From NCBI GenBank assembly GCA_045617805.1, contig JAZLJM010000057.1, forward strand, positions 20,998 to 84,997: DNA of 64,000 nt, in the 5' to 3' direction. Shown here piece by piece: positions 1-64,000 of this stretch. The position numbers and the translations under genes were made by a program. Every line of letters begins with the position of its first letter. The stretch's first letter is position 1. Source of the DNA: Pseudobutyrivibrio sp. Lineage in GTDB: Bacteria; Bacillota; Clostridia; Lachnospirales; Lachnospiraceae. A model generated the notes under the pieces. The model had not been told where the DNA came from, searched no databases, and was given only the letters and a program-made list of their open reading frames with translations.

Positions 1-279
1 CAACATTTTAATAATTTGTAACAACTATTCTCATCAAGCCACAGACTTGATCCATTAATACATATGCTAAATTTACAATATCAACCATTTTTTGTTAATT
101 ATTTATCTCTTTTTATTTACAGTTTCCTCATTTTCAGCCTGTTCTGTAAATTTCTCACTTTGACACAACTAGTTAAATTTCTTCAACTTTTCTCCTGATT
201 TCAGGATTACATTAAATAGACCACTATTTTCCTCATTTCTTCCCATCGTGCCGTCTTTCCATCCGCGCCACCACTCTTC

Positions 280-318
280 GGACCACGATATCGCACTTCC
301 GCGCCTATATCGTGGTCC
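280..318. repeat. GC-rich inverted repeat (hairpin)
   Basis: GGACCACGATAT (280-291) ... ATATCGTGGTCC (307-318) is a perfect 12-bp inverted repeat. Confidence 0.7.
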
Positions 319-424
319 AATCCCCCAAAATAACTGCAAACCATCCTCATCTACCTCACGCCGACCACCCTCATCTTGTTCTTAGATTCCAAGCCCGAGG
401 TATAATCCCAAGCCACCGCGTAGC

Positions 425-566
425 GGCTTGCCCTTGATGACACGAAAAAGAACTGCTACACTGCTGCCCGCGACGGAGAAATTCTACTTGTTCTTGAGTT
501 CCTCGCCGTCGGTAACATACAAAAAGCAGTTCTTTTTCGTGTCGTCAAGGGTGGCGACAACAAGCC
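425..566. repeat. Long nested palindromic element (REP/MITE-like)
   Basis: 27-bp arms CCCTTGATGACACGAAAAAGAACTGCT (431-457) and AGCAGTTCTTTTTCGTGTCGTCAAGGG (525-551) have one mismatch. Inner GACGG...CCGTC and outer GGCTTG/CAAGCC also pair. Confidence 0.7.
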
Positions 567-598
567 ATTATTTTATAACTAGCATACTATCAAAAACA

Positions 599-700
599 AA
601 ACCGCCTTATACAATTCTCAAACCTTCTCACAAATCCACAAACCGCCTTATCACAATTCACAGCCCTTCGCAAAAATTCACAACCCATCTCACAAACACT
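599..700. repeat. Degenerate C/A-rich tandem repeat
   Basis: AAACCGCCTTAT..ACAATTC occurs twice about 41 bp apart, with related shorter subunits, just downstream of the cbiQ-like stop. Confidence 0.5.
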
Positions 701-710
701 TTACCGTCCT

Positions 711-1523
711 CTAAAAACACAAGTATTCCCCCAAAACCTCCAAAACACCCGTATTTCTAATCATCGCCCACAAAAATATCCATACCACAAAATAAAGAAT
801 ATCCCAAATCAGAGCCAAGCCCCTTCGTACTTTTTGCGTACAATAATACTCGCCTTTGAAGCCACGAAGCGCCATCGCTTCATAAATCAACTGCGCTTTA
901 TCCATAGAACGAAGCAAAATCTGTCCAACAAGCGGTCCCCAGGCCTTAAAATGTATTCCTTTTTGATTTGGTGCTCTCAAATGATAAGCTGTTGATACCT
1001 TTTCCACCTCTTTAATAAACATAAAAATGTATCTGTATATCAAAAGAATGACTGCCACGAGCTTAGTTGGTATATGAACCAACCTCAAAGCGTAGCAGAT
1101 TTCTTCTATACTTGTAGTCGCAATCAAAAGATATCCCGCCAGCACAGTGAGCACGCCCTTTATCATGAGCGTAACCATAGAAAGGACACCACTTGATATG
1201 CCGATTCCTCCTACTGTAAGCACAATTTCCCTGTCAAAAAAAGGATTAAATACCCCCACCAGCATCACAACTGGAAGGATTATCCTAAGCCGATACATCG
1301 CATCTTTAAATGATAAATCTCCAAATGAAAACACAAACATGGGATATATCACCATTACGATAAGCGGAGCAATCGCATCCTTCTCAAAAGACACCACAGT
1401 AATAATATAAATTATCGTCAAACCTAATTTGACCAGTGGGTGCAGTCGATTCACCCACTGGTCTCTAGTATTCAAGGTATTCAGTTGCTCAATTTGGCTC
1501 ACTGCCTGATGTATTTTGCTCAT
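711..1523 (-). CDS. cbiQ: ECF transporter transmembrane T component (CbiQ/NikQ family)
   Basis: LHPLVKL start motif, several TM segments, LLIYRYI, A..LR and AMALRGFKG motifs; adjacent to a CbiM-like gene. Confidence 0.85.
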   Translation of the reverse strand: MSKIHQAVSQIEQLNTLNTRDQWVNRLHPLVKLGLTIIYIITVVSFEKDAIAPLIVMVIYPMFVFSFGDLSFKDAMYRLRIILPVVMLVGVFNPFFDREIVLTVGGIGISSGVLSMVTLMIKGVLTVLAGYLLIATTSIEEICYALRLVHIPTKLVAVILLIYRYIFMFIKEVEKVSTAYHLRAPNQKGIHFKAWGPLVGQILLRSMDKAQLIYEAMALRGFKGEYYCTQKVRRGLALIWDILYFVVWIFLWAMIRNTGVLEVLGEYLCF

Positions 1524-1657
1524 TTACTTACTCTATTGGTTTGACAGCCTAGTATTTTTTTCATTTACTTTCTCTACTGGGCTGACAGCCTAGTACTTTT
1601 ATTCATTTACTTTCTCTATTGGGCCAACAGCCTAGTACTTTTTTCATTTACTTTCTC
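1521..1657. repeat. 41-42 bp tandem repeat, about 3.3 copies, the last ending at the cbiQ start codon
   Basis: Units start at 1521, 1562, 1604 and 1645 (CATTTACTTTCTCTAyTGGgytgACAGCCTAGTAyTTTT). Confidence 0.9.
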
Positions 1658-1749
1658 AATTTAGATAACATATTCATTTTTAAATTTACATCGATATATT
1701 AATGTAATTATACTCTACAATTATTAATTGTTTTCTACAGCAAATGTCA

Positions 1750-2901
1750 TTAATTGTTATACCGTGATTTAACTTTCGCTTTCTTGATTGATTTTACAAG
1801 CATTCCCAGCAAAAAGAAGAAGCCAACAACCACTGCTGCACCAACCATTCCGCTAGTTGAAGTACCAGATAATTTACCCTGCATATTTTTATTTCTAAAA
1901 TCATACTCTGGAAAAATAGCAATCTTGTGTGTATCGATTCTTTCTTTTACATCTTTTATTGCTGTCGCATCCGTTCCTTCTTTTACATCTTTTATTCCTG
2001 TCGCAGCCGTTCCTTCTTCAACATCTTTTATTGTTGTTGCAGCCGTTCCTTCTTCTAGTGTTCCTACCTGCTTTTGTCCACTAACATTCGTTTCCTGCTC
2101 TTTAGATGTATCCTCGCTTACAATTTTCGCAATCGACCACTCTAGGCCATCTGGATTTGAGGATGCAAAAAGTGAAACACCGCCTGCCAGCACTGCTGCT
2201 GCGATTATCACAACTGCAAGAACTTTTTTCTTCGAATCATTACATGAATTTGTGTCTTTTTCACCTGTCCATAGCATTTGTGGACGCACCTGATATACAA
2301 AAACAAGCACCGCTGCCGTAATAGCACCCTCGACTAATCCTATCGCCAAATGTATAGGCTGCATTGTCGACACAAAAATCTTGAAAGGGAGCTCACTTAC
2401 TGAAGATGCGCATGTCTCCAATACCACTGAAAATGCCCCTAGCTGCAAGCTGATAACAGAGCCAAGCATTGATGCAACAACAATTCTCTTCTTTGTCATT
2501 TCCTTTCGCATCATACATTTCCAAATCAGAAGCCCACCCACAAAGCAAGCACAAAAAGCCATGTTCCAGATGTTACAGCCTAGCGCCAAAATACCACCAT
2601 CGGCAAACAGCAAACACTGTATCAGCAGTACTCCTATCATCGTAAGAAATGCTGCGTATGGCCCAAGCACCGCAGATAACATCATTCCGCCGCATAAATG
2701 TCCTGATGACCCTGTCCCAGGAATCGAAAAATTAATCATCTGCGCCGCAAAAACAAAAGCCCCCATCACGCCCATTGTAGGCAAAAGGCTACTATCCTCA
2801 TTCTCTTTTATCTTTTTAATTGAATATACTGCCACACCCGCTGATGCAACAAACATTGTTCCCCCAACCACTGGACTAACCAGTGCATCTGCCATATGCA
2901 T
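1750..2901 (-). CDS. cbiM: ECF S component CbiM/NikM fused to a PDGLE domain (Ni/Co uptake)
   Basis: Mature-type N-terminus MHMADAL (ATG at 2901, GGAAGGAGAG RBS upstream), GTGSSGH motif, FADGG, and SSNPDGLEW (PDGLE). Confidence 0.85.
   Translation of the reverse strand: MHMADALVSPVVGGTMFVASAGVAVYSIKKIKENEDSSLLPTMGVMGAFVFAAQMINFSIPGTGSSGHLCGGMMLSAVLGPYAAFLTMIGVLLIQCLLFADGGILALGCNIWNMAFCACFVGGLLIWKCMMRKEMTKKRIVVASMLGSVISLQLGAFSVVLETCASSVSELPFKIFVSTMQPIHLAIGLVEGAITAAVLVFVYQVRPQMLWTGEKDTNSCNDSKKKVLAVVIIAAAVLAGGVSLFASSNPDGLEWSIAKIVSEDTSKEQETNVSGQKQVGTLEEGTAATTIKDVEEGTAATGIKDVKEGTDATAIKDVKERIDTHKIAIFPEYDFRNKNMQGKLSGTSTSGMVGAAVVVGFFFLLGMLVKSIKKAKVKSRYNN
1945..2052 (-). repeat. In-frame 36-bp (12-aa) tandem repeat x3 inside the PDGLE region
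   Basis: EGTAATTIKDVE / EGTAATGIKDVK / EGTDATAIKDVK. Confidence 0.9.
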
Positions 2902-2991
2902 ATATAATCTCTCCTTCCAATTCATAATAAAAAATTTATCATCTCATTATTTCAAATTCATCTATTCAGAAAATAATTTGTCAAACCAATA

Positions 2992-3135
2992 AATTTCTAT
3001 AACTATTCCCTATTACTAATTTCTACAACTAATCCTATCACTATTTTCTATAACAAATCTCTATCACTATTTTCTACAACTAATCCCTATCACTATTTTC
3101 TACAGCTAATCTCTATTACAATTTTTAAAACTAAC
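2992..3135. repeat. 25-26 bp tandem repeat, about 5.5 copies, upstream of cbiM
   Basis: Consensus ATTTTCTACAACTAATCyCTATCACT repeated head to tail. Confidence 0.85.
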
Positions 3136-3297
3136 TTCTACAAAATCTCCACAACCATCTTCTACTATACCCTTCCACCGCACAACATATAAGCCTCCCA
3201 GGGGGTTAAAATTCTAAATTAACCAAAAAAGAACCCCTTTTGCCACCAAACATAGCAAAAGAAGTTCTCCTCAACAAATCTCATTCAACACTCATAT

Positions 3298-5208
3298 CTA
3301 CGCGTTTTGAATCTTTCCTGTATATAGTTGATAGTACTTTCCACCTTCAGCGATGAGCTCGTCATGTGAACCGCGCTCGATGATACGACCCTGGTCGAGA
3401 ACCATAATACAATCGGCATTGCGGATAGTTGAAAGTCTGTGAGCAATTACGAAGGTCGTACGGCCACTCATAAGCTTATCCATACCGTCCTGAACAATCT
3501 TTTCTGTACGAGTATCAATAGAGCTGGTAGCTTCATCGAGAATAAGTACAGGTGGGTCTGCGATAGCTGCTCGAGCAATGGCAAGCAACTGGCGCTGGCC
3601 CTGTGAAAGATTGCCACCATCACCTGTGATTACTGTATCATAGCCATTTTCGAGACGACGGATAAAGCCGTCTGCATTCGCAAGCTTTGCTGCTGCAATT
3701 ACTTCTTCTTCAGTAGCATCCAGCTTTCCATAGCGAATATTATCAGCGATTGTACCTGTAAAAAGGTGTGTATCCTGTAAAACTATACCAAGTGATCTAC
3801 GCAGGTCTGCTTTCTTAATCTTGTTGATATTAATATTATCGTAACGAATTTTACCATCAGCGATATCATAAAATCTGTTGATAAGGTTTGTAATAGTAGT
3901 TTTACCAGCACCTGTTGCACCAACAAAGGCAATTTTCTGGCCTTCTTTAGCATAAAGCTTGATATCGTGAAGTACAGTTTTTTCTGGATTATATGCAAAA
4001 TCAACACCTAAAAATTCTATATCGCCAGTGAGCTTCTGGTAAGTAGTAGTGCCCTCAGCCTTGTGAAAATGCTTCCAAGCCCACATACCTGTATGCTCCT
4101 CACACTCTGTGATTTCTCCATCTACTTCCTTGGCATTTACAAGCATTACATAGCCTTCATCAACCTCTTCCTTCTGGTCGATAAGGTCAAATACTCGCTC
4201 TGCACCAGCCATAGCAAGTACAATCGACTGGAACTGCTGAGAAACCTGTGAAATAGGCATATTTATGTTTCTATTGAAGGTAAGGAAGGATGCAAGCGCA
4301 CCAAGTGTAAGACCTGTCCATCCATTAAGCGCAAGCGTACCACCTACAACTGCACAAAGCACGTATGAAATATAACCCAACTGGTTATTAAGTGGTCCAA
4401 TAGCACTTGCTAAGCTATTTGCCTTGTTTGCATTGAAGCGCCACTCTTCATTAAGCTCTTCAAAGCCTTCGATAGCTTCCTTCTCATGACAAAAGACCTT
4501 GATAACCTTCTGGCCATTCATCATTTCCTCAATATTACCATTGAGCTTTCCAAGAGAAGACTGCTGCTTTTTGAAGTATTTTCCAGAGCTCATAGCAACC
4601 TTTTTAGTAACAATTGTAATAACACCTATCATAAAGACAGATACAATTGTAAGTACCCAGGAAAGCTTTATCATACAAATAAGTACTGTAACTACTGTAA
4701 TACAGCTATTGAAAATCTGTGGAAAACTCATCGAAATCATCTGACGAAGAGTATCAATATCGTTTGTATATACAGACATGATATCACCATGCGCATGAGT
4801 ATCGAAATACTTGATTGGCAAGTCTTCCATCTTCTCAAACATCTCGTTTCTGAGATCCTTCAGAGTTCCCTGTGAAACGAAAATCATAATAAAATTGAAT
4901 AAAAATGTCGTAGCAATTCCCACCGCATAGAAACAAATCACTCTAAAGATTGCAGACGCGAGTGGGCCAAAATCACGGCTTCCCGTCTCTACCATAGGAA
5001 TAATATAATCATCAATTAATTTTTGCATAAAGAGTGTACCCTGTGCATTACACAGTACTGATGCAAAAATACAAATAACAACAACGATGAGCTGGAGCCA
5101 ATACTTTGAGACTATTCTGCGAAGAATTCTCCCAAAAGCCTTTCCTCTGGCTGCTTTTTGTTCCTTTGTGAGCTTTACCATCTCACCTGGCTTAGGTCCT
5201 CTAGGCAT
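3298..5208 (-). CDS. ABC exporter half-transporter (TMD+NBD), consensus subunit of a heterodimer
   Basis: N-terminal TM domain, GATGAGKT Walker A, LSQGQRQ signature, LILDEATS, IAHRLST. Confidence 0.9.
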   Translation of the reverse strand: MPRGPKPGEMVKLTKEQKAARGKAFGRILRRIVSKYWLQLIVVVICIFASVLCNAQGTLFMQKLIDDYIIPMVETGSRDFGPLASAIFRVICFYAVGIATTFLFNFIMIFVSQGTLKDLRNEMFEKMEDLPIKYFDTHAHGDIMSVYTNDIDTLRQMISMSFPQIFNSCITVVTVLICMIKLSWVLTIVSVFMIGVITIVTKKVAMSSGKYFKKQQSSLGKLNGNIEEMMNGQKVIKVFCHEKEAIEGFEELNEEWRFNANKANSLASAIGPLNNQLGYISYVLCAVVGGTLALNGWTGLTLGALASFLTFNRNINMPISQVSQQFQSIVLAMAGAERVFDLIDQKEEVDEGYVMLVNAKEVDGEITECEEHTGMWAWKHFHKAEGTTTYQKLTGDIEFLGVDFAYNPEKTVLHDIKLYAKEGQKIAFVGATGAGKTTITNLINRFYDIADGKIRYDNININKIKKADLRRSLGIVLQDTHLFTGTIADNIRYGKLDATEEEVIAAAKLANADGFIRRLENGYDTVITGDGGNLSQGQRQLLAIARAAIADPPVLILDEATSSIDTRTEKIVQDGMDKLMSGRTTFVIAHRLSTIRNADCIMVLDQGRIIERGSHDELIAEGGKYYQLYTGKIQNA

Positions 5209-6965
5209 TACTCCTCGCCTCCCTTCTCATCAAAATCTCCTGAACCGCTACCTGTCTGCTGTTCATAGACATCTTTGTAAATCTGGTTACGTGAAAGTAA
5301 CTCTTCATGAGTTCCAAAATCATCGATTCTTCCATCATCCATAACAATAATTCTATCTGCATCCTGCACTGATGATACACGCTGTGCAATGATAAGCTTT
5401 GTCGTACCAGGAATCTCCTCCCTGAAGGCCTTACGAATCTTTGCATCAGTAGCTGTATCTACAGCAGAAGTACTATCATCAAGAATCAAAATCTTTGGTT
5501 TTTTCAGCAATGCTCGTGCAATACAAAGTCGCTGACGCTGACCACCAGATACATTTGTACCGCCCTGCTCAATGTAGGTATTATAACCATCTGGAAATCT
5601 TGCAATAAATTCATCCGCACATGCAAGGCTTGCAGCATGCTTAACCTCTTCATCTGTAGCATCCTTATCGCCCCAACGCAGGTTCTCAGCGATTGTACCA
5701 GAAAAGAGCACGTTATTTTGAAGTACTACCGAAACCTCATTTCGAACTGTTTCTACATCATAATCTCGAACATCCTTACCGCCGACTAACACCGCTCCAC
5801 TATCTACATCATAAAGACGTGATATCATAGAAACCAATGTCGTCTTAGCTGAACCTGTACCACCGATGATACCAATGGTTTCACCAGAATTAATCTTTAG
5901 ATTGATATTATCAAGAACGGCTTTCTCTGCATTTTTGTTATATCCAAATACAACATCATTAAACTCAATAGAACCATCCTCCACCTCATAAATAGGATTG
6001 TCGTTGTTTTTGATAGATGATTCTTCATCAAGAACTTCACAAATACGCTGCATACTAGCCACAGACATCGTAATCATGACAAAAATCATGGCAAACATCA
6101 TCAGGTTAATCAGGATGTTTATACAATAACTAAAGAACGATAAAAGCTCACCAGTTGTAAGCGTCTGGTCTACTACAATAAAATGTGCACCAAACCAGGA
6201 AATCAAAAGAATACATGTATATACGATTGCTGTCATAAGTGGGCTAGTCAAAGCCAGCAGCTTCTCAGCATTTGTAGCAGCTTTATATATACCCTCGGCA
6301 CCCTTTACAAACTTTGTCTTCTCATATGCTTCACGAACATAAGCCTTTACAACACGGATACCAGTGACATTCTCCTGCACAGAAGCATTCAGTTCGTCAT
6401 ATTTTTTCATAAGAATTGTAAAAAGCTTCTTTGTGAAATACAAAAGAATCACCATAATAAATAAAATAAGAATTACCGCAAAAATAAATACGCTCGATAA
6501 TCTATGGTTAATTCTATAAGAAAGAATAAGTGCAACAATAACTGTTGTAGGCGCTCTAAAGCCCATTCGAAGCACCATCATATAAGCATTTTGAACATTT
6601 GTAACATCTGTTGTCATACGTGTTACAAGACCTGCTGTTGAAAACTTATCGATATTTTCAAAAGAAAATGTCTGCACCTTCTTAAACATCGCACTTCTTA
6701 AGTTTTTAGCCAAGCCTGTAGCAGCCTTACTTCCAAAAACTGCACCAAGCACACCACCAACAAGTCCTACAAGTGCACAGCAGAGCATATATCCACCAAT
6801 TCGGAATATATTGCTCAAGTTTCCAACCTCAACACCTTTGTCAACCAAATCTGCTATCAGAAGTGGAATAATCATCTCCATCGATACTTCAAGTATCATG
6901 AAAATCGGTGTCAGCACTGAAGGAATTGTGTAGTCTTTTACTTCATGTAATATCTTCTTTACCAA
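5208..6965 (-). CDS. ABC exporter half-transporter, degenerate-site subunit (TM287/EfrA-like)
   Basis: GGTGSAKT, VSGGQRQR, LILDDSTS (D replaces catalytic E), IAQR (Q replaces H); 1-bp overlap with its partner gene. Confidence 0.9.
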   Translation of the reverse strand: MVKKILHEVKDYTIPSVLTPIFMILEVSMEMIIPLLIADLVDKGVEVGNLSNIFRIGGYMLCCALVGLVGGVLGAVFGSKAATGLAKNLRSAMFKKVQTFSFENIDKFSTAGLVTRMTTDVTNVQNAYMMVLRMGFRAPTTVIVALILSYRINHRLSSVFIFAVILILFIMVILLYFTKKLFTILMKKYDELNASVQENVTGIRVVKAYVREAYEKTKFVKGAEGIYKAATNAEKLLALTSPLMTAIVYTCILLISWFGAHFIVVDQTLTTGELLSFFSYCINILINLMMFAMIFVMITMSVASMQRICEVLDEESSIKNNDNPIYEVEDGSIEFNDVVFGYNKNAEKAVLDNINLKINSGETIGIIGGTGSAKTTLVSMISRLYDVDSGAVLVGGKDVRDYDVETVRNEVSVVLQNNVLFSGTIAENLRWGDKDATDEEVKHAASLACADEFIARFPDGYNTYIEQGGTNVSGGQRQRLCIARALLKKPKILILDDSTSAVDTATDAKIRKAFREEIPGTTKLIIAQRVSSVQDADRIIVMDDGRIDDFGTHEELLSRNQIYKDVYEQQTGSGSGDFDEKGGEE

Positions 6966-7231
6966 TTCAATATCCTCCTAACTGTCTGTATATTGTTTGT
7001 CCTATCATAATAAGACGCAATTTACCCTCTGCTAAAACAACTATTCTAGTATAAACTCATTATTTATTAACTACAACAAACATTTTATTAAATCTTTATT
7101 AATTTTTTATGACAGATTACTTATTGTTAACTATTACATATCAGTTTTTCATTAAAATTTCAATTTTTCTATATAGAATGTCTGATGTAACTCAAAAAAC
7201 TACTCAGATTTGCTTAGAAAGGACAATGACA

Positions 7232-9004
7232 ATGAAAAAACTTATTGTAGGAATTCTTATTATCTCCTTGCTAGCAAGCTCATTATCTGTCTATGGAAAA
7301 AATACAAATGAGAATAAAGCCGACCTTGTTATATTTGGTACCATGTATACATCTGAATCGGAAAATGCCGGACTAGCAGAGGCATTTGCTGTCAAAAATG
7401 GCAAATACGTCTATGTCGGTGACAAAGAAGGTGTAAAACCATACATCCAAGAAGGTGTAACTAAAATTGTCAATCAGCCAACTGAAGGACTAATTATACC
7501 TGGTTGCACAGAAGGTCATGGTCACTATTTTGATGGCACAGGTCTAAATTCTCAACTTCCAGGCTGTAATTGCAGTTATGATGAAGTATTAAAAATAATA
7601 AAAGAACAAGTTGCTACAAAGAACATAAAACAATTTGTATCATTTGGATGGGATTCATATTCTCTTGTTGAAAAACGAAAAAGCGGATTCAATTTTGCAG
7701 AAGAGATTGAAAATGTAGCTCCTGGCATACCTGTAGTACTTATGGATAATACTGGACACGGCGCTGTTTGCAACACTACCGCCTTACAAAAATCTGGTTT
7801 ACTTGATAAACCTGAAGTACGAGGAGGAGCAGTTGAACTTGACAAGAATGGAAAACCAAATGGTTATATTAGTGATCAAGCTTCATCTTACGTCATCGAT
7901 AAAGTAATAAAAGAACCTTTGACAGATGAACAGTACAAAAATGCATGTAACTACGGCATGAACAAGCTCCTATCACTTGGCTATACAAATGCTCTGGATG
8001 CTTATACAAATATGTATGATCCTACAGGTCTATACAAAGCATTAAAAAAGATGGATAATGCTGGAGAGCTAAAAATTAATGTAGCTGGATGTTATAACAT
8101 TAAAAGTTATGATTCAGATATCTATCAAAAGAAAGTTGATGAAGTCGCTGATATCGTAAATAAATATTCTGGATCTCATTTTAATCCAGCTTATATCAAG
8201 CTTTTTACTGATGGTATCGTAGAATCTGGAACTGGTTGGATAGAAAATGAATATAAATATGCTGAAAATGGCAAAGAACACGGTAATATCATCTGGAATC
8301 AGGATGAATTGAATGCTATCACGCAATATGCAAACAGCAAAAACATTATTATACATACTCATGCATATGGTGATGCCGCTGTTAAATCTACAATAAATGC
8401 CTATATCTCTTCAAACGAAGCAAACAAAAACGAATATAGAAACTGTCTTGCACATGTAAGAAATATTCAGGATGAAGATATTATACGTGCTGCAACTAAC
8501 AAAATTCCTATCGCAGAAAACCTGATATGGCATACCGATTTTGACGAAAGAATCCCTTATGAAAAAGCTATAAAGAAACAAATTATTGATAACATTGGTG
8601 AGGACCTATACTATAGCGGATATCCTATGAAATCACTAATTAAAAACGGCGTTATCGTGAGCTCATCTACAGATGCACCTGCAGCAGAAACAATTGAAGG
8701 CAATATCATGAATGTATTAGAGGTTGCCGTAACAGGAATAATTCCTGGTGAGAACAGCCCGTCATTTGCTAAAGATGAACTACTTACTGTAAAAGAAGGT
8801 CTACAAGCACTTACAATTAACGGAGCATGGCAGCTCGGTCTAGAAAAAGAAAGAGGCTCTGTCAAAGTCGGTAAATACGCTGATTTTGTTATCTTAGATA
8901 AGAACATTCTTAATTATAAGGGTAAAGAGCTTCGCACAATCGGAGATACAAAAATCTTAAGTACATATTTTGAAGGAGAAAACGTGTACTCAGCAGAACC
9001 GTAG
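7232..9004 (+). CDS. Secreted amidohydrolase (Amidohydro_3/YtcJ-like)
   Basis: Signal-peptide-like MKKLIVGILIISLLASSLSVYG after an AAAGGA RBS (start moved from 7109); EGHGH, HTHAYGD, AH, SSTDAP, and GSVKVGKYADFVILD motifs. Confidence 0.8.
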   Translation: MKKLIVGILIISLLASSLSVYGKNTNENKADLVIFGTMYTSESENAGLAEAFAVKNGKYVYVGDKEGVKPYIQEGVTKIVNQPTEGLIIPGCTEGHGHYFDGTGLNSQLPGCNCSYDEVLKIIKEQVATKNIKQFVSFGWDSYSLVEKRKSGFNFAEEIENVAPGIPVVLMDNTGHGAVCNTTALQKSGLLDKPEVRGGAVELDKNGKPNGYISDQASSYVIDKVIKEPLTDEQYKNACNYGMNKLLSLGYTNALDAYTNMYDPTGLYKALKKMDNAGELKINVAGCYNIKSYDSDIYQKKVDEVADIVNKYSGSHFNPAYIKLFTDGIVESGTGWIENEYKYAENGKEHGNIIWNQDELNAITQYANSKNIIIHTHAYGDAAVKSTINAYISSNEANKNEYRNCLAHVRNIQDEDIIRAATNKIPIAENLIWHTDFDERIPYEKAIKKQIIDNIGEDLYYSGYPMKSLIKNGVIVSSSTDAPAAETIEGNIMNVLEVAVTGIIPGENSPSFAKDELLTVKEGLQALTINGAWQLGLEKERGSVKVGKYADFVILDKNILNYKGKELRTIGDTKILSTYFEGENVYSAEP

Positions 9005-9161
9005 ACAATGGTGGGATACAACACATAATACCACTTACGATATTCAAAACAAAAAAATCTGGGTTACTGTCCATGAAAGATATGACGAAAACCCTCATGA
9101 ATTTTTTATCAGCAAATAGGATTTAATTCTTACTTCTGAGTGAATTTTTGATAAAAAATAG

Positions 9162-9211
9162 CAAGCCGTTATAGAGGACAGGCTTCAATCCTGTACCTCT
9201 ATAACGGCTTG
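9162..9211. terminator. Long hairpin, probable terminator of the NRPS operon
   Basis: CAAGCCGTTATAGAGG-ACAGG...CCTGT-A-CCTCTATAACGGCTTG immediately after the STAS stop, followed by a T-rich tract on the minus strand. Confidence 0.7.
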
Positions 9212-9216
9212 TTTCT

Positions 9217-9513
9217 TTAAGAAAAATTCATCTTTTTATCAATACCAGTCATAGATAAAATACTCATCACTTCTGAATTTACATGAATAATCTGAAGATT
9301 GGCTTCAATTTCTTTTGCCTTTCTATGGGCTGAAACCAACTGACGTATTCCGGCTGATGAAATATATTCTACCTGCGCAAAATCAAGAATTACTTCTTTT
9401 ACATCTGCTATTGCATCGACAACCTCTCCTAACTGTGGAGCACTTGTATTATCGAGCCAGCCCTCTAGCTCAATTGTTAATTTTCCATCTTCATTTTTTT
9501 GTGTAATCTTCAT
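9217..9513 (-). CDS. STAS-domain anti-sigma-factor antagonist (SpoIIAA/RsbV-like)
   Basis: 98 aa; LEGWLDNTSAP; ILDFAQVEYISSAGIR carries the phosphorylatable Ser; GGAGG RBS. Confidence 0.9.
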   Translation of the reverse strand: MKITQKNEDGKLTIELEGWLDNTSAPQLGEVVDAIADVKEVILDFAQVEYISSAGIRQLVSAHRKAKEIEANLQIIHVNSEVMSILSMTGIDKKMNFS

Positions 9514-9587
9514 ATTTCTTCCTCCAATACCAAGCTAAAATTTCCTAAAGCATCAGCTTTCTTAGGATGATTCTCAAATTTAATATT

Positions 9588-11549
9588 CTACTCTATATTA
9601 TCGTATTTTATTAACGTAAGAACATTTTTATTATCCTTATATTCATATAAGACATTGTCCGCTATTGTAAATGCGATAAGCTTTCCCAATCCTCCCATTT
9701 GCAAATCAGGGTCAAAATCAGCTTCCTCTATTACGGAACTAGTCGGATCATAAGGATTTCCGTTGTCCTCAAAAACAATTTTTATTCGGTCTGAATGTTC
9801 AAAAATGAACCTTATTTTTCCATTTTCTACCTGCTCTGGGTCAGGAAATGCATACGAACAGATATTTACAAAAATCTCTTCTGCGGCTACGCATAGCTTA
9901 AGATTTTCTGAACGGGACAATCTGCTCCTATTTAGAATCGTGCTTCGAAGCTGGTCTATTTGAGACTCATCAGGCTTGATTTCAATTACAGTACGGTCAG
10001 TGAGTGTTAAAGACAACATTGTTATATCATCAAACTGCTCGCATCCACCCATAAAATCCTCAACGGAATGTTTTACATAATCTACTATATTTTCATCATC
10101 TACATACGAATATGCATACAGCGCTTTTTCCAGTCTTTCAAGCCCATAGAAGCTTCTGCCATTATCAACAGCCTCGGTAACGCCATCTGTAAAAAGAAAA
10201 ATAATATCACCTAGCTCAAGCAAAATCTCCTCTTGTGTGTACTTTTCATTTGAAAACAAGCCAAGAACAATATTTTTTGCCCCATCGAGTGGCTTGGGTT
10301 GATCACGAAACATGTATGGAACATTATGGCCCGCATTTGCATATGTAAGCATCTTTGTTTTTGGGTCATATAGTCCAAGAAATGCTGTAGTGAACAACAT
10401 TTTGGGATTGTGCTCTGACAATCTGTTATTGACCATTTCTAAGATTTCTGCAGGCTGGTAATTCATCATTGCGTACTGACGAATAAGTGATAAAGTAACC
10501 GCCATAAACAAGCATGCTGGAATGCCCTTTCCTGATACATCGGCAACACAAAAATATACTCTGCCATCCTCCATAATCATGTAATCGTACAAATCTCCAC
10601 CGACATTCTTTGCTGGAATCATTGTCGAATATATTTCATAATTATCGGATTTATACTCACCAGGCAGCAAAAAACCACTTTGAATTTTTGAAGCAATCTC
10701 CAGCTCAGCTTTTTCACGCTCCTGGACGTTGGAAATCTCACGAATATGCTCAAGATATTTATCTATATCTTTTATCATTTTATTGAAGGATGCCGCAATC
10801 ATCGCAAATTCATCGTCGCCACTATCATCCAATTGAATATTTTTACACTCATCATTTTGAATAAATTCTGTCATAGAATCACTTATCCGCTTCGCAGGAA
10901 TAAAGACTCTCTTTCGAATCATAAAGTACATAAATATTATCAAAAATAAAAACACACCTATCAAAATGTACACAAGCACCAAAAAGCTTTCGGCAATCAT
11001 TCTCATAAGACTCTTATATGAAAGACCCGCCTCTACAATCACCTCAGTACCATGGCTTTTTTCTGAAATAGCTAGCGCTTTTGTTGATTTTTCAAAATAC
11101 GATGCAATAAAATTTGATTCATTTTTTGTACTCAACAATTTATTTTCATCGGTATATGAAAATTCTTGCGTAGTTCCAATTAATTCTTCAAAATTATTTT
11201 TAGAAAATTCACTGTCTTCCTTTGACGAATATCCAAGATAAGTAATCTTCGTACAATTATCAGTTAAACAATAAATGCAGATATACTCAACTCTACCCCA
11301 TGTACAAAAGTAATCTGAATACAAATCAGCATCATCCTTACTTCTCATATCTACGGGTCTGCCCTCCACATTTGCCTGATAGGTTAACAAATCGCAAATT
11401 GTACTAGCAATAGCAACATTATAGCTGTGCACTTCCTTAAACATCATATTCGAGACAACTACAAAGGAACCAATTAAAAAAAGTAATAATCCTGTAATGA
11501 TTAGAACTGCAATCTTTATAGTAAGTTTTTTTGCAAGCGATTGTTTCAT
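9588..11549 (-). CDS. Membrane sensor: TM-extracellular-TM-HAMP-SpoIIE/PP2C phosphatase-RsbW-like HATPase kinase fusion
   Basis: Two TM segments, HAMP (DDEFAMIAASFNKM), PP2C motifs VGGDLYD, ADVSGKG, FTDG, DDIT; C-terminal EEIFVNICSYA, FEDNGNPYDP, GGLG. Confidence 0.85.
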   Translation of the reverse strand: MKQSLAKKLTIKIAVLIITGLLLFLIGSFVVVSNMMFKEVHSYNVAIASTICDLLTYQANVEGRPVDMRSKDDADLYSDYFCTWGRVEYICIYCLTDNCTKITYLGYSSKEDSEFSKNNFEELIGTTQEFSYTDENKLLSTKNESNFIASYFEKSTKALAISEKSHGTEVIVEAGLSYKSLMRMIAESFLVLVYILIGVFLFLIIFMYFMIRKRVFIPAKRISDSMTEFIQNDECKNIQLDDSGDDEFAMIAASFNKMIKDIDKYLEHIREISNVQEREKAELEIASKIQSGFLLPGEYKSDNYEIYSTMIPAKNVGGDLYDYMIMEDGRVYFCVADVSGKGIPACLFMAVTLSLIRQYAMMNYQPAEILEMVNNRLSEHNPKMLFTTAFLGLYDPKTKMLTYANAGHNVPYMFRDQPKPLDGAKNIVLGLFSNEKYTQEEILLELGDIIFLFTDGVTEAVDNGRSFYGLERLEKALYAYSYVDDENIVDYVKHSVEDFMGGCEQFDDITMLSLTLTDRTVIEIKPDESQIDQLRSTILNRSRLSRSENLKLCVAAEEIFVNICSYAFPDPEQVENGKIRFIFEHSDRIKIVFEDNGNPYDPTSSVIEEADFDPDLQMGGLGKLIAFTIADNVLYEYKDNKNVLTLIKYDNIE

Positions 11550-14500
11550 ACTTCCTCATCCTCAAAATAATCAAGTGTCATAAGACTTTCCAATGCACGC
11601 TCAAGATATGCAATATCAGGAAGTGGCCAAGAAAATCCCAGTCGATACAAAATATTTGTAGTAAATGTATTGTCAGACTCTACTCCGTGGAGGTCTGGAC
11701 GGTCATTTGTCATTAATCCCTGCAGCTTTTGATTTTCCTTTGTATCGGCAAGCAATCGATGGTAATCTGCATAATATTCCTTGTCTGGAACTGGCGTAAT
11801 CTTTATTCCCACGTGATTTGCCGCCTCTATCAGTTGTCGCTCATCAAATAAAAATCGGCTGTCAGCGCTAAACGCCGTAAACATATCATTTGTTCCTGCT
11901 AATAGAACTACAGCCCTTGCCGTCATATCTATTGGCGAAAAACTCATAACATCTGTCATATGGCTGGCTGGTGACTTTCCAATCACCGCAAAGCCTCGTA
12001 ACGCACTTAGAAAAGCATTTGTATTGAAATTGATTTGGAACTCGCCATCCTTATGTCGTCCCATTAGATTTCCAACACGGATAATCTTGCCACGCAAACC
12101 GTTTTTTATTGCCTCAAGCATCTTAAGCTCGGCATGATATTTGGAAATACTGTACTTATTTCCCATATCATCGATAACAAAAAGCCTGTCCTCATACATT
12201 TTTACACGCATTTTAAAGGTTTCTGCGGTGTGAACACCTGGAATTGAAACAGTAGAAATCTGTATCATACGTGCATTTTTCTCCACTGCCGATTTAATAA
12301 GATTTTCCACTCCACCGACATTGATTCTTTCGAGAATATCATCGGCTGCATAATGCTTAACGCATGCGGCACAATTTATTATCGTATCAAACGAAATATC
12401 CTTCAAAACCTCAGTTACATTGTCTGTTACATCTGCTTCAATTACGTTGACACGACTTTCAACAAGTTCCTCAAATGGGTCATCAAAATAGTAAATCAGC
12501 ATATTTCGAAGGCGTCTTTCTGGTGAAGCAAAGCTGCCACGACGTATTAAACAATAGATTTTTCCTTCTTCCGACTCAAGAAGCTCACGCAAAATGTGTA
12601 TTCCAAGGAATCCAACTGCTCCTGTCAAAACCACATCTCCTAGAGGTTCTCTTGTTAACTCTTCTGCATATTCAAGCGAATTGTATTTCAATTGCTCTGA
12701 ATAAACCATATTAACTGGCGAAGAGCTATTATCTTCCACAAATTCATCCTTTTTCTTTGCTGAATTCAATGAACCGATATAATCAGCAAGCTCTTCTGGT
12801 GTCGGATGGTCAAAAATATCCTGATATTGTACCTCAATACCTTTTGACATTAGCTGCATGATAACCTTTGATGCAGAAAGAGATGTTCCACCAAGCTCAA
12901 AGAAGCTATCATCAGCGTATACCTCGTCTAGGACTAACGCCTTTGCATACAATTCACAAAGCTCCTGCTCTAAGGATTTTTTCGGTGCTTTACGCCCCTT
13001 GCTCTTTCTTTCCTTCTTTACCTCTGGAAGTGCCTTTTTATCAATCTTTCCACTAGGTGTAAGCGGCATAGCCTCAAGCTGCATAAGGATATCAGGCACC
13101 ATGTAGTATGTAAGTCTTGACTTTAGGTATGCACTAAGACTTCCTGTATCAATCTCTTTTCCTGCTGTAAAGAAGCCTACGAGATAGTCCTCAGAGCCAT
13201 TATTTCGTACAACAACCTTTGCCTGTTTAATTTCCGAAAAGGCACAAATTGCTGCTTCGATTTCATCAAGCTCTACTCGATATCCACGCAATTTTACCTG
13301 ATTATCAAGGCGTCCTGCGAATTCTATTTCTCCCTTTTCATTAAAGCGTGCAAGGTCACCACTATGATAAGCACGAACTCCTTCTACCTCAAAATAAGAA
13401 GCTTTTGTTTTCTCAGGAAGATTTACATAGCCTCTTCCCACACCTTCACCTAAGATGATAAGCTCACCAAGTGCATATGGCGGCAATATTCGACCTGTCT
13501 TATCCATTATCAGGTATTGAAAGTTTGGCGCTGGAGAGCCGATAGTGATTTCTTCTGAAGGCGAAAGCAACTTCGCACTTGACGATACCGTACACTCTGT
13601 CGGGCCATATCCGTTATAAATATGAATATCCGGCGCAATCTTATATAATAACTCATACAACTCAGGCGAAAATACTTCCGCACCAACTAAAAGTATTTTG
13701 AGCTGTCGAACACACTCTTCAAAGCAGTCATTTCCAAGCAAATTTGTCAAGAAAGACGGCGTACACAGCATAACATCTACTTTATTATCCAAAATAAGCT
13801 TAGAAAGAGCTATTGGATTATGGACATCTGCTTCTTTAGCAACTACAACAGTCTTTCCCTGACTAAGCGGAAGAAGTATCTCTGGAATATGAATATCAAA
13901 AGAAACTGATCCCATCGCTATTTCTGTCTGTGCGGTATTACCACTTTCACAAAACTCTCTTGCTATACAAAATGTCTGAACAAAATTTGAAAGACCATGG
14001 TGCTCAATCATTACGCCCTTCGGATTGCCGGTGGAGCCTGAAGTATAAATACAGTATGCCAAATCACTAGTATCTGCTGTCTTTTCTGGATTTCCTGCAG
14101 CCTCACCTGCCATAAGCTCTTCTACTGTAAGAGCAACAAATCCTGCATCGCTTGTGAAAAGCTCCTTCCTCTCGTTCTTGATTTTTTCAGTCGTTATTAC
14201 AAAAGGACTCTTTGAATCCTTTAGGCAATAGCGAATTCTGTCGTCTGGATACTCAGGCAACATAGGAAGGAATGCACCCCCTGCCTTCAGTATTGAAAGC
14301 TCCGCTACCACAAGATTTGATGAACGTTCAAGAAGAACACCAACAACAGTATCTTTTTGCACCAAAAGACTTATCAATCGCGCTGCAAAACGGTTTGCAC
14401 GGTCGTTTAACTCCTTGTAGGTAAGCTTTTCTTCCCCACAGATTAACGCAATTGTATCTGGAGCTTCTAATACATGTTCTTCAAAAAGTCGACTTGCCGG

Positions 14501-17500
14501 AATATTTTTGAAAGGAAAAGCAGTATCATTTATGCGTGATAAAAATGTCTTCTGCTCATCCTTAAGCACAGAAATATCATCTGTCTTTTCTTTTTCTGTA
14601 AAGCCACAAAGTACCAAATCAAAGACCTTCAGCATGCTTGAAATCAATGATTCATTAAACATACTGCTCTCATAATCAGCACTAAGGATATACTTTCCAG
14701 CTTTTAGATTTACTGTAACAGTAATTGGCGCTTTGGCTACATCTGGAAGAACCTTTATAAACTCAGCTTCTTTTCCACAGAAGGTTTGCATATTAAATTC
14801 TTCTCCCTGGTAAACAAAGAGAATATCCGAATGGATTCCGTAAGCCGCACTGATTTCTGCAAAGGAATAAATATCATGCGACATAGTGTTTATAAGCTGT
14901 TCCTGAGTCGAACCAATAAGCTCTGCTATATCAGAATTTTCAGAAACACGAACCAGCATAGGAAGCGTCTTGACTAGCATAGTTACACAAAGGGATAGCC
15001 TTGAGTCGCTTCTGCCATTATAAATTGTGGTGTAAACTGCTTCTTCAAAATTACTAAAGAAATTTAAAGTATATGCAAAGGCAGCATTAAAGAACGCATT
15101 TTCAGTAAATCCGTGCTTGCGACAGTATTCAGTTACTGAAGAAACAGCCGTATCTGCTGTGCGCATTACATTTTTAGCACCCTGCTCACTTGCCCTTGCA
15201 GCCTTTGGTGGCAAACAGTTAGCATCACATCCGCGGAAAATTCCGTCGTAATACTCTTTGGCTTCTTCGAATCTTTCAGATGCCCTGTTTTTCTCCTCTA
15301 AAAGAGCAGCCTCAAAGCCTGTGTAGCGCTCCTTTTTTATCTCCCTGTCACAATATGCTTTATCAATTGCATCTATAAATATATTTTCAGAGACACCATC
15401 CATCACAATATGGTGGCAATCCATAAAGAAATAATTTCCTTCATTTGTCTCATAAATGGATACTCTGCAAAGCGGCGAACCAAGCAATGTAAACGGATAA
15501 ACCAATTCTTCCGCTTTTGGCTGTTTATCGCACTTTATTATCTCAACAGATATTTTTTTCTCATCATCTCTTTTTGCTCGAATATTTCCATCCTTATCAG
15601 CAAAAAGCTCAGTTTTCAAATAAGGATGAGCATCAATAGCTTTTTCAACTGCACTGGCAAGTTTATTTATATCTGTCGTGCTATCAAGCTTTACAAGTAG
15701 AGGTATATTGTATGTTACCGAATTTGGATTTCCTACACATTCGATATAGATTCCCATCTGTGTCTGTGTAATCGGATAATCCTCTTGGATTTCAAAGACT
15801 TCTTCTACAGTGCCTTCACTTAAAAATTCCTCAAGCTCTCTTATTGTCCTGTTTTCAGCAAGGTCAGTTATCTTTACTGGAACCGAAAAAGCTTCTGATA
15901 GTTCAACATTTAATCGCACCGAACCAATTGAAGTAAGACCAGCTTCATAGATGTCAGTATCAATTCCAAAGCCAGCATGTCCAATTACATTCTTTACAAT
16001 GTCAAAGATTTTCTTTTGAAGCTCTGTTTTTGGTTCAACCACTTCAGCAGAAGAAAACTCTGGCACTGGAAGCGCCTTACGATTAACCTTTTGATTCTGA
16101 TTTAACGGAATTTTGTCAATTTGCATAGTGACTGCAGGAACCATATACACTGGTTTTTCCGATTTTATAAAGCTGTAAAGGTCATCTATATCCACTTTTT
16201 CATCGGACACTACATATGCAGCCAGATATTTTCCACCGGCTGGTTCTGTATACGCAACAACAGTTGCATCCTTTATTCCATCAAAACGTCTGATTACTTC
16301 CTCTACTTCACTTAATTCAATTCTAAAGCCTCGTATCTTGACCTGGTCATCGTGACGGCCAATGAAATCAAGGCGACCATCAGGAAGAAATCGGACAATG
16401 TCTCCTGTGCGATAAACCCTGCTGTATGCTTCATCCTTTGAAAATGGGTTATCCAAATATGCATCTTTTGTCTTTTCTGGGAGATTGATATATCCCTTGC
16501 TGACCTGTCGACCCGCAATCAAAAGCTCTCCCGGGGCACCGATAGGAAGTCGATTCATATGTCTATCAACAACATAACCCCTGTCATATGGATTAATTGT
16601 TCCAATAGGAATTCTTAAAGAATGTTCCTTTACTATCTGTGTTGCTACAAATGCGGTGCACTCTGTAGGGCCATATCCATTACAAATATCAAAAGAAAAG
16701 CCTGATGTATCAAGAGGTATCAGCACTTCACCACCCAGGAATAAATATTTTAGATATGGCGACTTTGTAAGCAGCGCGTACTGTCTTCCAACCTGCGTAG
16801 TCATAAAGGCATGAGTTATTTTATTTTTAGTATAGTATGCATCAAGAACCTTTAAATCAAGACGAATATCCTCTGAAATGATGTGAATTGTACCGCCATT
16901 TGCAGGGATTGTCACAAGATCCATCATGCAGGCATCAAAGCCATAGGAAGCATAACAGGCATTTACTGTATCCTTCCCAAGATTAAACCTTTTCCTTGCA
17001 ATTTGAGCTAAAGCTGAGACATTTCCTTGGGTAAGCATTGCACCCTTAGGGTTTCCAGTTGTTCCGCTGGTATAAAGAAGAATGAAAAGATCTTCCATAC
17101 TGTTTTTTACATTTATCATAGACGCTTCTTTAAGCGACATAACATCTTCTAAATACAGACGCGGACCAGAAAAATTATTTATCCTTCCTTCGAGTTCATG
17201 GGTGGTAACAAGTAGCTTAGCCCCTGAATTTTCCACCATAAAGGATAGTCTTTCCGAAGGGTACGACGAATCAAGCGGCTCATAAGCACAACCCGCTTTT
17301 AATATTCCATAAGTCGCAAGCACAATCCATTCATTTCTTGGAATAAGTACAGCCGCCACATCATTTGGCTTCATACCGAGGTTAACAATAAATCCTGCAA
17401 TTTTATTTGCAATTGTATCAGCCTCTTCATAAGAAATATGCTTATCGCCACAAACCACAAGCTCGTGCTTTGGATTACTTCTAACCTGATCCTGGAAAAA

Positions 17501-20476
17501 TTCCATAACCGTCTTCTGCTCAAAGACTTCTTTGCTGTCACAAAATGAATCCAGCACCTCCTCCTGCTTCGTTGAAAGAAGTTCCAACTCACTTAAATAC
17601 TCCTTTGTCAGAAATTCATTAACTACCTGACAGGTTGCATCTGCAAAGGCCTTAATTATCTCTTCTGCGAACAAATCACTTCTGTAGCGGAAGCTGAGAC
17701 GGTACGAATCTTCATCCTTAAACACCATCAAGGTCAGCTTATTCATAGCATCCGGATTCTCAATTCCAACAACCGGGTACTCTTTTTTTGAAAGCTTAAG
17801 CGTACTAAAGCTATTGCCCTGGTAAACAAATGAAAAATCAGTACTTAAGCTATACTGCTTTACTACCTCACTAAATGGAAAAATATCATTTGCAACACAA
17901 TCACTAAAATCCTTCTGAAGGCCGCAAATATAGTCTGAAACACTATTTTCTACTGTTAAATCCGAAGGAATAACCAGCGTTTTTACAAGCATTCCAGCCG
18001 TGTTAAAGGTCATAGAGGTATGGCGTCCGCTTTCACCAACACTAACCAGTGCCTGGTCTGTTCCATTATATTTGCAAAGCACATATGAAAATGCGGCAAG
18101 AAATAGCGAATTTTCAGTCAAATTATTGCTCTTTATAAATTTCAGCAGCTCTTCCTTATTTGGCGTTACTGACACATTTACAGTAGCAAGCGTCGATTTT
18201 CCCTTGTCTGGAAAATCACACGTGAAATCATTAGAAATATCTATATCTGAGAATTTGTTTGTATAGAATTCCCTAGCTTTTTCGTATCTATCTGTCTTTT
18301 GAAGCGCATCTTCATAAGCGGATAAATCAAAGGCAGACGTACGCTCCTCATAAATATCCACTCCATCATATATTTTTTCAATTTCAGAAAGAAGAATAGA
18401 CAGCGTTGTGCCATCAAATACAACATGATGTGCGTCAAGAGCAAGCACCTTTTCATGCTCATTTTCAAAAAGGCATGCTCGAATTAATTCTTTGCCAGAA
18501 AGGTCAAATGGCTGAACAAATTCCCTAAGGTCAGCCTCTATATCTGTGCTGTTTTTATGCTGTACACTAAATTGCCTATCGTCAGGAACCATACAAGGTA
18601 CTTTATTTTGTATATCGATACTACAGTGATAAGCCTTATGATTATTCACAGCCCTTGCAACAGCATCAATAAGCCTTTTTGAATCTACATCAGTAGATAA
18701 GGTTATACTTATTGGATTATTATACATAAGGCTTTCTGGCTTTTGAATTGCCTCCAGATATACCCCCAACTGAGAAGTAGTCAAAGGATACTCCGACCTT
18801 TCAACCCTATCAAATTCAGGCTCATCTGCACCACCATTTTCTATCAGCTTTGCAATAAGAGCAGGCGTCCTTCCCTGTATAAATATCTGCGCATCAAGTG
18901 GAAGATCATCCAGCATATTGATAGCTTCCATTGCCTTGACAGAATCGCCGCCAAGAAGGAAAAAGTCATCATTTCTTCCTACATTTTCACAAGAAAGCAC
19001 CTTTTCAAACGCCTTACAAAGAGCCTCCTCAAGCTTATTTAAAGGCTTCACATATTCACTCTTATACGCAGAAAAATCAGGCTCAGGAAGATTTTTTCGG
19101 TCCAATTTTCCATTTGGATTTATTGGCAGCTTATCCATTTGGATATAGAAGGATGGAACCATATACGAAGTGAGATTTATTGTACAGTACTCCTTTAACT
19201 TTTCAGGCGATATAGACTCCTCGCTTGTATAATATGCTGCAAGGTAAGTGATTCCGTTTTTTGCAGTAAAATCTCTGATAACAGCCTCTTTTATCCCTGG
19301 AAAACGGCGAATTGTACCCTCGACCTCACCTGGCTCGACACGCTGACCATTGATTTTTATCATCCAGTCCTTGCGCTCAACAAAAACAAGATTTCCATCA
19401 TCAAGACGCGTAACAATATCCCCTGTTCTAAACATTCGATCATAACCGTCAATTTCTTTAAAAGGATTTTTAACAAATACTCTCTTTGTTTCCTTTTCAC
19501 GATTCAGATACCCTTTTGCCAAATATCCTGAAATACAGAGCTCGCCTGTGACTACCTCTTGATTATTATCATCTAAAACGTATGCCTTTTCTTCACCAAC
19601 TGGTTTACCAATTGGCGTATTATCATATTTTTTATCGATTGCAAAAGCTAAAATTGCACCAAAGGTTTCTGTCGAACCGTATCCATTCACGACGACAGGG
19701 TTCCCATCAAAAAATATATCCCTGATTCTTTCTGAACCCACAGAAATAAACTTCAACGATGAATTATGTTGAAGCATAAAATCAACCATTCTTGGTGGAA
19801 TAAATGAAGACTCGATATTATTTTCATCATAATAAGCAGCTAATTTGTATGGGTCTCGACGGATTTCATCTGAAACAATATAAAGATGCTTTGCCATAGA
19901 CATAGCAGCAAGAAAAAGTGATATACCAACTATAAACGTAAAAGGAGCCACCAAACCAGCAATATCATTTTTTTCTGTATCATCTGCTTCTTCTCTGGAA
20001 ATATTTCTGTCTATTACCGCTGCAATAGAATAAAAATCATGAATTACACCTTTCGGATTACCAGTAGAACCCGATGTATAAATCACGATTCCTTCATCAG
20101 AAAGTTCACCAATATAAGGCTCTGTTGTCATAGACATATCCATAGCCTTGATAAACTCAGAATTTATTGTAAGCTCACACTTTGAATCATTTTTTATATA
20201 CAAAAGTCTTTCTTCAGGATAGTCATCAGAAAGAGGAATCGCAACTGCTCCACAAAACCAGCATCCCAAAAGCGCTCCCGCATACTCCTTACTCCTAGGA
20301 ATCTCAACAATAATACGACTTTTAGGCCCTGCGCCCTTTGCCCTCAAATTCGCAGCTATCACCAAACCATAATTCAGCAGCTCCCCATAAGTAAATGTAC
20401 TGAATTCATCTGATACAGCCGACTTATCCTCATTTTCTTTTACAATTCTTAAAAATGTCTCAATAAAATGCTCCAT
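11546..20476 (-). CDS. Trimodular NRPS, A-T-C-A-T-C-A-T-R (terminal thioester reductase)
   Basis: Three YTSG(S/T)TGNPKG A3 motifs; T-domain Ser motifs GGDS, GLTS, GGTS; C domains HHVVFDG and HHIVMDG; R domain TGAVGFLG, NCAA, YSISK, RVGNL. Confidence 0.95.
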   Translation of the reverse strand: MEHFIETFLRIVKENEDKSAVSDEFSTFTYGELLNYGLVIAANLRAKGAGPKSRIIVEIPRSKEYAGALLGCWFCGAVAIPLSDDYPEERLLYIKNDSKCELTINSEFIKAMDMSMTTEPYIGELSDEGIVIYTSGSTGNPKGVIHDFYSIAAVIDRNISREEADDTEKNDIAGLVAPFTFIVGISLFLAAMSMAKHLYIVSDEIRRDPYKLAAYYDENNIESSFIPPRMVDFMLQHNSSLKFISVGSERIRDIFFDGNPVVVNGYGSTETFGAILAFAIDKKYDNTPIGKPVGEEKAYVLDDNNQEVVTGELCISGYLAKGYLNREKETKRVFVKNPFKEIDGYDRMFRTGDIVTRLDDGNLVFVERKDWMIKINGQRVEPGEVEGTIRRFPGIKEAVIRDFTAKNGITYLAAYYTSEESISPEKLKEYCTINLTSYMVPSFYIQMDKLPINPNGKLDRKNLPEPDFSAYKSEYVKPLNKLEEALCKAFEKVLSCENVGRNDDFFLLGGDSVKAMEAINMLDDLPLDAQIFIQGRTPALIAKLIENGGADEPEFDRVERSEYPLTTSQLGVYLEAIQKPESLMYNNPISITLSTDVDSKRLIDAVARAVNNHKAYHCSIDIQNKVPCMVPDDRQFSVQHKNSTDIEADLREFVQPFDLSGKELIRACLFENEHEKVLALDAHHVVFDGTTLSILLSEIEKIYDGVDIYEERTSAFDLSAYEDALQKTDRYEKAREFYTNKFSDIDISNDFTCDFPDKGKSTLATVNVSVTPNKEELLKFIKSNNLTENSLFLAAFSYVLCKYNGTDQALVSVGESGRHTSMTFNTAGMLVKTLVIPSDLTVENSVSDYICGLQKDFSDCVANDIFPFSEVVKQYSLSTDFSFVYQGNSFSTLKLSKKEYPVVGIENPDAMNKLTLMVFKDEDSYRLSFRYRSDLFAEEIIKAFADATCQVVNEFLTKEYLSELELLSTKQEEVLDSFCDSKEVFEQKTVMEFFQDQVRSNPKHELVVCGDKHISYEEADTIANKIAGFIVNLGMKPNDVAAVLIPRNEWIVLATYGILKAGCAYEPLDSSYPSERLSFMVENSGAKLLVTTHELEGRINNFSGPRLYLEDVMSLKEASMINVKNSMEDLFILLYTSGTTGNPKGAMLTQGNVSALAQIARKRFNLGKDTVNACYASYGFDACMMDLVTIPANGGTIHIISEDIRLDLKVLDAYYTKNKITHAFMTTQVGRQYALLTKSPYLKYLFLGGEVLIPLDTSGFSFDICNGYGPTECTAFVATQIVKEHSLRIPIGTINPYDRGYVVDRHMNRLPIGAPGELLIAGRQVSKGYINLPEKTKDAYLDNPFSKDEAYSRVYRTGDIVRFLPDGRLDFIGRHDDQVKIRGFRIELSEVEEVIRRFDGIKDATVVAYTEPAGGKYLAAYVVSDEKVDIDDLYSFIKSEKPVYMVPAVTMQIDKIPLNQNQKVNRKALPVPEFSSAEVVEPKTELQKKIFDIVKNVIGHAGFGIDTDIYEAGLTSIGSVRLNVELSEAFSVPVKITDLAENRTIRELEEFLSEGTVEEVFEIQEDYPITQTQMGIYIECVGNPNSVTYNIPLLVKLDSTTDINKLASAVEKAIDAHPYLKTELFADKDGNIRAKRDDEKKISVEIIKCDKQPKAEELVYPFTLLGSPLCRVSIYETNEGNYFFMDCHHIVMDGVSENIFIDAIDKAYCDREIKKERYTGFEAALLEEKNRASERFEEAKEYYDGIFRGCDANCLPPKAARASEQGAKNVMRTADTAVSSVTEYCRKHGFTENAFFNAAFAYTLNFFSNFEEAVYTTIYNGRSDSRLSLCVTMLVKTLPMLVRVSENSDIAELIGSTQEQLINTMSHDIYSFAEISAAYGIHSDILFVYQGEEFNMQTFCGKEAEFIKVLPDVAKAPITVTVNLKAGKYILSADYESSMFNESLISSMLKVFDLVLCGFTEKEKTDDISVLKDEQKTFLSRINDTAFPFKNIPASRLFEEHVLEAPDTIALICGEEKLTYKELNDRANRFAARLISLLVQKDTVVGVLLERSSNLVVAELSILKAGGAFLPMLPEYPDDRIRYCLKDSKSPFVITTEKIKNERKELFTSDAGFVALTVEELMAGEAAGNPEKTADTSDLAYCIYTSGSTGNPKGVMIEHHGLSNFVQTFCIAREFCESGNTAQTEIAMGSVSFDIHIPEILLPLSQGKTVVVAKEADVHNPIALSKLILDNKVDVMLCTPSFLTNLLGNDCFEECVRQLKILLVGAEVFSPELYELLYKIAPDIHIYNGYGPTECTVSSSAKLLSPSEEITIGSPAPNFQYLIMDKTGRILPPYALGELIILGEGVGRGYVNLPEKTKASYFEVEGVRAYHSGDLARFNEKGEIEFAGRLDNQVKLRGYRVELDEIEAAICAFSEIKQAKVVVRNNGSEDYLVGFFTAGKEIDTGSLSAYLKSRLTYYMVPDILMQLEAMPLTPSGKIDKKALPEVKKERKSKGRKAPKKSLEQELCELYAKALVLDEVYADDSFFELGGTSLSASKVIMQLMSKGIEVQYQDIFDHPTPEELADYIGSLNSAKKKDEFVEDNSSSPVNMVYSEQLKYNSLEYAEELTREPLGDVVLTGAVGFLGIHILRELLESEEGKIYCLIRRGSFASPERRLRNMLIYYFDDPFEELVESRVNVIEADVTDNVTEVLKDISFDTIINCAACVKHYAADDILERINVGGVENLIKSAVEKNARMIQISTVSIPGVHTAETFKMRVKMYEDRLFVIDDMGNKYSISKYHAELKMLEAIKNGLRGKIIRVGNLMGRHKDGEFQINFNTNAFLSALRGFAVIGKSPASHMTDVMSFSPIDMTARAVVLLAGTNDMFTAFSADSRFLFDERQLIEAANHVGIKITPVPDKEYYADYHRLLADTKENQKLQGLMTNDRPDLHGVESDNTFTTNILYRLGFSWPLPDIAYLERALESLMTLDYFEDEEV

Positions 20477-20550
20477 TGTAAAACCCCCTCATCATATATA
20501 AATATTGTACCCCATTTTCCCGTAAAATAGTGAGAGTTAGCCAAATTTTT

Positions 20551-20639
20551 AAAATTGTCCTTTTGGGGCGCACAAGTCTTTTGGTTGTGGGGAATTCCCC
20601 CACAACCTCTAGTGCTGTGCGCACCAAAAGGACATTTTT
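20551..20639. repeat. About 90-bp nested palindrome between tRNA-Pro and the NRPS
   Basis: AAAATTGTCCTTTTGGGGCGCACA ... TGTGCGCACCAAAAGGACATTTTT with inner GGTTGTGGGG-AATTC-CCCCACAACC. Confidence 0.8.
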
Positions 20640-20648
20640 AAAAATCAA

Positions 20649-20721
20649 TCGGAGTGACGCGAGTCGAACGCGCGGCCTCTACATCCCGAATGTAGCGCCC
20701 TACCAACTGGGCCACACCCCG
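20649..20721 (-). tRNA. tRNA-Pro (anticodon CGG), CCA not encoded
   Basis: Minus strand CGGGGTG...CACTCCG acceptor stem, CAGTTGGTAG D-loop, CTACA-TTCGGGA-TGTAG anticodon arm, GTTCGA T-loop. Confidence 0.95.
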
Positions 20722-20756
20722 ATAAATATTAGCTGACAGACAGTGTCAGCTAAATC

Positions 20757-20790
20757 AAATCACTAGCTGCCCAGAGCAGCTAGTGATTTT
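20757..20790 (-). terminator. Probable terminator after the ROK gene (a second hairpin lies at 20729-20753)
   Basis: AAATCACTAGCTGC-CCAGA-GCAGCTAGTGATTT; also TTAGCTGACA..TGTCAGCTAA. Confidence 0.6.
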
Positions 20791-20807
20791 TATAATAGCT
20801 TAGCAAA

Positions 20808-21752
20808 TTAAAATAACATCTTCATGCAACCATACATTCCAGCGTCGTTTCCAAGCTTTGCAATTACAATCTTTGTGCCGCGGCAGCCGTGGAATGCTAT
20901 CTTGTTGAATTTATCTTCAACCATATCTGTGAGGTACTCACCAGCCTTTGAAACTCCACCACCAATTACGAAGGCTTCTGGATTTACTACGGCTGAAATA
21001 ACCTGTAAGCCCTGAGCAAGGAAGTCCATTGCCTGGTTTGCAATCTCAATTGCTACTGCATCTCCAGCTTTTGCTGCATCAAAAACATCCTTTGCAATTA
21101 CATCCTCAAGTGCAATGTCACGAAGTGAAGATGCATCAGAATTCTTCAAAAGACGCTTTCTTGCAAGCTTTGCAATACCTGTAGCTGATGCGTACTGCTC
21201 GAGGCAGCCACAATTACCACAACCACAGCTATCTGTCTCATCATAATTCACACGAATATGACCGATTTCACCTGCTGCACCCTTAAAACCACATACGATT
21301 TCATCATCAATGATAACGCCACCGCCTACACCAGTTCCAAGAGTAACCATTACTGAGCTGGAAAAATCCTTTGCTGCGCCCATCCAAGCCTCGCCTAAAG
21401 CTGCAACATTGGCATCATTTCCTACCTTTACCTTCATACCGCCAAGATGCTCTGAAAGCTCACTTGCTACATTGAAAACACCCCAGCCGAGATTTACACA
21501 TTTATTTACAACACCATCTGCAGAAACAGGGCCAGGAACGCCAATTCCTACACCAACAACATCATCTGCTGCAATGCTCTTTTCTGCCATCTTTGCCTTA
21601 ACCTCAGCGGCAAGATTTTTCAAGATATTAGCGCCACCGTTTGAAGTATCTGTAGGCACCTCCCATTTTTCAACAAGCTCTCCTGTTGTCTTGAAAAGTC
21701 CACACTTACATGTAGTTCCTCCAAGGTCTAAACCAAAGCCATAATTTCCCAT
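20808..21752 (-). CDS. ROK-family glucokinase
   Basis: GLDLGGT, NDANVAALGE, TLGTGVGGG, GEIGH, CGCGNCGCLE. Confidence 0.9.
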   Translation of the reverse strand: MGNYGFGLDLGGTTCKCGLFKTTGELVEKWEVPTDTSNGGANILKNLAAEVKAKMAEKSIAADDVVGVGIGVPGPVSADGVVNKCVNLGWGVFNVASELSEHLGGMKVKVGNDANVAALGEAWMGAAKDFSSSVMVTLGTGVGGGVIIDDEIVCGFKGAAGEIGHIRVNYDETDSCGCGNCGCLEQYASATGIAKLARKRLLKNSDASSLRDIALEDVIAKDVFDAAKAGDAVAIEIANQAMDFLAQGLQVISAVVNPEAFVIGGGVSKAGEYLTDMVEDKFNKIAFHGCRGTKIVIAKLGNDAGMYGCMKMLF

Positions 21753-21778
21753 AAAAAACTTCCTCCGTAATACATATT

Positions 21779-24007
21779 CTAATTAACAGCTCCCTCTACC
21801 GGATTCTCTTCCGGCGGCACCACAGGATTTTCCTCTACTGGTGGCACCACTTCGGTAACTGTTGTAATTGTGACATTTTCAGCATTGTCAGGAATTACTC
21901 CCTCGGGAATCTCTGTACCTTCAAAAACCTGTGTAATTGTCTGAGTCATCTCCTGATGCTCTTCTTCTATTTCATCGGTATTCTCTTCAGGTAGCTCAAT
22001 ATCCTCCTGCACCTCTGTTCCGATAAAATTCACAGGCTTCTTAAACTCACGTGGCTCGAAGCCGTTGTGTAAAGCACTCATGTAAGTTTCCCAAATCGCT
22101 GCTGGATAGCTTGAACCAGTTAGACCTGGCACAGTCTTTGGCTTATCGTAACCAACCCAAATACTCGTAGTGAAATAATCTGTATATCCTACAAACCAGC
22201 CATCACGGTTATCATTCGTGGTTCCTGTCTTTCCAGCACATGGCATATCGCCTAAATCAATGCCCTTCGCCGTACCGTCAATTATAACTGATTCCAGCAT
22301 GCTTGTCATTGTTCTTGCGGCATTTTCTTTGTATATCTCTACTAAGTCATCCTCGTGTTCGTAGATGATATTACCTTTTGCATCCTCAATCTTTAGGATA
22401 CAATCTGAATCTCGCATAAAACCGTCATTATAGATAGTACAGTAGGCCCTCGCCATCTCAAGTGGGCTCACACCATTTGTAAGACCACCTAAACAAGCAG
22501 CCATACCATAATCATTTTCATCCAGCTTTGAGAATTCCATATCCTCTAAGTATTTCATACCAACTCGAGGCGTTAATTCCTCATATAGCTGCCAGGCTAC
22601 AGTGTTTTTCGAATATGCCACCGCCTGACGTAAAGATATATCTCCTGAGTAGGTACCTGATGAATTCGATGGTCCATCCTCTAACTCTACATCAGATACA
22701 ATTGTATCTGGCTCATAGCCTCGCTCTAAAGAAGGCGTATAGACAATCAAAGGCTTTATCGAGCTTCCGGGCTGTCTAAAGCTCTGAAATGCACGATTTA
22801 ACGTATATCCGGCATGCTCCTGACTTCGACCACCGACAATTGCCTCTACAAGACCGGTCTCATTATTTATACAAACACCCGCTGACTGAAGCTGATAGAT
22901 GCCTTCCTCTGATTTCTCGTCAAATTCCTGTAGATTCACATCTATCGACTCCTGAAGCATTGCCTGCTTTGCCATATCAAGTGATGTATAAATCCTATAA
23001 CCACCAATAAAAAGATCGCGATTCCACTTTTCATACGACTCGTTATAAGCCTTTTGGTAATCCTTTTTCTCTGAATCCGTCAAAAAAGTCGTCTTGAACT
23101 CAAATCCATCTAGTGCCATGAGCTGTCTGGTCGCACAATAATTTGCAAATGTCTCAACATAATCATTTTTCTGAGCTTCAGGTCTTGAAAGCTGAATCTG
23201 CTCAGTTCTGGCCTCATCATATACTCTCTGACTGATGATATTATCTTCAAGCATATTTTTAAGTATCAAATCTCGTCGCTCAATTGTCTTATCCGGATGT
23301 AAAACCGGGTCAAAACGCGTCGGTGAATTCGGAATTGCCATCAGATAGCATATCTGAGATAAGGAAAGCTGCTTAGCGTCCTTGTTAAAATATCCCTTTG
23401 CCGCAGCCTCAATACCATAATAACCATTTGCAAAATATACATTATTCAGGTAAAACTCAAGGATTTGCTCTTTTGTATATTTCTCCTCCAAATTGACTGA
23501 AATATAGATTTCCTCAACCTTTCTTTCCCAGGTCTTTTCTGTGGAAAGGAACATATTTCGCGCCAACTGCTGAGTTATTGTACTGGCACCCTGTGTAACC
23601 TCGCGCTTTTGAATCATCGCATAAACAGCACGCGCAATAGCTTTATAGTCTACACCGCTATGCTTATAGAATTTCTTGTCCTCAATGGAAATAAGTGCTT
23701 GAGTAGCGTAAGATGGTATCTCATCATAAGGCAAATAGAAAACATCCTTCTCGCCCTTCATTACCTTGATAACTGAGCCATTTACATCATAAAGCACACT
23801 TGATTCAGTCTGTCTAAAGGTCTCTTCACTTGAAGCAGCAACGAATTGTTGTGCCTCATCCTTCATCTGCGAAACCTTTGATGCATAACCGCCCACATAA
23901 TAATATGCAATTGCCCCAATAATAAGAACCAGTAATACCAATTGAACCTTGAATACAGTCCAGATTTTTTCAATTCCTGTTTTCTTTTTCCGCTTTTTTT
24001 TACTCAT
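21779..24007 (-). CDS. Class A penicillin-binding protein (PBP1A family)
   Basis: EDKKFYKH, GASTITQQL, RKVEE transglycosylase motifs; SSIK, SKN and KTG transpeptidase motifs. Confidence 0.92.
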   Translation of the reverse strand: MSKKKRKKKTGIEKIWTVFKVQLVLLVLIIGAIAYYYVGGYASKVSQMKDEAQQFVAASSEETFRQTESSVLYDVNGSVIKVMKGEKDVFYLPYDEIPSYATQALISIEDKKFYKHSGVDYKAIARAVYAMIQKREVTQGASTITQQLARNMFLSTEKTWERKVEEIYISVNLEEKYTKEQILEFYLNNVYFANGYYGIEAAAKGYFNKDAKQLSLSQICYLMAIPNSPTRFDPVLHPDKTIERRDLILKNMLEDNIISQRVYDEARTEQIQLSRPEAQKNDYVETFANYCATRQLMALDGFEFKTTFLTDSEKKDYQKAYNESYEKWNRDLFIGGYRIYTSLDMAKQAMLQESIDVNLQEFDEKSEEGIYQLQSAGVCINNETGLVEAIVGGRSQEHAGYTLNRAFQSFRQPGSSIKPLIVYTPSLERGYEPDTIVSDVELEDGPSNSSGTYSGDISLRQAVAYSKNTVAWQLYEELTPRVGMKYLEDMEFSKLDENDYGMAACLGGLTNGVSPLEMARAYCTIYNDGFMRDSDCILKIEDAKGNIIYEHEDDLVEIYKENAARTMTSMLESVIIDGTAKGIDLGDMPCAGKTGTTNDNRDGWFVGYTDYFTTSIWVGYDKPKTVPGLTGSSYPAAIWETYMSALHNGFEPREFKKPVNFIGTEVQEDIELPEENTDEIEEEHQEMTQTITQVFEGTEIPEGVIPDNAENVTITTVTEVVPPVEENPVVPPEENPVEGAVN

Positions 24008-24082
24008 AATCCCCTGACCATTTTTTCATATAACTAATTCTACCATAATTAGCAGTTTGTAAAAAAAGCTTTATTTCTAATT

Positions 24083-25600
24083 TCACTTCTTCCTATAACT
24101 TTTCATCATCTGATTTTTTTCAAAAGGAATATTCCTCATTCGTATTTCAGTAATATTTTTATATTTTGGAAGACTTCTATTAACTGTTACAATATCCTTT
24201 TCCAAAAGACTTTTTGCATCAGGATATCTTTCAATATCTAAATAGAACTCACCCACTATTTTATCATTTTCTTCATATACACAAACCTCTTGAACATAAT
24301 TTAATGATAGAAATTTACTTTCTATTTCCTCCGGAGACACATTTTTTCCATTTGACAAAATTATTAAATTCTTTTTTCTACCCGTAATATAAATATACCC
24401 CTCATCATCAATATAACCCATATCTCCCGTGTATAAAATCCCATCCTTAAGAACCTTATTAGTTGCAGCGGCATCCTTATAATACCCCATCATTACATTT
24501 TCGCCACTAACCGCAAGCTCACCAATGCCATTTTTATCAGGTGCATTTACAAAAACCTCACAGCAACTTATTGCCCGCCCTACACTTCCAATGTGAACTC
24601 CTGCTTTAACAGTATCCATTGATATAATAGGCGAACATTCTGTTATTCCATATCCATATACTATTTCTATTTCTTTCCGACAAAGTTTTTCTTGAATATC
24701 TATTGGTAAGCTTGCTCCTCCACATAGGATTATTAATCTTTTACCAAACAGATTATTTATTTTCTCATTTGTCATCTCTTCTATCTTGTCATATATCATT
24801 CTAATAATAGCAGGAACCAGAATAACACAATCTGGTTGTAACCTTATTAAATCCTTAATTATATTCCTTGGTGTTGAAAAATTCACAATTCCTCTAAATA
24901 CTAATGAAATACCCATAACACTCGTTAATGTAAAAACATGATATAATGGCAATGGTACCAAACAAACCGAGTTACTCTCTATATAATATCTAGAACATCC
25001 GGCATACATATTTTCAATAATATTTTTTTGACTCAGCATAACAGCCTTCTGATCACCTGAAGTCCCCGATGTAAATACTATCTGAGCCGGTAAATCAACG
25101 TTACTAAAGCATTCTAGCTCACCTTGAAAATCTTTATCCCCACTAATTACTTCATTTACAATGCTACCAATACATTTTAAAGAAATAACCTTAATTCCAT
25201 TCTTTTCAAATTTCTCCTCATAATCTATGTATGTATCTGAAATAAATATTGCCTTACAATCAGTATAAATTAGGCGAGCTAATATTTCGTCTGGCGGCAA
25301 CTCCTTTTCAATTAATACAGCTACACAATCACTACAAATAATTCCCAGGTATGCTATGAACCATTCGGAATAATTTTCCCCTAAAATTGCAATATGTGAT
25401 TCTCGAAAATTTTGCAACAAAAAATCCTGAATCCTTTTTATTGAAAAATACAAATCTGTAAATGAAACCTTTTTTTTCTCATTCTCACCCAAATAAAGAG
25501 CAGGCAAATCGCCATGCTCTTCATGATTCTTTTTTATTAAACCTGAAATTGTTTTATTAGATGATAATTTATTATTCACTATTTCTCTTTCTTTTCTCAT
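24083..25600 (-). CDS. AMP-binding enzyme (long-chain acyl-CoA/acyl-ACP ligase-like)
   Basis: FTSGTSGDQK, YGYGITE, TGDMG, GRKKNLIILSNGKNVSPEEIE. Confidence 0.85.
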   Translation of the reverse strand: MRKEREIVNNKLSSNKTISGLIKKNHEEHGDLPALYLGENEKKKVSFTDLYFSIKRIQDFLLQNFRESHIAILGENYSEWFIAYLGIICSDCVAVLIEKELPPDEILARLIYTDCKAIFISDTYIDYEEKFEKNGIKVISLKCIGSIVNEVISGDKDFQGELECFSNVDLPAQIVFTSGTSGDQKAVMLSQKNIIENMYAGCSRYYIESNSVCLVPLPLYHVFTLTSVMGISLVFRGIVNFSTPRNIIKDLIRLQPDCVILVPAIIRMIYDKIEEMTNEKINNLFGKRLIILCGGASLPIDIQEKLCRKEIEIVYGYGITECSPIISMDTVKAGVHIGSVGRAISCCEVFVNAPDKNGIGELAVSGENVMMGYYKDAAATNKVLKDGILYTGDMGYIDDEGYIYITGRKKNLIILSNGKNVSPEEIESKFLSLNYVQEVCVYEENDKIVGEFYLDIERYPDAKSLLEKDIVTVNRSLPKYKNITEIRMRNIPFEKNQMMKSYRKK

Positions 25601-26712
25601 ACATTATTTTTCAGCAAAATTCCTTTTTTATATTTTACCTTAATAGCCAACACTTTTTTATGCAAAAATAACCATCCATATGACATACAAAATGCAAACA
25701 GGAATGAAATCATAAATTGTAAAAATAAACTTGGTGTAACTTCCACTGGTTCTAAAATGCATCTGCCGTTTTGTATACCAGTAATTTGAAAAAATGACAT
25801 TGCAAAAAATATGTGTACAAAATTAATATCTGCTGCACCTCTACCCATAGTTGTTAAGAAAACAGATACTTTTTCACATTTTGCTAAAACCCTTGCCCCA
25901 TAAAGACATGGAATAATACATAATCCGCCAACAAGCATTCCCAAAAACCAACTATAAAATGAAGAATCATTCATTAAAAATCTTCCTGATGCTACATGAT
26001 TTATTTCTAATTGAGAAGAAATACAAATACACGCCAACAATAAACTCAAAGAAATTACTATCCGCTGCCATTTTAATAACTGCAAAAACTTCAAATATAT
26101 TTTTTCATATTTTAAAATATACCCCCAAAAAATGAACATTGAAAATGATGGTATCATTTGTAATTGAAATGGCAAATTAGGAAGAAAAATATAACACATT
26201 GCTGAAAATGTCAGTAAAATGCTAACAGTTGCTATTTTCCAAGCCTTTCCTTTCATATATAATTTAATAACCAAAATCGTAAGAATATTTGCAAGAATAT
26301 AATCTCGCATCAACCAATACACCGAAAATACCTGTTTAAATCTATAACCTGGATATTCCATTCCTGGTATTTTTTGTACTAATGATTCTGTAAATATTTC
26401 GCACAAAGTCGAATATATACAACCAATAATGTCCATTTTTCCTGTTATTATCATAATAATACTATATAAAAACGCCAAAATTAAATAATATTTAGTCAAA
26501 TAAATAAATGGCACAAAAACATTATCATGATAATTCTTACTCAAAGATACTTTTCCACCTGCAAACTCATAGCCTGGCACAATGAAAAATATTAACACCA
26601 AAAAACCCACGCACCTTATCCAAGGTCGTGGTGTGTATATATTAATAAATAATATGTGTAGCACCATAACAGCTATTATACTGACACCTTTTGATACATT
26701 AATCTCTCTCAT
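25597..26712 (-). CDS. Membrane acyltransferase family 3 protein
   Basis: N-terminal KGVSIIAVMVLH motif, many TM segments, late ..H.F motif; ATGA overlap with the ligase. Confidence 0.6.
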   Translation of the reverse strand: MREINVSKGVSIIAVMVLHILFINIYTPRPWIRCVGFLVLIFFIVPGYEFAGGKVSLSKNYHDNVFVPFIYLTKYYLILAFLYSIIMIITGKMDIIGCIYSTLCEIFTESLVQKIPGMEYPGYRFKQVFSVYWLMRDYILANILTILVIKLYMKGKAWKIATVSILLTFSAMCYIFLPNLPFQLQMIPSFSMFIFWGYILKYEKIYLKFLQLLKWQRIVISLSLLLACICISSQLEINHVASGRFLMNDSSFYSWFLGMLVGGLCIIPCLYGARVLAKCEKVSVFLTTMGRGAADINFVHIFFAMSFFQITGIQNGRCILEPVEVTPSLFLQFMISFLFAFCMSYGWLFLHKKVLAIKVKYKKGILLKNNV

Positions 26713-26947
26713 TTGATTTCTTTCCTTCTACACATTTAATTAAATCATTTATTGAATATATATTATTAAGGTCTCGCTCGGAAAATTTTATCTCGAATAT
26801 GTCCTCTATCTCAACTATATATTCTAAAAACTGAAGCGAAGTAATTCCATATTCGGACATCATAATATCTATATCGAGTTCCTCGACAGATATTTTTGTT
26901 TTTTTACTAAAATATTCTTTAATTTTTTTCTCACAATCCTGTTTCAT
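26699..26947 (-). CDS. Acyl carrier protein
   Basis: 82 aa, acidic; YGITSLQFLEYIVEIEDIFEI contains the phosphopantetheine Ser motif. Confidence 0.8.
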   Translation of the reverse strand: MKQDCEKKIKEYFSKKTKISVEELDIDIMMSEYGITSLQFLEYIVEIEDIFEIKFSERDLNNIYSINDLIKCVEGKKSNERD

Positions 26948-26949
26948 TT

Positions 26950-29355
26950 TTACTCCTCATTAATATCTGCTAATTTAAAACTATTGATTCTTCTTTGAAC
27001 TATCAAACTCAGGCATATCATAATTAATAATACTAAACCTGATGCGATAATATATAGCCATATATTTACTCCATGGAAAAAATTAACAACATCATTTTCA
27101 AAAGCTGCAACACTTTTTAAACCCACTACAGTACCCAATAATAACCCCAAAATGACACCTACTACTGTAATAAAAGCCGTATCACAGAATATATATAGTT
27201 TTACTTTTGCTGGTGAATAAGCAATTATCATCATTGTAATTAACTCACGCTTTTTCTCTTTTACAAACATATATAATACACTAAGAGAGACCATAAATGA
27301 TAATACAACCGCAAGCAAAAAATATATTATTACAAGCACATTTATTATATTCTCAAAAGTTCCATAACTATTATGTGTCTGCTTATAATAATCTATAAAC
27401 ATCCGATATCCTGGTATTTTTATCAACTCGTCCAGTAACTTCGCTTGACTTTTCCCCGACAAATCAAGCATTATGGCATTATTAACCACTTTACCACCCA
27501 TATATTCCTCGTACATTTCTTTATCCATAAATAGCTGACAATAGGTTAAATAATACTTAAAAAAACCATTTATTGGAACATCAAAATCCTTATTTTCTCC
27601 AATAAAACACAGTTTTTCAGTCTGCTCCTCGCCATAATATTTTTGATAAGCAGAACTAACCCATAAGCCTTGATATGTTTTTTTATCTGTACTTTTCCTG
27701 TCGGGTACAATATTAACTAAATTACTAATAGAATCTACATCATCGTATACAATAATATGTGTATTACACTTCTGATTATCTGGTTCTTTTATATACTTAC
27801 GAGTATACATTACATTTGCATATGAAATATCCATTTTATCCAACAAAGAAGAAATTTCCTCATATGCCATATCGCTACCATCATAATATATATATGAGTC
27901 AAATTTAAAAAAATCTGAATATTGCATTTTAAAACTTTGCTTTACATCATAATACATTATCAAAGAAACCATAATCAAAATTGTACTTCCGACAATTCCT
28001 ATTAGCGTTTCAAAAACTCTCTTTTTTTCATTAAGAAAATTGTTAATGACAGTTTTACTAAAATGTGACATTTTCTTCCACAATGCTGAATTTTCAAAAA
28101 AACGCTTCCTTGCTTTTATTCTTCTGTCACCCTTTAACAAATCTACTATCTTTATTTTTAATGTACTATTTACTCCCAATAATGTGACAATAATTCCTAA
28201 TACTATTTCAATTATACATATAAAAATTAACGGTCCAACGCCCATTTTTAACTCAAATGGCATAGCATAATTTTTACTAGATACATCTAATAGCTTTGTT
28301 GCTAATAATCGACCAAGAAAAGTTCCAAAAATACACCCTAAACTAATTGCCAAACCTGTATATATACAATACTGTATCCTAATTTCTCTAACGCTTATTC
28401 CCATGGCTAGCTTTGTGCCAATCAAATAAGTCTGTTCGTATACCATTCTAATTATCGAACCATAACATATTAGTAATCCAATAATTAAAAACACATATAC
28501 TAATATTCCTTTTACACTATTAAGCGAAAGTGTGAGATTTGCCGGAACAACAACAGTTGGAAGATATGTCCTATCTGTTATTACAAAATCTGAAAAATTT
28601 GTCTTTTTCAAATAAGCAACAATATTATTTTTAATACTTTCTATTTGAAGTTTATATTCCTCAGAAAATGCTGAATACTCTCTCAATTTATCACATCTGA
28701 TTAATACTTGATTTCCGTTTTGATAAATTGAAGGATTAAAAGCTTCTTTGCACACATAAAGGATACATCCAACCGGTAATTGATTTTGCTCAGAAACTCC
28801 ATAACCAGGAACATTTAGTTCGTTATATTCAATTGTATCCATAAAAGCTGATACAATAAGCTCGTTTTCTGCCAATGTAGCAAAACCAGAATCCTCCGGA
28901 ACAATTCTAAGCTTATCGCCTATCTTAACACCATTGTCGCTAGCCCACTTTTTACATACTGCCACATCCTTACTTGTTTTTGGAAGCCGTCCTTCAACAT
29001 TTTGTGGCATATTTATAGCATCGTTTATTTCAATAATTCTCGCTTGAACAGACTTATTTTCATTGAAAACAAATGTGCTGTACCCAAATCTATTACCTAA
29101 TATCTCATCTACGGCATATATTTTTGAAATCTCTTGTAAATCTTCTTCGGACAAACTCCGATTATACAACATTCTAATATCGTACAATCTTGCAACTTCC
29201 ATGGTATCATCAACACTTTTTATTATACTATCTGTTGTCCACTCCATACTCGTATAAAGTGCGACACACAGCATTGTAAAAAAAATAATTGAAACAAAAA
29301 TTACAAATGATTTTTTTATCGTCCTTACTAAATCTTTGAATAATGTCTTTCTCAT
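26950..29355 (-). CDS. FtsX/MacB-like ABC permease (two FtsX repeats)
   Basis: IGTKLAMG and RELITMMIIAYS FtsX-type motifs, two TM clusters; start moved to MRKTLF. Confidence 0.8.
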   Translation of the reverse strand: MRKTLFKDLVRTIKKSFVIFVSIIFFTMLCVALYTSMEWTTDSIIKSVDDTMEVARLYDIRMLYNRSLSEEDLQEISKIYAVDEILGNRFGYSTFVFNENKSVQARIIEINDAINMPQNVEGRLPKTSKDVAVCKKWASDNGVKIGDKLRIVPEDSGFATLAENELIVSAFMDTIEYNELNVPGYGVSEQNQLPVGCILYVCKEAFNPSIYQNGNQVLIRCDKLREYSAFSEEYKLQIESIKNNIVAYLKKTNFSDFVITDRTYLPTVVVPANLTLSLNSVKGILVYVFLIIGLLICYGSIIRMVYEQTYLIGTKLAMGISVREIRIQYCIYTGLAISLGCIFGTFLGRLLATKLLDVSSKNYAMPFELKMGVGPLIFICIIEIVLGIIVTLLGVNSTLKIKIVDLLKGDRRIKARKRFFENSALWKKMSHFSKTVINNFLNEKKRVFETLIGIVGSTILIMVSLIMYYDVKQSFKMQYSDFFKFDSYIYYDGSDMAYEEISSLLDKMDISYANVMYTRKYIKEPDNQKCNTHIIVYDDVDSISNLVNIVPDRKSTDKKTYQGLWVSSAYQKYYGEEQTEKLCFIGENKDFDVPINGFFKYYLTYCQLFMDKEMYEEYMGGKVVNNAIMLDLSGKSQAKLLDELIKIPGYRMFIDYYKQTHNSYGTFENIINVLVIIYFLLAVVLSFMVSLSVLYMFVKEKKRELITMMIIAYSPAKVKLYIFCDTAFITVVGVILGLLLGTVVGLKSVAAFENDVVNFFHGVNIWLYIIASGLVLLIMICLSLIVQRRINSFKLADINEE

Positions 29356-29359
29356 ATAT

Positions 29360-30565
29360 TTACCACAAAAGTTCATTTGCATGCTTTGGTCTTCTATTTA
29401 TTGTAATCTTGTATGGAAGTCCATCTCTAAGTTTTATCACTCGATCAGCCATTTTTGCTATTTCTTCATTGTGCGTAACCATAATCATTGTTGTACCTTT
29501 TTTTACTAATTCTTCCATTACTGTAAGTACTTCAACACTTGTCTTATAATCAAGTGATGCCGTGGGTTCATCTGCAATAATAATATTGGGATTTTTTGCC
29601 AATGCTCTAGCAATTGAAACTCGCTGCTGTTGCCCACCAGACAATTGTGATGGATATTTTTCTGCCTTATTTTCTAGACCTACCATCTTTAATGCTGTCA
29701 TACTATCAATGGGATTTTTAACACTTTCTGAAATTAATTCAATGTTTTCCTTTGCATTCAAATTTGGCATTAAATTGTAATTTTGAAAAATGAAACCAAT
29801 ATTATCTCTTCTATATTTTGTTAACTGTCTCCTACTTGCGCTAGTAACACAAAACTCCTTATATAGCACTTTGCCTGAGGTGGTTTCATCTATACCTGCA
29901 ATAATATTCAATAACGTAGATTTTCCACATCCGGATTCCCCTAATATTACTAAAAATTCTCCTAGATATACATCAAGATTGATACCCTTTAGCACACTAA
30001 TTATTCCGTCTTCACCACTCTTGTATTTCTTCACAAGATTTCTGACACAAATAATTATATCATTCATTTTCCACGGTATTTCAATATGCTCATTATCTGT
30101 AATACAAATTCCAATCATATTTACCATAATATCTAAAATATCCATGATGTCATTGGTCATACTAGTATTACCCTTTTTATTTATAAACTGAACACAACCG
30201 TATTTGCCATAATTATCAGTTAATAACACTATTATCTCTGATTCAATTTCAATAGAAAACAGACGTTCTGAGTATTTTTTCATCGCATCGCTATTTACAC
30301 GCTTTGTCTCCTCCTGCTCATACACCTTACCAACAAGTTCTTCACCTATACCATAGCTTTTATAAGTGATATCTACAGGACTCACTGCTGTATATGGTCT
30401 TAATCGCTTTGTTTCATTATCAAACAACCATACAACAGCATAATCGATGTTACACTCTTCCTGCATAATCTCAAGTCCAACATTAAAAGCTTCCTCTAGT
30501 GTTTTTGACTTTGAAATTGCAATCTGAATTTTTCCAATTAATTTGTATTGTGATACTGTATTCAT
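29360..30565 (-). CDS. GAF-like domain fused to a LolD/MacB-type ABC ATPase
   Basis: N-terminal ~160 aa GAF-like (AVVWLFD, GEELVGKV, YGCVQFINK); GESGCGKST, LSGGQQQR, ADEPT, VTH. Confidence 0.8.
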   Translation of the reverse strand: MNTVSQYKLIGKIQIAISKSKTLEEAFNVGLEIMQEECNIDYAVVWLFDNETKRLRPYTAVSPVDITYKSYGIGEELVGKVYEQEETKRVNSDAMKKYSERLFSIEIESEIIVLLTDNYGKYGCVQFINKKGNTSMTNDIMDILDIMVNMIGICITDNEHIEIPWKMNDIIICVRNLVKKYKSGEDGIISVLKGINLDVYLGEFLVILGESGCGKSTLLNIIAGIDETTSGKVLYKEFCVTSASRRQLTKYRRDNIGFIFQNYNLMPNLNAKENIELISESVKNPIDSMTALKMVGLENKAEKYPSQLSGGQQQRVSIARALAKNPNIIIADEPTASLDYKTSVEVLTVMEELVKKGTTMIMVTHNEEIAKMADRVIKLRDGLPYKITINRRPKHANELLW

Positions 30566-30598
30566 TTACTACTCTTCCCGTTTATATCACCAATAGTT

Positions 30599-32404
30599 CT
30601 ATATATCATCATTTTTTCCAAGCATTTTTTCAAAATCAACTATCGAAATTGGCTTTGCCAAAAGATATCCCTGATACATATCACAACCCATGCTTCGCAG
30701 CATCTCGCGAGTTTCGTCATCTTCGACTCCTTCAGCAATACATTTCTCACCTAAATCATGGCACATTTCTATGATATGCTGTACCAAAATCTTACCCGAG
30801 TCCGTATCCATCTGAAGGACAAAGCCTCTGTCAATTTTTACGGTATCAATTCCAGGCATTGCAAGCATCATTACAGAAGAATACTCTGTTCCAAGGTCAT
30901 CCAAAGAAACGCCAAATCCCAAATCGGCAAGCTCAAGTATTATTTCGCCCAGTTTTTTTTTGTCCATTGTCTCCTGCGATTCAGTAATTTCAAACTCTAC
31001 CTGATTTCTTTTAATATCGTACTTATCTGTAATAGAAAGAACTCGATTAATATAATCTGGCTCTGCTAAGGTTACACGACTCATATTTACTGAAATTTTC
31101 ATATCCGCGGGCTCCTGCTTATTCCATTTTTCCAATGTTTTACAGGTTTCCTCCAACATAAAAAAGTCAAGATACGGCACTAATCTGGCTTTTTCAAGAA
31201 TCGGTACAAACTCGCCAGGTGGAACAATCCTTCCATCTCTATCAATTTTTCTGATTAAAGATTCTGCTGCTACAACAACCGTGCTATCCGTATATGCCTT
31301 TGGCTGTAAATACATCACGTATCTACCGCTCTTTATATCCTGCAGTAAGCAACCTAGCTCTAAAGGAATCTTTTTTGCCTTTTCTTCGCTGTGATTTGCA
31401 TAATAATCCTGCTTGGCAATTCGTTGCATAATTTCTGCTTTATTTAACTCTTTTTCAATATTATAGGTCTCGTCATTCCACAGAGCACCCATTGTTGCAA
31501 GCTCATATTTATCAAATTCACATTGAAGCTGGGCGATTCGTCCATAAAACATATCCGAATCAATATGCTCCTTAATTACGACAAATTCATCTCCAGACAA
31601 ACGATAAATCTCATCTTTTTCAAAATAATGCTGAATCAAGAGAGCTGCTAAACGTATAGCCTCATCACCTTTCCCGTGACCATACAATTCATTGATTTCC
31701 TTTAATCCCAGCAAATCAATATAGGCTACACCCATATTTTTAAGCTTATTGTGCCCTCTTTTTCTAATATACTCATTATAGGATGAGCGATTTAATACAT
31801 CCGTCAAAGCATCATGGTAATTAAGATTTATCAGCTTTTGCTGCTTATTTATCAGTTCTTCCTCGGCTCTCATCTGTATAGTAATGTCCTCAAATACTGC
31901 TATCACATACTCTCTGCCATCTGCAAGCATAGATTTTCGCACCTTTGCTAAAATCCAGACCTTTTCTTTGATAATCTGATTTCCATTTTCATCAATAATA
32001 TTAATTTCTGCATTTCCAAGCTTTTTTGATCTGACTTTCTGCTTTCTTTCATATACAATCTGATACTTGGCTGTACTCACAATCTCGTACTTGCATTTTT
32101 CGACACTTTTCTTGAAACGCTTACTATCTACAGGCAGAAGTACCCTTGCAATCTCAGACAAAGTCATCCCCTTAAAAATTTCTTCCTGGGGCTTATTTCC
32201 ATCCACAGTTAGAAATTTTCCCCACTTGTTCAAGGTAGATATAGCTGTATCATTTATTCCCTCAATGACGTACTCCTCGCCAGAATATCGAAAAATTGCA
32301 GCACCAACAGGGATACTATCGAAAAATCTTTTGAAATTTTTTTCTACACTAGTCTCATCATATTGCTCGATTGAAAAATCCTGTATTTTTTCCATAAAAA
32401 CCAC
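30599..32404 (-). CDS. GGDEF-EAL c-di-GMP enzyme with a PAS-like N-terminus
   Basis: HDALTDVLNR, GHGKGD, SGDEF; ESL (EAL variant), VNMS, EITES, DDLGTEYSS, KIDR, AEGVE, QGY. Confidence 0.9.
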   Translation of the reverse strand: MVFMEKIQDFSIEQYDETSVEKNFKRFFDSIPVGAAIFRYSGEEYVIEGINDTAISTLNKWGKFLTVDGNKPQEEIFKGMTLSEIARVLLPVDSKRFKKSVEKCKYEIVSTAKYQIVYERKQKVRSKKLGNAEINIIDENGNQIIKEKVWILAKVRKSMLADGREYVIAVFEDITIQMRAEEELINKQQKLINLNYHDALTDVLNRSSYNEYIRKRGHNKLKNMGVAYIDLLGLKEINELYGHGKGDEAIRLAALLIQHYFEKDEIYRLSGDEFVVIKEHIDSDMFYGRIAQLQCEFDKYELATMGALWNDETYNIEKELNKAEIMQRIAKQDYYANHSEEKAKKIPLELGCLLQDIKSGRYVMYLQPKAYTDSTVVVAAESLIRKIDRDGRIVPPGEFVPILEKARLVPYLDFFMLEETCKTLEKWNKQEPADMKISVNMSRVTLAEPDYINRVLSITDKYDIKRNQVEFEITESQETMDKKKLGEIILELADLGFGVSLDDLGTEYSSVMMLAMPGIDTVKIDRGFVLQMDTDSGKILVQHIIEMCHDLGEKCIAEGVEDDETREMLRSMGCDMYQGYLLAKPISIVDFEKMLGKNDDI

Positions 32405-32651
32405 ACTCTAATTTTTCTTTCTAAGCCGCTTGCGGCTACAAACCCCATCTTCCTAATTTCATATTATCAAAGCCGCCATCAACTAACGTGAACAATCAGT
32501 GAAATAATTTTGTAAAATTATTAACAAAATTATGTGATGGTAACTTTTTGACAATTTCTAATCCATTATTTGCCACTTATTTACTTAATCCTTGCGAAAC
32601 CACCGAACCTCACGTATCATAAAATTAGTTGAAAAATGGAGGTATTTTTAC

Positions 32652-33686
32652 GTGGAAAAGGAAAAAATCAGATTAACAAAAGATAATGAAGAGATTTTTG
32701 CATACACTCTTATCAATAAAAATGGTATGCAGGCTAAAATTATGAATTACGGCTGCAATCTCTTAGAACTCTGGGTTCCAGACAAAGATGGTGTTTGCAC
32801 AGATGTGGTTCTAGGCTATGAAAATATCGAGGACTATTTTGTAAATGGTCCTGGCTTAGGCTGCTGCATTTGCCCAAACGGTAATAGAATCGGTGATTCC
32901 AAGTTTAGTTTAAATGGAAAAGAATATGTTTTAGACCAGAATGACGGCAAAAACAATCTTCACTCTGGCTTTTCACCTATGCACCGTCGCATTTGGGATG
33001 TTGTTGAATACGACGAATCACACATCAAATTTTCATGTCACAAGGCTGATATGGAGTGTGGTTTCCCTGGTGAAATGGATATCAATATCACATATACCCT
33101 TTCAGATGACAATGCTTTACGCCTTGATTATAGTGGAGTTTCTGATGTTGATACAATATTCAACCCAACAAATCATTCATACTTCAACCTTTCTGGACAC
33201 GATGCTGGTTCAGTTATGGATCAAATCGTATGGATTGATGCTGACAAATTCACATACACAGACTCTGAGTCAATCCCACACGGTGAGCTTACTGATGTAA
33301 AGGGCACACCTATGGATTTCACTACACCAAAAGCCCTTTCCGTAGACACAGATGCTGATTACGACCAGCTCAACTGGGCAGGCGGTTTTGACCACAACTA
33401 CGTACTTAACAACCCATCACTTAACAAACCAAGTTGTTCTCTTTGCGACCCTAAGAGCGGCAAAAAGATGGAAGTTTACACGACTTTACCAGGCATACAG
33501 CTCTATGCAGCAAACTACCTTACAGAAGCTGAGGTCGGCAAGGGCGGCTTCCCATATGGTAAGCGCTTCGGTGTATGCTTTGAGTCTCAGTACTTCCCAA
33601 ATGCAATTAACGTTCCTAGCTTCCCTCAGCCTATTGCAAAAGCTGGCGTTGAGTCTAAATCTACAACCATCTACAAATTTGTATAA
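32652..33686 (+). CDS. galM: Aldose 1-epimerase (mutarotase)
   Basis: NRIG, NNLHSG, GFPG, NPTNHSYFNL, FDHNY, CFESQ; GTG start at 32652 after GGAGG. Confidence 0.9.
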   Translation: MEKEKIRLTKDNEEIFAYTLINKNGMQAKIMNYGCNLLELWVPDKDGVCTDVVLGYENIEDYFVNGPGLGCCICPNGNRIGDSKFSLNGKEYVLDQNDGKNNLHSGFSPMHRRIWDVVEYDESHIKFSCHKADMECGFPGEMDINITYTLSDDNALRLDYSGVSDVDTIFNPTNHSYFNLSGHDAGSVMDQIVWIDADKFTYTDSESIPHGELTDVKGTPMDFTTPKALSVDTDADYDQLNWAGGFDHNYVLNNPSLNKPSCSLCDPKSGKKMEVYTTLPGIQLYAANYLTEAEVGKGGFPYGKRFGVCFESQYFPNAINVPSFPQPIAKAGVESKSTTIYKFV

Positions 33687-33723
33687 ATTAACTAATGCTT
33701 CGTTTTCTTAATAACTCGACAAT

Positions 33724-33795
33724 AGCCCTTGCCACAGGAGATATCTTTTTTACTGTTTGGAAAACAGATTTTCCTAGTGACAAGGGCTTTTTTTC
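33724..33795 (+). terminator. Hairpin terminator between convergent galM and the symporter
   Basis: AGCCCTTGCCAC...GTGACAAGGGCT followed by a T run. Confidence 0.6.
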
Positions 33796-33847
33796 TATAT
33801 CAAATATACTTTATTTTCTATTTTTCTTTGTATAAATACTATTTGCT

Positions 33848-35245
33848 TTATTTATCTAAATATTTCTTCACCTCAGCGACTACAATCCCATTTAAAGCTA
33901 ACAGTGCAATTACATTTGGAAGTGCCATTAAACCATTACATATATCAGCAATTGTCCAAACAGAAGAAATTGCCATATAAGGTCCAATGAAAACTGCCGC
34001 AATGTACAACAATCTAAAGCCCCAAACAACTACTTTATTATCTTTTATTATATACTCCAAGCATTTTTCACTATAATAATTCCACCCTAGAATTGTGGTA
34101 AAAGCGAAAAATACAAGGCACAACACCAATATTAATTCACTCAATTTATCAGGAAGAGGTAGACCCATTTGAAAAGCCCTCATTGTAACAGCTGCACCTT
34201 CAAGTCCTGTATTACAGGCACCTGTAACTAGAATAGCAATTCCCGTAAGCGAACAAATAACGATTGTATCAATATATGTTCCCAGCATAGAAATCAACCC
34301 CTGTTCTACTGGTTCATTCGTTTTTGCTGCGGCAGCAGCTATTGGCGCACTACCAAGTCCCGCTTCATTTGAAAAAATCCCCCTGGATACACCCTTTTGC
34401 ATCGCTACAAGCACAGTTCCCAAAGCTCCACCCGCTACCGATCTAATACCAAAGGCACCTTCAATTATCGTTAATAGCACCATTGGTATCTTTGTAATAT
34501 TGCAAACAATAATCGTAAGAGTTGCAACAACATATAAAATTGCCATAACTGGAACAAGTACTTCTGAGACCTTTGCAATTCTTTTTATTCCACCGATAAC
34601 TACCAGCCCAACGCAAATTGTCAAAATGATACCTGAAATTACAACTGTCCACGAATAGGTATTTCCAAACATACTTACTTTCCACATATTATCTGGGTCA
34701 AGAAAATTATTTATCGCACTTGAAATACTATTTACTTGTACACATGTTCCAATGCCTAAAAGGCCTACAATTACCCCAAATGTGGCAAATAGCTTTGCAA
34801 GCCATTTCCATTTTTGCCCCATCCCTTTTTCAATATAGTAAAATGGTCCACCTAAAACATGTCCATCCGCACATACCATACGAAACCTGTGAGCAAGCAT
34901 ACACTCAGAAAATTTTGTTGCTGTCCCAAATATAGCAGCAATCCACATCCAAAACAATGCTCCGGGACCACCCGTTACTATTGCTGTTGCCACACCAACA
35001 ATATTTCCTGTACCAATTGTCGCAGATAATGCTGTACAAAGAGATGCAAAACCACTTACATCACCATTTTTACCATCAGCTTCACTTTTTTTAACTAACT
35101 TAATTGCTTTTTTTAGCTGTGTAAATTGAATACCTCTTAATCTAATTGTGAGAAAAATTCCAGCACATATAATTAATAGAATTAATGGCAATCCCCATAC
35201 ATAATCATCAATTGTTTTTATTACACTTCTAAACTGTTCATACAT
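33848..35245 (-). CDS. Alanine/glycine:cation symporter (AGCS family)
   Basis: ATIGTGNI, GGPGALFWMW, GIFSNEAGLGSAP, FAFTTILGW, LMALPN. Confidence 0.92.
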   Translation of the reverse strand: MYEQFRSVIKTIDDYVWGLPLILLIICAGIFLTIRLRGIQFTQLKKAIKLVKKSEADGKNGDVSGFASLCTALSATIGTGNIVGVATAIVTGGPGALFWMWIAAIFGTATKFSECMLAHRFRMVCADGHVLGGPFYYIEKGMGQKWKWLAKLFATFGVIVGLLGIGTCVQVNSISSAINNFLDPDNMWKVSMFGNTYSWTVVISGIILTICVGLVVIGGIKRIAKVSEVLVPVMAILYVVATLTIIVCNITKIPMVLLTIIEGAFGIRSVAGGALGTVLVAMQKGVSRGIFSNEAGLGSAPIAAAAAKTNEPVEQGLISMLGTYIDTIVICSLTGIAILVTGACNTGLEGAAVTMRAFQMGLPLPDKLSELILVLCLVFFAFTTILGWNYYSEKCLEYIIKDNKVVVWGFRLLYIAAVFIGPYMAISSVWTIADICNGLMALPNVIALLALNGIVVAEVKKYLDK

Positions 35246-35328
35246 AAAAACATTCTCATTTCTTTGTTATCTACTTAAAGTACACAAGCACATAACACTG
35301 TACCTTTTTATCAAAAATAGCAAAAAAC

Positions 35329-35354
35329 GCCCTTGTTCATATCATAACAAGGGC
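35329..35354 (-). terminator. Probable terminator after transketolase
   Basis: GCCCTTGTT...AACAAGGGC, with an A run on the left giving a minus-strand U tract. Confidence 0.6.
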
Positions 35355-35375
35355 AATAATATCGAAAATCGAATT

Positions 35376-36314
35376 TTAGAACCAAGCCTTTACCTGTTTG
35401 TAAATACCTGCTGCATCAAGCTCATACTTCTCAAGAAGCTTTACTGCTGGACCTGACTCACCAAACACATCGTTTACACCGATACGAAGCATCTTTGTTG
35501 GCTGCTTTTCTGAGAGAACCTCAGCAACAGCACCTCCAAGACCTCCTACGATAGAATGCTCTTCAACAGTAACAACCTTTCCTGTCTTAGCTGCACTAGC
35601 TACTACAAGCTCCTCATCAAGAGGCTTGATTGTATGGATATTGATAACCTCAGCATCAATTCCATCTGCTGCAAGAAGCTTTGCAGCCTCAAGAGACTCA
35701 TTTACCTCAAGACCTGTTGCGATGATTGTTACATCTTTACCTTCTTTTAAGACAACACCCTTGCCGATTTCAAACTTATAATCAGCGTTGTCATTGATAA
35801 CAGGTACTGCAAGACGTCCAAATCTCAAATAAACTGGACCATCAAGCTCATATGCTGCCTTAACTGCAGCCTTTGCCTCTACATCATCAGAAGGATTGAT
35901 GATTGTCATACCAGGAATTGTACGCATAAGTGCGATATCCTCGTTACACTGATGTGTTGCACCATCTTCACCTACTGAAATACCAGCGTGTGTTGCACCA
36001 ATTTTTACATTGGCATGTGGATAACCGATTGAGTTACGAACCTGCTCAAAGGCACGACCTGCTGCAAACATTGCAAATGTTGAACAAAATGGAACCTTTC
36101 CTGTAAGTGCAAGACCTGCGCCTACGCCCATAAGGTTTGACTCAGCAATACCACAATCGATAAAACGCTCTGGATATTCCTTCTTAAAAGTACCTGTCTT
36201 TGTAGCTGCTGCAAGGTCAGCATCTAAAACTACAAGATTATCATGCTCTTTAGCTAAAGCAACGAGAGCATTACCATAGCTATCTCTAGTTGCGATTTTC
36301 TTTACTTCTGACAT
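35376..36314 (-). CDS. tkt: Transketolase, C-terminal subunit
   Basis: ATRDSYG, GIAESN, GEDGATHQ, VTVEEH. Confidence 0.9.
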   Translation of the reverse strand: MSEVKKIATRDSYGNALVALAKEHDNLVVLDADLAAATKTGTFKKEYPERFIDCGIAESNLMGVGAGLALTGKVPFCSTFAMFAAGRAFEQVRNSIGYPHANVKIGATHAGISVGEDGATHQCNEDIALMRTIPGMTIINPSDDVEAKAAVKAAYELDGPVYLRFGRLAVPVINDNADYKFEIGKGVVLKEGKDVTIIATGLEVNESLEAAKLLAADGIDAEVINIHTIKPLDEELVVASAAKTGKVVTVEEHSIVGGLGGAVAEVLSEKQPTKMLRIGVNDVFGESGPAVKLLEKYELDAAGIYKQVKAWF

Positions 36315-37141
36315 AATGCTTCACCTGCTTTCTTTAATTCTTCCATTGCAATTGCAAATTCTTCATCGTTTGGTGCTTTTCCATGCCAACCAACCTGGTT
36401 CTCCATGAATGAAACACCCTTGCCCTTTACAGTCTTCATAACGATTGCAATTGGCTGTCCCTTAATCTGGTGTGCTTCATTGAAAGCATCGCGAAGCTGA
36501 TCGAAATCATTTCCATCCTCAACCTCGATAACATGGAACTTGAAAGCTCTGAATTTGTCAGCGATTGGATATGGGCTATTAACCTCTTCGATTGGTCCAT
36601 CAATCTGAAGACCATTGTTATCAACGATAACTACGAGATTATCAAGCTTCTTTGCACCAGCAAACATTGCTGCTTCCCAAACCTGACCCTCTTCGATTTC
36701 ACCATCTCCGAGAAGTGTATATACTTTATATGACTCATTTGAAAGCTTAGCTGAGAGTGCCATACCTGCTGCAACAGAAATTCCCTGTCCAAGTGAACCT
36801 GATGAAGCATCAAGACCCTTTGTATGTTGAATACATGGATGTCCCTGAAGATTTGAACCAATCTGACGGAGAGTAAGCATTTCCTTAGGATCAAAATAAC
36901 CTCTCTGTGCAAGTGTCGAATAAAGACCAGGTGCTGTGTGACCCTTTGAAAGTACGAATCTGTCACGGTCTGCCTTATCTGGATTCTGAGGGTCGATATT
37001 CATCTCCTCAAAATAAAGATATGTGAATAACTCTGTTGCTGATAATGATCCGCCTGGATGTCCTGCTTTTGCAGCGTGAACACCTTCAATGATGCCCTTG
37101 CGGACTTCTATAGCTGTTTTTTGTAGCTCTTGGTTTGTCAT
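36302..37141 (-). CDS. tkt: Transketolase, N-terminal subunit
   Basis: GHPGGSLS, DRFVLSKGH, GSLGQG, GDGE TPP motif, WHG. Confidence 0.9.
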   Translation of the reverse strand: MTNQELQKTAIEVRKGIIEGVHAAKAGHPGGSLSATELFTYLYFEEMNIDPQNPDKADRDRFVLSKGHTAPGLYSTLAQRGYFDPKEMLTLRQIGSNLQGHPCIQHTKGLDASSGSLGQGISVAAGMALSAKLSNESYKVYTLLGDGEIEEGQVWEAAMFAGAKKLDNLVVIVDNNGLQIDGPIEEVNSPYPIADKFRAFKFHVIEVEDGNDFDQLRDAFNEAHQIKGQPIAIVMKTVKGKGVSFMENQVGWHGKAPNDEEFAIAMEELKKAGEALCQK

Positions 37142-37156
37142 CTTTCTCCTCCTAAT

Positions 37157-38572
37157 TTATCTAATCTCATCCAACGAAATTAACATGATATTCTTAATTG
37201 CTGATGAAATTGTAGTCGCGTTTTCATTGAAGCCTGCTTTTGAAAATACGATATAAAAAACATCGCCTTCTCTTTTGAGCTGCTTCGTCTTTTCAATAAG
37301 AGCCTTGAGCTGTGCAACCTCGATTGGCTCGTTATTATAGTAACATTCACAGAAAATTGTTGCTGAACGTCCTTCACACTTTCCAAGTGAAACAATATCA
37401 AAGCCCTCTGTTGTTCCGGCTTCGTCGTCATTGACCCACCAGTTACCAAGCTCTTCTATTGTGAAAGGAAGCATATTTTCTACGCTCTTTTCCTGTAAAT
37501 ATTCACCACAGATTTTTACAAATACAGGCTGCATAAATTCTGCCATAGACTCAGAAACCTTTGTCCACAATGTTTCAACATCGCCTGCCATATATAAATC
37601 ATAGTTTACTGCAATAAATTTATACCAAAATAGTGTACCTGTACTACGAATAGAATATCTGGTCTTCTTGCGATTCGTAGTCTCTGTAATCGCTGTATCC
37701 TTCTTACAAATCCCAATCGAAATAAGAGAATTGAGATAAGGTACAACTACATCCTTTGGCTTCTCAACTGCCTGAGAAATCTGATTTACTCGATTAAATC
37801 CACTAGCCAAAGTGGTTAATAAACAATTGTAATATGATAATTCTCTAAGCTCAGAAGACATAATCCTCTCTGGATTAAGACCAACTGATGAATTTACATC
37901 CAAAAATAGCTTCGTCGCTACTTCTTTAATACGATTTTCCTCTGTACAATTTGAAAGAATCTGCTGAACCCTTACGAGATTGTACGCCATACCGCCTGTA
38001 ATTCCATAGAAAAATGCCGCCTCAGTCTCAGAAGCATCTGCTAAGAAATCCAAAGAATCAAAGAAATTGAAAGGCTGTAGCTCTAAATCGAGCGAAATTA
38101 TATCCTTCCACAATGACTTCTTTCCTTTTAGCGATTTATCCACAAATAAGTATGCATCAGAAGCAAGTACTAATTTGATTGGCAAATCCTTCCAATCACC
38201 ACTTACATACTCATAAAGTGTCTTGTCAAAAGATGCGTCAGCTTTTACGATATTCTGATACTGCTCAATGATAAGGAGTATCTTTTTATCGGTAGCGCGC
38301 TCCTTTATATTCTCGCAAATGGCTGAAAAATCCGAATTTTCATCAATTCCAAGCTGCTTTGAAATTAATCTTCGCTGTTCTTTTTCTGTAGTTTCATATG
38401 CATCAATATAGATGGCATCCTTATCCTCAGAAAATTGTCTTAAAAGTGTAGTCTTACCTACACCAACCCCACCTGAAACGACAGCTACACAACATTTGTC
38501 GCCTTCATAGAACCCATTAAGTTTTTCTATTTCGCTGCTTCGTCCTATAAACATCTCTTCTCCCTGTGTCAC
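37157..38572 (-). CDS. Archaeal-type P-loop ATPase with a C-terminal DUF234/nuclease-like domain
   Basis: FIGR..E start motif, GGVGVGKT Walker A, TGG, GNWW...FDIV...CEC; alternative ATG start at 38554. Confidence 0.7.
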   Translation of the reverse strand: MTQGEEMFIGRSSEIEKLNGFYEGDKCCVAVVSGGVGVGKTTLLRQFSEDKDAIYIDAYETTEKEQRRLISKQLGIDENSDFSAICENIKERATDKKILLIIEQYQNIVKADASFDKTLYEYVSGDWKDLPIKLVLASDAYLFVDKSLKGKKSLWKDIISLDLELQPFNFFDSLDFLADASETEAAFFYGITGGMAYNLVRVQQILSNCTEENRIKEVATKLFLDVNSSVGLNPERIMSSELRELSYYNCLLTTLASGFNRVNQISQAVEKPKDVVVPYLNSLISIGICKKDTAITETTNRKKTRYSIRSTGTLFWYKFIAVNYDLYMAGDVETLWTKVSESMAEFMQPVFVKICGEYLQEKSVENMLPFTIEELGNWWVNDDEAGTTEGFDIVSLGKCEGRSATIFCECYYNNEPIEVAQLKALIEKTKQLKREGDVFYIVFSKAGFNENATTISSAIKNIMLISLDEIR

Positions 38573-38652
38573 ATAGTTTACCTATCGTATACAACAATAC
38601 ACTTATGGTATCACGTTTCAACTATGCGCGCAATAGGTTTTCAAAGCAAAAA

Positions 38653-38691
38653 TGCGCTTCCTAATGTACTTTTGTCTCACAAGGAAGCGCA
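38653..38691 (-). terminator. Probable terminator after xfp
   Basis: TGCGCTTCCT...AGGAAGCGCA, with an A run on the left. Confidence 0.6.
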
Positions 38692-38737
38692 ATGTTTATT
38701 TTTATGAAGCCTTTCTCAGAAAAACTCTAAGGGGTGT

Positions 38738-41131
38738 TTATTTCTCTGAGATATTTTTCCACTTCCAGTTTGCAATCTCTGGAAGATCCATACCGTACTC
38801 ATGAATGTGCTGCTTGTGCTCTACAAGCTTGTCGCCCATCTTCTGATATAAGTATGCACCCTTGTTTCCAAGCTGTGGTAAATACTTGATTGCAGCACGT
38901 ACAAGGTGGAATCTATCAACATGGTTCTGTACACGTACATCGAATGGAGTAGTAATTGTACCCTCTTCGTGGTATCCGCGAACATGCATGTTTCTGTTGT
39001 TATTACGTCTATATGTAAGCTCATGAATGAGTGTTGGATAGCCGTGGAAGTTGAAAAGTACTGGCTTATCCTTTGTAAAGAGCATATCGTACTCCTCATC
39101 TGTGAGTCCGTGTGGATGCTCTGTGCTTGGCTGAAGCTTAAATAAGTCAACTACGTTGATAAATCTAATCTTAAGCTCTGGTAACTCCTCATGAAGGATG
39201 CTTACTGCAGCAAGTGCCTCAAGTGTTGGTGTTTCACCTGCACAAGCAAATACGATATCTGGCTCTTCACCAGCATCATTTGAAGCCCAATCCCAAATTG
39301 AGATACCCTGTGTACAGTGCTGAACAGCCTGCTCCATTGTTAACCACTGTGGTCTTGGGTGCTTAGATGCAACAATTACGTTTACATAGTTCTTTGACTT
39401 GATACAGTGATCAAATGTAGAAAGTAAGCAGTTTGCATCTGGTGGAAGGTACATACGTACAACGTCTGCCTTCTTATTTGCAATATGATCAAGGAAACCT
39501 GGATCCTGATGTGTAAATCCGTTGTGATCCTGCTGCCATACTGTTGAAGCCATGATTAAGTTAAGAGATGCAATTGGCTGTCTCCAAGGAAGCTGATTGC
39601 AAACCTTTAACCACTTAGCATGCTGAGCTGCCATAGAATCAATGATTCTAAGGAATGCTTCGTATGATGCAAAGAATCCGTGACGACCTGTAAGAAGATA
39701 TCCCTCTAACCAGCCTTCACACATATGCTCAGAAAGCATACCGTCCATGATACGACCATCCTGTGCAAGGAACTCATCCTGCTCGATTGTTCCAGCATTC
39801 CATGCTCTATTTTCCTCTTCGAAAGCGTGATTTAATCTATTAGACATAGACTCATCTGGTCCAAAGATTCTGAAATTCTTTTCTTCTTTGTTGAGCTTAA
39901 ATACATCACGAATGTATGCACCAAGCTCGATCATATCCTGTCCCTCTTTTGAACCTGGATACTGTACGTCAAACTCGTACTTTCTGAAATCAGGTGTACG
40001 AAGCTCTCTTAAAAGCTTACCACCATTTGCATGTGGGTTAGCACCGATTCTGGCATCACCTTCTGGACAAAGAGCCTTGATTTCAGGCTTAACCTTTCCG
40101 TCCTCTGTGAAAAGCTCCTCTGGCTTGTAGCTAAGTAACCAATCCTTAAGAATCTGAAGATGCTCTTCTGGCTTCTCCATAGAAATTGGTACCTGATGAG
40201 CGTGGAAGCTGCCCTCGATAGGAGTTCCATCAACTACCTTTGGACCTGTCCATCCCTTTGGTGTACGAAGAACGATCATTGGCCATACTGGTCTTGTAGC
40301 ATCGTTGTTCTCACGAGCATTCTTCTGAATTGCCTTGATTTCTTCAACTACAGTATCAAGTGTCTCAGCCATAAGCTTATGCATTGTCATTGGGTCATCA
40401 CCTTCAACATAGTAAGGCTTCCAACCATTACCCTTGAAGAATGCATCAAGCTCTTCTCTAGACATACGAGCAAAAATTGTTGGGTTAGAAATCTTGTATC
40501 CATTGAGGTGCATAATAGGAAGAACTGCACCATCATTGATAGGATTTAAGAACTTATTTGACTGCCATGAAGTAGCAAGTGGGCCAGTCTCAGCCTCACC
40601 ATCACCTACTGTAATACAAGCAATAAGCTCTGGGTTATCATAAACTGCACCGAAAGCATGAGCGATACCATAACCAAGCTCACCACCTTCGTTGATTGAA
40701 CCAGGTGTCTCTGGTGCACAGTGTGAAGGAACACCACCTGGGAAAGAGAACTGCTTGCAAAGCTTAGCAAGACCTTCCATATCTTCACTTACATTTGGAT
40801 ATACCTCTGAGTATGTTCCCTCGATGTAAGTATTTGCAATAAAGAAGTTTCCACCGTGTCCTGGACCAGAAAGAAGGATTAAATCAAGATCATACTTCTT
40901 AATAGCTCTGTTTAAGTGTGTATAAACAAAGTTCTGTCCTGGTACAGTTCCCCAGTGTCCTACAATTTTCTTCTTAACCATATCAAGTGTAAGTGGCTCA
41001 CGAAGAAGTGGATTCTCTAAAAGATAAAGCTGTGCAGCTGACAAATAGTTTGTTGTACGCCAGTAAGCATCCATCTTCTCGAGAAGTTCGTTTGTGATTG
41101 GTCCTTTTTCAAGGATATTCTCGTTACTCAT
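38738..41131 (-). CDS. xfp: Xylulose-5-P/fructose-6-P phosphoketolase
   Basis: [56 protein letters not shown]. Confidence 0.95.
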
Positions 41132-41303
41132 TTTACTCTCCTTTAAGAATTGTTTGTTTTTTACATATATCTAAATTTGTAGCCCTTCTAAAGTTCGTCG
41201 AGGGTATAAAATTATCGATTTATATCAATAATTTGACTTGAAGGTTTACAAAAATTTAGCGAAAGCTATAATCTAAATCAAAAACTATGATTTTGGAGGT
41301 CCT

Positions 41304-42362
41304 ATGCTTTATTACATACCCGTAAAAATTTACGAAGAATCAAATGCTATCGCAAATCATACTCAAGACTTGAAAGCTCTTGGCTCTACAGCCTTAATCG
41401 TGACCGGAAAGAGCTCTGCCAAAAAATGTGGTGCCCTTTCTGATATCGAAGCAGCTTTAAATAGCGCTGATATCAAGCACTTTCTGTTTGACCAGGTGGA
41501 AGAAAATCCTTCCACAGACACAATCCTTGCCGCTACTGATTATGCAAAGGATAAAAATATCGACTTTGTAATCGGTATTGGAGGTGGTTCTCCTATGGAC
41601 GCCTCAAAAGCTATTGCCCTCATGCTAAAAAACCCAACTAAAGGTCTGGATTTCATGTACGACAAATCAGCTAAAACCTCTGCTCTACCTGTAGTTGCAA
41701 TTCCAACCACCTGTGGAACAGGCTCCGAAGCTACCGGCGTATCAGTCCTAACCAGACATGACACTCAGTCAAAAGGAAGCATTCCCCACAAGATTTTCCC
41801 AACACTTGCTCTTTGCGATTACAAATATCTCAAAAAGCTACCGGAAAGGGTGTTAAAATCTTCTGCAATTGATGCCCTTTGTCACGCCACAGAGAGTTTA
41901 ATTCATGCAAAATCCACCGAATATAGTGAGATGTTTGCCATGGAAGCTCTACGCTGTCTTGGTCCATCACTTAAAGCATTAGTAAAAAATCAAGTTACTG
42001 ATGAGCTCTTAAATAACCTGCTTCATGCATCAACACTGGCTGGCATGGCAATCGCACATACTGGCACAGCATTACCCCATGCACTTAGTTATCGACTCAC
42101 GTATGATGATAGCATCTCACACGGTTTCGCATGTGCATACTTTTTACCTGATTATGTCAAAATTTCTTCTTCTGAGTACAAAAACAAGCTCCTCAATGTC
42201 TTAAATTTGACATCAGAACAAGAGTTAAGCACCATAATATCAGCACTTTGCGATTTCTCAGACATAAAAAAAGAGACAGTAGAAAAATCTCTTGTCGAGG
42301 TCAAAAATAACCCTGCCAAGCTTTCCACTGCCCCTTTTGACGTATCCACACTATTTCATTAA
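41304..42362 (+). CDS. Iron-containing alcohol dehydrogenase family protein
   Basis: GGGSPMD, IPTTCGTGSE, DALCHATES, HALSY, HG. Confidence 0.88.
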   Translation: MLYYIPVKIYEESNAIANHTQDLKALGSTALIVTGKSSAKKCGALSDIEAALNSADIKHFLFDQVEENPSTDTILAATDYAKDKNIDFVIGIGGGSPMDASKAIALMLKNPTKGLDFMYDKSAKTSALPVVAIPTTCGTGSEATGVSVLTRHDTQSKGSIPHKIFPTLALCDYKYLKKLPERVLKSSAIDALCHATESLIHAKSTEYSEMFAMEALRCLGPSLKALVKNQVTDELLNNLLHASTLAGMAIAHTGTALPHALSYRLTYDDSISHGFACAYFLPDYVKISSSEYKNKLLNVLNLTSEQELSTIISALCDFSDIKKETVEKSLVEVKNNPAKLSTAPFDVSTLFH

Positions 42363-43376
42363 ATCCATAAAGTATTCCTCTAGAGCATCGAGATTTAGGT
42401 CAGAATGCTCTATTTCTCTGGAATACCTATATATTGCTTCCTCGAGAGTGAAATCTGTTGACTTATAAATCAACATAGTCCATCGCATACTTTCTACACA
42501 AAGCTTTGCTTTGGCAAAAATCCACTCATCATACACAGCTCCGCAGAAATATGTATAGATTAACAACACTAACATGTTCTCTGCGGTTATTTCTTCACTT
42601 GAGTTGAGCTCTATTTCATCTGATTTTTGCCTGTATTTGCGCATTGAAGATATTACGGACTTCCAGTCATCATCAAGAAGCTCCATCTTCTCAAGTATTT
42701 CTACATCCGCTGTTTTAATGGTATTTTGCTTCTTTTCACGATATTTCTTTGACGCTCTGTCATAAAAGGAATCTAAAACCTCATCTGTATCAAAAAGTCT
42801 ATCCTCATCAACGCACTTTTGTATTTCTCTGGCTAATTCCAGGATTGCCTCACACCTATATTCGATTGACCAGCTTCGATTTTGAGCTATTTTGTAGATG
42901 ATATCTCTAGCATCTGTAAGCTTTGTATAGAGAAGATAGTCAAAATCTTCAAAATCATCCAAGGCATCATCCTCATATTCGACAAACTTTACTGGCGAGG
43001 TACGTCTTACCAGCATATTTGCCACCTCTGGGCATGCCATTGAAAGCGAAAACTCCCTAACATCCTCAAATTCCTCGATATGTCTTGGGAACATGCGACA
43101 TACCTCACACAATGCTTCTTCGCCTGCTGCAATCTGAAGACTACATAAGCCATTTTCATCTAAAAGCGCACAGCTTCGATTCTTTTGTAGTATTACTGCC
43201 TCTTCAATATCAATTGCGTGGCGTACTTTTTCACCCAATTCACCATCCATAGATTTGAATCTATCAAGAGCTTCATCATCTATTGCAATCTCCCAACCAC
43301 CTTTACAGCAGGAATTTGGGCAGTCGCCACATATACATTTAAAATCATCATAATCGTCCTGTTTTATGTACTGCAT
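42351..43376 (-). CDS. fliB: Flagellin lysine-N-methylase (FliB family)
   Basis: FKCICGDCPNSCC..WEIAID, C.LLDENGLC.LQ, LCEVCRMFPR, SMACPE, and SREIEHS. Confidence 0.75.
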   Translation of the reverse strand: MQYIKQDDYDDFKCICGDCPNSCCKGGWEIAIDDEALDRFKSMDGELGEKVRHAIDIEEAVILQKNRSCALLDENGLCSLQIAAGEEALCEVCRMFPRHIEEFEDVREFSLSMACPEVANMLVRRTSPVKFVEYEDDALDDFEDFDYLLYTKLTDARDIIYKIAQNRSWSIEYRCEAILELAREIQKCVDEDRLFDTDEVLDSFYDRASKKYREKKQNTIKTADVEILEKMELLDDDWKSVISSMRKYRQKSDEIELNSSEEITAENMLVLLIYTYFCGAVYDEWIFAKAKLCVESMRWTMLIYKSTDFTLEEAIYRYSREIEHSDLNLDALEEYFMDLMK

Positions 43377-43511
43377 CCTTTTGCCTTTCCAAAATCTTCA
43401 CAAATAATAGTTTTATGTTTATTTTATTCTATTTTTTGCCCATTTTCATCCTTTGATTTATAATATCTAAAGCAAATTTTATTTGTTACTTCTAGAAAAA
43501 CGAGGTGTATT

Positions 43512-43967
43512 ATGCGATTACTAGTCCAAAGAGTCTTAGAAGGCTCAGTTACAATTGATGAAAAGGTAAACGGCGCAATCAAAAAAGGTTACGTGGTATT
43601 CGTAGGAATCTGCGATTCTGATACTGAAGAAATCGTTGAAAAAATGGTTAAAAAGCTTATAAATCTGCGCATTTTTGAGGATGAAAACGGCAAAACCAAC
43701 CTTTCCATAAAGGATGTTGACGGCGAGCTTTTACTTATCTCACAATTTACTTTATACGCCGACTGCCATCACGGAAACAGACCAAGCTTCACGCTTGCAG
43801 GTGCACCAGAGCATGCTAATAAACTCTACGAATACATGATTTCACTATGCAAGGACACAGTAAAAAAGACAGCTACAGGAATTTTCGGTGCCGATATGAA
43901 GGTTTCTTTAACAAACGACGGACCATTCACAATCTGGCTCGACAGCAAAGAGGTTATCCACAGCTAA
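43512..43967 (+). CDS. dtd: D-aminoacyl-tRNA deacylase
   Basis: [35 protein letters not shown]. Confidence 0.95.
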
Positions 43968-44063
43968 AATTCATTTATTACCATACTTTTTCTACGAAAA
44001 AAACACACATCGACTCTATACTAAAGACATGTATCGTTTACTTATCCAGATTCGAGGTGTGTT

Positions 44064-44429
44064 ATGTTAGAAGAAGTTGCAACAATAATCAGTGAAAAAG
44101 CTATAGAAATTGCCTCTCAAGAGGTTTCAAAGTATGTTATGGATAATCCTGGTGTAGATATTTCTGAGGATTTGAGGAATTTAGTTAAAGACCGAGCTCT
44201 GGCACAAATAACCTTTAACGTCTCAAAGCTACGCATTAAGGACAAGGACAACCTTACAGAAGAAGTAAACACCTGGTTTACTGAGACCGAAGAAGAACAA
44301 TTACGAAAAACCTGCAAGGAATGCATCAAAACTGAGCTTGCAAAGCTCCACAAGGATGAAGATCCAAATATGTCATTTCTCGACAGATATCGCATGGAAC
44401 ACAGGTATAAAACAAATCTAACTAAATAA
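44064..44429 (+). CDS. Hypothetical protein (121 aa)
   Basis: GAGG RBS, natural charged helical composition, followed by a terminator; no family recognised. Confidence 0.7.
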   Translation: MLEEVATIISEKAIEIASQEVSKYVMDNPGVDISEDLRNLVKDRALAQITFNVSKLRIKDKDNLTEEVNTWFTETEEEQLRKTCKECIKTELAKLHKDEDPNMSFLDRYRMEHRYKTNLTK

Positions 44430-44431
44430 AG

Positions 44432-44598
44432 TTTTAGCGGGCACTAATTCGACGTCAGTGCCCGCTATTTTAATGTGTTCATCATAGTATCCCTTTCTAT
44501 CCTGCAAGGTAGTGTAATCCCATCACGTCAACCAACAAGTAACCTACAAATCAGCTAACGGAGCTTAAATTACCTGTTCCTAAAGGATTTGTTTTGTT
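44432..44598 (-). ncRNA. Candidate structured small RNA (family not recognised)
   Basis: GC-richer intergenic block; 13-bp stem 44534-44546/44566-44578 that needs G-U pairs on the minus strand; terminator at its 3' end. Confidence 0.35.
44435..44467. terminator. Bidirectional hairpin terminator
   Basis: TAGCGGGCACT...AGTGCCCGCTA between convergent transcription units. Confidence 0.7.
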
Positions 44599-44674
44599 AC
44601 TTATTTTATCGACACAAGATATTTTTTTATAATATGAAAAACACACATTTTTTCCATTAAAAAATAGTCATTTT

Positions 44675-45808
44675 CTACCAAATTCTATATTTACCACTTA
44701 AAGCAAGCATCGCAAACATATACAGACAATTATCATAATATCTGCGATTTCCACTTCTCATCGGAAGATTCCAGAATTTTTCAACAAAGCTCTTACTGTA
44801 CACCCCGTCAGAAGCCAACGAAGCTTGTGCCAAGGTCGCCATCAACCCTACTGGATGAAGAGCTTTTCCATCGACAACAGTTCCATCAATTTCAAAGATT
44901 CCATCCTGATTATCCTTTGCATCCTCGGCAAAAAATCTTTGAATATTATTTGCCGTAAGTCTTTCCCACTGACCAAACTCGCTATCCTTACTAGTCCATT
45001 CATAATCCAAGCCAATATTTGCAATCGTCCTATATGCATCGCTATAAAACCAGTCGTGTCGTCCTGGAATCATAGGAGCATCATACGGTGTTCCATCATA
45101 ATAACTGTACTCGCCAGACATACCAGTTTTCTCATGGCACGCCTTTTTTAAATACTCTCTACTGGCTTCTGCAGCTTTACTGAAAAACTCCTGGTCCTCA
45201 GGGTATGCCCATTTTGCAAACAAATCATAAAAATGTGGCAAATGATATGAAGGATCTGTAAAATCAAGCCCTGGGACAAATTTGATTAAATGATTATCTC
45301 TATCCCACATATCAGAACCGCCATATAATTTATTATGGTTTATACAACATCTTAAAAGCTTTCTGGCTTCCTCGCCATACTCATATATACCTACTCCATC
45401 ACCCCAGCGATGACTGGCAAAAAAGAGCGCCATTGCAAAGAATTCCTCTCCATCAGGAGCTGGACCATCTGAATTTTTCTGCCCATCAGTCAAAACAGAC
45501 CATGCAAAATATCCCTTACAAGGACCCTCATTTAACTGCATTTTTTCTTTTGCCCAAGTCCAAAGCTGATCAAATTCTTTCTTTTTATCAAGCTGCACAC
45601 ACATCATCATTCCGTAAGAAATACCCTCAGTGCGCGTATCGTTGTTTCCTGTATCAACTAAATATCCCATTCGCTCATCTGGAGTCGAAAAATAAAATTT
45701 TTCACTTCCATAAAAGATTTCATTAAAGGTTTTTTCTACTCGTAAATCCACCTCTTCTAGGGTTTTTCCTATTTCCAGGAAAAGATTTCTATATGTTTGT
45801 TTATTCAT
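44675..45808 (-). CDS. GH8 reducing-end xylose-releasing exo-oligoxylanase (Rex-like)
   Basis: RTEG..YGMM, GPAPDGEE, FTDPSYHLPHFY, SDAYR, RYYDNCLY; no signal peptide. Confidence 0.88.
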   Translation of the reverse strand: MNKQTYRNLFLEIGKTLEEVDLRVEKTFNEIFYGSEKFYFSTPDERMGYLVDTGNNDTRTEGISYGMMMCVQLDKKKEFDQLWTWAKEKMQLNEGPCKGYFAWSVLTDGQKNSDGPAPDGEEFFAMALFFASHRWGDGVGIYEYGEEARKLLRCCINHNKLYGGSDMWDRDNHLIKFVPGLDFTDPSYHLPHFYDLFAKWAYPEDQEFFSKAAEASREYLKKACHEKTGMSGEYSYYDGTPYDAPMIPGRHDWFYSDAYRTIANIGLDYEWTSKDSEFGQWERLTANNIQRFFAEDAKDNQDGIFEIDGTVVDGKALHPVGLMATLAQASLASDGVYSKSFVEKFWNLPMRSGNRRYYDNCLYMFAMLALSGKYRIW

Positions 45809-45820
45809 GATTTAATTTCC

Positions 45821-47473
45821 TTATTTGTTTTTAGCCTTATCTACTCGTCTATTTACTTCTCTTTGCATCTCTGCAAAAAATACCTCTGGATGACATGCCT
45901 CGTATTTTTCCATATATTCTTCCCATGCTGCATCAAAATCCTCAGACATAATAACCACAGGAAGCCAATAATGCTTCACATAATCCATATCATTAAAAAC
46001 CGTTCCTGCTTTTGAGCTATATGTCAGCGTATCTGAATATGAATAAATTGGATACCAAGGACCTGGAGAGTCATTTGTACCTAATATATCCACAAAGCTC
46101 TGAGCATTATAAGCCTTCAGGCACTTTCTTACTGATTCTGACATTGCACTTTGGATTTCGCTCAACTGTGTATCTGGAAGATATGAATTTTTGCCATCAT
46201 CCATCAATCCTTCGAATCTTGGAAAATACGCATATTCACAAAAATGATTTTCCATATAACTTTTTTCATTTCTGTGCTCTCTTTGACTCTGGGTTCTATA
46301 AAACCTTCCATCACTATCAATCTTATAGTCCACATTTAGAACGCCCCAATATCTAAGAGTCAATACATCCTCATCCAACAAATCATTAATAAATTTCATT
46401 GCTCCGTCTACATCCTTACAAGACACGGAAACAGATATACCTGTGGCATAATCAAATTCTTCACTTCTATCGACATGATATTTGTTCTGCACATCCTTTG
46501 AAATCGTTATTGGCAAGGGTATATAATCACAACCAATGTCAGATAAGCCTTCTTCCTCAAATGTGGCACGAATATCATGATAAAAATCCCATCTCTGATC
46601 TACCATTCCGAGAACAGCACCTGTCTTCAGCTTTTCAAGATATTCCTCATAAGTGCTTGTAAAGCTTTCTGGATCAACGATTCCCTTTTTATATTCTTCA
46701 TTTAGTTTTTTGAAATAGAGCTTTGCCGTCGGTGTCGTATTGTAATCCACTACAGTATGCGTTTTTGGCTCGACAATACAACTACCATCATTAGGATAAC
46801 CATCCAAAAACTGAGGCACATTTTCCAAACAAAAATACTTCCAATCATCACATAAAATTGTAAAAGGAATGTTTGGTGTTTTTCCATCAGGCATGCAATA
46901 ATTTGCCTCTCTATAATCTTCAAGAAGGTCAAAGTATTCATCTAACGTTGTTATCTTAGGATATCCAGCCCACTCAAGTACTCTAGCCTGAATCCAAAAG
47001 GCTTCACCCTCATGAGTCGTATCCACATTCTCATTTTTGATAGAACCAAATTGAGGAATCCAATAGATATGCCCATCATCCTGCTTTAAGCTTTCAAAAT
47101 CGACACAGGATAAGTATTTCTTTATATTTGGATACTTATCAATATACGAATCAAGAGGCACCAATGCACCTGCTTCTTTTAACTGCGCATTTCCAGAAAT
47201 GAAATCAGGATACTCGCCTTCAATAATATAATTATTGACGGTCTCCTGGTCATTTGCTCCTGTTCCCCAGGACTCTACGCACCTAGCACCGGTTTTTTCT
47301 TCTATTAATTTCATTATTTCGTTATTCTCATTCACAGTTACTCCCTGTGAAGAAAAATAAGCCGTATAAATTCTTTCTTCTTTACTATCACTAAAATGCT
47401 TTTTGATTGAAAAAGTTATAGCTCCCACCACAAGAGCGAGAGCTATAATTAATACAATAATCCTACATTTCAT
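45821..47473 (-). CDS. Oligosaccharide ABC solute-binding protein paralog (TM-anchored, no lipobox)
   Basis: Long blocks shared with 49428-51095 (AFWIQARVLEWAGYP, YFCLEN.PQFLDGYPNDGS, PGPWYP.Y). Confidence 0.85.
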   Translation of the reverse strand: MKCRIIVLIIALALVVGAITFSIKKHFSDSKEERIYTAYFSSQGVTVNENNEIMKLIEEKTGARCVESWGTGANDQETVNNYIIEGEYPDFISGNAQLKEAGALVPLDSYIDKYPNIKKYLSCVDFESLKQDDGHIYWIPQFGSIKNENVDTTHEGEAFWIQARVLEWAGYPKITTLDEYFDLLEDYREANYCMPDGKTPNIPFTILCDDWKYFCLENVPQFLDGYPNDGSCIVEPKTHTVVDYNTTPTAKLYFKKLNEEYKKGIVDPESFTSTYEEYLEKLKTGAVLGMVDQRWDFYHDIRATFEEEGLSDIGCDYIPLPITISKDVQNKYHVDRSEEFDYATGISVSVSCKDVDGAMKFINDLLDEDVLTLRYWGVLNVDYKIDSDGRFYRTQSQREHRNEKSYMENHFCEYAYFPRFEGLMDDGKNSYLPDTQLSEIQSAMSESVRKCLKAYNAQSFVDILGTNDSPGPWYPIYSYSDTLTYSSKAGTVFNDMDYVKHYWLPVVIMSEDFDAAWEEYMEKYEACHPEVFFAEMQREVNRRVDKAKNK

Positions 47474-47511
47474 ACTCTTACCTCTTTTCAGATATTAGTA
47501 TGATTATACTA

Positions 47512-48408
47512 TTATTCTTTTACACCTCCAAGTGTAAGTCCAGTTACAAAATATCGCTGAAGGAAGGGGTAGATACAAACGATAGGTAACATGGTAATAA
47601 TAGTAGCTGCTGCACGTACGGACGTTGGGGTAACACTTCCAGTGGCATTCTTCATAGATTCAACAGAAGAGCTCTGTGAGGTAACAGATGCGAGGAGTTT
47701 CATCAATTCATACTGTAAGGTAGTCAAATTGTCACTCATTCTGTTGTATAACATTGCGTCAAACCAAGAATTCCACTGATAAACCGCTACGAACAAAGCA
47801 ACTGTAGCATATACTGGTTTACAAAGAGGAGAAATAATCTTAACAAAAATTGTTGTATAGCCTGCTCCATCAAGCTGTGCTGACTCTTCAAGAGAATCAG
47901 GAATTCCCTTCATGTAAGTTCTGATTACAAGCATGTTAAAGGCTGAAATCGCACCTGGAATAATGTATACCAAGAAGCTGTTTGTAAGTCCCAATGTTTT
48001 ATAAAGGAGAAAAATTGGGATCATTCCACCATTAACATACATTGTAATAACCCAGAACAAAGAAAGGGGCTTCGAAAAGATAAAATCTTTTCTACTAACT
48101 ATAAATGCAAGTACTGCATTTAAAAAGAGGGATAAAAATGTAGCAATAATTGTTCTTGAGACGGTAACAATTGCACCTGTAATCAAGTTATCCTTCTGAA
48201 GAACCGTAATATAATTTTTAAAGGTAAACACTCGAGGAACCAAATGAATTCCACCTCTAAGTGCATCTGTACCTTCATTTAGGGATATAGCAAGTGTGTT
48301 TAATACTGGATATAAAGTCACAATAACAAACACAATCATAAATATTGCATTACATGTATAGAAGGCAATATCCGCGCCTGAATACTTCTTTCTTTTTTTG
48401 TTATCCAT
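47512..48408 (-). CDS. Carbohydrate ABC permease (MalG-type)
   Basis: IPDSLEESAQLDGA EAA loop, WNSWFDA, YPFLQRYFVTG; start moved to MDNKK after GGAGG. Confidence 0.9.
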   Translation of the reverse strand: MDNKKRKKYSGADIAFYTCNAIFMIVFVIVTLYPVLNTLAISLNEGTDALRGGIHLVPRVFTFKNYITVLQKDNLITGAIVTVSRTIIATFLSLFLNAVLAFIVSRKDFIFSKPLSLFWVITMYVNGGMIPIFLLYKTLGLTNSFLVYIIPGAISAFNMLVIRTYMKGIPDSLEESAQLDGAGYTTIFVKIISPLCKPVYATVALFVAVYQWNSWFDAMLYNRMSDNLTTLQYELMKLLASVTSQSSSVESMKNATGSVTPTSVRAAATIITMLPIVCIYPFLQRYFVTGLTLGGVKE

Positions 48409-48418
48409 GCGAAACCTC

Positions 48419-49354
48419 CTAGAATAATCTCTCTTCGCCATTTTTCTTAGCGATTGAGTTACAAATTAAAATAAGTACAATACTAACAACACTCTTGAAA
48501 ATACCTGCTGCAGTACCAAGTGAGTAATCACCCTGACTGATACCCCATTTAAGAACATAGATATCAATTGTCTGTGAAACCTTCTGAATAAGACCATTAC
48601 CAAGTAAGTACTGAATTTCAAATGCACCATTAAGTACGTTACCTACATTCATAATTAAAAGAATAATGATTGTTGGCTTTAAGCTTGGTAAAGTAACATA
48701 TTTGATTTTATTCCATCTACCAGCACCATCAATTGCTGCTGCTTCATATAATGATGGATCAATAGCTGTAATAGCTGAAAGATATATAATTGCATTGCAA
48801 CCTGTCTCTTTCCAACAGTTAGCAAAAGCTACGATAGGCCAGAAATAACTTTCGTGTGCAAAAAAGTTTATTGCTGAATCAACAATACCAAATTTCATTA
48901 ATAACTCATTAACAATACCTGATGCTGATAATGCATCATGAAGAATACCTGTTACGATAATCCATGATAAGAAATGAGGAAGATAAGAGATTGTCTGAAC
49001 AACCTTTTTCTTCTTAGTACCAATTACCTCATTAAGCAAAATCGCAAATGCAATTGCCATTATCGTTGTAGTAATAAGATTTAATACACCCATTGCAAGG
49101 GTATTTCGAATAACACCTAAGAATATTTGATCCGAAAATAGCTGTTTAAATTTTGCTAAACCTATAAATTCAGAATGAAGTAAACCAGTTATTGGCTTGT
49201 AATTCTGAAAAGCCATTAACCATCCAACAAGTGGAAGATAATAAAAGATAATACCGTATACTGTGATAATTGCAGCCCAGATTAATAAAACCTTCTGTTT
49301 CTTAATCTTAACCCAATCAATCTTGCTTTTTTTTGTTTTTGCAGTAGTTTCCAT
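48419..49354 (-). CDS. Carbohydrate ABC permease (LplB/MalF-type)
   Basis: YLPHFLSW, IDPSLYEAAAIDGA, TAAGIFKSV. Confidence 0.9.
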   Translation of the reverse strand: METTAKTKKSKIDWVKIKKQKVLLIWAAIITVYGIIFYYLPLVGWLMAFQNYKPITGLLHSEFIGLAKFKQLFSDQIFLGVIRNTLAMGVLNLITTTIMAIAFAILLNEVIGTKKKKVVQTISYLPHFLSWIIVTGILHDALSASGIVNELLMKFGIVDSAINFFAHESYFWPIVAFANCWKETGCNAIIYLSAITAIDPSLYEAAAIDGAGRWNKIKYVTLPSLKPTIIILLIMNVGNVLNGAFEIQYLLGNGLIQKVSQTIDIYVLKWGISQGDYSLGTAAGIFKSVVSIVLILICNSIAKKNGEERLF

Positions 49355-49374
49355 AACCGACTCCTTAAAAAATA

Positions 49375-49405
49375 GGCAGGCATCCTAAAAATCTCAATGC
49401 CTGCC
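49375..49405 (-). terminator. Intra-operon stem-loop after the binding-protein gene
   Basis: GGCAGGCAT...ATGCCTGCC with a minus-strand U tract, between the SBP and permease genes. Confidence 0.6.
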
Positions 49406-49427
49406 CATAAAAGTTTTTATTCAAGCA

Positions 49428-51095
49428 TTATTTGTACTTAGCTGCTGTTTCAATTCTCTTGTCAAGCTCAGTCTGCATTTCATCAAGGAATGCCTGTGGA
49501 TTAGCCTTGTTATAAGCTTCCATGTACTCATCCCAAGCGCTGTCAAAGTTGTCAGCCATAACTACCTTTGGAAGATACTCATGCTTAACTTCACCCATCA
49601 TTGTCCAAGCAGTACCACCCTCTGTAGATGTGTTCATGTTGTTTGACTTTGTATACATTGGATACCAAGGACCTGGTGCCTCAGATGTACCAAGCATTTC
49701 AACATATGTCTTAACACCATATGCATCGAAGCAGTTCTTAACATCATCCTTAAGTCCATCATAGAACTCACCTGGCTGATTCTCTGGCTTCATAGCATTG
49801 ATTCCATCATCAGATGTACCATCATACTGTGGGAAATATGAATAAGGGCAAAGGTTCTCTGCCTTATAGTTTGCATCTGCTGCATCTACTCTCTGCTGCT
49901 CAGTTCTGTAGAATACACCGTCATCGCCTACTTCATAGTTTGTTCCTTCGATACCCCAGAATCTTAAGTTTAAGATTTCCTGATCAAGAATATCATTTAC
50001 GAACTTTAATGCTCCATCAACATCAGCACAGCTTGTTGTAACTGCAAGACCTGAAGAAACATTTAAAACTCCGCCTGAGTTATGCCACTGGTTCTTCATA
50101 CCTTCATCAATTGTGATTGGAAGTGGAACATACTCACAGCCCTGCTTATCAAGACCTGCTGTCTTAATTGCATCACCTGCTGAATATGCGAAATCCCACC
50201 ACTGATCGATCATACCAAGTACACGACCAGAAGAAAGCTTAGCAATATACTCATCATATGTCTGAGTAAATGACTCTGGGTCAACAACACCCTTCTTGTA
50301 CTCTTCATTTAACTTCTTAAAATATCTAACTGCTGTATCTGTTGTGTTGTAATCGATAACCTTCTTCTTATCAACATCAACGATTACAGAACCATCATTT
50401 GGATATCCATCAAGGAACTGTGGTGCGTTCTCAAGACAGAAGTATCTCCAATCCTCACAAAGGATTGTGTAAGGGATATTTTCTGTACCATCCTCAAGTG
50501 TTGGATTTGCCTCATCATAAGCTTCAATAAGATCAAAATACTGATCCATTGTATGAATCTCTGGGTAACCAGCCCACTCAAGAACTCTTGCCTGAATCCA
50601 GAAAGCCTCGTCATTGTGTGAACAAGCCTTTTCTTCACCATGGATATTCTGGAACTGTGGAAGCCAGTAGATATGACCATCTTCCTGTCTTAACTGATCC
50701 CATTCCTGCTCAGTAAACAAAGCCTTGATGTTTGGATACTTCTCGATATAATCATCAAGAGCAACTAAAGCACCAGCCTCGTAAAGCTGAACTGACATGT
50801 TTCCACCTTCGATAAAGTCAGGATACTCGCCACCAGCGATAAGAGTACCAACTGCCTCTTCCTGTGTCTGGCCTGTTAACCATGTCTCTTTTACTTTTAC
50901 ACCGGTCTTTTCAGCAATAAGCTTCTGAACCACATTGTCATCATTGACATCCTGTGTTGCAGGCACTGAAAAGAATGCTGTAAATTCTTTGATACCGTCT
51001 TCGTTTACAACGCTCTTGTTGCTTTTTCCGCAACCTGTAAAAACTCCAGAAAGCATTGTAGCGACTAACAATACACTAACAACTTTTTTCTTCAT
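49428..51095 (-). CDS. Oligosaccharide (likely xylo-oligosaccharide) ABC solute-binding lipoprotein
   Basis: MKKKVV signal peptide with FTGC lipobox, AGGAGG RBS, IAEKTGV, GEYPD; GH8/GH43/esterase context. Confidence 0.88.
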   Translation of the reverse strand: MKKKVVSVLLVATMLSGVFTGCGKSNKSVVNEDGIKEFTAFFSVPATQDVNDDNVVQKLIAEKTGVKVKETWLTGQTQEEAVGTLIAGGEYPDFIEGGNMSVQLYEAGALVALDDYIEKYPNIKALFTEQEWDQLRQEDGHIYWLPQFQNIHGEEKACSHNDEAFWIQARVLEWAGYPEIHTMDQYFDLIEAYDEANPTLEDGTENIPYTILCEDWRYFCLENAPQFLDGYPNDGSVIVDVDKKKVIDYNTTDTAVRYFKKLNEEYKKGVVDPESFTQTYDEYIAKLSSGRVLGMIDQWWDFAYSAGDAIKTAGLDKQGCEYVPLPITIDEGMKNQWHNSGGVLNVSSGLAVTTSCADVDGALKFVNDILDQEILNLRFWGIEGTNYEVGDDGVFYRTEQQRVDAADANYKAENLCPYSYFPQYDGTSDDGINAMKPENQPGEFYDGLKDDVKNCFDAYGVKTYVEMLGTSEAPGPWYPMYTKSNNMNTSTEGGTAWTMMGEVKHEYLPKVVMADNFDSAWDEYMEAYNKANPQAFLDEMQTELDKRIETAAKYK

Positions 51096-51303
51096 AAAAA
51101 AACTCCTCCTTTTTTCTATACTCATATTTTATGTATATGACGTAAAGAAAACATGGGAGGAATTATAGTTAAAAGTAGGTCAAAATTTAGAAAATCTTTT
51201 CAAATTATATTTCTACAACAAAATTTCCACACAATTTTGTGTTACCCTAAGCATATCTATAACTGTAGAAATGTAGTGCTATACAAAAGGATGGTACATC
51301 TCT

Positions 51304-52182
51304 ATGAGCAATAATATTGACTTTGGTAGAATAACAAAAGATAATAGAGAATTTTTTTACAGACTTGGCATTAAGGAAGTCTTTGATTTATTAGATGGTG
51401 ATAATTTCTATATGATTGCTGCCATGACAAATGGTCTTCCAGCAGGTATTATCGGCTTTCAGGTTTTTCAAAGCTCTGGAACAGCATCAATAAATATCAC
51501 ATGGCTATTCATCGATACGGATTACCGAAAAAAGGGTATCGGTACGGCACTCGTTAACTATGTCAAAGACATCGCTGAACGAATTGAAGGAACGCAATAC
51601 AACTTTGCCATTCCTGACGAATATGCAAGTGAAAATTTAGAAGCATTCTTAAATGCCATCATCAAAAAATGTTCTCAAAGCAACAGACGAGCCTTTAATC
51701 ATACACTCGGAGAACTCAAGCAAAATGTATCCTTTAACTACAATGTTTTAGACACAACAATAATTAATTTTTCAAAGGTGCCAAAATTCCTTTTTTCACA
51801 ATTTACCAAAACCTTGCCTGATGCACTAAAAAATACTATCCCACTAGAATATTTTAACAACGCATCAATGGTTGACCCAAATTTATCAAGCATATACCTT
51901 TTTGGTAATGATTCAATTGGCGCCGCTTTTCTAATTCACACTGATTCTGCTGGGCGTGTAAGACCATTTTTACTAGTTAATAAAATTACAAATATGCCCG
52001 TTTTATTATTCAAAACAATAGTAAAAAGTTTTAAGTATCTTTGTGACAATTTTGACGACGATACCGTAGTTCGATTTATTTGTTCAAATTCAGAGGTAGA
52101 GCATCTATTAAAAAAGCTCTTTCCTAATTTGACTTTAAATGAACATTTTGAAATACAGATGCAACTTAGCAAGGAGGAATAA
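51304..52182 (+). CDS. GNAT-domain protein
   Basis: WLFIDTDYRKKGIGTALV acetyl-CoA motif A in the N-terminal half; C-terminal half unassigned. Confidence 0.7.
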   Translation: MSNNIDFGRITKDNREFFYRLGIKEVFDLLDGDNFYMIAAMTNGLPAGIIGFQVFQSSGTASINITWLFIDTDYRKKGIGTALVNYVKDIAERIEGTQYNFAIPDEYASENLEAFLNAIIKKCSQSNRRAFNHTLGELKQNVSFNYNVLDTTIINFSKVPKFLFSQFTKTLPDALKNTIPLEYFNNASMVDPNLSSIYLFGNDSIGAAFLIHTDSAGRVRPFLLVNKITNMPVLLFKTIVKSFKYLCDNFDDDTVVRFICSNSEVEHLLKKLFPNLTLNEHFEIQMQLSKEE

Positions 52183-52184
52183 CT

Positions 52185-52751
52185 ATGGATAATAATCTAT
52201 TTTTAAACCAACCTCTTCAACAACTTGACAACATGCAGAAATTTGAAGAGCAGCAGGATACACTCACCAAAAATCAGGGATTTAAATCTCCTATTTTAGA
52301 CGAAAAAAAAGATAACCTTGCGATGCAGACTCAGAATTCTGAGATGACACTCAATCAGAAGATTCAACAGGAATTACCTCCTGCTGTCCAAGAATTTGAC
52401 GAGGCCTACAAAAACTCCATAATGGAATCTAATCAGCAGACCCCTGCTAGTACCTTAAATGAATTGAAAAGCAATTTTCCTCAGATGCAAGAAGAAAAAA
52501 ATGAAAATCAAGCACAGGAATTTGAAGAAATAAATCAGGCAATTTCTGAATTAAGAGCTCTTCAAAGTCAAGCATCTGAAAATAATAACGCTGCATTAAT
52601 CAATCAATACAACAATGCAATAAATAAAATAGATGCCTACTTGCAGAATAATAATATTGCAATTTCTCCTGTAGGTAGAGAACGTTTCCAATGGGTTGCA
52701 GATGCAAAAGCAGAGATTGAATCAGAAAAGGAACGTCTTGAGAAAGGATAA
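52185..52751 (+). CDS. Hypothetical Gln/Asn/Glu-rich protein
   Basis: AAGGAGG RBS, 2 bp after the GNAT stop; low-complexity N-terminus and helical C-terminus. Confidence 0.7.
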   Translation: MDNNLFLNQPLQQLDNMQKFEEQQDTLTKNQGFKSPILDEKKDNLAMQTQNSEMTLNQKIQQELPPAVQEFDEAYKNSIMESNQQTPASTLNELKSNFPQMQEEKNENQAQEFEEINQAISELRALQSQASENNNAALINQYNNAINKIDAYLQNNNIAISPVGRERFQWVADAKAEIESEKERLEKG

Positions 52752-52778
52752 ATTACTTTTTGAAAAAAACATCAATCT

Positions 52779-54365
52779 CTATGCAAAATTTTGCTTTCTA
52801 TACTTTACAGGCGTACAGCCTTTTGCTGAAATAAACTTATTCACGAAATAGTCGACGTCCTTATATCCAACGGCTTCGGCTATTTCGTATATTTTCATAT
52901 CCGTTTTTACAAGCAGCTTCGCAGCCTCTTCCATTCGCTTTGTATTCAAATAATCCTTAAACGAACAATTATATTGTTTCTTAAAAAGCTGACCTAAGTA
53001 TGCGCTATTTACATAATACTTTTCACTCAAATCCTTTAAGGTCAGGTTATTTGCGTAATTATTTTTAATTTCATCCTCAATTTGAGCAAGCACGCCCTTT
53101 GATGTATTCTTTCTTAGCTGTGAAAGATAGTTTCCATATTCACAAGCCATTCGAGATAAATGTAGCTTCGAACCTCTATGAATTCCATCCTCAAAGGTTT
53201 TTTCAGAAATCAAACGTAGAATTTCTTCCTGATTTACCTCATTATCAAGCTCTGTTGCCAAATGAATAAGCTGAAAAAGTAGATAATTAATATTTAAATT
53301 TACAATCTCACTATTTAATCCTGTGCTTTGCATCTCAGCATATAAAGCATCCACTCTTTGACGAATAAGAGGATGCTCATTCAATTCAATTGCATCTATA
53401 AGCTCATCTAAACTATTTTTGCAAAGTACGATTCCAGATTCAGAAATCTGATATTCTTCTTCATAGTAATAGATATCCTTTGGCTCTCTAAATCCCTGCA
53501 AAGATCTAAGCATATTTACTGTTCCATAGGATTTTGAAATATTCGTAATACCCTTTACATGTTTTCCAACTAATATTGAAATCGGCAAGTCAGTATTAGT
53601 AACTAAATAATCATACAGATTTTTTAAGTATTCCTTTTCTGTCAACTGTAGATTTTGCGACATATACTCATAAAATACCAGGCCTATATCGTAGATTTTC
53701 TCACTCTCAGAAACATCCAGAATTGCTTTTTTCCAATCTTCCTTCAAAAAATCACAAATACTAGAGTACAGTCTTCGCTGAAAGCCCTTTTTCTCCTCAT
53801 CTGAATAATCTTCTGTAATATCATTTAACTCAAGCTGTATACTTACGTAGCAAAGCTGGCCTTCATCAATTATATATTTATTGTAATAATCGAGATTTTC
53901 ATTGTCATACTTTCCATTTAGAATCGCCATGATATGCTTATCAAGATAAGCCTTTTCCTTTATCATATTGTCTTCATTCTTACTTATCCTGTCTGCATTT
54001 AGCTCAGCAACATGCCTTAATATAGAAAGAAGATTATCCGCTTCAACTGGCTTCAAAATGTAATCCGTGCAATTATATCTAAGAGCCTCCTGTGCATAAG
54101 AAAACTCAGCAAAACCACTTAAAATCACATAATATGGTTCATCAACAAGCTCCATTCGTACTTTTTTTAAAAGCTCAAGACCATTCATAACTGGCATTTT
54201 AATATCAGCAATAATTAACTGGATAGATTCCTTTTGAAGCAAATCAAAGGCTTCCCTTCCATCAGACGCCGTAAATACCTCATATCCTTCACTTTCCCAA
54301 TCAACTAATACCTTTAATCCTTGCAGAATAAATGGTTCATCATCTACTAAAAGTACTTTTAACAT
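52779..54365 (-). CDS. YesN-like response regulator (REC + AraC HTH)
   Basis: LLVDDE, ADIKMPVMNG, YILKP; YLGQLFKK, IAEAVGY..YF...F....G.TP..YR. Confidence 0.92.
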   Translation of the reverse strand: MLKVLLVDDEPFILQGLKVLVDWESEGYEVFTASDGREAFDLLQKESIQLIIADIKMPVMNGLELLKKVRMELVDEPYYVILSGFAEFSYAQEALRYNCTDYILKPVEADNLLSILRHVAELNADRISKNEDNMIKEKAYLDKHIMAILNGKYDNENLDYYNKYIIDEGQLCYVSIQLELNDITEDYSDEEKKGFQRRLYSSICDFLKEDWKKAILDVSESEKIYDIGLVFYEYMSQNLQLTEKEYLKNLYDYLVTNTDLPISILVGKHVKGITNISKSYGTVNMLRSLQGFREPKDIYYYEEEYQISESGIVLCKNSLDELIDAIELNEHPLIRQRVDALYAEMQSTGLNSEIVNLNINYLLFQLIHLATELDNEVNQEEILRLISEKTFEDGIHRGSKLHLSRMACEYGNYLSQLRKNTSKGVLAQIEDEIKNNYANNLTLKDLSEKYYVNSAYLGQLFKKQYNCSFKDYLNTKRMEEAAKLLVKTDMKIYEIAEAVGYKDVDYFVNKFISAKGCTPVKYRKQNFA

Positions 54366-54381
54366 ATATTACCTCATAACT

Positions 54382-55920
54382 CTATAATGGAAGCTTTATG
54401 GTTACAATTGTACCAATTCCTTCCTCGGAATCCACTGAAAACTGAACATCTCCGCTAGTCATCATCTTCAATCTCAGACATGCATTCACAATACCAATAC
54501 GCCCTTTTTCTTTCAGCATATCAATATTGGCATTTTGCATTTTCTGCTGTAATTCTTCAGATTCCTCTTCACTCATACCACTTCCTGTGTCTTCGATTTC
54601 CATTATAAGCTCTTTTTCATTCATAGCAATTCTAACAAAAATCCAACCAGGAGTATTCTTGCTCTCAATCCCATGCACACATGCGTTTTCCACAAAGGTT
54701 ACAATCGAAAGCTTTGGTATCAACAACTCTTCACATTCTTTGTCTACATCTACCTTATAGGATAGACGCTCACCAAATCTGTATTTTTGCAAAACCAGAT
54801 ACGCATCTACAAATTCCAACTCATTGCGTATGGCAATCATATCTTCCTTCCACTCTGTGTACTGACGCTGCAGCTTTGCCAGCTTTTCTACCATCTCGGA
54901 GGTTTCTCGCTCCTGCTTGAGCAAGCTATGCATTCTGATACTCTCTAGTGCATTAAAAAGAAAATGTGGATTTATCTGCGAATGCAATGCCAAAAGTTCT
55001 GCCTTTTGTCTCGCTACAACCATCTCCTGCTCGCGAATTGTATTTGATTTTATCACTGTTACAGTTAAAAGGATATTTAAAACAACCAAAAATCCTATTA
55101 ATATCCACCAGGCATTTAAACCAAAAAGATTATTTTCCTTATCCTGAACCATAATCTCAAGCTCCATACCATATACAGAAATCGGACTGGTATACTCTAT
55201 TCCACTCAAGCTGCTAATTGGCTCAAATTCCTTTCCAACATTTGAATATGCACTATTTGAAAGATAAATTTTCTCTGCATCACAAATATATGCATTCTCC
55301 TGATAATTCATCTTTTTCAGTTTACTTACCAACTGATTGTAATCAAGCTCAATCAAAAGTAAATTATCAGAGTTTTTGTCAAAAAATTTTAGCTTCTGAT
55401 AAAAAAATACTCGTTTACGATTATTTTCATATCCAAAATATAAGCCTCTATTATTTTCAGATAAAATTATGTCACTATACCACTTTGTCCCCACAACCTT
55501 TGAAATCTTCTGGAATTTAGAACCACTTACTATCGTATCATTCGATAAGTAAAAAGTGTATTTAAGTCCATTAGTACCATCAACCAAATCTACTAATGTA
55601 TCATCAAAAAAATCATGGAAGCTTGAATAATATTCCAAATTACTTCCAAATTTTGTATTAATAAAATCATCTACATAGCGACTTGTATATATTCCCTTTG
55701 AAAGCTGGGCAGCATAATCAACCTCACTATAAAAAGAGTAGTGAACAGCATTAGCCACGTTCTCCATTTCATGGAGCGTGGCTTTTCTATCTGACTGAAA
55801 CACTACTGTAATAATTACAAAATCTGTAATCAACAAGGTAACCAAAAGACCTATAATTCCTCTGATTCTCGAGTCTTTACTATTTACTTTTTTATTGAAT
55901 ATGGAAATTTTACTTAACAA
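54382..55920 (-). CDS. YesM/LytS-like sensor histidine kinase
   Basis: SQINPHFLFNALE, PKL, VENACVHG, IEDTGSG, IGIVN, SEEGIGT; TTG start. Confidence 0.88.
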   Translation of the reverse strand: MLSKISIFNKKVNSKDSRIRGIIGLLVTLLITDFVIITVVFQSDRKATLHEMENVANAVHYSFYSEVDYAAQLSKGIYTSRYVDDFINTKFGSNLEYYSSFHDFFDDTLVDLVDGTNGLKYTFYLSNDTIVSGSKFQKISKVVGTKWYSDIILSENNRGLYFGYENNRKRVFFYQKLKFFDKNSDNLLLIELDYNQLVSKLKKMNYQENAYICDAEKIYLSNSAYSNVGKEFEPISSLSGIEYTSPISVYGMELEIMVQDKENNLFGLNAWWILIGFLVVLNILLTVTVIKSNTIREQEMVVARQKAELLALHSQINPHFLFNALESIRMHSLLKQERETSEMVEKLAKLQRQYTEWKEDMIAIRNELEFVDAYLVLQKYRFGERLSYKVDVDKECEELLIPKLSIVTFVENACVHGIESKNTPGWIFVRIAMNEKELIMEIEDTGSGMSEEESEELQQKMQNANIDMLKEKGRIGIVNACLRLKMMTSGDVQFSVDSEEGIGTIVTIKLPL

Positions 55921-55942
55921 TCCTTCTCTCCAAAGAATTTTC

Positions 55943-57502
55943 TTAATTCCATTCTACCATATTAAACCATGCAAAATCGCAATATGATTCACTCTTTTTT
56001 CCATTAGAAGAAGTATACATTCCAATAGTGCATCCTACAAATCCACCTGCTTCTTCAGTAGTATATGGTAGAAGTGAAATATTATCCTTTACTAACTTAT
56101 ATTCACCATTTACTTCTATATATATAGAAGCAACCTGACTTTTTGCACGTAGCTCAATATTTAATAATCCTTCAGGAATCTCTTCACATTCTGTAACAAA
56201 TGCATTTTGTCCTTTGATATATTCGCGAATAACAAGTATTTTCTTGCCAGATTTCTGAGTAATCTCAACAGCAAGATGATTCTCATGATTCTGGAAAAGA
56301 ACTATTCCGCCGGCTTCATTATCAGATTTTGGCTCAAAATCAACACCTGAATTTACTCTAAATCCATAATCCTTTTGACGAAGTCCAAGATATGATGGAT
56401 AACACATATCCTCTATTCGCTCTTTGCGTGTATAAAGTCTCAAAAAACCCTTTCTTTCTGTCAAAGAATAGATATCTGTATTTCTCTTACTTATACCAAC
56501 AAATCTATCATCAAGCTTATCTGTATTAAAATTCATCTCATCATGAGACTGCACTTCTTTTGCAAAGCGTACTTCCTCAAATGGAAGCTCTACTGTATCT
56601 GTAAGCTTTGCTTCGCCACGATTAATTACAGGCCAGCCGTCTTCCCACTCTACCTTTGCAAGGAATGTCTCTCGTCCAAGACTACAATGCTTCTTACAAG
56701 GACGCGAAGCAAGCATAACCATGTACCAATTACCATCTTTATCATCAACTAAATCGCCGTGACCCGCATAAATAATAGGATAATCTTTTCCAAAATTTCT
56801 ATGAGTAAAAATTGGATTTCTAGGGCAGCCCTCAAACCATTTAAAAAGCTCCTTACTTCTTGCTACAGAAATTGCATGCTCTGGGCCTGTGCCACCTTCT
56901 GCATGTAAAAGATAGTAATATCCGTCAATCTTGTACATATGTGGACCTTCAGGCCAGATTACATCTTTAACTGCACCCTTCCAGATTGCCATACCCTCTC
57001 CTACAAGCTTCATTGTAGAAAGGTTAAGCTCGCGAACCCAAATCTCCCAGTCACCATTGTATCTGACACCTTCTGGATTTGGTCTTGAACCTACCAGATA
57101 ACATTTTCCATCATCATCAAAGAAAATATCTGGATCAAATCCAGGAGCCTCATCCTCTCCCAGATAATATGGCTCACTCCAAGGTCCCTCAGGCTTCTTA
57201 GAAGTAACTAGAAAAATACCGCCATTATCGATATTTGTAGTAATCATATAAAAGACTCCCTCATGATATCTAATTGTTGGCGCAAAAATACCACGAGAAA
57301 TTTCTCCAAAAACTGCATTCTGTGTCTCTGTCTCAAGTACATGACCTACCTGCTCAAAATGCGCTAGGTCCTTACTATGAAAAATTGGAACACCTGGTGC
57401 ATAAACAAACGACGAATTTACAATATAATAATCATCACCCGCTCTACAAATTGATGGGTCAGGATAAAAACCTTTTAAAATTGGATTTTTTGCTATAACC
57501 AT
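55943..57502 (-). CDS. GH43 beta-xylosidase/alpha-L-arabinofuranosidase with a C-terminal beta-sandwich
   Basis: NPILKGFYPDPSICR, APTIRYH, FDPD, PEGPH, GHGD, GRET, GGFVGC. Confidence 0.9.
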   Translation of the reverse strand: MVIAKNPILKGFYPDPSICRAGDDYYIVNSSFVYAPGVPIFHSKDLAHFEQVGHVLETETQNAVFGEISRGIFAPTIRYHEGVFYMITTNIDNGGIFLVTSKKPEGPWSEPYYLGEDEAPGFDPDIFFDDDGKCYLVGSRPNPEGVRYNGDWEIWVRELNLSTMKLVGEGMAIWKGAVKDVIWPEGPHMYKIDGYYYLLHAEGGTGPEHAISVARSKELFKWFEGCPRNPIFTHRNFGKDYPIIYAGHGDLVDDKDGNWYMVMLASRPCKKHCSLGRETFLAKVEWEDGWPVINRGEAKLTDTVELPFEEVRFAKEVQSHDEMNFNTDKLDDRFVGISKRNTDIYSLTERKGFLRLYTRKERIEDMCYPSYLGLRQKDYGFRVNSGVDFEPKSDNEAGGIVLFQNHENHLAVEITQKSGKKILVIREYIKGQNAFVTECEEIPEGLLNIELRAKSQVASIYIEVNGEYKLVKDNISLLPYTTEEAGGFVGCTIGMYTSSNGKKSESYCDFAWFNMVEWN

Positions 57503-57511
57503 AATCTACCT

Positions 57512-59221
57512 CTATTCTACAATTCCAAATCCTAATATAGTAAACTTCTTTTTCAATTCTTCTGAAGAAAGACGAAGCTCGAAGGTATGCTCCTTCGCTT
57601 CATTTTCATCAATTACAATCATCGCATTACAATGAAGCCATCTGTTTATATATGGATCCGCCTGCTTTACAAATTTATTATCAACATACACATCACCAAC
57701 TGCTGCATCTATTTCACCTGAATCCTTAAAGCAAAGTACAAGCCTTTTACACTTTAAAGTCAGCTTAAATGGTTCAAAACCAGACTGCTCCTTTGTACCA
57801 TCATACATCCAGTTATATGGAAACTCTGGTGTTATCTCTATACTATCATCCATCTCCACACACTGAAGCACATCATCTGTAGCTGTAAACGAACCCTCAG
57901 AAATCTCACATTTTCCATAGGTTGCCTTTTTATCCATAAAAATTATGTCATCAAAGCTTGCACCAATTGCAGGCTTGCCAACAAAATCAGGCTCATAGGC
58001 ACTGGCAATAGGCTCCATCATTATCTTTTTGATACAGCTTAATACACAATCCGCCATTATTGAATGACCTAAATTTGTAGGATGGAATGTATCATAAAAA
58101 TACTGATTTTTTGTAAGAATTCTGTTTTCCTTGTCATAAAACTGCGGGGTTACGGCATTTTTTACGCTAACCATAGGAAGCTCATATCTTTTTCCTACTG
58201 GAATAAGTCTTTCCTGCAAATTATAATCATCTGCAAAAACAGAAAAAAGCAAAATTACTGCTGGATTATTTGGCAGCTTTAAAATTTTACGAACCAAGCT
58301 CTCATAGCAGTCACCCTCAGTCTCATCGTCCTCGTCATTTACAGCGAATTCTACAACCACTATATCTGGCTGTTCCATCCCGTCTCTTAAAACATCCCTG
58401 TCAAATCTAAGCATTCCAAGCTCTGAAGGAGTTCCGCCAACACCTGCTTTTACAAAATTTACTTTTTGACCTAAAATTTCCTCTAAACCTTTGTATGACT
58501 TATAAGAATAGCACTCTGTGTTAATAGGAATTGCCCCTGCACCCTGTGTAATGGAACCTCCAATAAAAGCAAAGGTTAATCTCTCCCCAGCAAGTGCTCT
58601 ATTTATTTTTTCTTTGATTCTTCTATTATTACCTGTTGAAATAAGTGATTTTTCAATCATCTCCTTATATTTTAAGGATGCAAAATCTATCTCGACATCT
58701 TCATCCTGCTCAGGCGCATCAAAACCTTCATTTAAATACAATCTTACACTCAATACACCTGTAAAATCTGCTTTTTTTGAACAAACCTTTATCTGACCAG
58801 GAACATTATCATCCTCTGTCCACTCAATATCTTTTAGATAAATTCTCTTTTCACTGCCATCACCCTTAAGCGTTGAAACAAGATTTGAACCACCGCCGTA
58901 TTGGTCAACCTTTCCATACATCTGAAAAATAAATTCAACCTCATCATCTTTTTCATCAAGCTCAACCGATACTCCAACAGAATGTACCACCTGCTTAAAG
59001 CCAGCTACTGTAGAAAGCAAATTCAATATCTCTTTGTCCTCTACACCGCCAGTTACATTTGCGCTGCTTTCCAGTCTTCCATCACTCTGATATAAAAACT
59101 GTATTCCGCTTCCGTCATCCTGCTTTGAAAAATAGATATCCTTATCCCTCATAATATAAAAATAAGAACGCTTCTGCTCTGGATCTGTTGGTGCCTTTGG
59201 CCCTTTAACACTATTTCCCAT
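57512..59221 (-). CDS. SGNH/GDSL esterase (probable acetyl xylan esterase)
   Basis: GGSITQG, AGVGGT, EFAVND, DTFHP. Confidence 0.8.
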   Translation of the reverse strand: MGNSVKGPKAPTDPEQKRSYFYIMRDKDIYFSKQDDGSGIQFLYQSDGRLESSANVTGGVEDKEILNLLSTVAGFKQVVHSVGVSVELDEKDDEVEFIFQMYGKVDQYGGGSNLVSTLKGDGSEKRIYLKDIEWTEDDNVPGQIKVCSKKADFTGVLSVRLYLNEGFDAPEQDEDVEIDFASLKYKEMIEKSLISTGNNRRIKEKINRALAGERLTFAFIGGSITQGAGAIPINTECYSYKSYKGLEEILGQKVNFVKAGVGGTPSELGMLRFDRDVLRDGMEQPDIVVVEFAVNDEDDETEGDCYESLVRKILKLPNNPAVILLFSVFADDYNLQERLIPVGKRYELPMVSVKNAVTPQFYDKENRILTKNQYFYDTFHPTNLGHSIMADCVLSCIKKIMMEPIASAYEPDFVGKPAIGASFDDIIFMDKKATYGKCEISEGSFTATDDVLQCVEMDDSIEITPEFPYNWMYDGTKEQSGFEPFKLTLKCKRLVLCFKDSGEIDAAVGDVYVDNKFVKQADPYINRWLHCNAMIVIDENEAKEHTFELRLSSEELKKKFTILGFGIVE

Positions 59222-59366
59222 ACCTTCTACTATAATCCATACTTAAAATTTCTGAATTATTTTCCCTTTCATATAACATTACAAATTCTATTCCTGATTT
59301 TATTTTAACGTATCAAAATTAGTTTCATTTCATAGGAAATCTTTTGATTATTTTAGTTCCATTTTT

Positions 59367-60263
59367 TTACATATTTCTTTCCCATATCGGAACCTTAGGT
59401 ACATCAAGAGGCATATATTTTTTCAACCACTTCTTACAAAGAAGAATCCAGCCTGCTGCATCATCATCAATATTTCCTGGAAAACCAGCACTAGCCATAT
59501 CACAAAGCGCCATACCATGATCGCCATCCTGAAAAATATGAAGCTCAAAAGGAATCTTCTTTTCTGCCAAGGCTGTCGCATAAATACTTGAATGCTGACA
59601 TGGAACCATATTGTCATTTGCTGTCGTCCAAATAAAGGTTGGCGGCGTACTCTTGGTTACAAGTCGAGCTGGGCTTACCTTTGTAAGTGTTTCTTCATTA
59701 TCCCAGTCCTTACCTAGAAAATAACCATTTGATTCCTCGAAATATTCTAAATCCTTTGCACTTTTTTTAACCATTTCATTCATATATACATAATCTGTGA
59801 GCGGATATCCCAAAATACATGCTTTTGGCTTTAATACTATGTCATCTCTATTTATATATGAAACGATTATATCCTTATCATAGTAATTACTATACATCGC
59901 CACATTGTGTCCACCTGCTGAAAATCCACAAAGTGCAATATTTTCAACATCTACAAGCCATTCTTTCGCTCTATCATTTATAAATTCCATTGCTTTTGCA
60001 ATATCCCTCATTGGTTGTGGAAAAAGCGCTTTTTCTCTAAGAGAATAACGAAGAACAAAAGTATTGTAACCCATCGCAGCAAAAGCAAGTGCTACGGGCT
60101 CACCCTCTCTATCTCCACACCACTTATATGCTCCACCAGGACAAATCAATACAGCAGGACGTTTTTTGCCATCTAAAAGCTCTACAGAATCTTCCCAAAC
60201 ATATGCAGTAAGGGTCACATCTTCTCTATCATTAAATATCAAAAAATGTTCACAATTTAACAC
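59367..60263 (-). CDS. Alpha/beta hydrolase (BD-FAE-like esterase)
   Basis: CPGGAY, GFSAGG nucleophile elbow, PPTFIW, D.MVP, HG; GTG start after AGGAG. Confidence 0.85.
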   Translation of the reverse strand: MLNCEHFLIFNDREDVTLTAYVWEDSVELLDGKKRPAVLICPGGAYKWCGDREGEPVALAFAAMGYNTFVLRYSLREKALFPQPMRDIAKAMEFINDRAKEWLVDVENIALCGFSAGGHNVAMYSNYYDKDIIVSYINRDDIVLKPKACILGYPLTDYVYMNEMVKKSAKDLEYFEESNGYFLGKDWDNEETLTKVSPARLVTKSTPPTFIWTTANDNMVPCQHSSIYATALAEKKIPFELHIFQDGDHGMALCDMASAGFPGNIDDDAAGWILLCKKWLKKYMPLDVPKVPIWERNM

Positions 60264-60560
60264 AAAATTCCTCTCCTTTTTTCACAATTTTTTGATTAAC
60301 TATATTATGTATACGAATTCACAATCCTATTATTATTACTCAATCGTGTTTTCGCAATAATTACTAAGGCTTTCCTATAATTTACAGTGTATTTGACTAT
60401 ATTTTTTCGATAAAAATTACGCGTTTTTACAAAATCTACAAAAATCTTCTAAAAATTTAAAAATTATTGAACATTTTAATAAATTTTTAACACTAAAATA
60501 ACTTTTTTAAGTTATAATAATTTTATATTTTTGAATTACTTTTTAAAATGGAGGTTAACT

Positions 60561-62552
60561 ATGAAGAATTCGCAAAAAAGAAAAAGTGGTTCTATCAAAA
60601 CGAAACTTTTAGGTACCATTATTCCCGTGGTAACAGTGGTTGTAGTTGCACTCATTGTGATTGCCTACACAATTTCCAAGGGAATAATAAAAGATTCGGC
60701 CACAAATCAATTGGTACTCTCAGTTCGTAACCAAAAATCACAGATTGATGAATGGATTACAAACGACCTTTGCTCATTTGAAGCAATCAAACACTTGATA
60801 GAAGGTTCAAATCTTGATGATGAGACACTTCAAGCGTACTTAGACCAGTATTATGGATACAATAACGATTATCCAGAGGGTCTATATGTTGGTTCAACAA
60901 ATGGACAGATGATTAAGCCATCTCAGTCAACACAGAAAGCTTCAGGATTTTCTGATGATGTTTGGTTTAAAGAAGGTCTTACACGTATTAACATGCAGTT
61001 CGGTACACCTTATAAGAACGATGCTGGTGAGGATTGCATCTCAGCTTCAGGTATCCTGATGGATGGAAGCGAAGACATGCGTGTTATCAGTGCCAATGTA
61101 TCTCTTGCACATGTCAGCTTAATTGTAAACTCAAAGGTTGATATGGATAGTGCTGAATCAATCCTTGTTGATAAAATGACAGGTACAATCCTTGCATCAC
61201 GTGACAATACAAAGGTATTTACAAAGCTTGATCCTTCTGATTCAAATAAGCTTTACGCTTCAATGGCTCAGAAAGTCAACGATAATGATATGACACCTTA
61301 TGAAGTAAGCGACCACCTCGTAGTTTTCGAAGAAATTCCAAATACTACATGGCTCCTTATTTCAGATGTTCCAACAGCTACAATTTACAAGGATTTAGCT
61401 ACACTTCGTACAATCATGATTATTGTAGGTATCATCGCAGTACTTGCTCTTGCATTACTTGTTGAAAGAATGACACACTTTGTTGTTAAGCCTATCAAGG
61501 CTCTTACATCTGACATTATCCAGATGGCAAACGGTGACTTTACTATCTCTATTGAAACAAAGGGAAATGATGAAATCGCCGCAATGGGTCAAAGCGTTCA
61601 GGAATTCATCACTTCAATGCGAAGTATGATTTCCGATATCGACAATATTTCAAACACCTTGGGCGATCAAGCCGCCGGAAGCTCGGAAGTATCGAAGGAA
61701 ATGTACAATGCTTCCGTAGTTCAGGCAGATTCAATGGTTCAGCTTAACCAGACCGTTGAAAACCTTTCAATATCAGTTAACGAAATTGCAAACAGTGCTA
61801 CTACTCTTGCTCAAGTCGTTGCCGATACGAAGGAAGATAGTAATTCTGTAAAGCAGAAGATGAAAGATACAATTGTTGTTTCTGAACAAGGTCAAAAGGA
61901 TATGGAGAAGATTAGCTCTGCAATGACCGAAATCAGTAACTCAATCGCACAGCTTGTAGATGCCGTAAACAACGTAGGTAAGGCATCTGATGAAATTACA
62001 TCAATCGTTTCAGTAATCGGTGAAATTGCTGATGAAACATCACTCCTTTCACTCAATGCTTCAATTGAAGCCGCTCGAGCTGGTGAAGCTGGTAAGGGAT
62101 TCGCCGTTGTTGCTACTGAAATTTCAAAGCTTGCTAATACTTCTGCTGATTCAGTTGAATCAATCGGAAAACTTATTGCCGACGTAAACCGTTTGGTTAA
62201 AGATACTATTAATAAATCAAAGGAAAGTACAGAAGAAATCCAGCAGAGTAGCGAACTCGTTATTCAGGCAATCAGTACTTTCAATGAAATCTTCCAGAAC
62301 ATTGAAGATACAAACGTATATATCAATAGCATGATTGAAAAAATTGAGAAGGTTGATGCTGTTGCTACAGACGCCGCCGCTATTTCAGAAGAGCAGGCTG
62401 CTAGTACAGAAGAAATCTCCAACACGGCTGGTAACATGGTTACACACGCAAACAATATATCTAAAAACTCTGAAACTGTATCAGATGATGCTAAATCACT
62501 CGCATCTACTGCTCATACACTCGAAGAGCAAATTAAGGTATTTAAATTCTAA
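60561..62552 (+). CDS. Methyl-accepting chemotaxis protein (Cache-type sensor, HAMP)
   Basis: Two TMs, WF..G, PY..., HAMP GNDEIA, and [24 protein letters not shown]; start moved to 60561 after GGAGG. Confidence 0.92.
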
Positions 62553-62564
62553 GGAGGTTTTGAT

Positions 62565-63563
62565 ATGAAAAAGATTACTAAAAAACTATTGGCATTAATA
62601 CTTTGTGTATTATCAATTTCCTTTGTTGGATGTGGTGCTTCATCTGGTTCATCATCAGGCTCAGGTTCAAAAAAGATTCTTGTAGTTACAAATGAATTGG
62701 ATACCTTCCGTCAGGCACTTGTCGATGCTGCTTTGGAAGCTGGCGAAGCAAAAGGATACACAATGGATCTTAAGACAGCAACAACTGCTGATGAGCAGGT
62801 TCAGATTATTGCAGATGCAAAGGGCGGCGGATACGGTGGAATCTTATGTATTCCTTGTGATTCAAACACAGCTCTTCAGCTTGAGATTACAGCTGGTGAC
62901 TTACCAATCGTATTCACAAACTCAATGCCTAGTGATACTTACTTAAAACCTGGAAAATATGTATACTGCGGTTCATCTGAGCGTGACGCTGGTAACTTCC
63001 AGGCACAATTCGTACTTGATAAGCTTGGAAATAAGGATGAACTCAATGTCATCATCCTTAAGGGTGAAAAAGGTCACTCTGGTACAAACGGACGTACAGG
63101 TGCTGTAAAAGATGCTCTTAGAGCTTCAGGCAAGAACTTCAACATCGTATTTGAAGATTACGGCTACTGGGATACAGAAAAGGCTAAGAACATGTTCCTT
63201 ACCTTCAATAAAACAGGTAACCCTGTTGATGCAGTATTCTGTAACAACGACAACATGGCAATCGGTGTAATCGATGCTTGCAAGGAACTTGGTATTGACC
63301 CTAAATCAATCCTTATCTGCGGCGTAGATGCTACAGCAGATGGCTGTAAGGCAATCGCAGATGGTACAATGGCATACACAGTTTGCCAGAATGCAAAAGG
63401 TCAGGGAATCACATGTATTGATGCTCTCGATGCTGTAACAAAGGGCAAAGACCTTTCAGAAGCTACACTCTCTGATCCAAACGAAGTTGTAACTGCAGAT
63501 GGTTTACACCTCTATTATCCATTCGAACCAGTTACAAAGGATAACGTAGCTGATTACCAGTAA
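62565..63563 (+). CDS. RbsB/MglB-type monosaccharide-binding lipoprotein
   Basis: FVGC lipobox, DTFR, R..G, W, NNDNMAIG, GVDA, TV.Q. Confidence 0.88.
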   Translation: MKKITKKLLALILCVLSISFVGCGASSGSSSGSGSKKILVVTNELDTFRQALVDAALEAGEAKGYTMDLKTATTADEQVQIIADAKGGGYGGILCIPCDSNTALQLEITAGDLPIVFTNSMPSDTYLKPGKYVYCGSSERDAGNFQAQFVLDKLGNKDELNVIILKGEKGHSGTNGRTGAVKDALRASGKNFNIVFEDYGYWDTEKAKNMFLTFNKTGNPVDAVFCNNDNMAIGVIDACKELGIDPKSILICGVDATADGCKAIADGTMAYTVCQNAKGQGITCIDALDAVTKGKDLSEATLSDPNEVVTADGLHLYYPFEPVTKDNVADYQ

Positions 63564-63588
63564 TACTCATAGTTAACCTATAAAATAC

Positions 63589-63628
63589 AAAGCAGATTCT
63601 TATGTTTTCATGGGAATCTGCTTTTTTA
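63589..63628 (+). terminator. Rho-independent terminator
   Basis: AAAGCAGATTC...GAATCTGCTTT followed by a T run. Confidence 0.75.
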
Positions 63629-63772
63629 ATCTTAAAAACACAATAAAAAATCTACAAAATATCATTTTCTAAATTATTCTTTCCCAAAAACAAAATTTAC
63701 ACGAATTCATAATTTTTTTTATGCAGAAATTTCACAACTTTTGGTTATCTTATAAATATGGAGAAGTAGCCT

Positions 63773-64000
63773 ATGGGAAAAGTAGCTTATGGGACGGAAA
63801 TGTCCGTCGAACAACGAAATAGAGAGCTCCGCACTAAGTACAAATCTCCTTTAATTAAATGGTACCAGGCCACTATGACAAAGGAGGAAAAGTACAAGCT
63901 TGGCATGATGACTGTGGACGAATACTACGAATGGCAAGCTGAACTTGCTGCTGAAGAGGAAGCAAAGAAGGCTGAAGAAGCTCATTCTGACGAGAAGAAG
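63773..64000 (+). CDS. Hypothetical protein, truncated by the window edge
   Basis: GGAG RBS, then an open frame MGKVAYGTEMSVEQRNRELRTKYKSPLIKWYQ... running to position 64000. Confidence 0.55.
   Translation, partial: MGKVAYGTEMSVEQRNRELRTKYKSPLIKWYQATMTKEEKYKLGMMTVDEYYEWQAELAAEEEAKKAEEAHSDEKK

Follow-up and report, generated by a model that had tools for sequence, protein, structure and literature searches.

The partner switches of Bacillus, RsbU-RsbV-RsbW-sigmaB and SpoIIE-SpoIIAA-SpoIIAB-sigmaF, contain a PP2C phosphatase, a GHKL serine kinase and a STAS protein with a conserved serine. The locus analysed in this study has the same three components; unlike the Bacillus switches, it holds no cognate sigma factor, and its kinase shares one chain with a membrane sensor phosphatase. 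The Mycobacterium tuberculosis protein Rv1364c is cytoplasmic, with a STAS domain of its own. It resembles the fusion described here in carrying RsbU and RsbW domains on one chain (3ke6), whereas our fusion is membrane-bound, has a Cache-like sensor and is accompanied by a separate STAS protein. STAS switches without a sigma factor are also known, namely Vibrio SypE/SypA and Bordetella BtrUVW (accessible part of PMC8256260) and Pseudomonas SiaABCD (PMC7278518), and in these, as in our locus, a kinase and a phosphatase set the phosphorylation of a small output protein. SypE is bifunctional (PMC8256260), and SiaA is a membrane PP2C (NF038263 match E 3e-16, below the cut-off). Their outputs are biofilm, secretion and a diguanylate cyclase, and in the accessible text none is connected with a non-ribosomal peptide synthetase (NRPS) or with a transporter-fused RsbW-like domain.

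The combination of such a switch with an NRPS was published in 2010 for the neighbourhoods mru0066-0071, mru0351-0352 and mru0512-0516 of Methanobrevibacter ruminantium M1, where the genes were proposed, from annotation only, to act in sensing, in controlling NRPS expression and in export (PMC2812497, as far as accessible). According to the same source, these loci have an NRPS with a terminal reductase (R-type), serine phosphatases, an anti-sigma antagonist and an anti-sigma-type kinase, as ours does, but differ from it in having a MATE exporter and a PPTase in cis; in our locus, moreover, phosphatase and kinase form one chain and the NRPS begins with a stand-alone A-T unit. Lauric acid up-regulates mru_0351, two MATE genes and a PPTase together (accessible part of PMC5816558). 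In the literature, in part seen as excerpts, we found the gene association only in PMC2812497, and Guo 2017 or Schneider 2018 may have mentioned it earlier. The dipeptide-aldehyde NRPSs of gut Clostridia (ruminopeptin, Guo et al. 2017) are likewise small, R-terminated enzymes of gut Firmicutes predicted to free a dipeptide aldehyde, a likeness drawn from description only (excerpt of PMC12327764). The cassette is a variant of the known sigma-less partner switches, and the association of these genes had been described before.

We analysed a window of 64,000 nt (the whole stretch of DNA under study) from contig JAZLJM010000057.1 of Pseudobutyrivibrio sp. GCA_045617805.1, whose genome (G000) is 77% complete. 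The features are listed in Table 1. The three ORFs of the preliminary description, NRPS, fusion and STAS, were recovered, all on the minus strand, and the overlap between the TGA of the NRPS and the ATG of the fusion was borne out (ATGA, 11549-11546). Fusion and STAS are separated by 74 nt with a GGAGG site in the gap. The two closest relatives of the fusion (L010 and L011, 43-44% identity) have exactly the same gene order, which agrees with the earlier view of the three genes as one unit; in L083 and L081 the STAS gene precedes the fusion. L010, L011 and the archaeal L045 share the stop-start overlap with G000. The three genes are presumably co-transcribed. The STAS gene is followed, as had been described, by a strong hairpin (arms of 23 nt, -38.7 kcal/mol, z -9.9, none of 200 shuffles equally good), which is likely a two-way terminator between convergent genes. 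A promoter scan performed at chance (50 hits versus 48.3 expected), and the same scan missed the real hairpin.

Table 1. Features of the NRPS-switch cassette and its surroundings (window coordinates)
Feature	Position	Strand	Basis or remark
tRNA-Pro(CGG), upstream edge of insertion	20648..20722	-	tRNA search, Rfam
48-bp inverted repeat, between tRNA and NRPS start	20545..20645	.	repeat search
NRPS, 2976 aa, A1-T1-C1-A2-T2-C2-A3-T3-R	11546..20476	-	ORF list, domain search, motifs
A1 starter adenylation domain	19067..20476	-	APFTFIVG aligned to LgrA SSFSFDGS
A2, pocket D-A-M-F-F-G-G-A-F	16067..17524	-	motif anchoring
A3, pocket D-I-P-L-L-G-G-V-S	13022..14494	-	domain search, motifs
Terminal reductase (R) domain	11546..12643	-	TGAVGFLG 2618, STVS 2741, YSISK 2775
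Membrane sensor phosphatase-kinase (fusion), 653 aa	9588..11549	-	domain search, motifs, structure model
Extracellular sensor, residues 35-185	10995..11447	-	predicted sCache/PAS-like fold
PP2C phosphatase domain	9999..10667	-	domain search, orthologue alignment
RsbW/SpoIIAB-like kinase domain	9588..9992	-	domain search, motifs
Stand-alone STAS protein, 98 aa	9217..9513	-	TIGR00377, Ser53 alignment
Strong hairpin between STAS (-) and amidohydrolase (+)	9155..9218	.	repeat search, folding
Amidohydrolase-3 gene	7109..9004	+	inside the same inserted interval

The NRPS contains three AMP-binding and two Condensation domains, PP-binding domains and NAD_binding_4 by Pfam, and its catalytic motifs are intact, including the T-domain serines (Ser512, Ser1516 and Ser2532) and the HHxxxDG motifs of the C domains (HHVVFDG at 683, HHIVMDG at 1688). 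The pocket residues of the A domains were placed by motif anchoring, with a position numbering that we take to be the usual one. In A1, an Ile stands at the site where domains that activate amino acids, LgrA for instance, have the Asp that binds the alpha-amino group, and the same holds for L010 and L011; therefore, A1 likely loads a non-amino carboxylic acid as starter. The predicted substrate of A2 is likely an aliphatic hydrophobic amino acid. The R domain is of the SDR type with the NAD(P)H motif and the catalytic Tyr and Lys present, and its closest solved relative is the PCP-R of M. ruminantium Mru_0351 (6vtj, E 7.5e-72), an enzyme whose product is unknown and whose structure does not reveal how far the reduction proceeds (accessible part of PMC8024701). 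Judged from these motifs, the reductase probably releases an N-acylated dipeptide as its aldehyde or alcohol. Two genes of ACPS-family PPTases, one with an Sfp-type N-terminal domain, lie in trans in the host genome. With the PPTase, like any effector, encoded outside the cassette, the label 'self-contained' once given to the system is questionable.

The fusion matches SpoIIE (E 6e-47) and HATPase_c_2 (E 1e-10), in the order TM, extracellular single-Cache-like domain, TM, HAMP-like helices, SpoIIE/PP2C, HATPase_c_2. The architecture proposed earlier holds for the two hydrophobic segments, the phosphatase and the kinase; its HAMP domain is only a weak match after TM2 (Pfam E 0.0017, below the cut-off), recorded in the orthologues P0006 and P0007 and helical in the structure model. 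The metal-binding residues D319, D337, D455, D507 and D508 of the PP2C domain are invariant in 12 of 12 orthologues. The N, G1 and G2 motifs of the kinase domain are intact (E558, N562, D595, G597, G620 and G622), which points to a GHKL serine kinase with predicted activity. The best Foldseek match of the whole model is the RsbU-RsbW part of Rv1364c (PDB 3ke6, E 7e-20); a phmmer search with only the kinase domain turned up no relative of known structure. The model of the sensor (pLDDT 60) has its best structural match in 8py0 (Z 9.3, rmsd 3.8, 135 aligned residues), and most of the top matches are Cache/PAS sensors; Foldseek with the modelled sensor gave no match at E < 0.001. With modest confidence, we predict a single-Cache-like fold with a long helix and a PAS-like sheet. 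A profile built from the sensors of eight orthologues (P0001-P0008) matched L010 (1e-20), L011 (3e-15) and L083 (4e-7), and weakly L141 and L126; its matches were confined to NRPS-adjacent phosphatases, with none at the 75 loci of the fusion's relatives that lack an NRPS. Among 399 genomes of the class, two of them left unscored, only the host genome matched the sensor. The sensor family is rare and may be dedicated to NRPS loci, perhaps sensing the product, and co-inheritance explains the pattern equally well.

The STAS protein matches TIGR00377, the anti-anti-sigma type, above the cut-off (E 6e-16), and the DauA/YchM model at E 0.002. Its Ser53, a putative phospho-acceptor, aligns with the serine of SpoIIAA that comes directly after an Asp; this residue is present without exception in the NRPS-linked STAS proteins (14 of 14).

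The cassette is flanked by a ROK gene and an ABC exporter. These two lie on one contig at most 3 kb apart in 31 of 33 genus relatives (on separate contigs in the remaining two) and 13.8 kb apart in the host, and an R-type NRPS occurs in only one of 24 genus genomes, with 43% identity and in another place. Because the flanks are close together in relatives and the NRPS is rare in the genus, we regard the interval as a lineage-specific insertion after tRNA-Pro. The nearest relatives of the cassette are labelled Lachnospiraceae. In most genus relatives a TetR-like gene, upstream of the exporter, comes next after ROK; it was not found in the 77% complete host genome. The 3' end of the tRNA occurs only once in the window, so there is no sign of an att duplication; no integrase was detected among the window ORFs scanned and no close plasmid copy (102 records, all below 60% identity, 99 of them from Bacillus), and an Rfam search returned nothing but tRNA. 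The 48-bp inverted repeat has relatives on at least 18 other host contigs, often as pairs spaced about 300 bp or at contig ends, like a dispersed MITE- or REP-like family of this genome. The amidohydrolase-3 gene is likely a co-passenger, none being found beside related NRPSs. The flanking ABC exporter was ruled out as a cassette gene, since it is present in 33 of 33 genus relatives; this core heterodimeric exporter (3298-6965) could export the NRPS product. Elsewhere in the window, possibly another acquired island lies at 24083-30565, a low-GC block (28-31%) that encodes an AMP-binding enzyme, a protein resembling acyltransferase-3 and an FtsX/ABC pair.

To see the linkage from the side of the NRPS, we collected 85 R-domain loci by searches of the family, the order, the phylum and relatives and by a metagenome scan, and five more through the fusion; nearly all R-domain matches were taken in, a few weak or duplicate ones being left out. 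In a quick tree of 90 rows, in which nine outgroup rows failed the composition test and from which L158 was dropped (truncated R), all 30 NRPSs that adjoin a switch fall into a single clade (SH-aLRT 100, 51 rows), together with seven that have a MATE only, and a switch adjoins none of the 39 R-type NRPSs outside this clade. Counting 45 clade loci, that is, excluding the window and the five loci found through the fusion, switch domains lie within two genes of the NRPS at 24 (19 with a MATE-HATPase, that is, a MATE exporter fused to an RsbW-like domain, 12 with STAS and 6 with PP2C), against a background of 31 of 1,268 genes in the host genome. Another 7 of the 45 have a MATE only, and 14 have neither switch nor MATE, several of them at contig edges. 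Over all the DNA examined around these NRPSs, STAS was found at 17 loci and PP2C at 8. Clade members are kin and not independent, so the pattern represents a single ancient association followed by many losses and should not be counted as 24 events. The co-occurrence of NRPS and switch across genomes is real and clade-specific; the layout of the window (fused PP2C-kinase, STAS, no MATE) is a minority within it, PP2C-kinase fusions occurring at 2 of the 45 loci. L120, among the closest R relatives (73%), has no switch downstream and no orthologue of the fusion in its 85% complete genome; its NRPS (L120:1-7930) begins at a contig end and is broken in two by a frameshift between C1 and A2, through decay or assembly error. 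The genome of L011 holds a second NRPS of 4000 aa followed by a full-length MATE-HATPase-like gene (L271:110-13830).

From the side of the switch, 80 loci with relatives of the fusion include 67 with a STAS match and only 5 with an NRPS, one of these being in a Methanomethylophilaceae bin and adjoining a methylamine corrinoid gene. The loci lacking an NRPS contain 9 MATE proteins whose C-terminus is RsbW-like, 12 symporters that carry such a domain at the N-terminus (hhalign 95.5%, E 1e-8), 17 STAS-APH fusions and 11 HD proteins. This variety of neighbours indicates that the switch module is general and often lies beside transporters bearing its own kinase fold. The symporter genes that adjoin PP2C-kinase and STAS (L012:1011-4173, L019, L030, L031, L033, L038, L039, L050 and L084) belong to the sodium:dicarboxylate family, and their N-terminal domain is a degenerate RsbW-like one; an ABC ATPase with an RsbW-like domain was seen at L074:4569-5705. 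Other arrangements are a recurring operon of PP2C-kinase, HD_4 (RelA/SpoT-like hydrolase), STAS-APH fusion and STAS (L014, L025, L028, L029, L036, L047, L058, L062 and L064), and PP2C, solo kinase and STAS adjoining baseplate/tail-like genes and a gene that encodes an ADP-ribosyltransferase domain (L037, L044, L054 and L088).

The commonest partner in the clade is the MATE-HATPase (19 of 45), whose RsbW-like domain is degenerate and which is absent in cis from the window, L010 and L011; at L232, L233, L236, L237 and L239 the STAS gene follows it directly. Nine further MATE proteins are extended at the C-terminus but gave no alignment with the solo kinases (hhalign 1%) and were counted as MATE only. 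All six motif residues of the kinase are kept in 70 of 73 PP2C-fused and 23 of 23 solo domains and in none of the 27 MATE-fused ones, which keep the Glu and mostly the Asn and Asp and have lost the first lid glycine (ATP lid). These motifs fit a division in which PP2C-fused and solo domains would be writers and MATE-fused domains readers. A complex predicted for the STAS of L122 and its own MATE tail scored 0.51 versus 0.03 for the best control, with contacts agreeing at least 96% and a partner pLDDT of at least 88; the mark applied was reached by 116 of 157 solved pairs and 2 of 215 mismatched pairs, and at scores up to 0.60 by only 18 solved pairs and both mismatched ones. The predicted complex resembles RsbW/SpoIIAB complexes, a likeness that could account for the score, and it weakly supports a STAS-MATE tail complex for this pair, which belongs to a relative and not to the host; the STAS of the window is 41% identical to that of L122. 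The host genome has two MATE-HATPases in trans, without an NRPS (C55:21173-25136 and C9:4696-6405); the one on C55 has 784 aa, a further C-terminal extension and its own PP2C gene next downstream. The trans MATE-HATPases of G000, G401, G402 and G004 share only 21-28% identity with an NRPS-linked one. Our literature search found no paper on MATE-HATPase fusions or transporter-fused RsbW-like domains.

Functional coupling of NRPS and switch has, in our opinion, a fair probability. The output that we consider most likely, ahead of direct control of the synthetase, is gating of a transporter (probability about 0.4). A trans PPTase would prime the T domains, A1 would load a non-amino acid, A2 and A3 would add two amino acids, and R would free the aldehyde or alcohol. 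A ligand, perhaps the product, on the Cache-like domain would shift the balance of PP2C and kinase at Ser53 of STAS, and STAS would dock on the degenerate RsbW-like tail of a MATE exporter and so gate release, with no sigma factor involved. In the window, the exporter would have been lost in cis, leaving as candidate target one of the MATE-HATPases encoded in trans by the host (C55:21173 or C9:4696). The distant relationship of these trans proteins to the NRPS-linked ones is the main weakness of transporter gating for the window copy. Also against it are the lack of a cis MATE in the window, L010 and L011, the PP2C neighbour that the C55 copy has of its own, the absence of a switch at L120, the 14 of 45 clade loci without switch or MATE and the scarcity of PP2C (8 of 45).

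Sensing of the product as the input step is compatible with transporter gating. It is unlikely, although conceivable, that the product is instead a signal whose detection by the Cache-like domain feeds a wider STAS network and not its own export. The confinement of the sensor profile to NRPS-adjacent phosphatases and the seven STAS matches in G000 favour this, as does the finding (Pfam check of 54 neighbours) that 29 of the 39 R-type NRPSs outside the clade have a gene for a histidine kinase, an HD-GYP or GGDEF protein or a regulator at most two genes away (background 200 of 1,268); but shared sensors may only mean co-inheritance of one cassette, and other clade members use different sensors, e.g. 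dCache. The outside NRPSs (L145, L146, L148, L150, L152, L156, L220-L227, L231 and L245-L256) are mostly followed by a 7TM/HAMP histidine kinase and REC-HD-GYP, or by a GGDEF-HD-GYP protein. That the switch is a general sensor cassette travelling with the NRPS with no functional tie seems to us rather improbable: NRPSs are absent from 75 of 80 fusion-type loci in the DNA stretches examined (some contigs being short), and the switch genes are often absent or rearranged in the clade, yet the stop-start overlap has been retained at L010, L011 and the archaeal L045, and the linkage persists through several families into archaea at about 30% protein identity (PMC2812497).

Two readings appear improbable. 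The preliminary description had suggested that the phospho-state of STAS controls the synthetase directly by docking on T domains. In the subclade of G000, L010 and L011 the NRPS is the sole other cis gene, the STAS of YchM binds ACP (accessible part of PMC3340395), and SiaC controls an enzyme through direct binding (PMC7278518). This suggestion fared poorly, however: the STAS of YchM is part of a transporter and belongs to another subtype than the anti-anti-sigma type found here, STAS was seen at only 17 of 45 clade loci, and 100 longer homologues of the PP2C-kinase region include no NRPS fusion, which is weak evidence. The other improbable reading is action in trans on a sigma or anti-sigma factor, regulating transcription. 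This is the canonical role of these domains, and G000 carries two non-primary sigma-70 proteins, and the 258-aa alternative sigma on C103, for example, could be a target; SigB/F/G proteins score above the cut-off in 9 of 21 carrier genomes. None does so in the 77% complete G000 or in the five other near-complete genomes of the genus, the kinase is joined to a membrane phosphatase, and the cassette occurs in archaea, which have no sigma factors (PMC2812497), the archaeal carrier G1194 giving no sigma match at all. The window, as described earlier, is free of sigma factors (no sigma-70 family member among the 39 main ORFs scanned), and no match was found at any of 90 related loci with a small profile that could miss ECF types; in G464 there is one weak sigma-like match about 12 kb from the NRPS. 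Action on a cognate sigma factor is unlikely, in line with the earlier proposal of another target. Taken as a whole, the earlier interpretation is partly supported.

Sigma-less STAS switches often have no known target (accessible part of PMC8256260), and the clade pattern offers a candidate, the transporter-fused RsbW-like domains. The window copy is without this most telling gene, the MATE-HATPase. The pattern offers a candidate input too, the rare Cache-like sensor, and is testable with three small proteins. For the reductase NRPSs of rumen and gut, among them the enzymes of a major methanogen of the rumen, products and control are little understood (accessible part of PMC8024701), and control by a switch would offer a reason why such clusters may yield no product in culture. 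In a wider reading, which we offer only tentatively, gut and rumen anaerobes may have rebuilt an anti-sigma switch as a transporter gate, in which sensor phosphatase-kinases would be the writers that phosphorylate STAS, and the readers would be RsbW-like domains, degenerate in their catalytic motifs, on MATE exporters and on amino-acid/dicarboxylate symporters. One NRPS clade would then sense its own reactive peptide and gate its release and sister clades would use histidine kinases or c-di-GMP, so that these metabolites would be signals, not just protease inhibitors.
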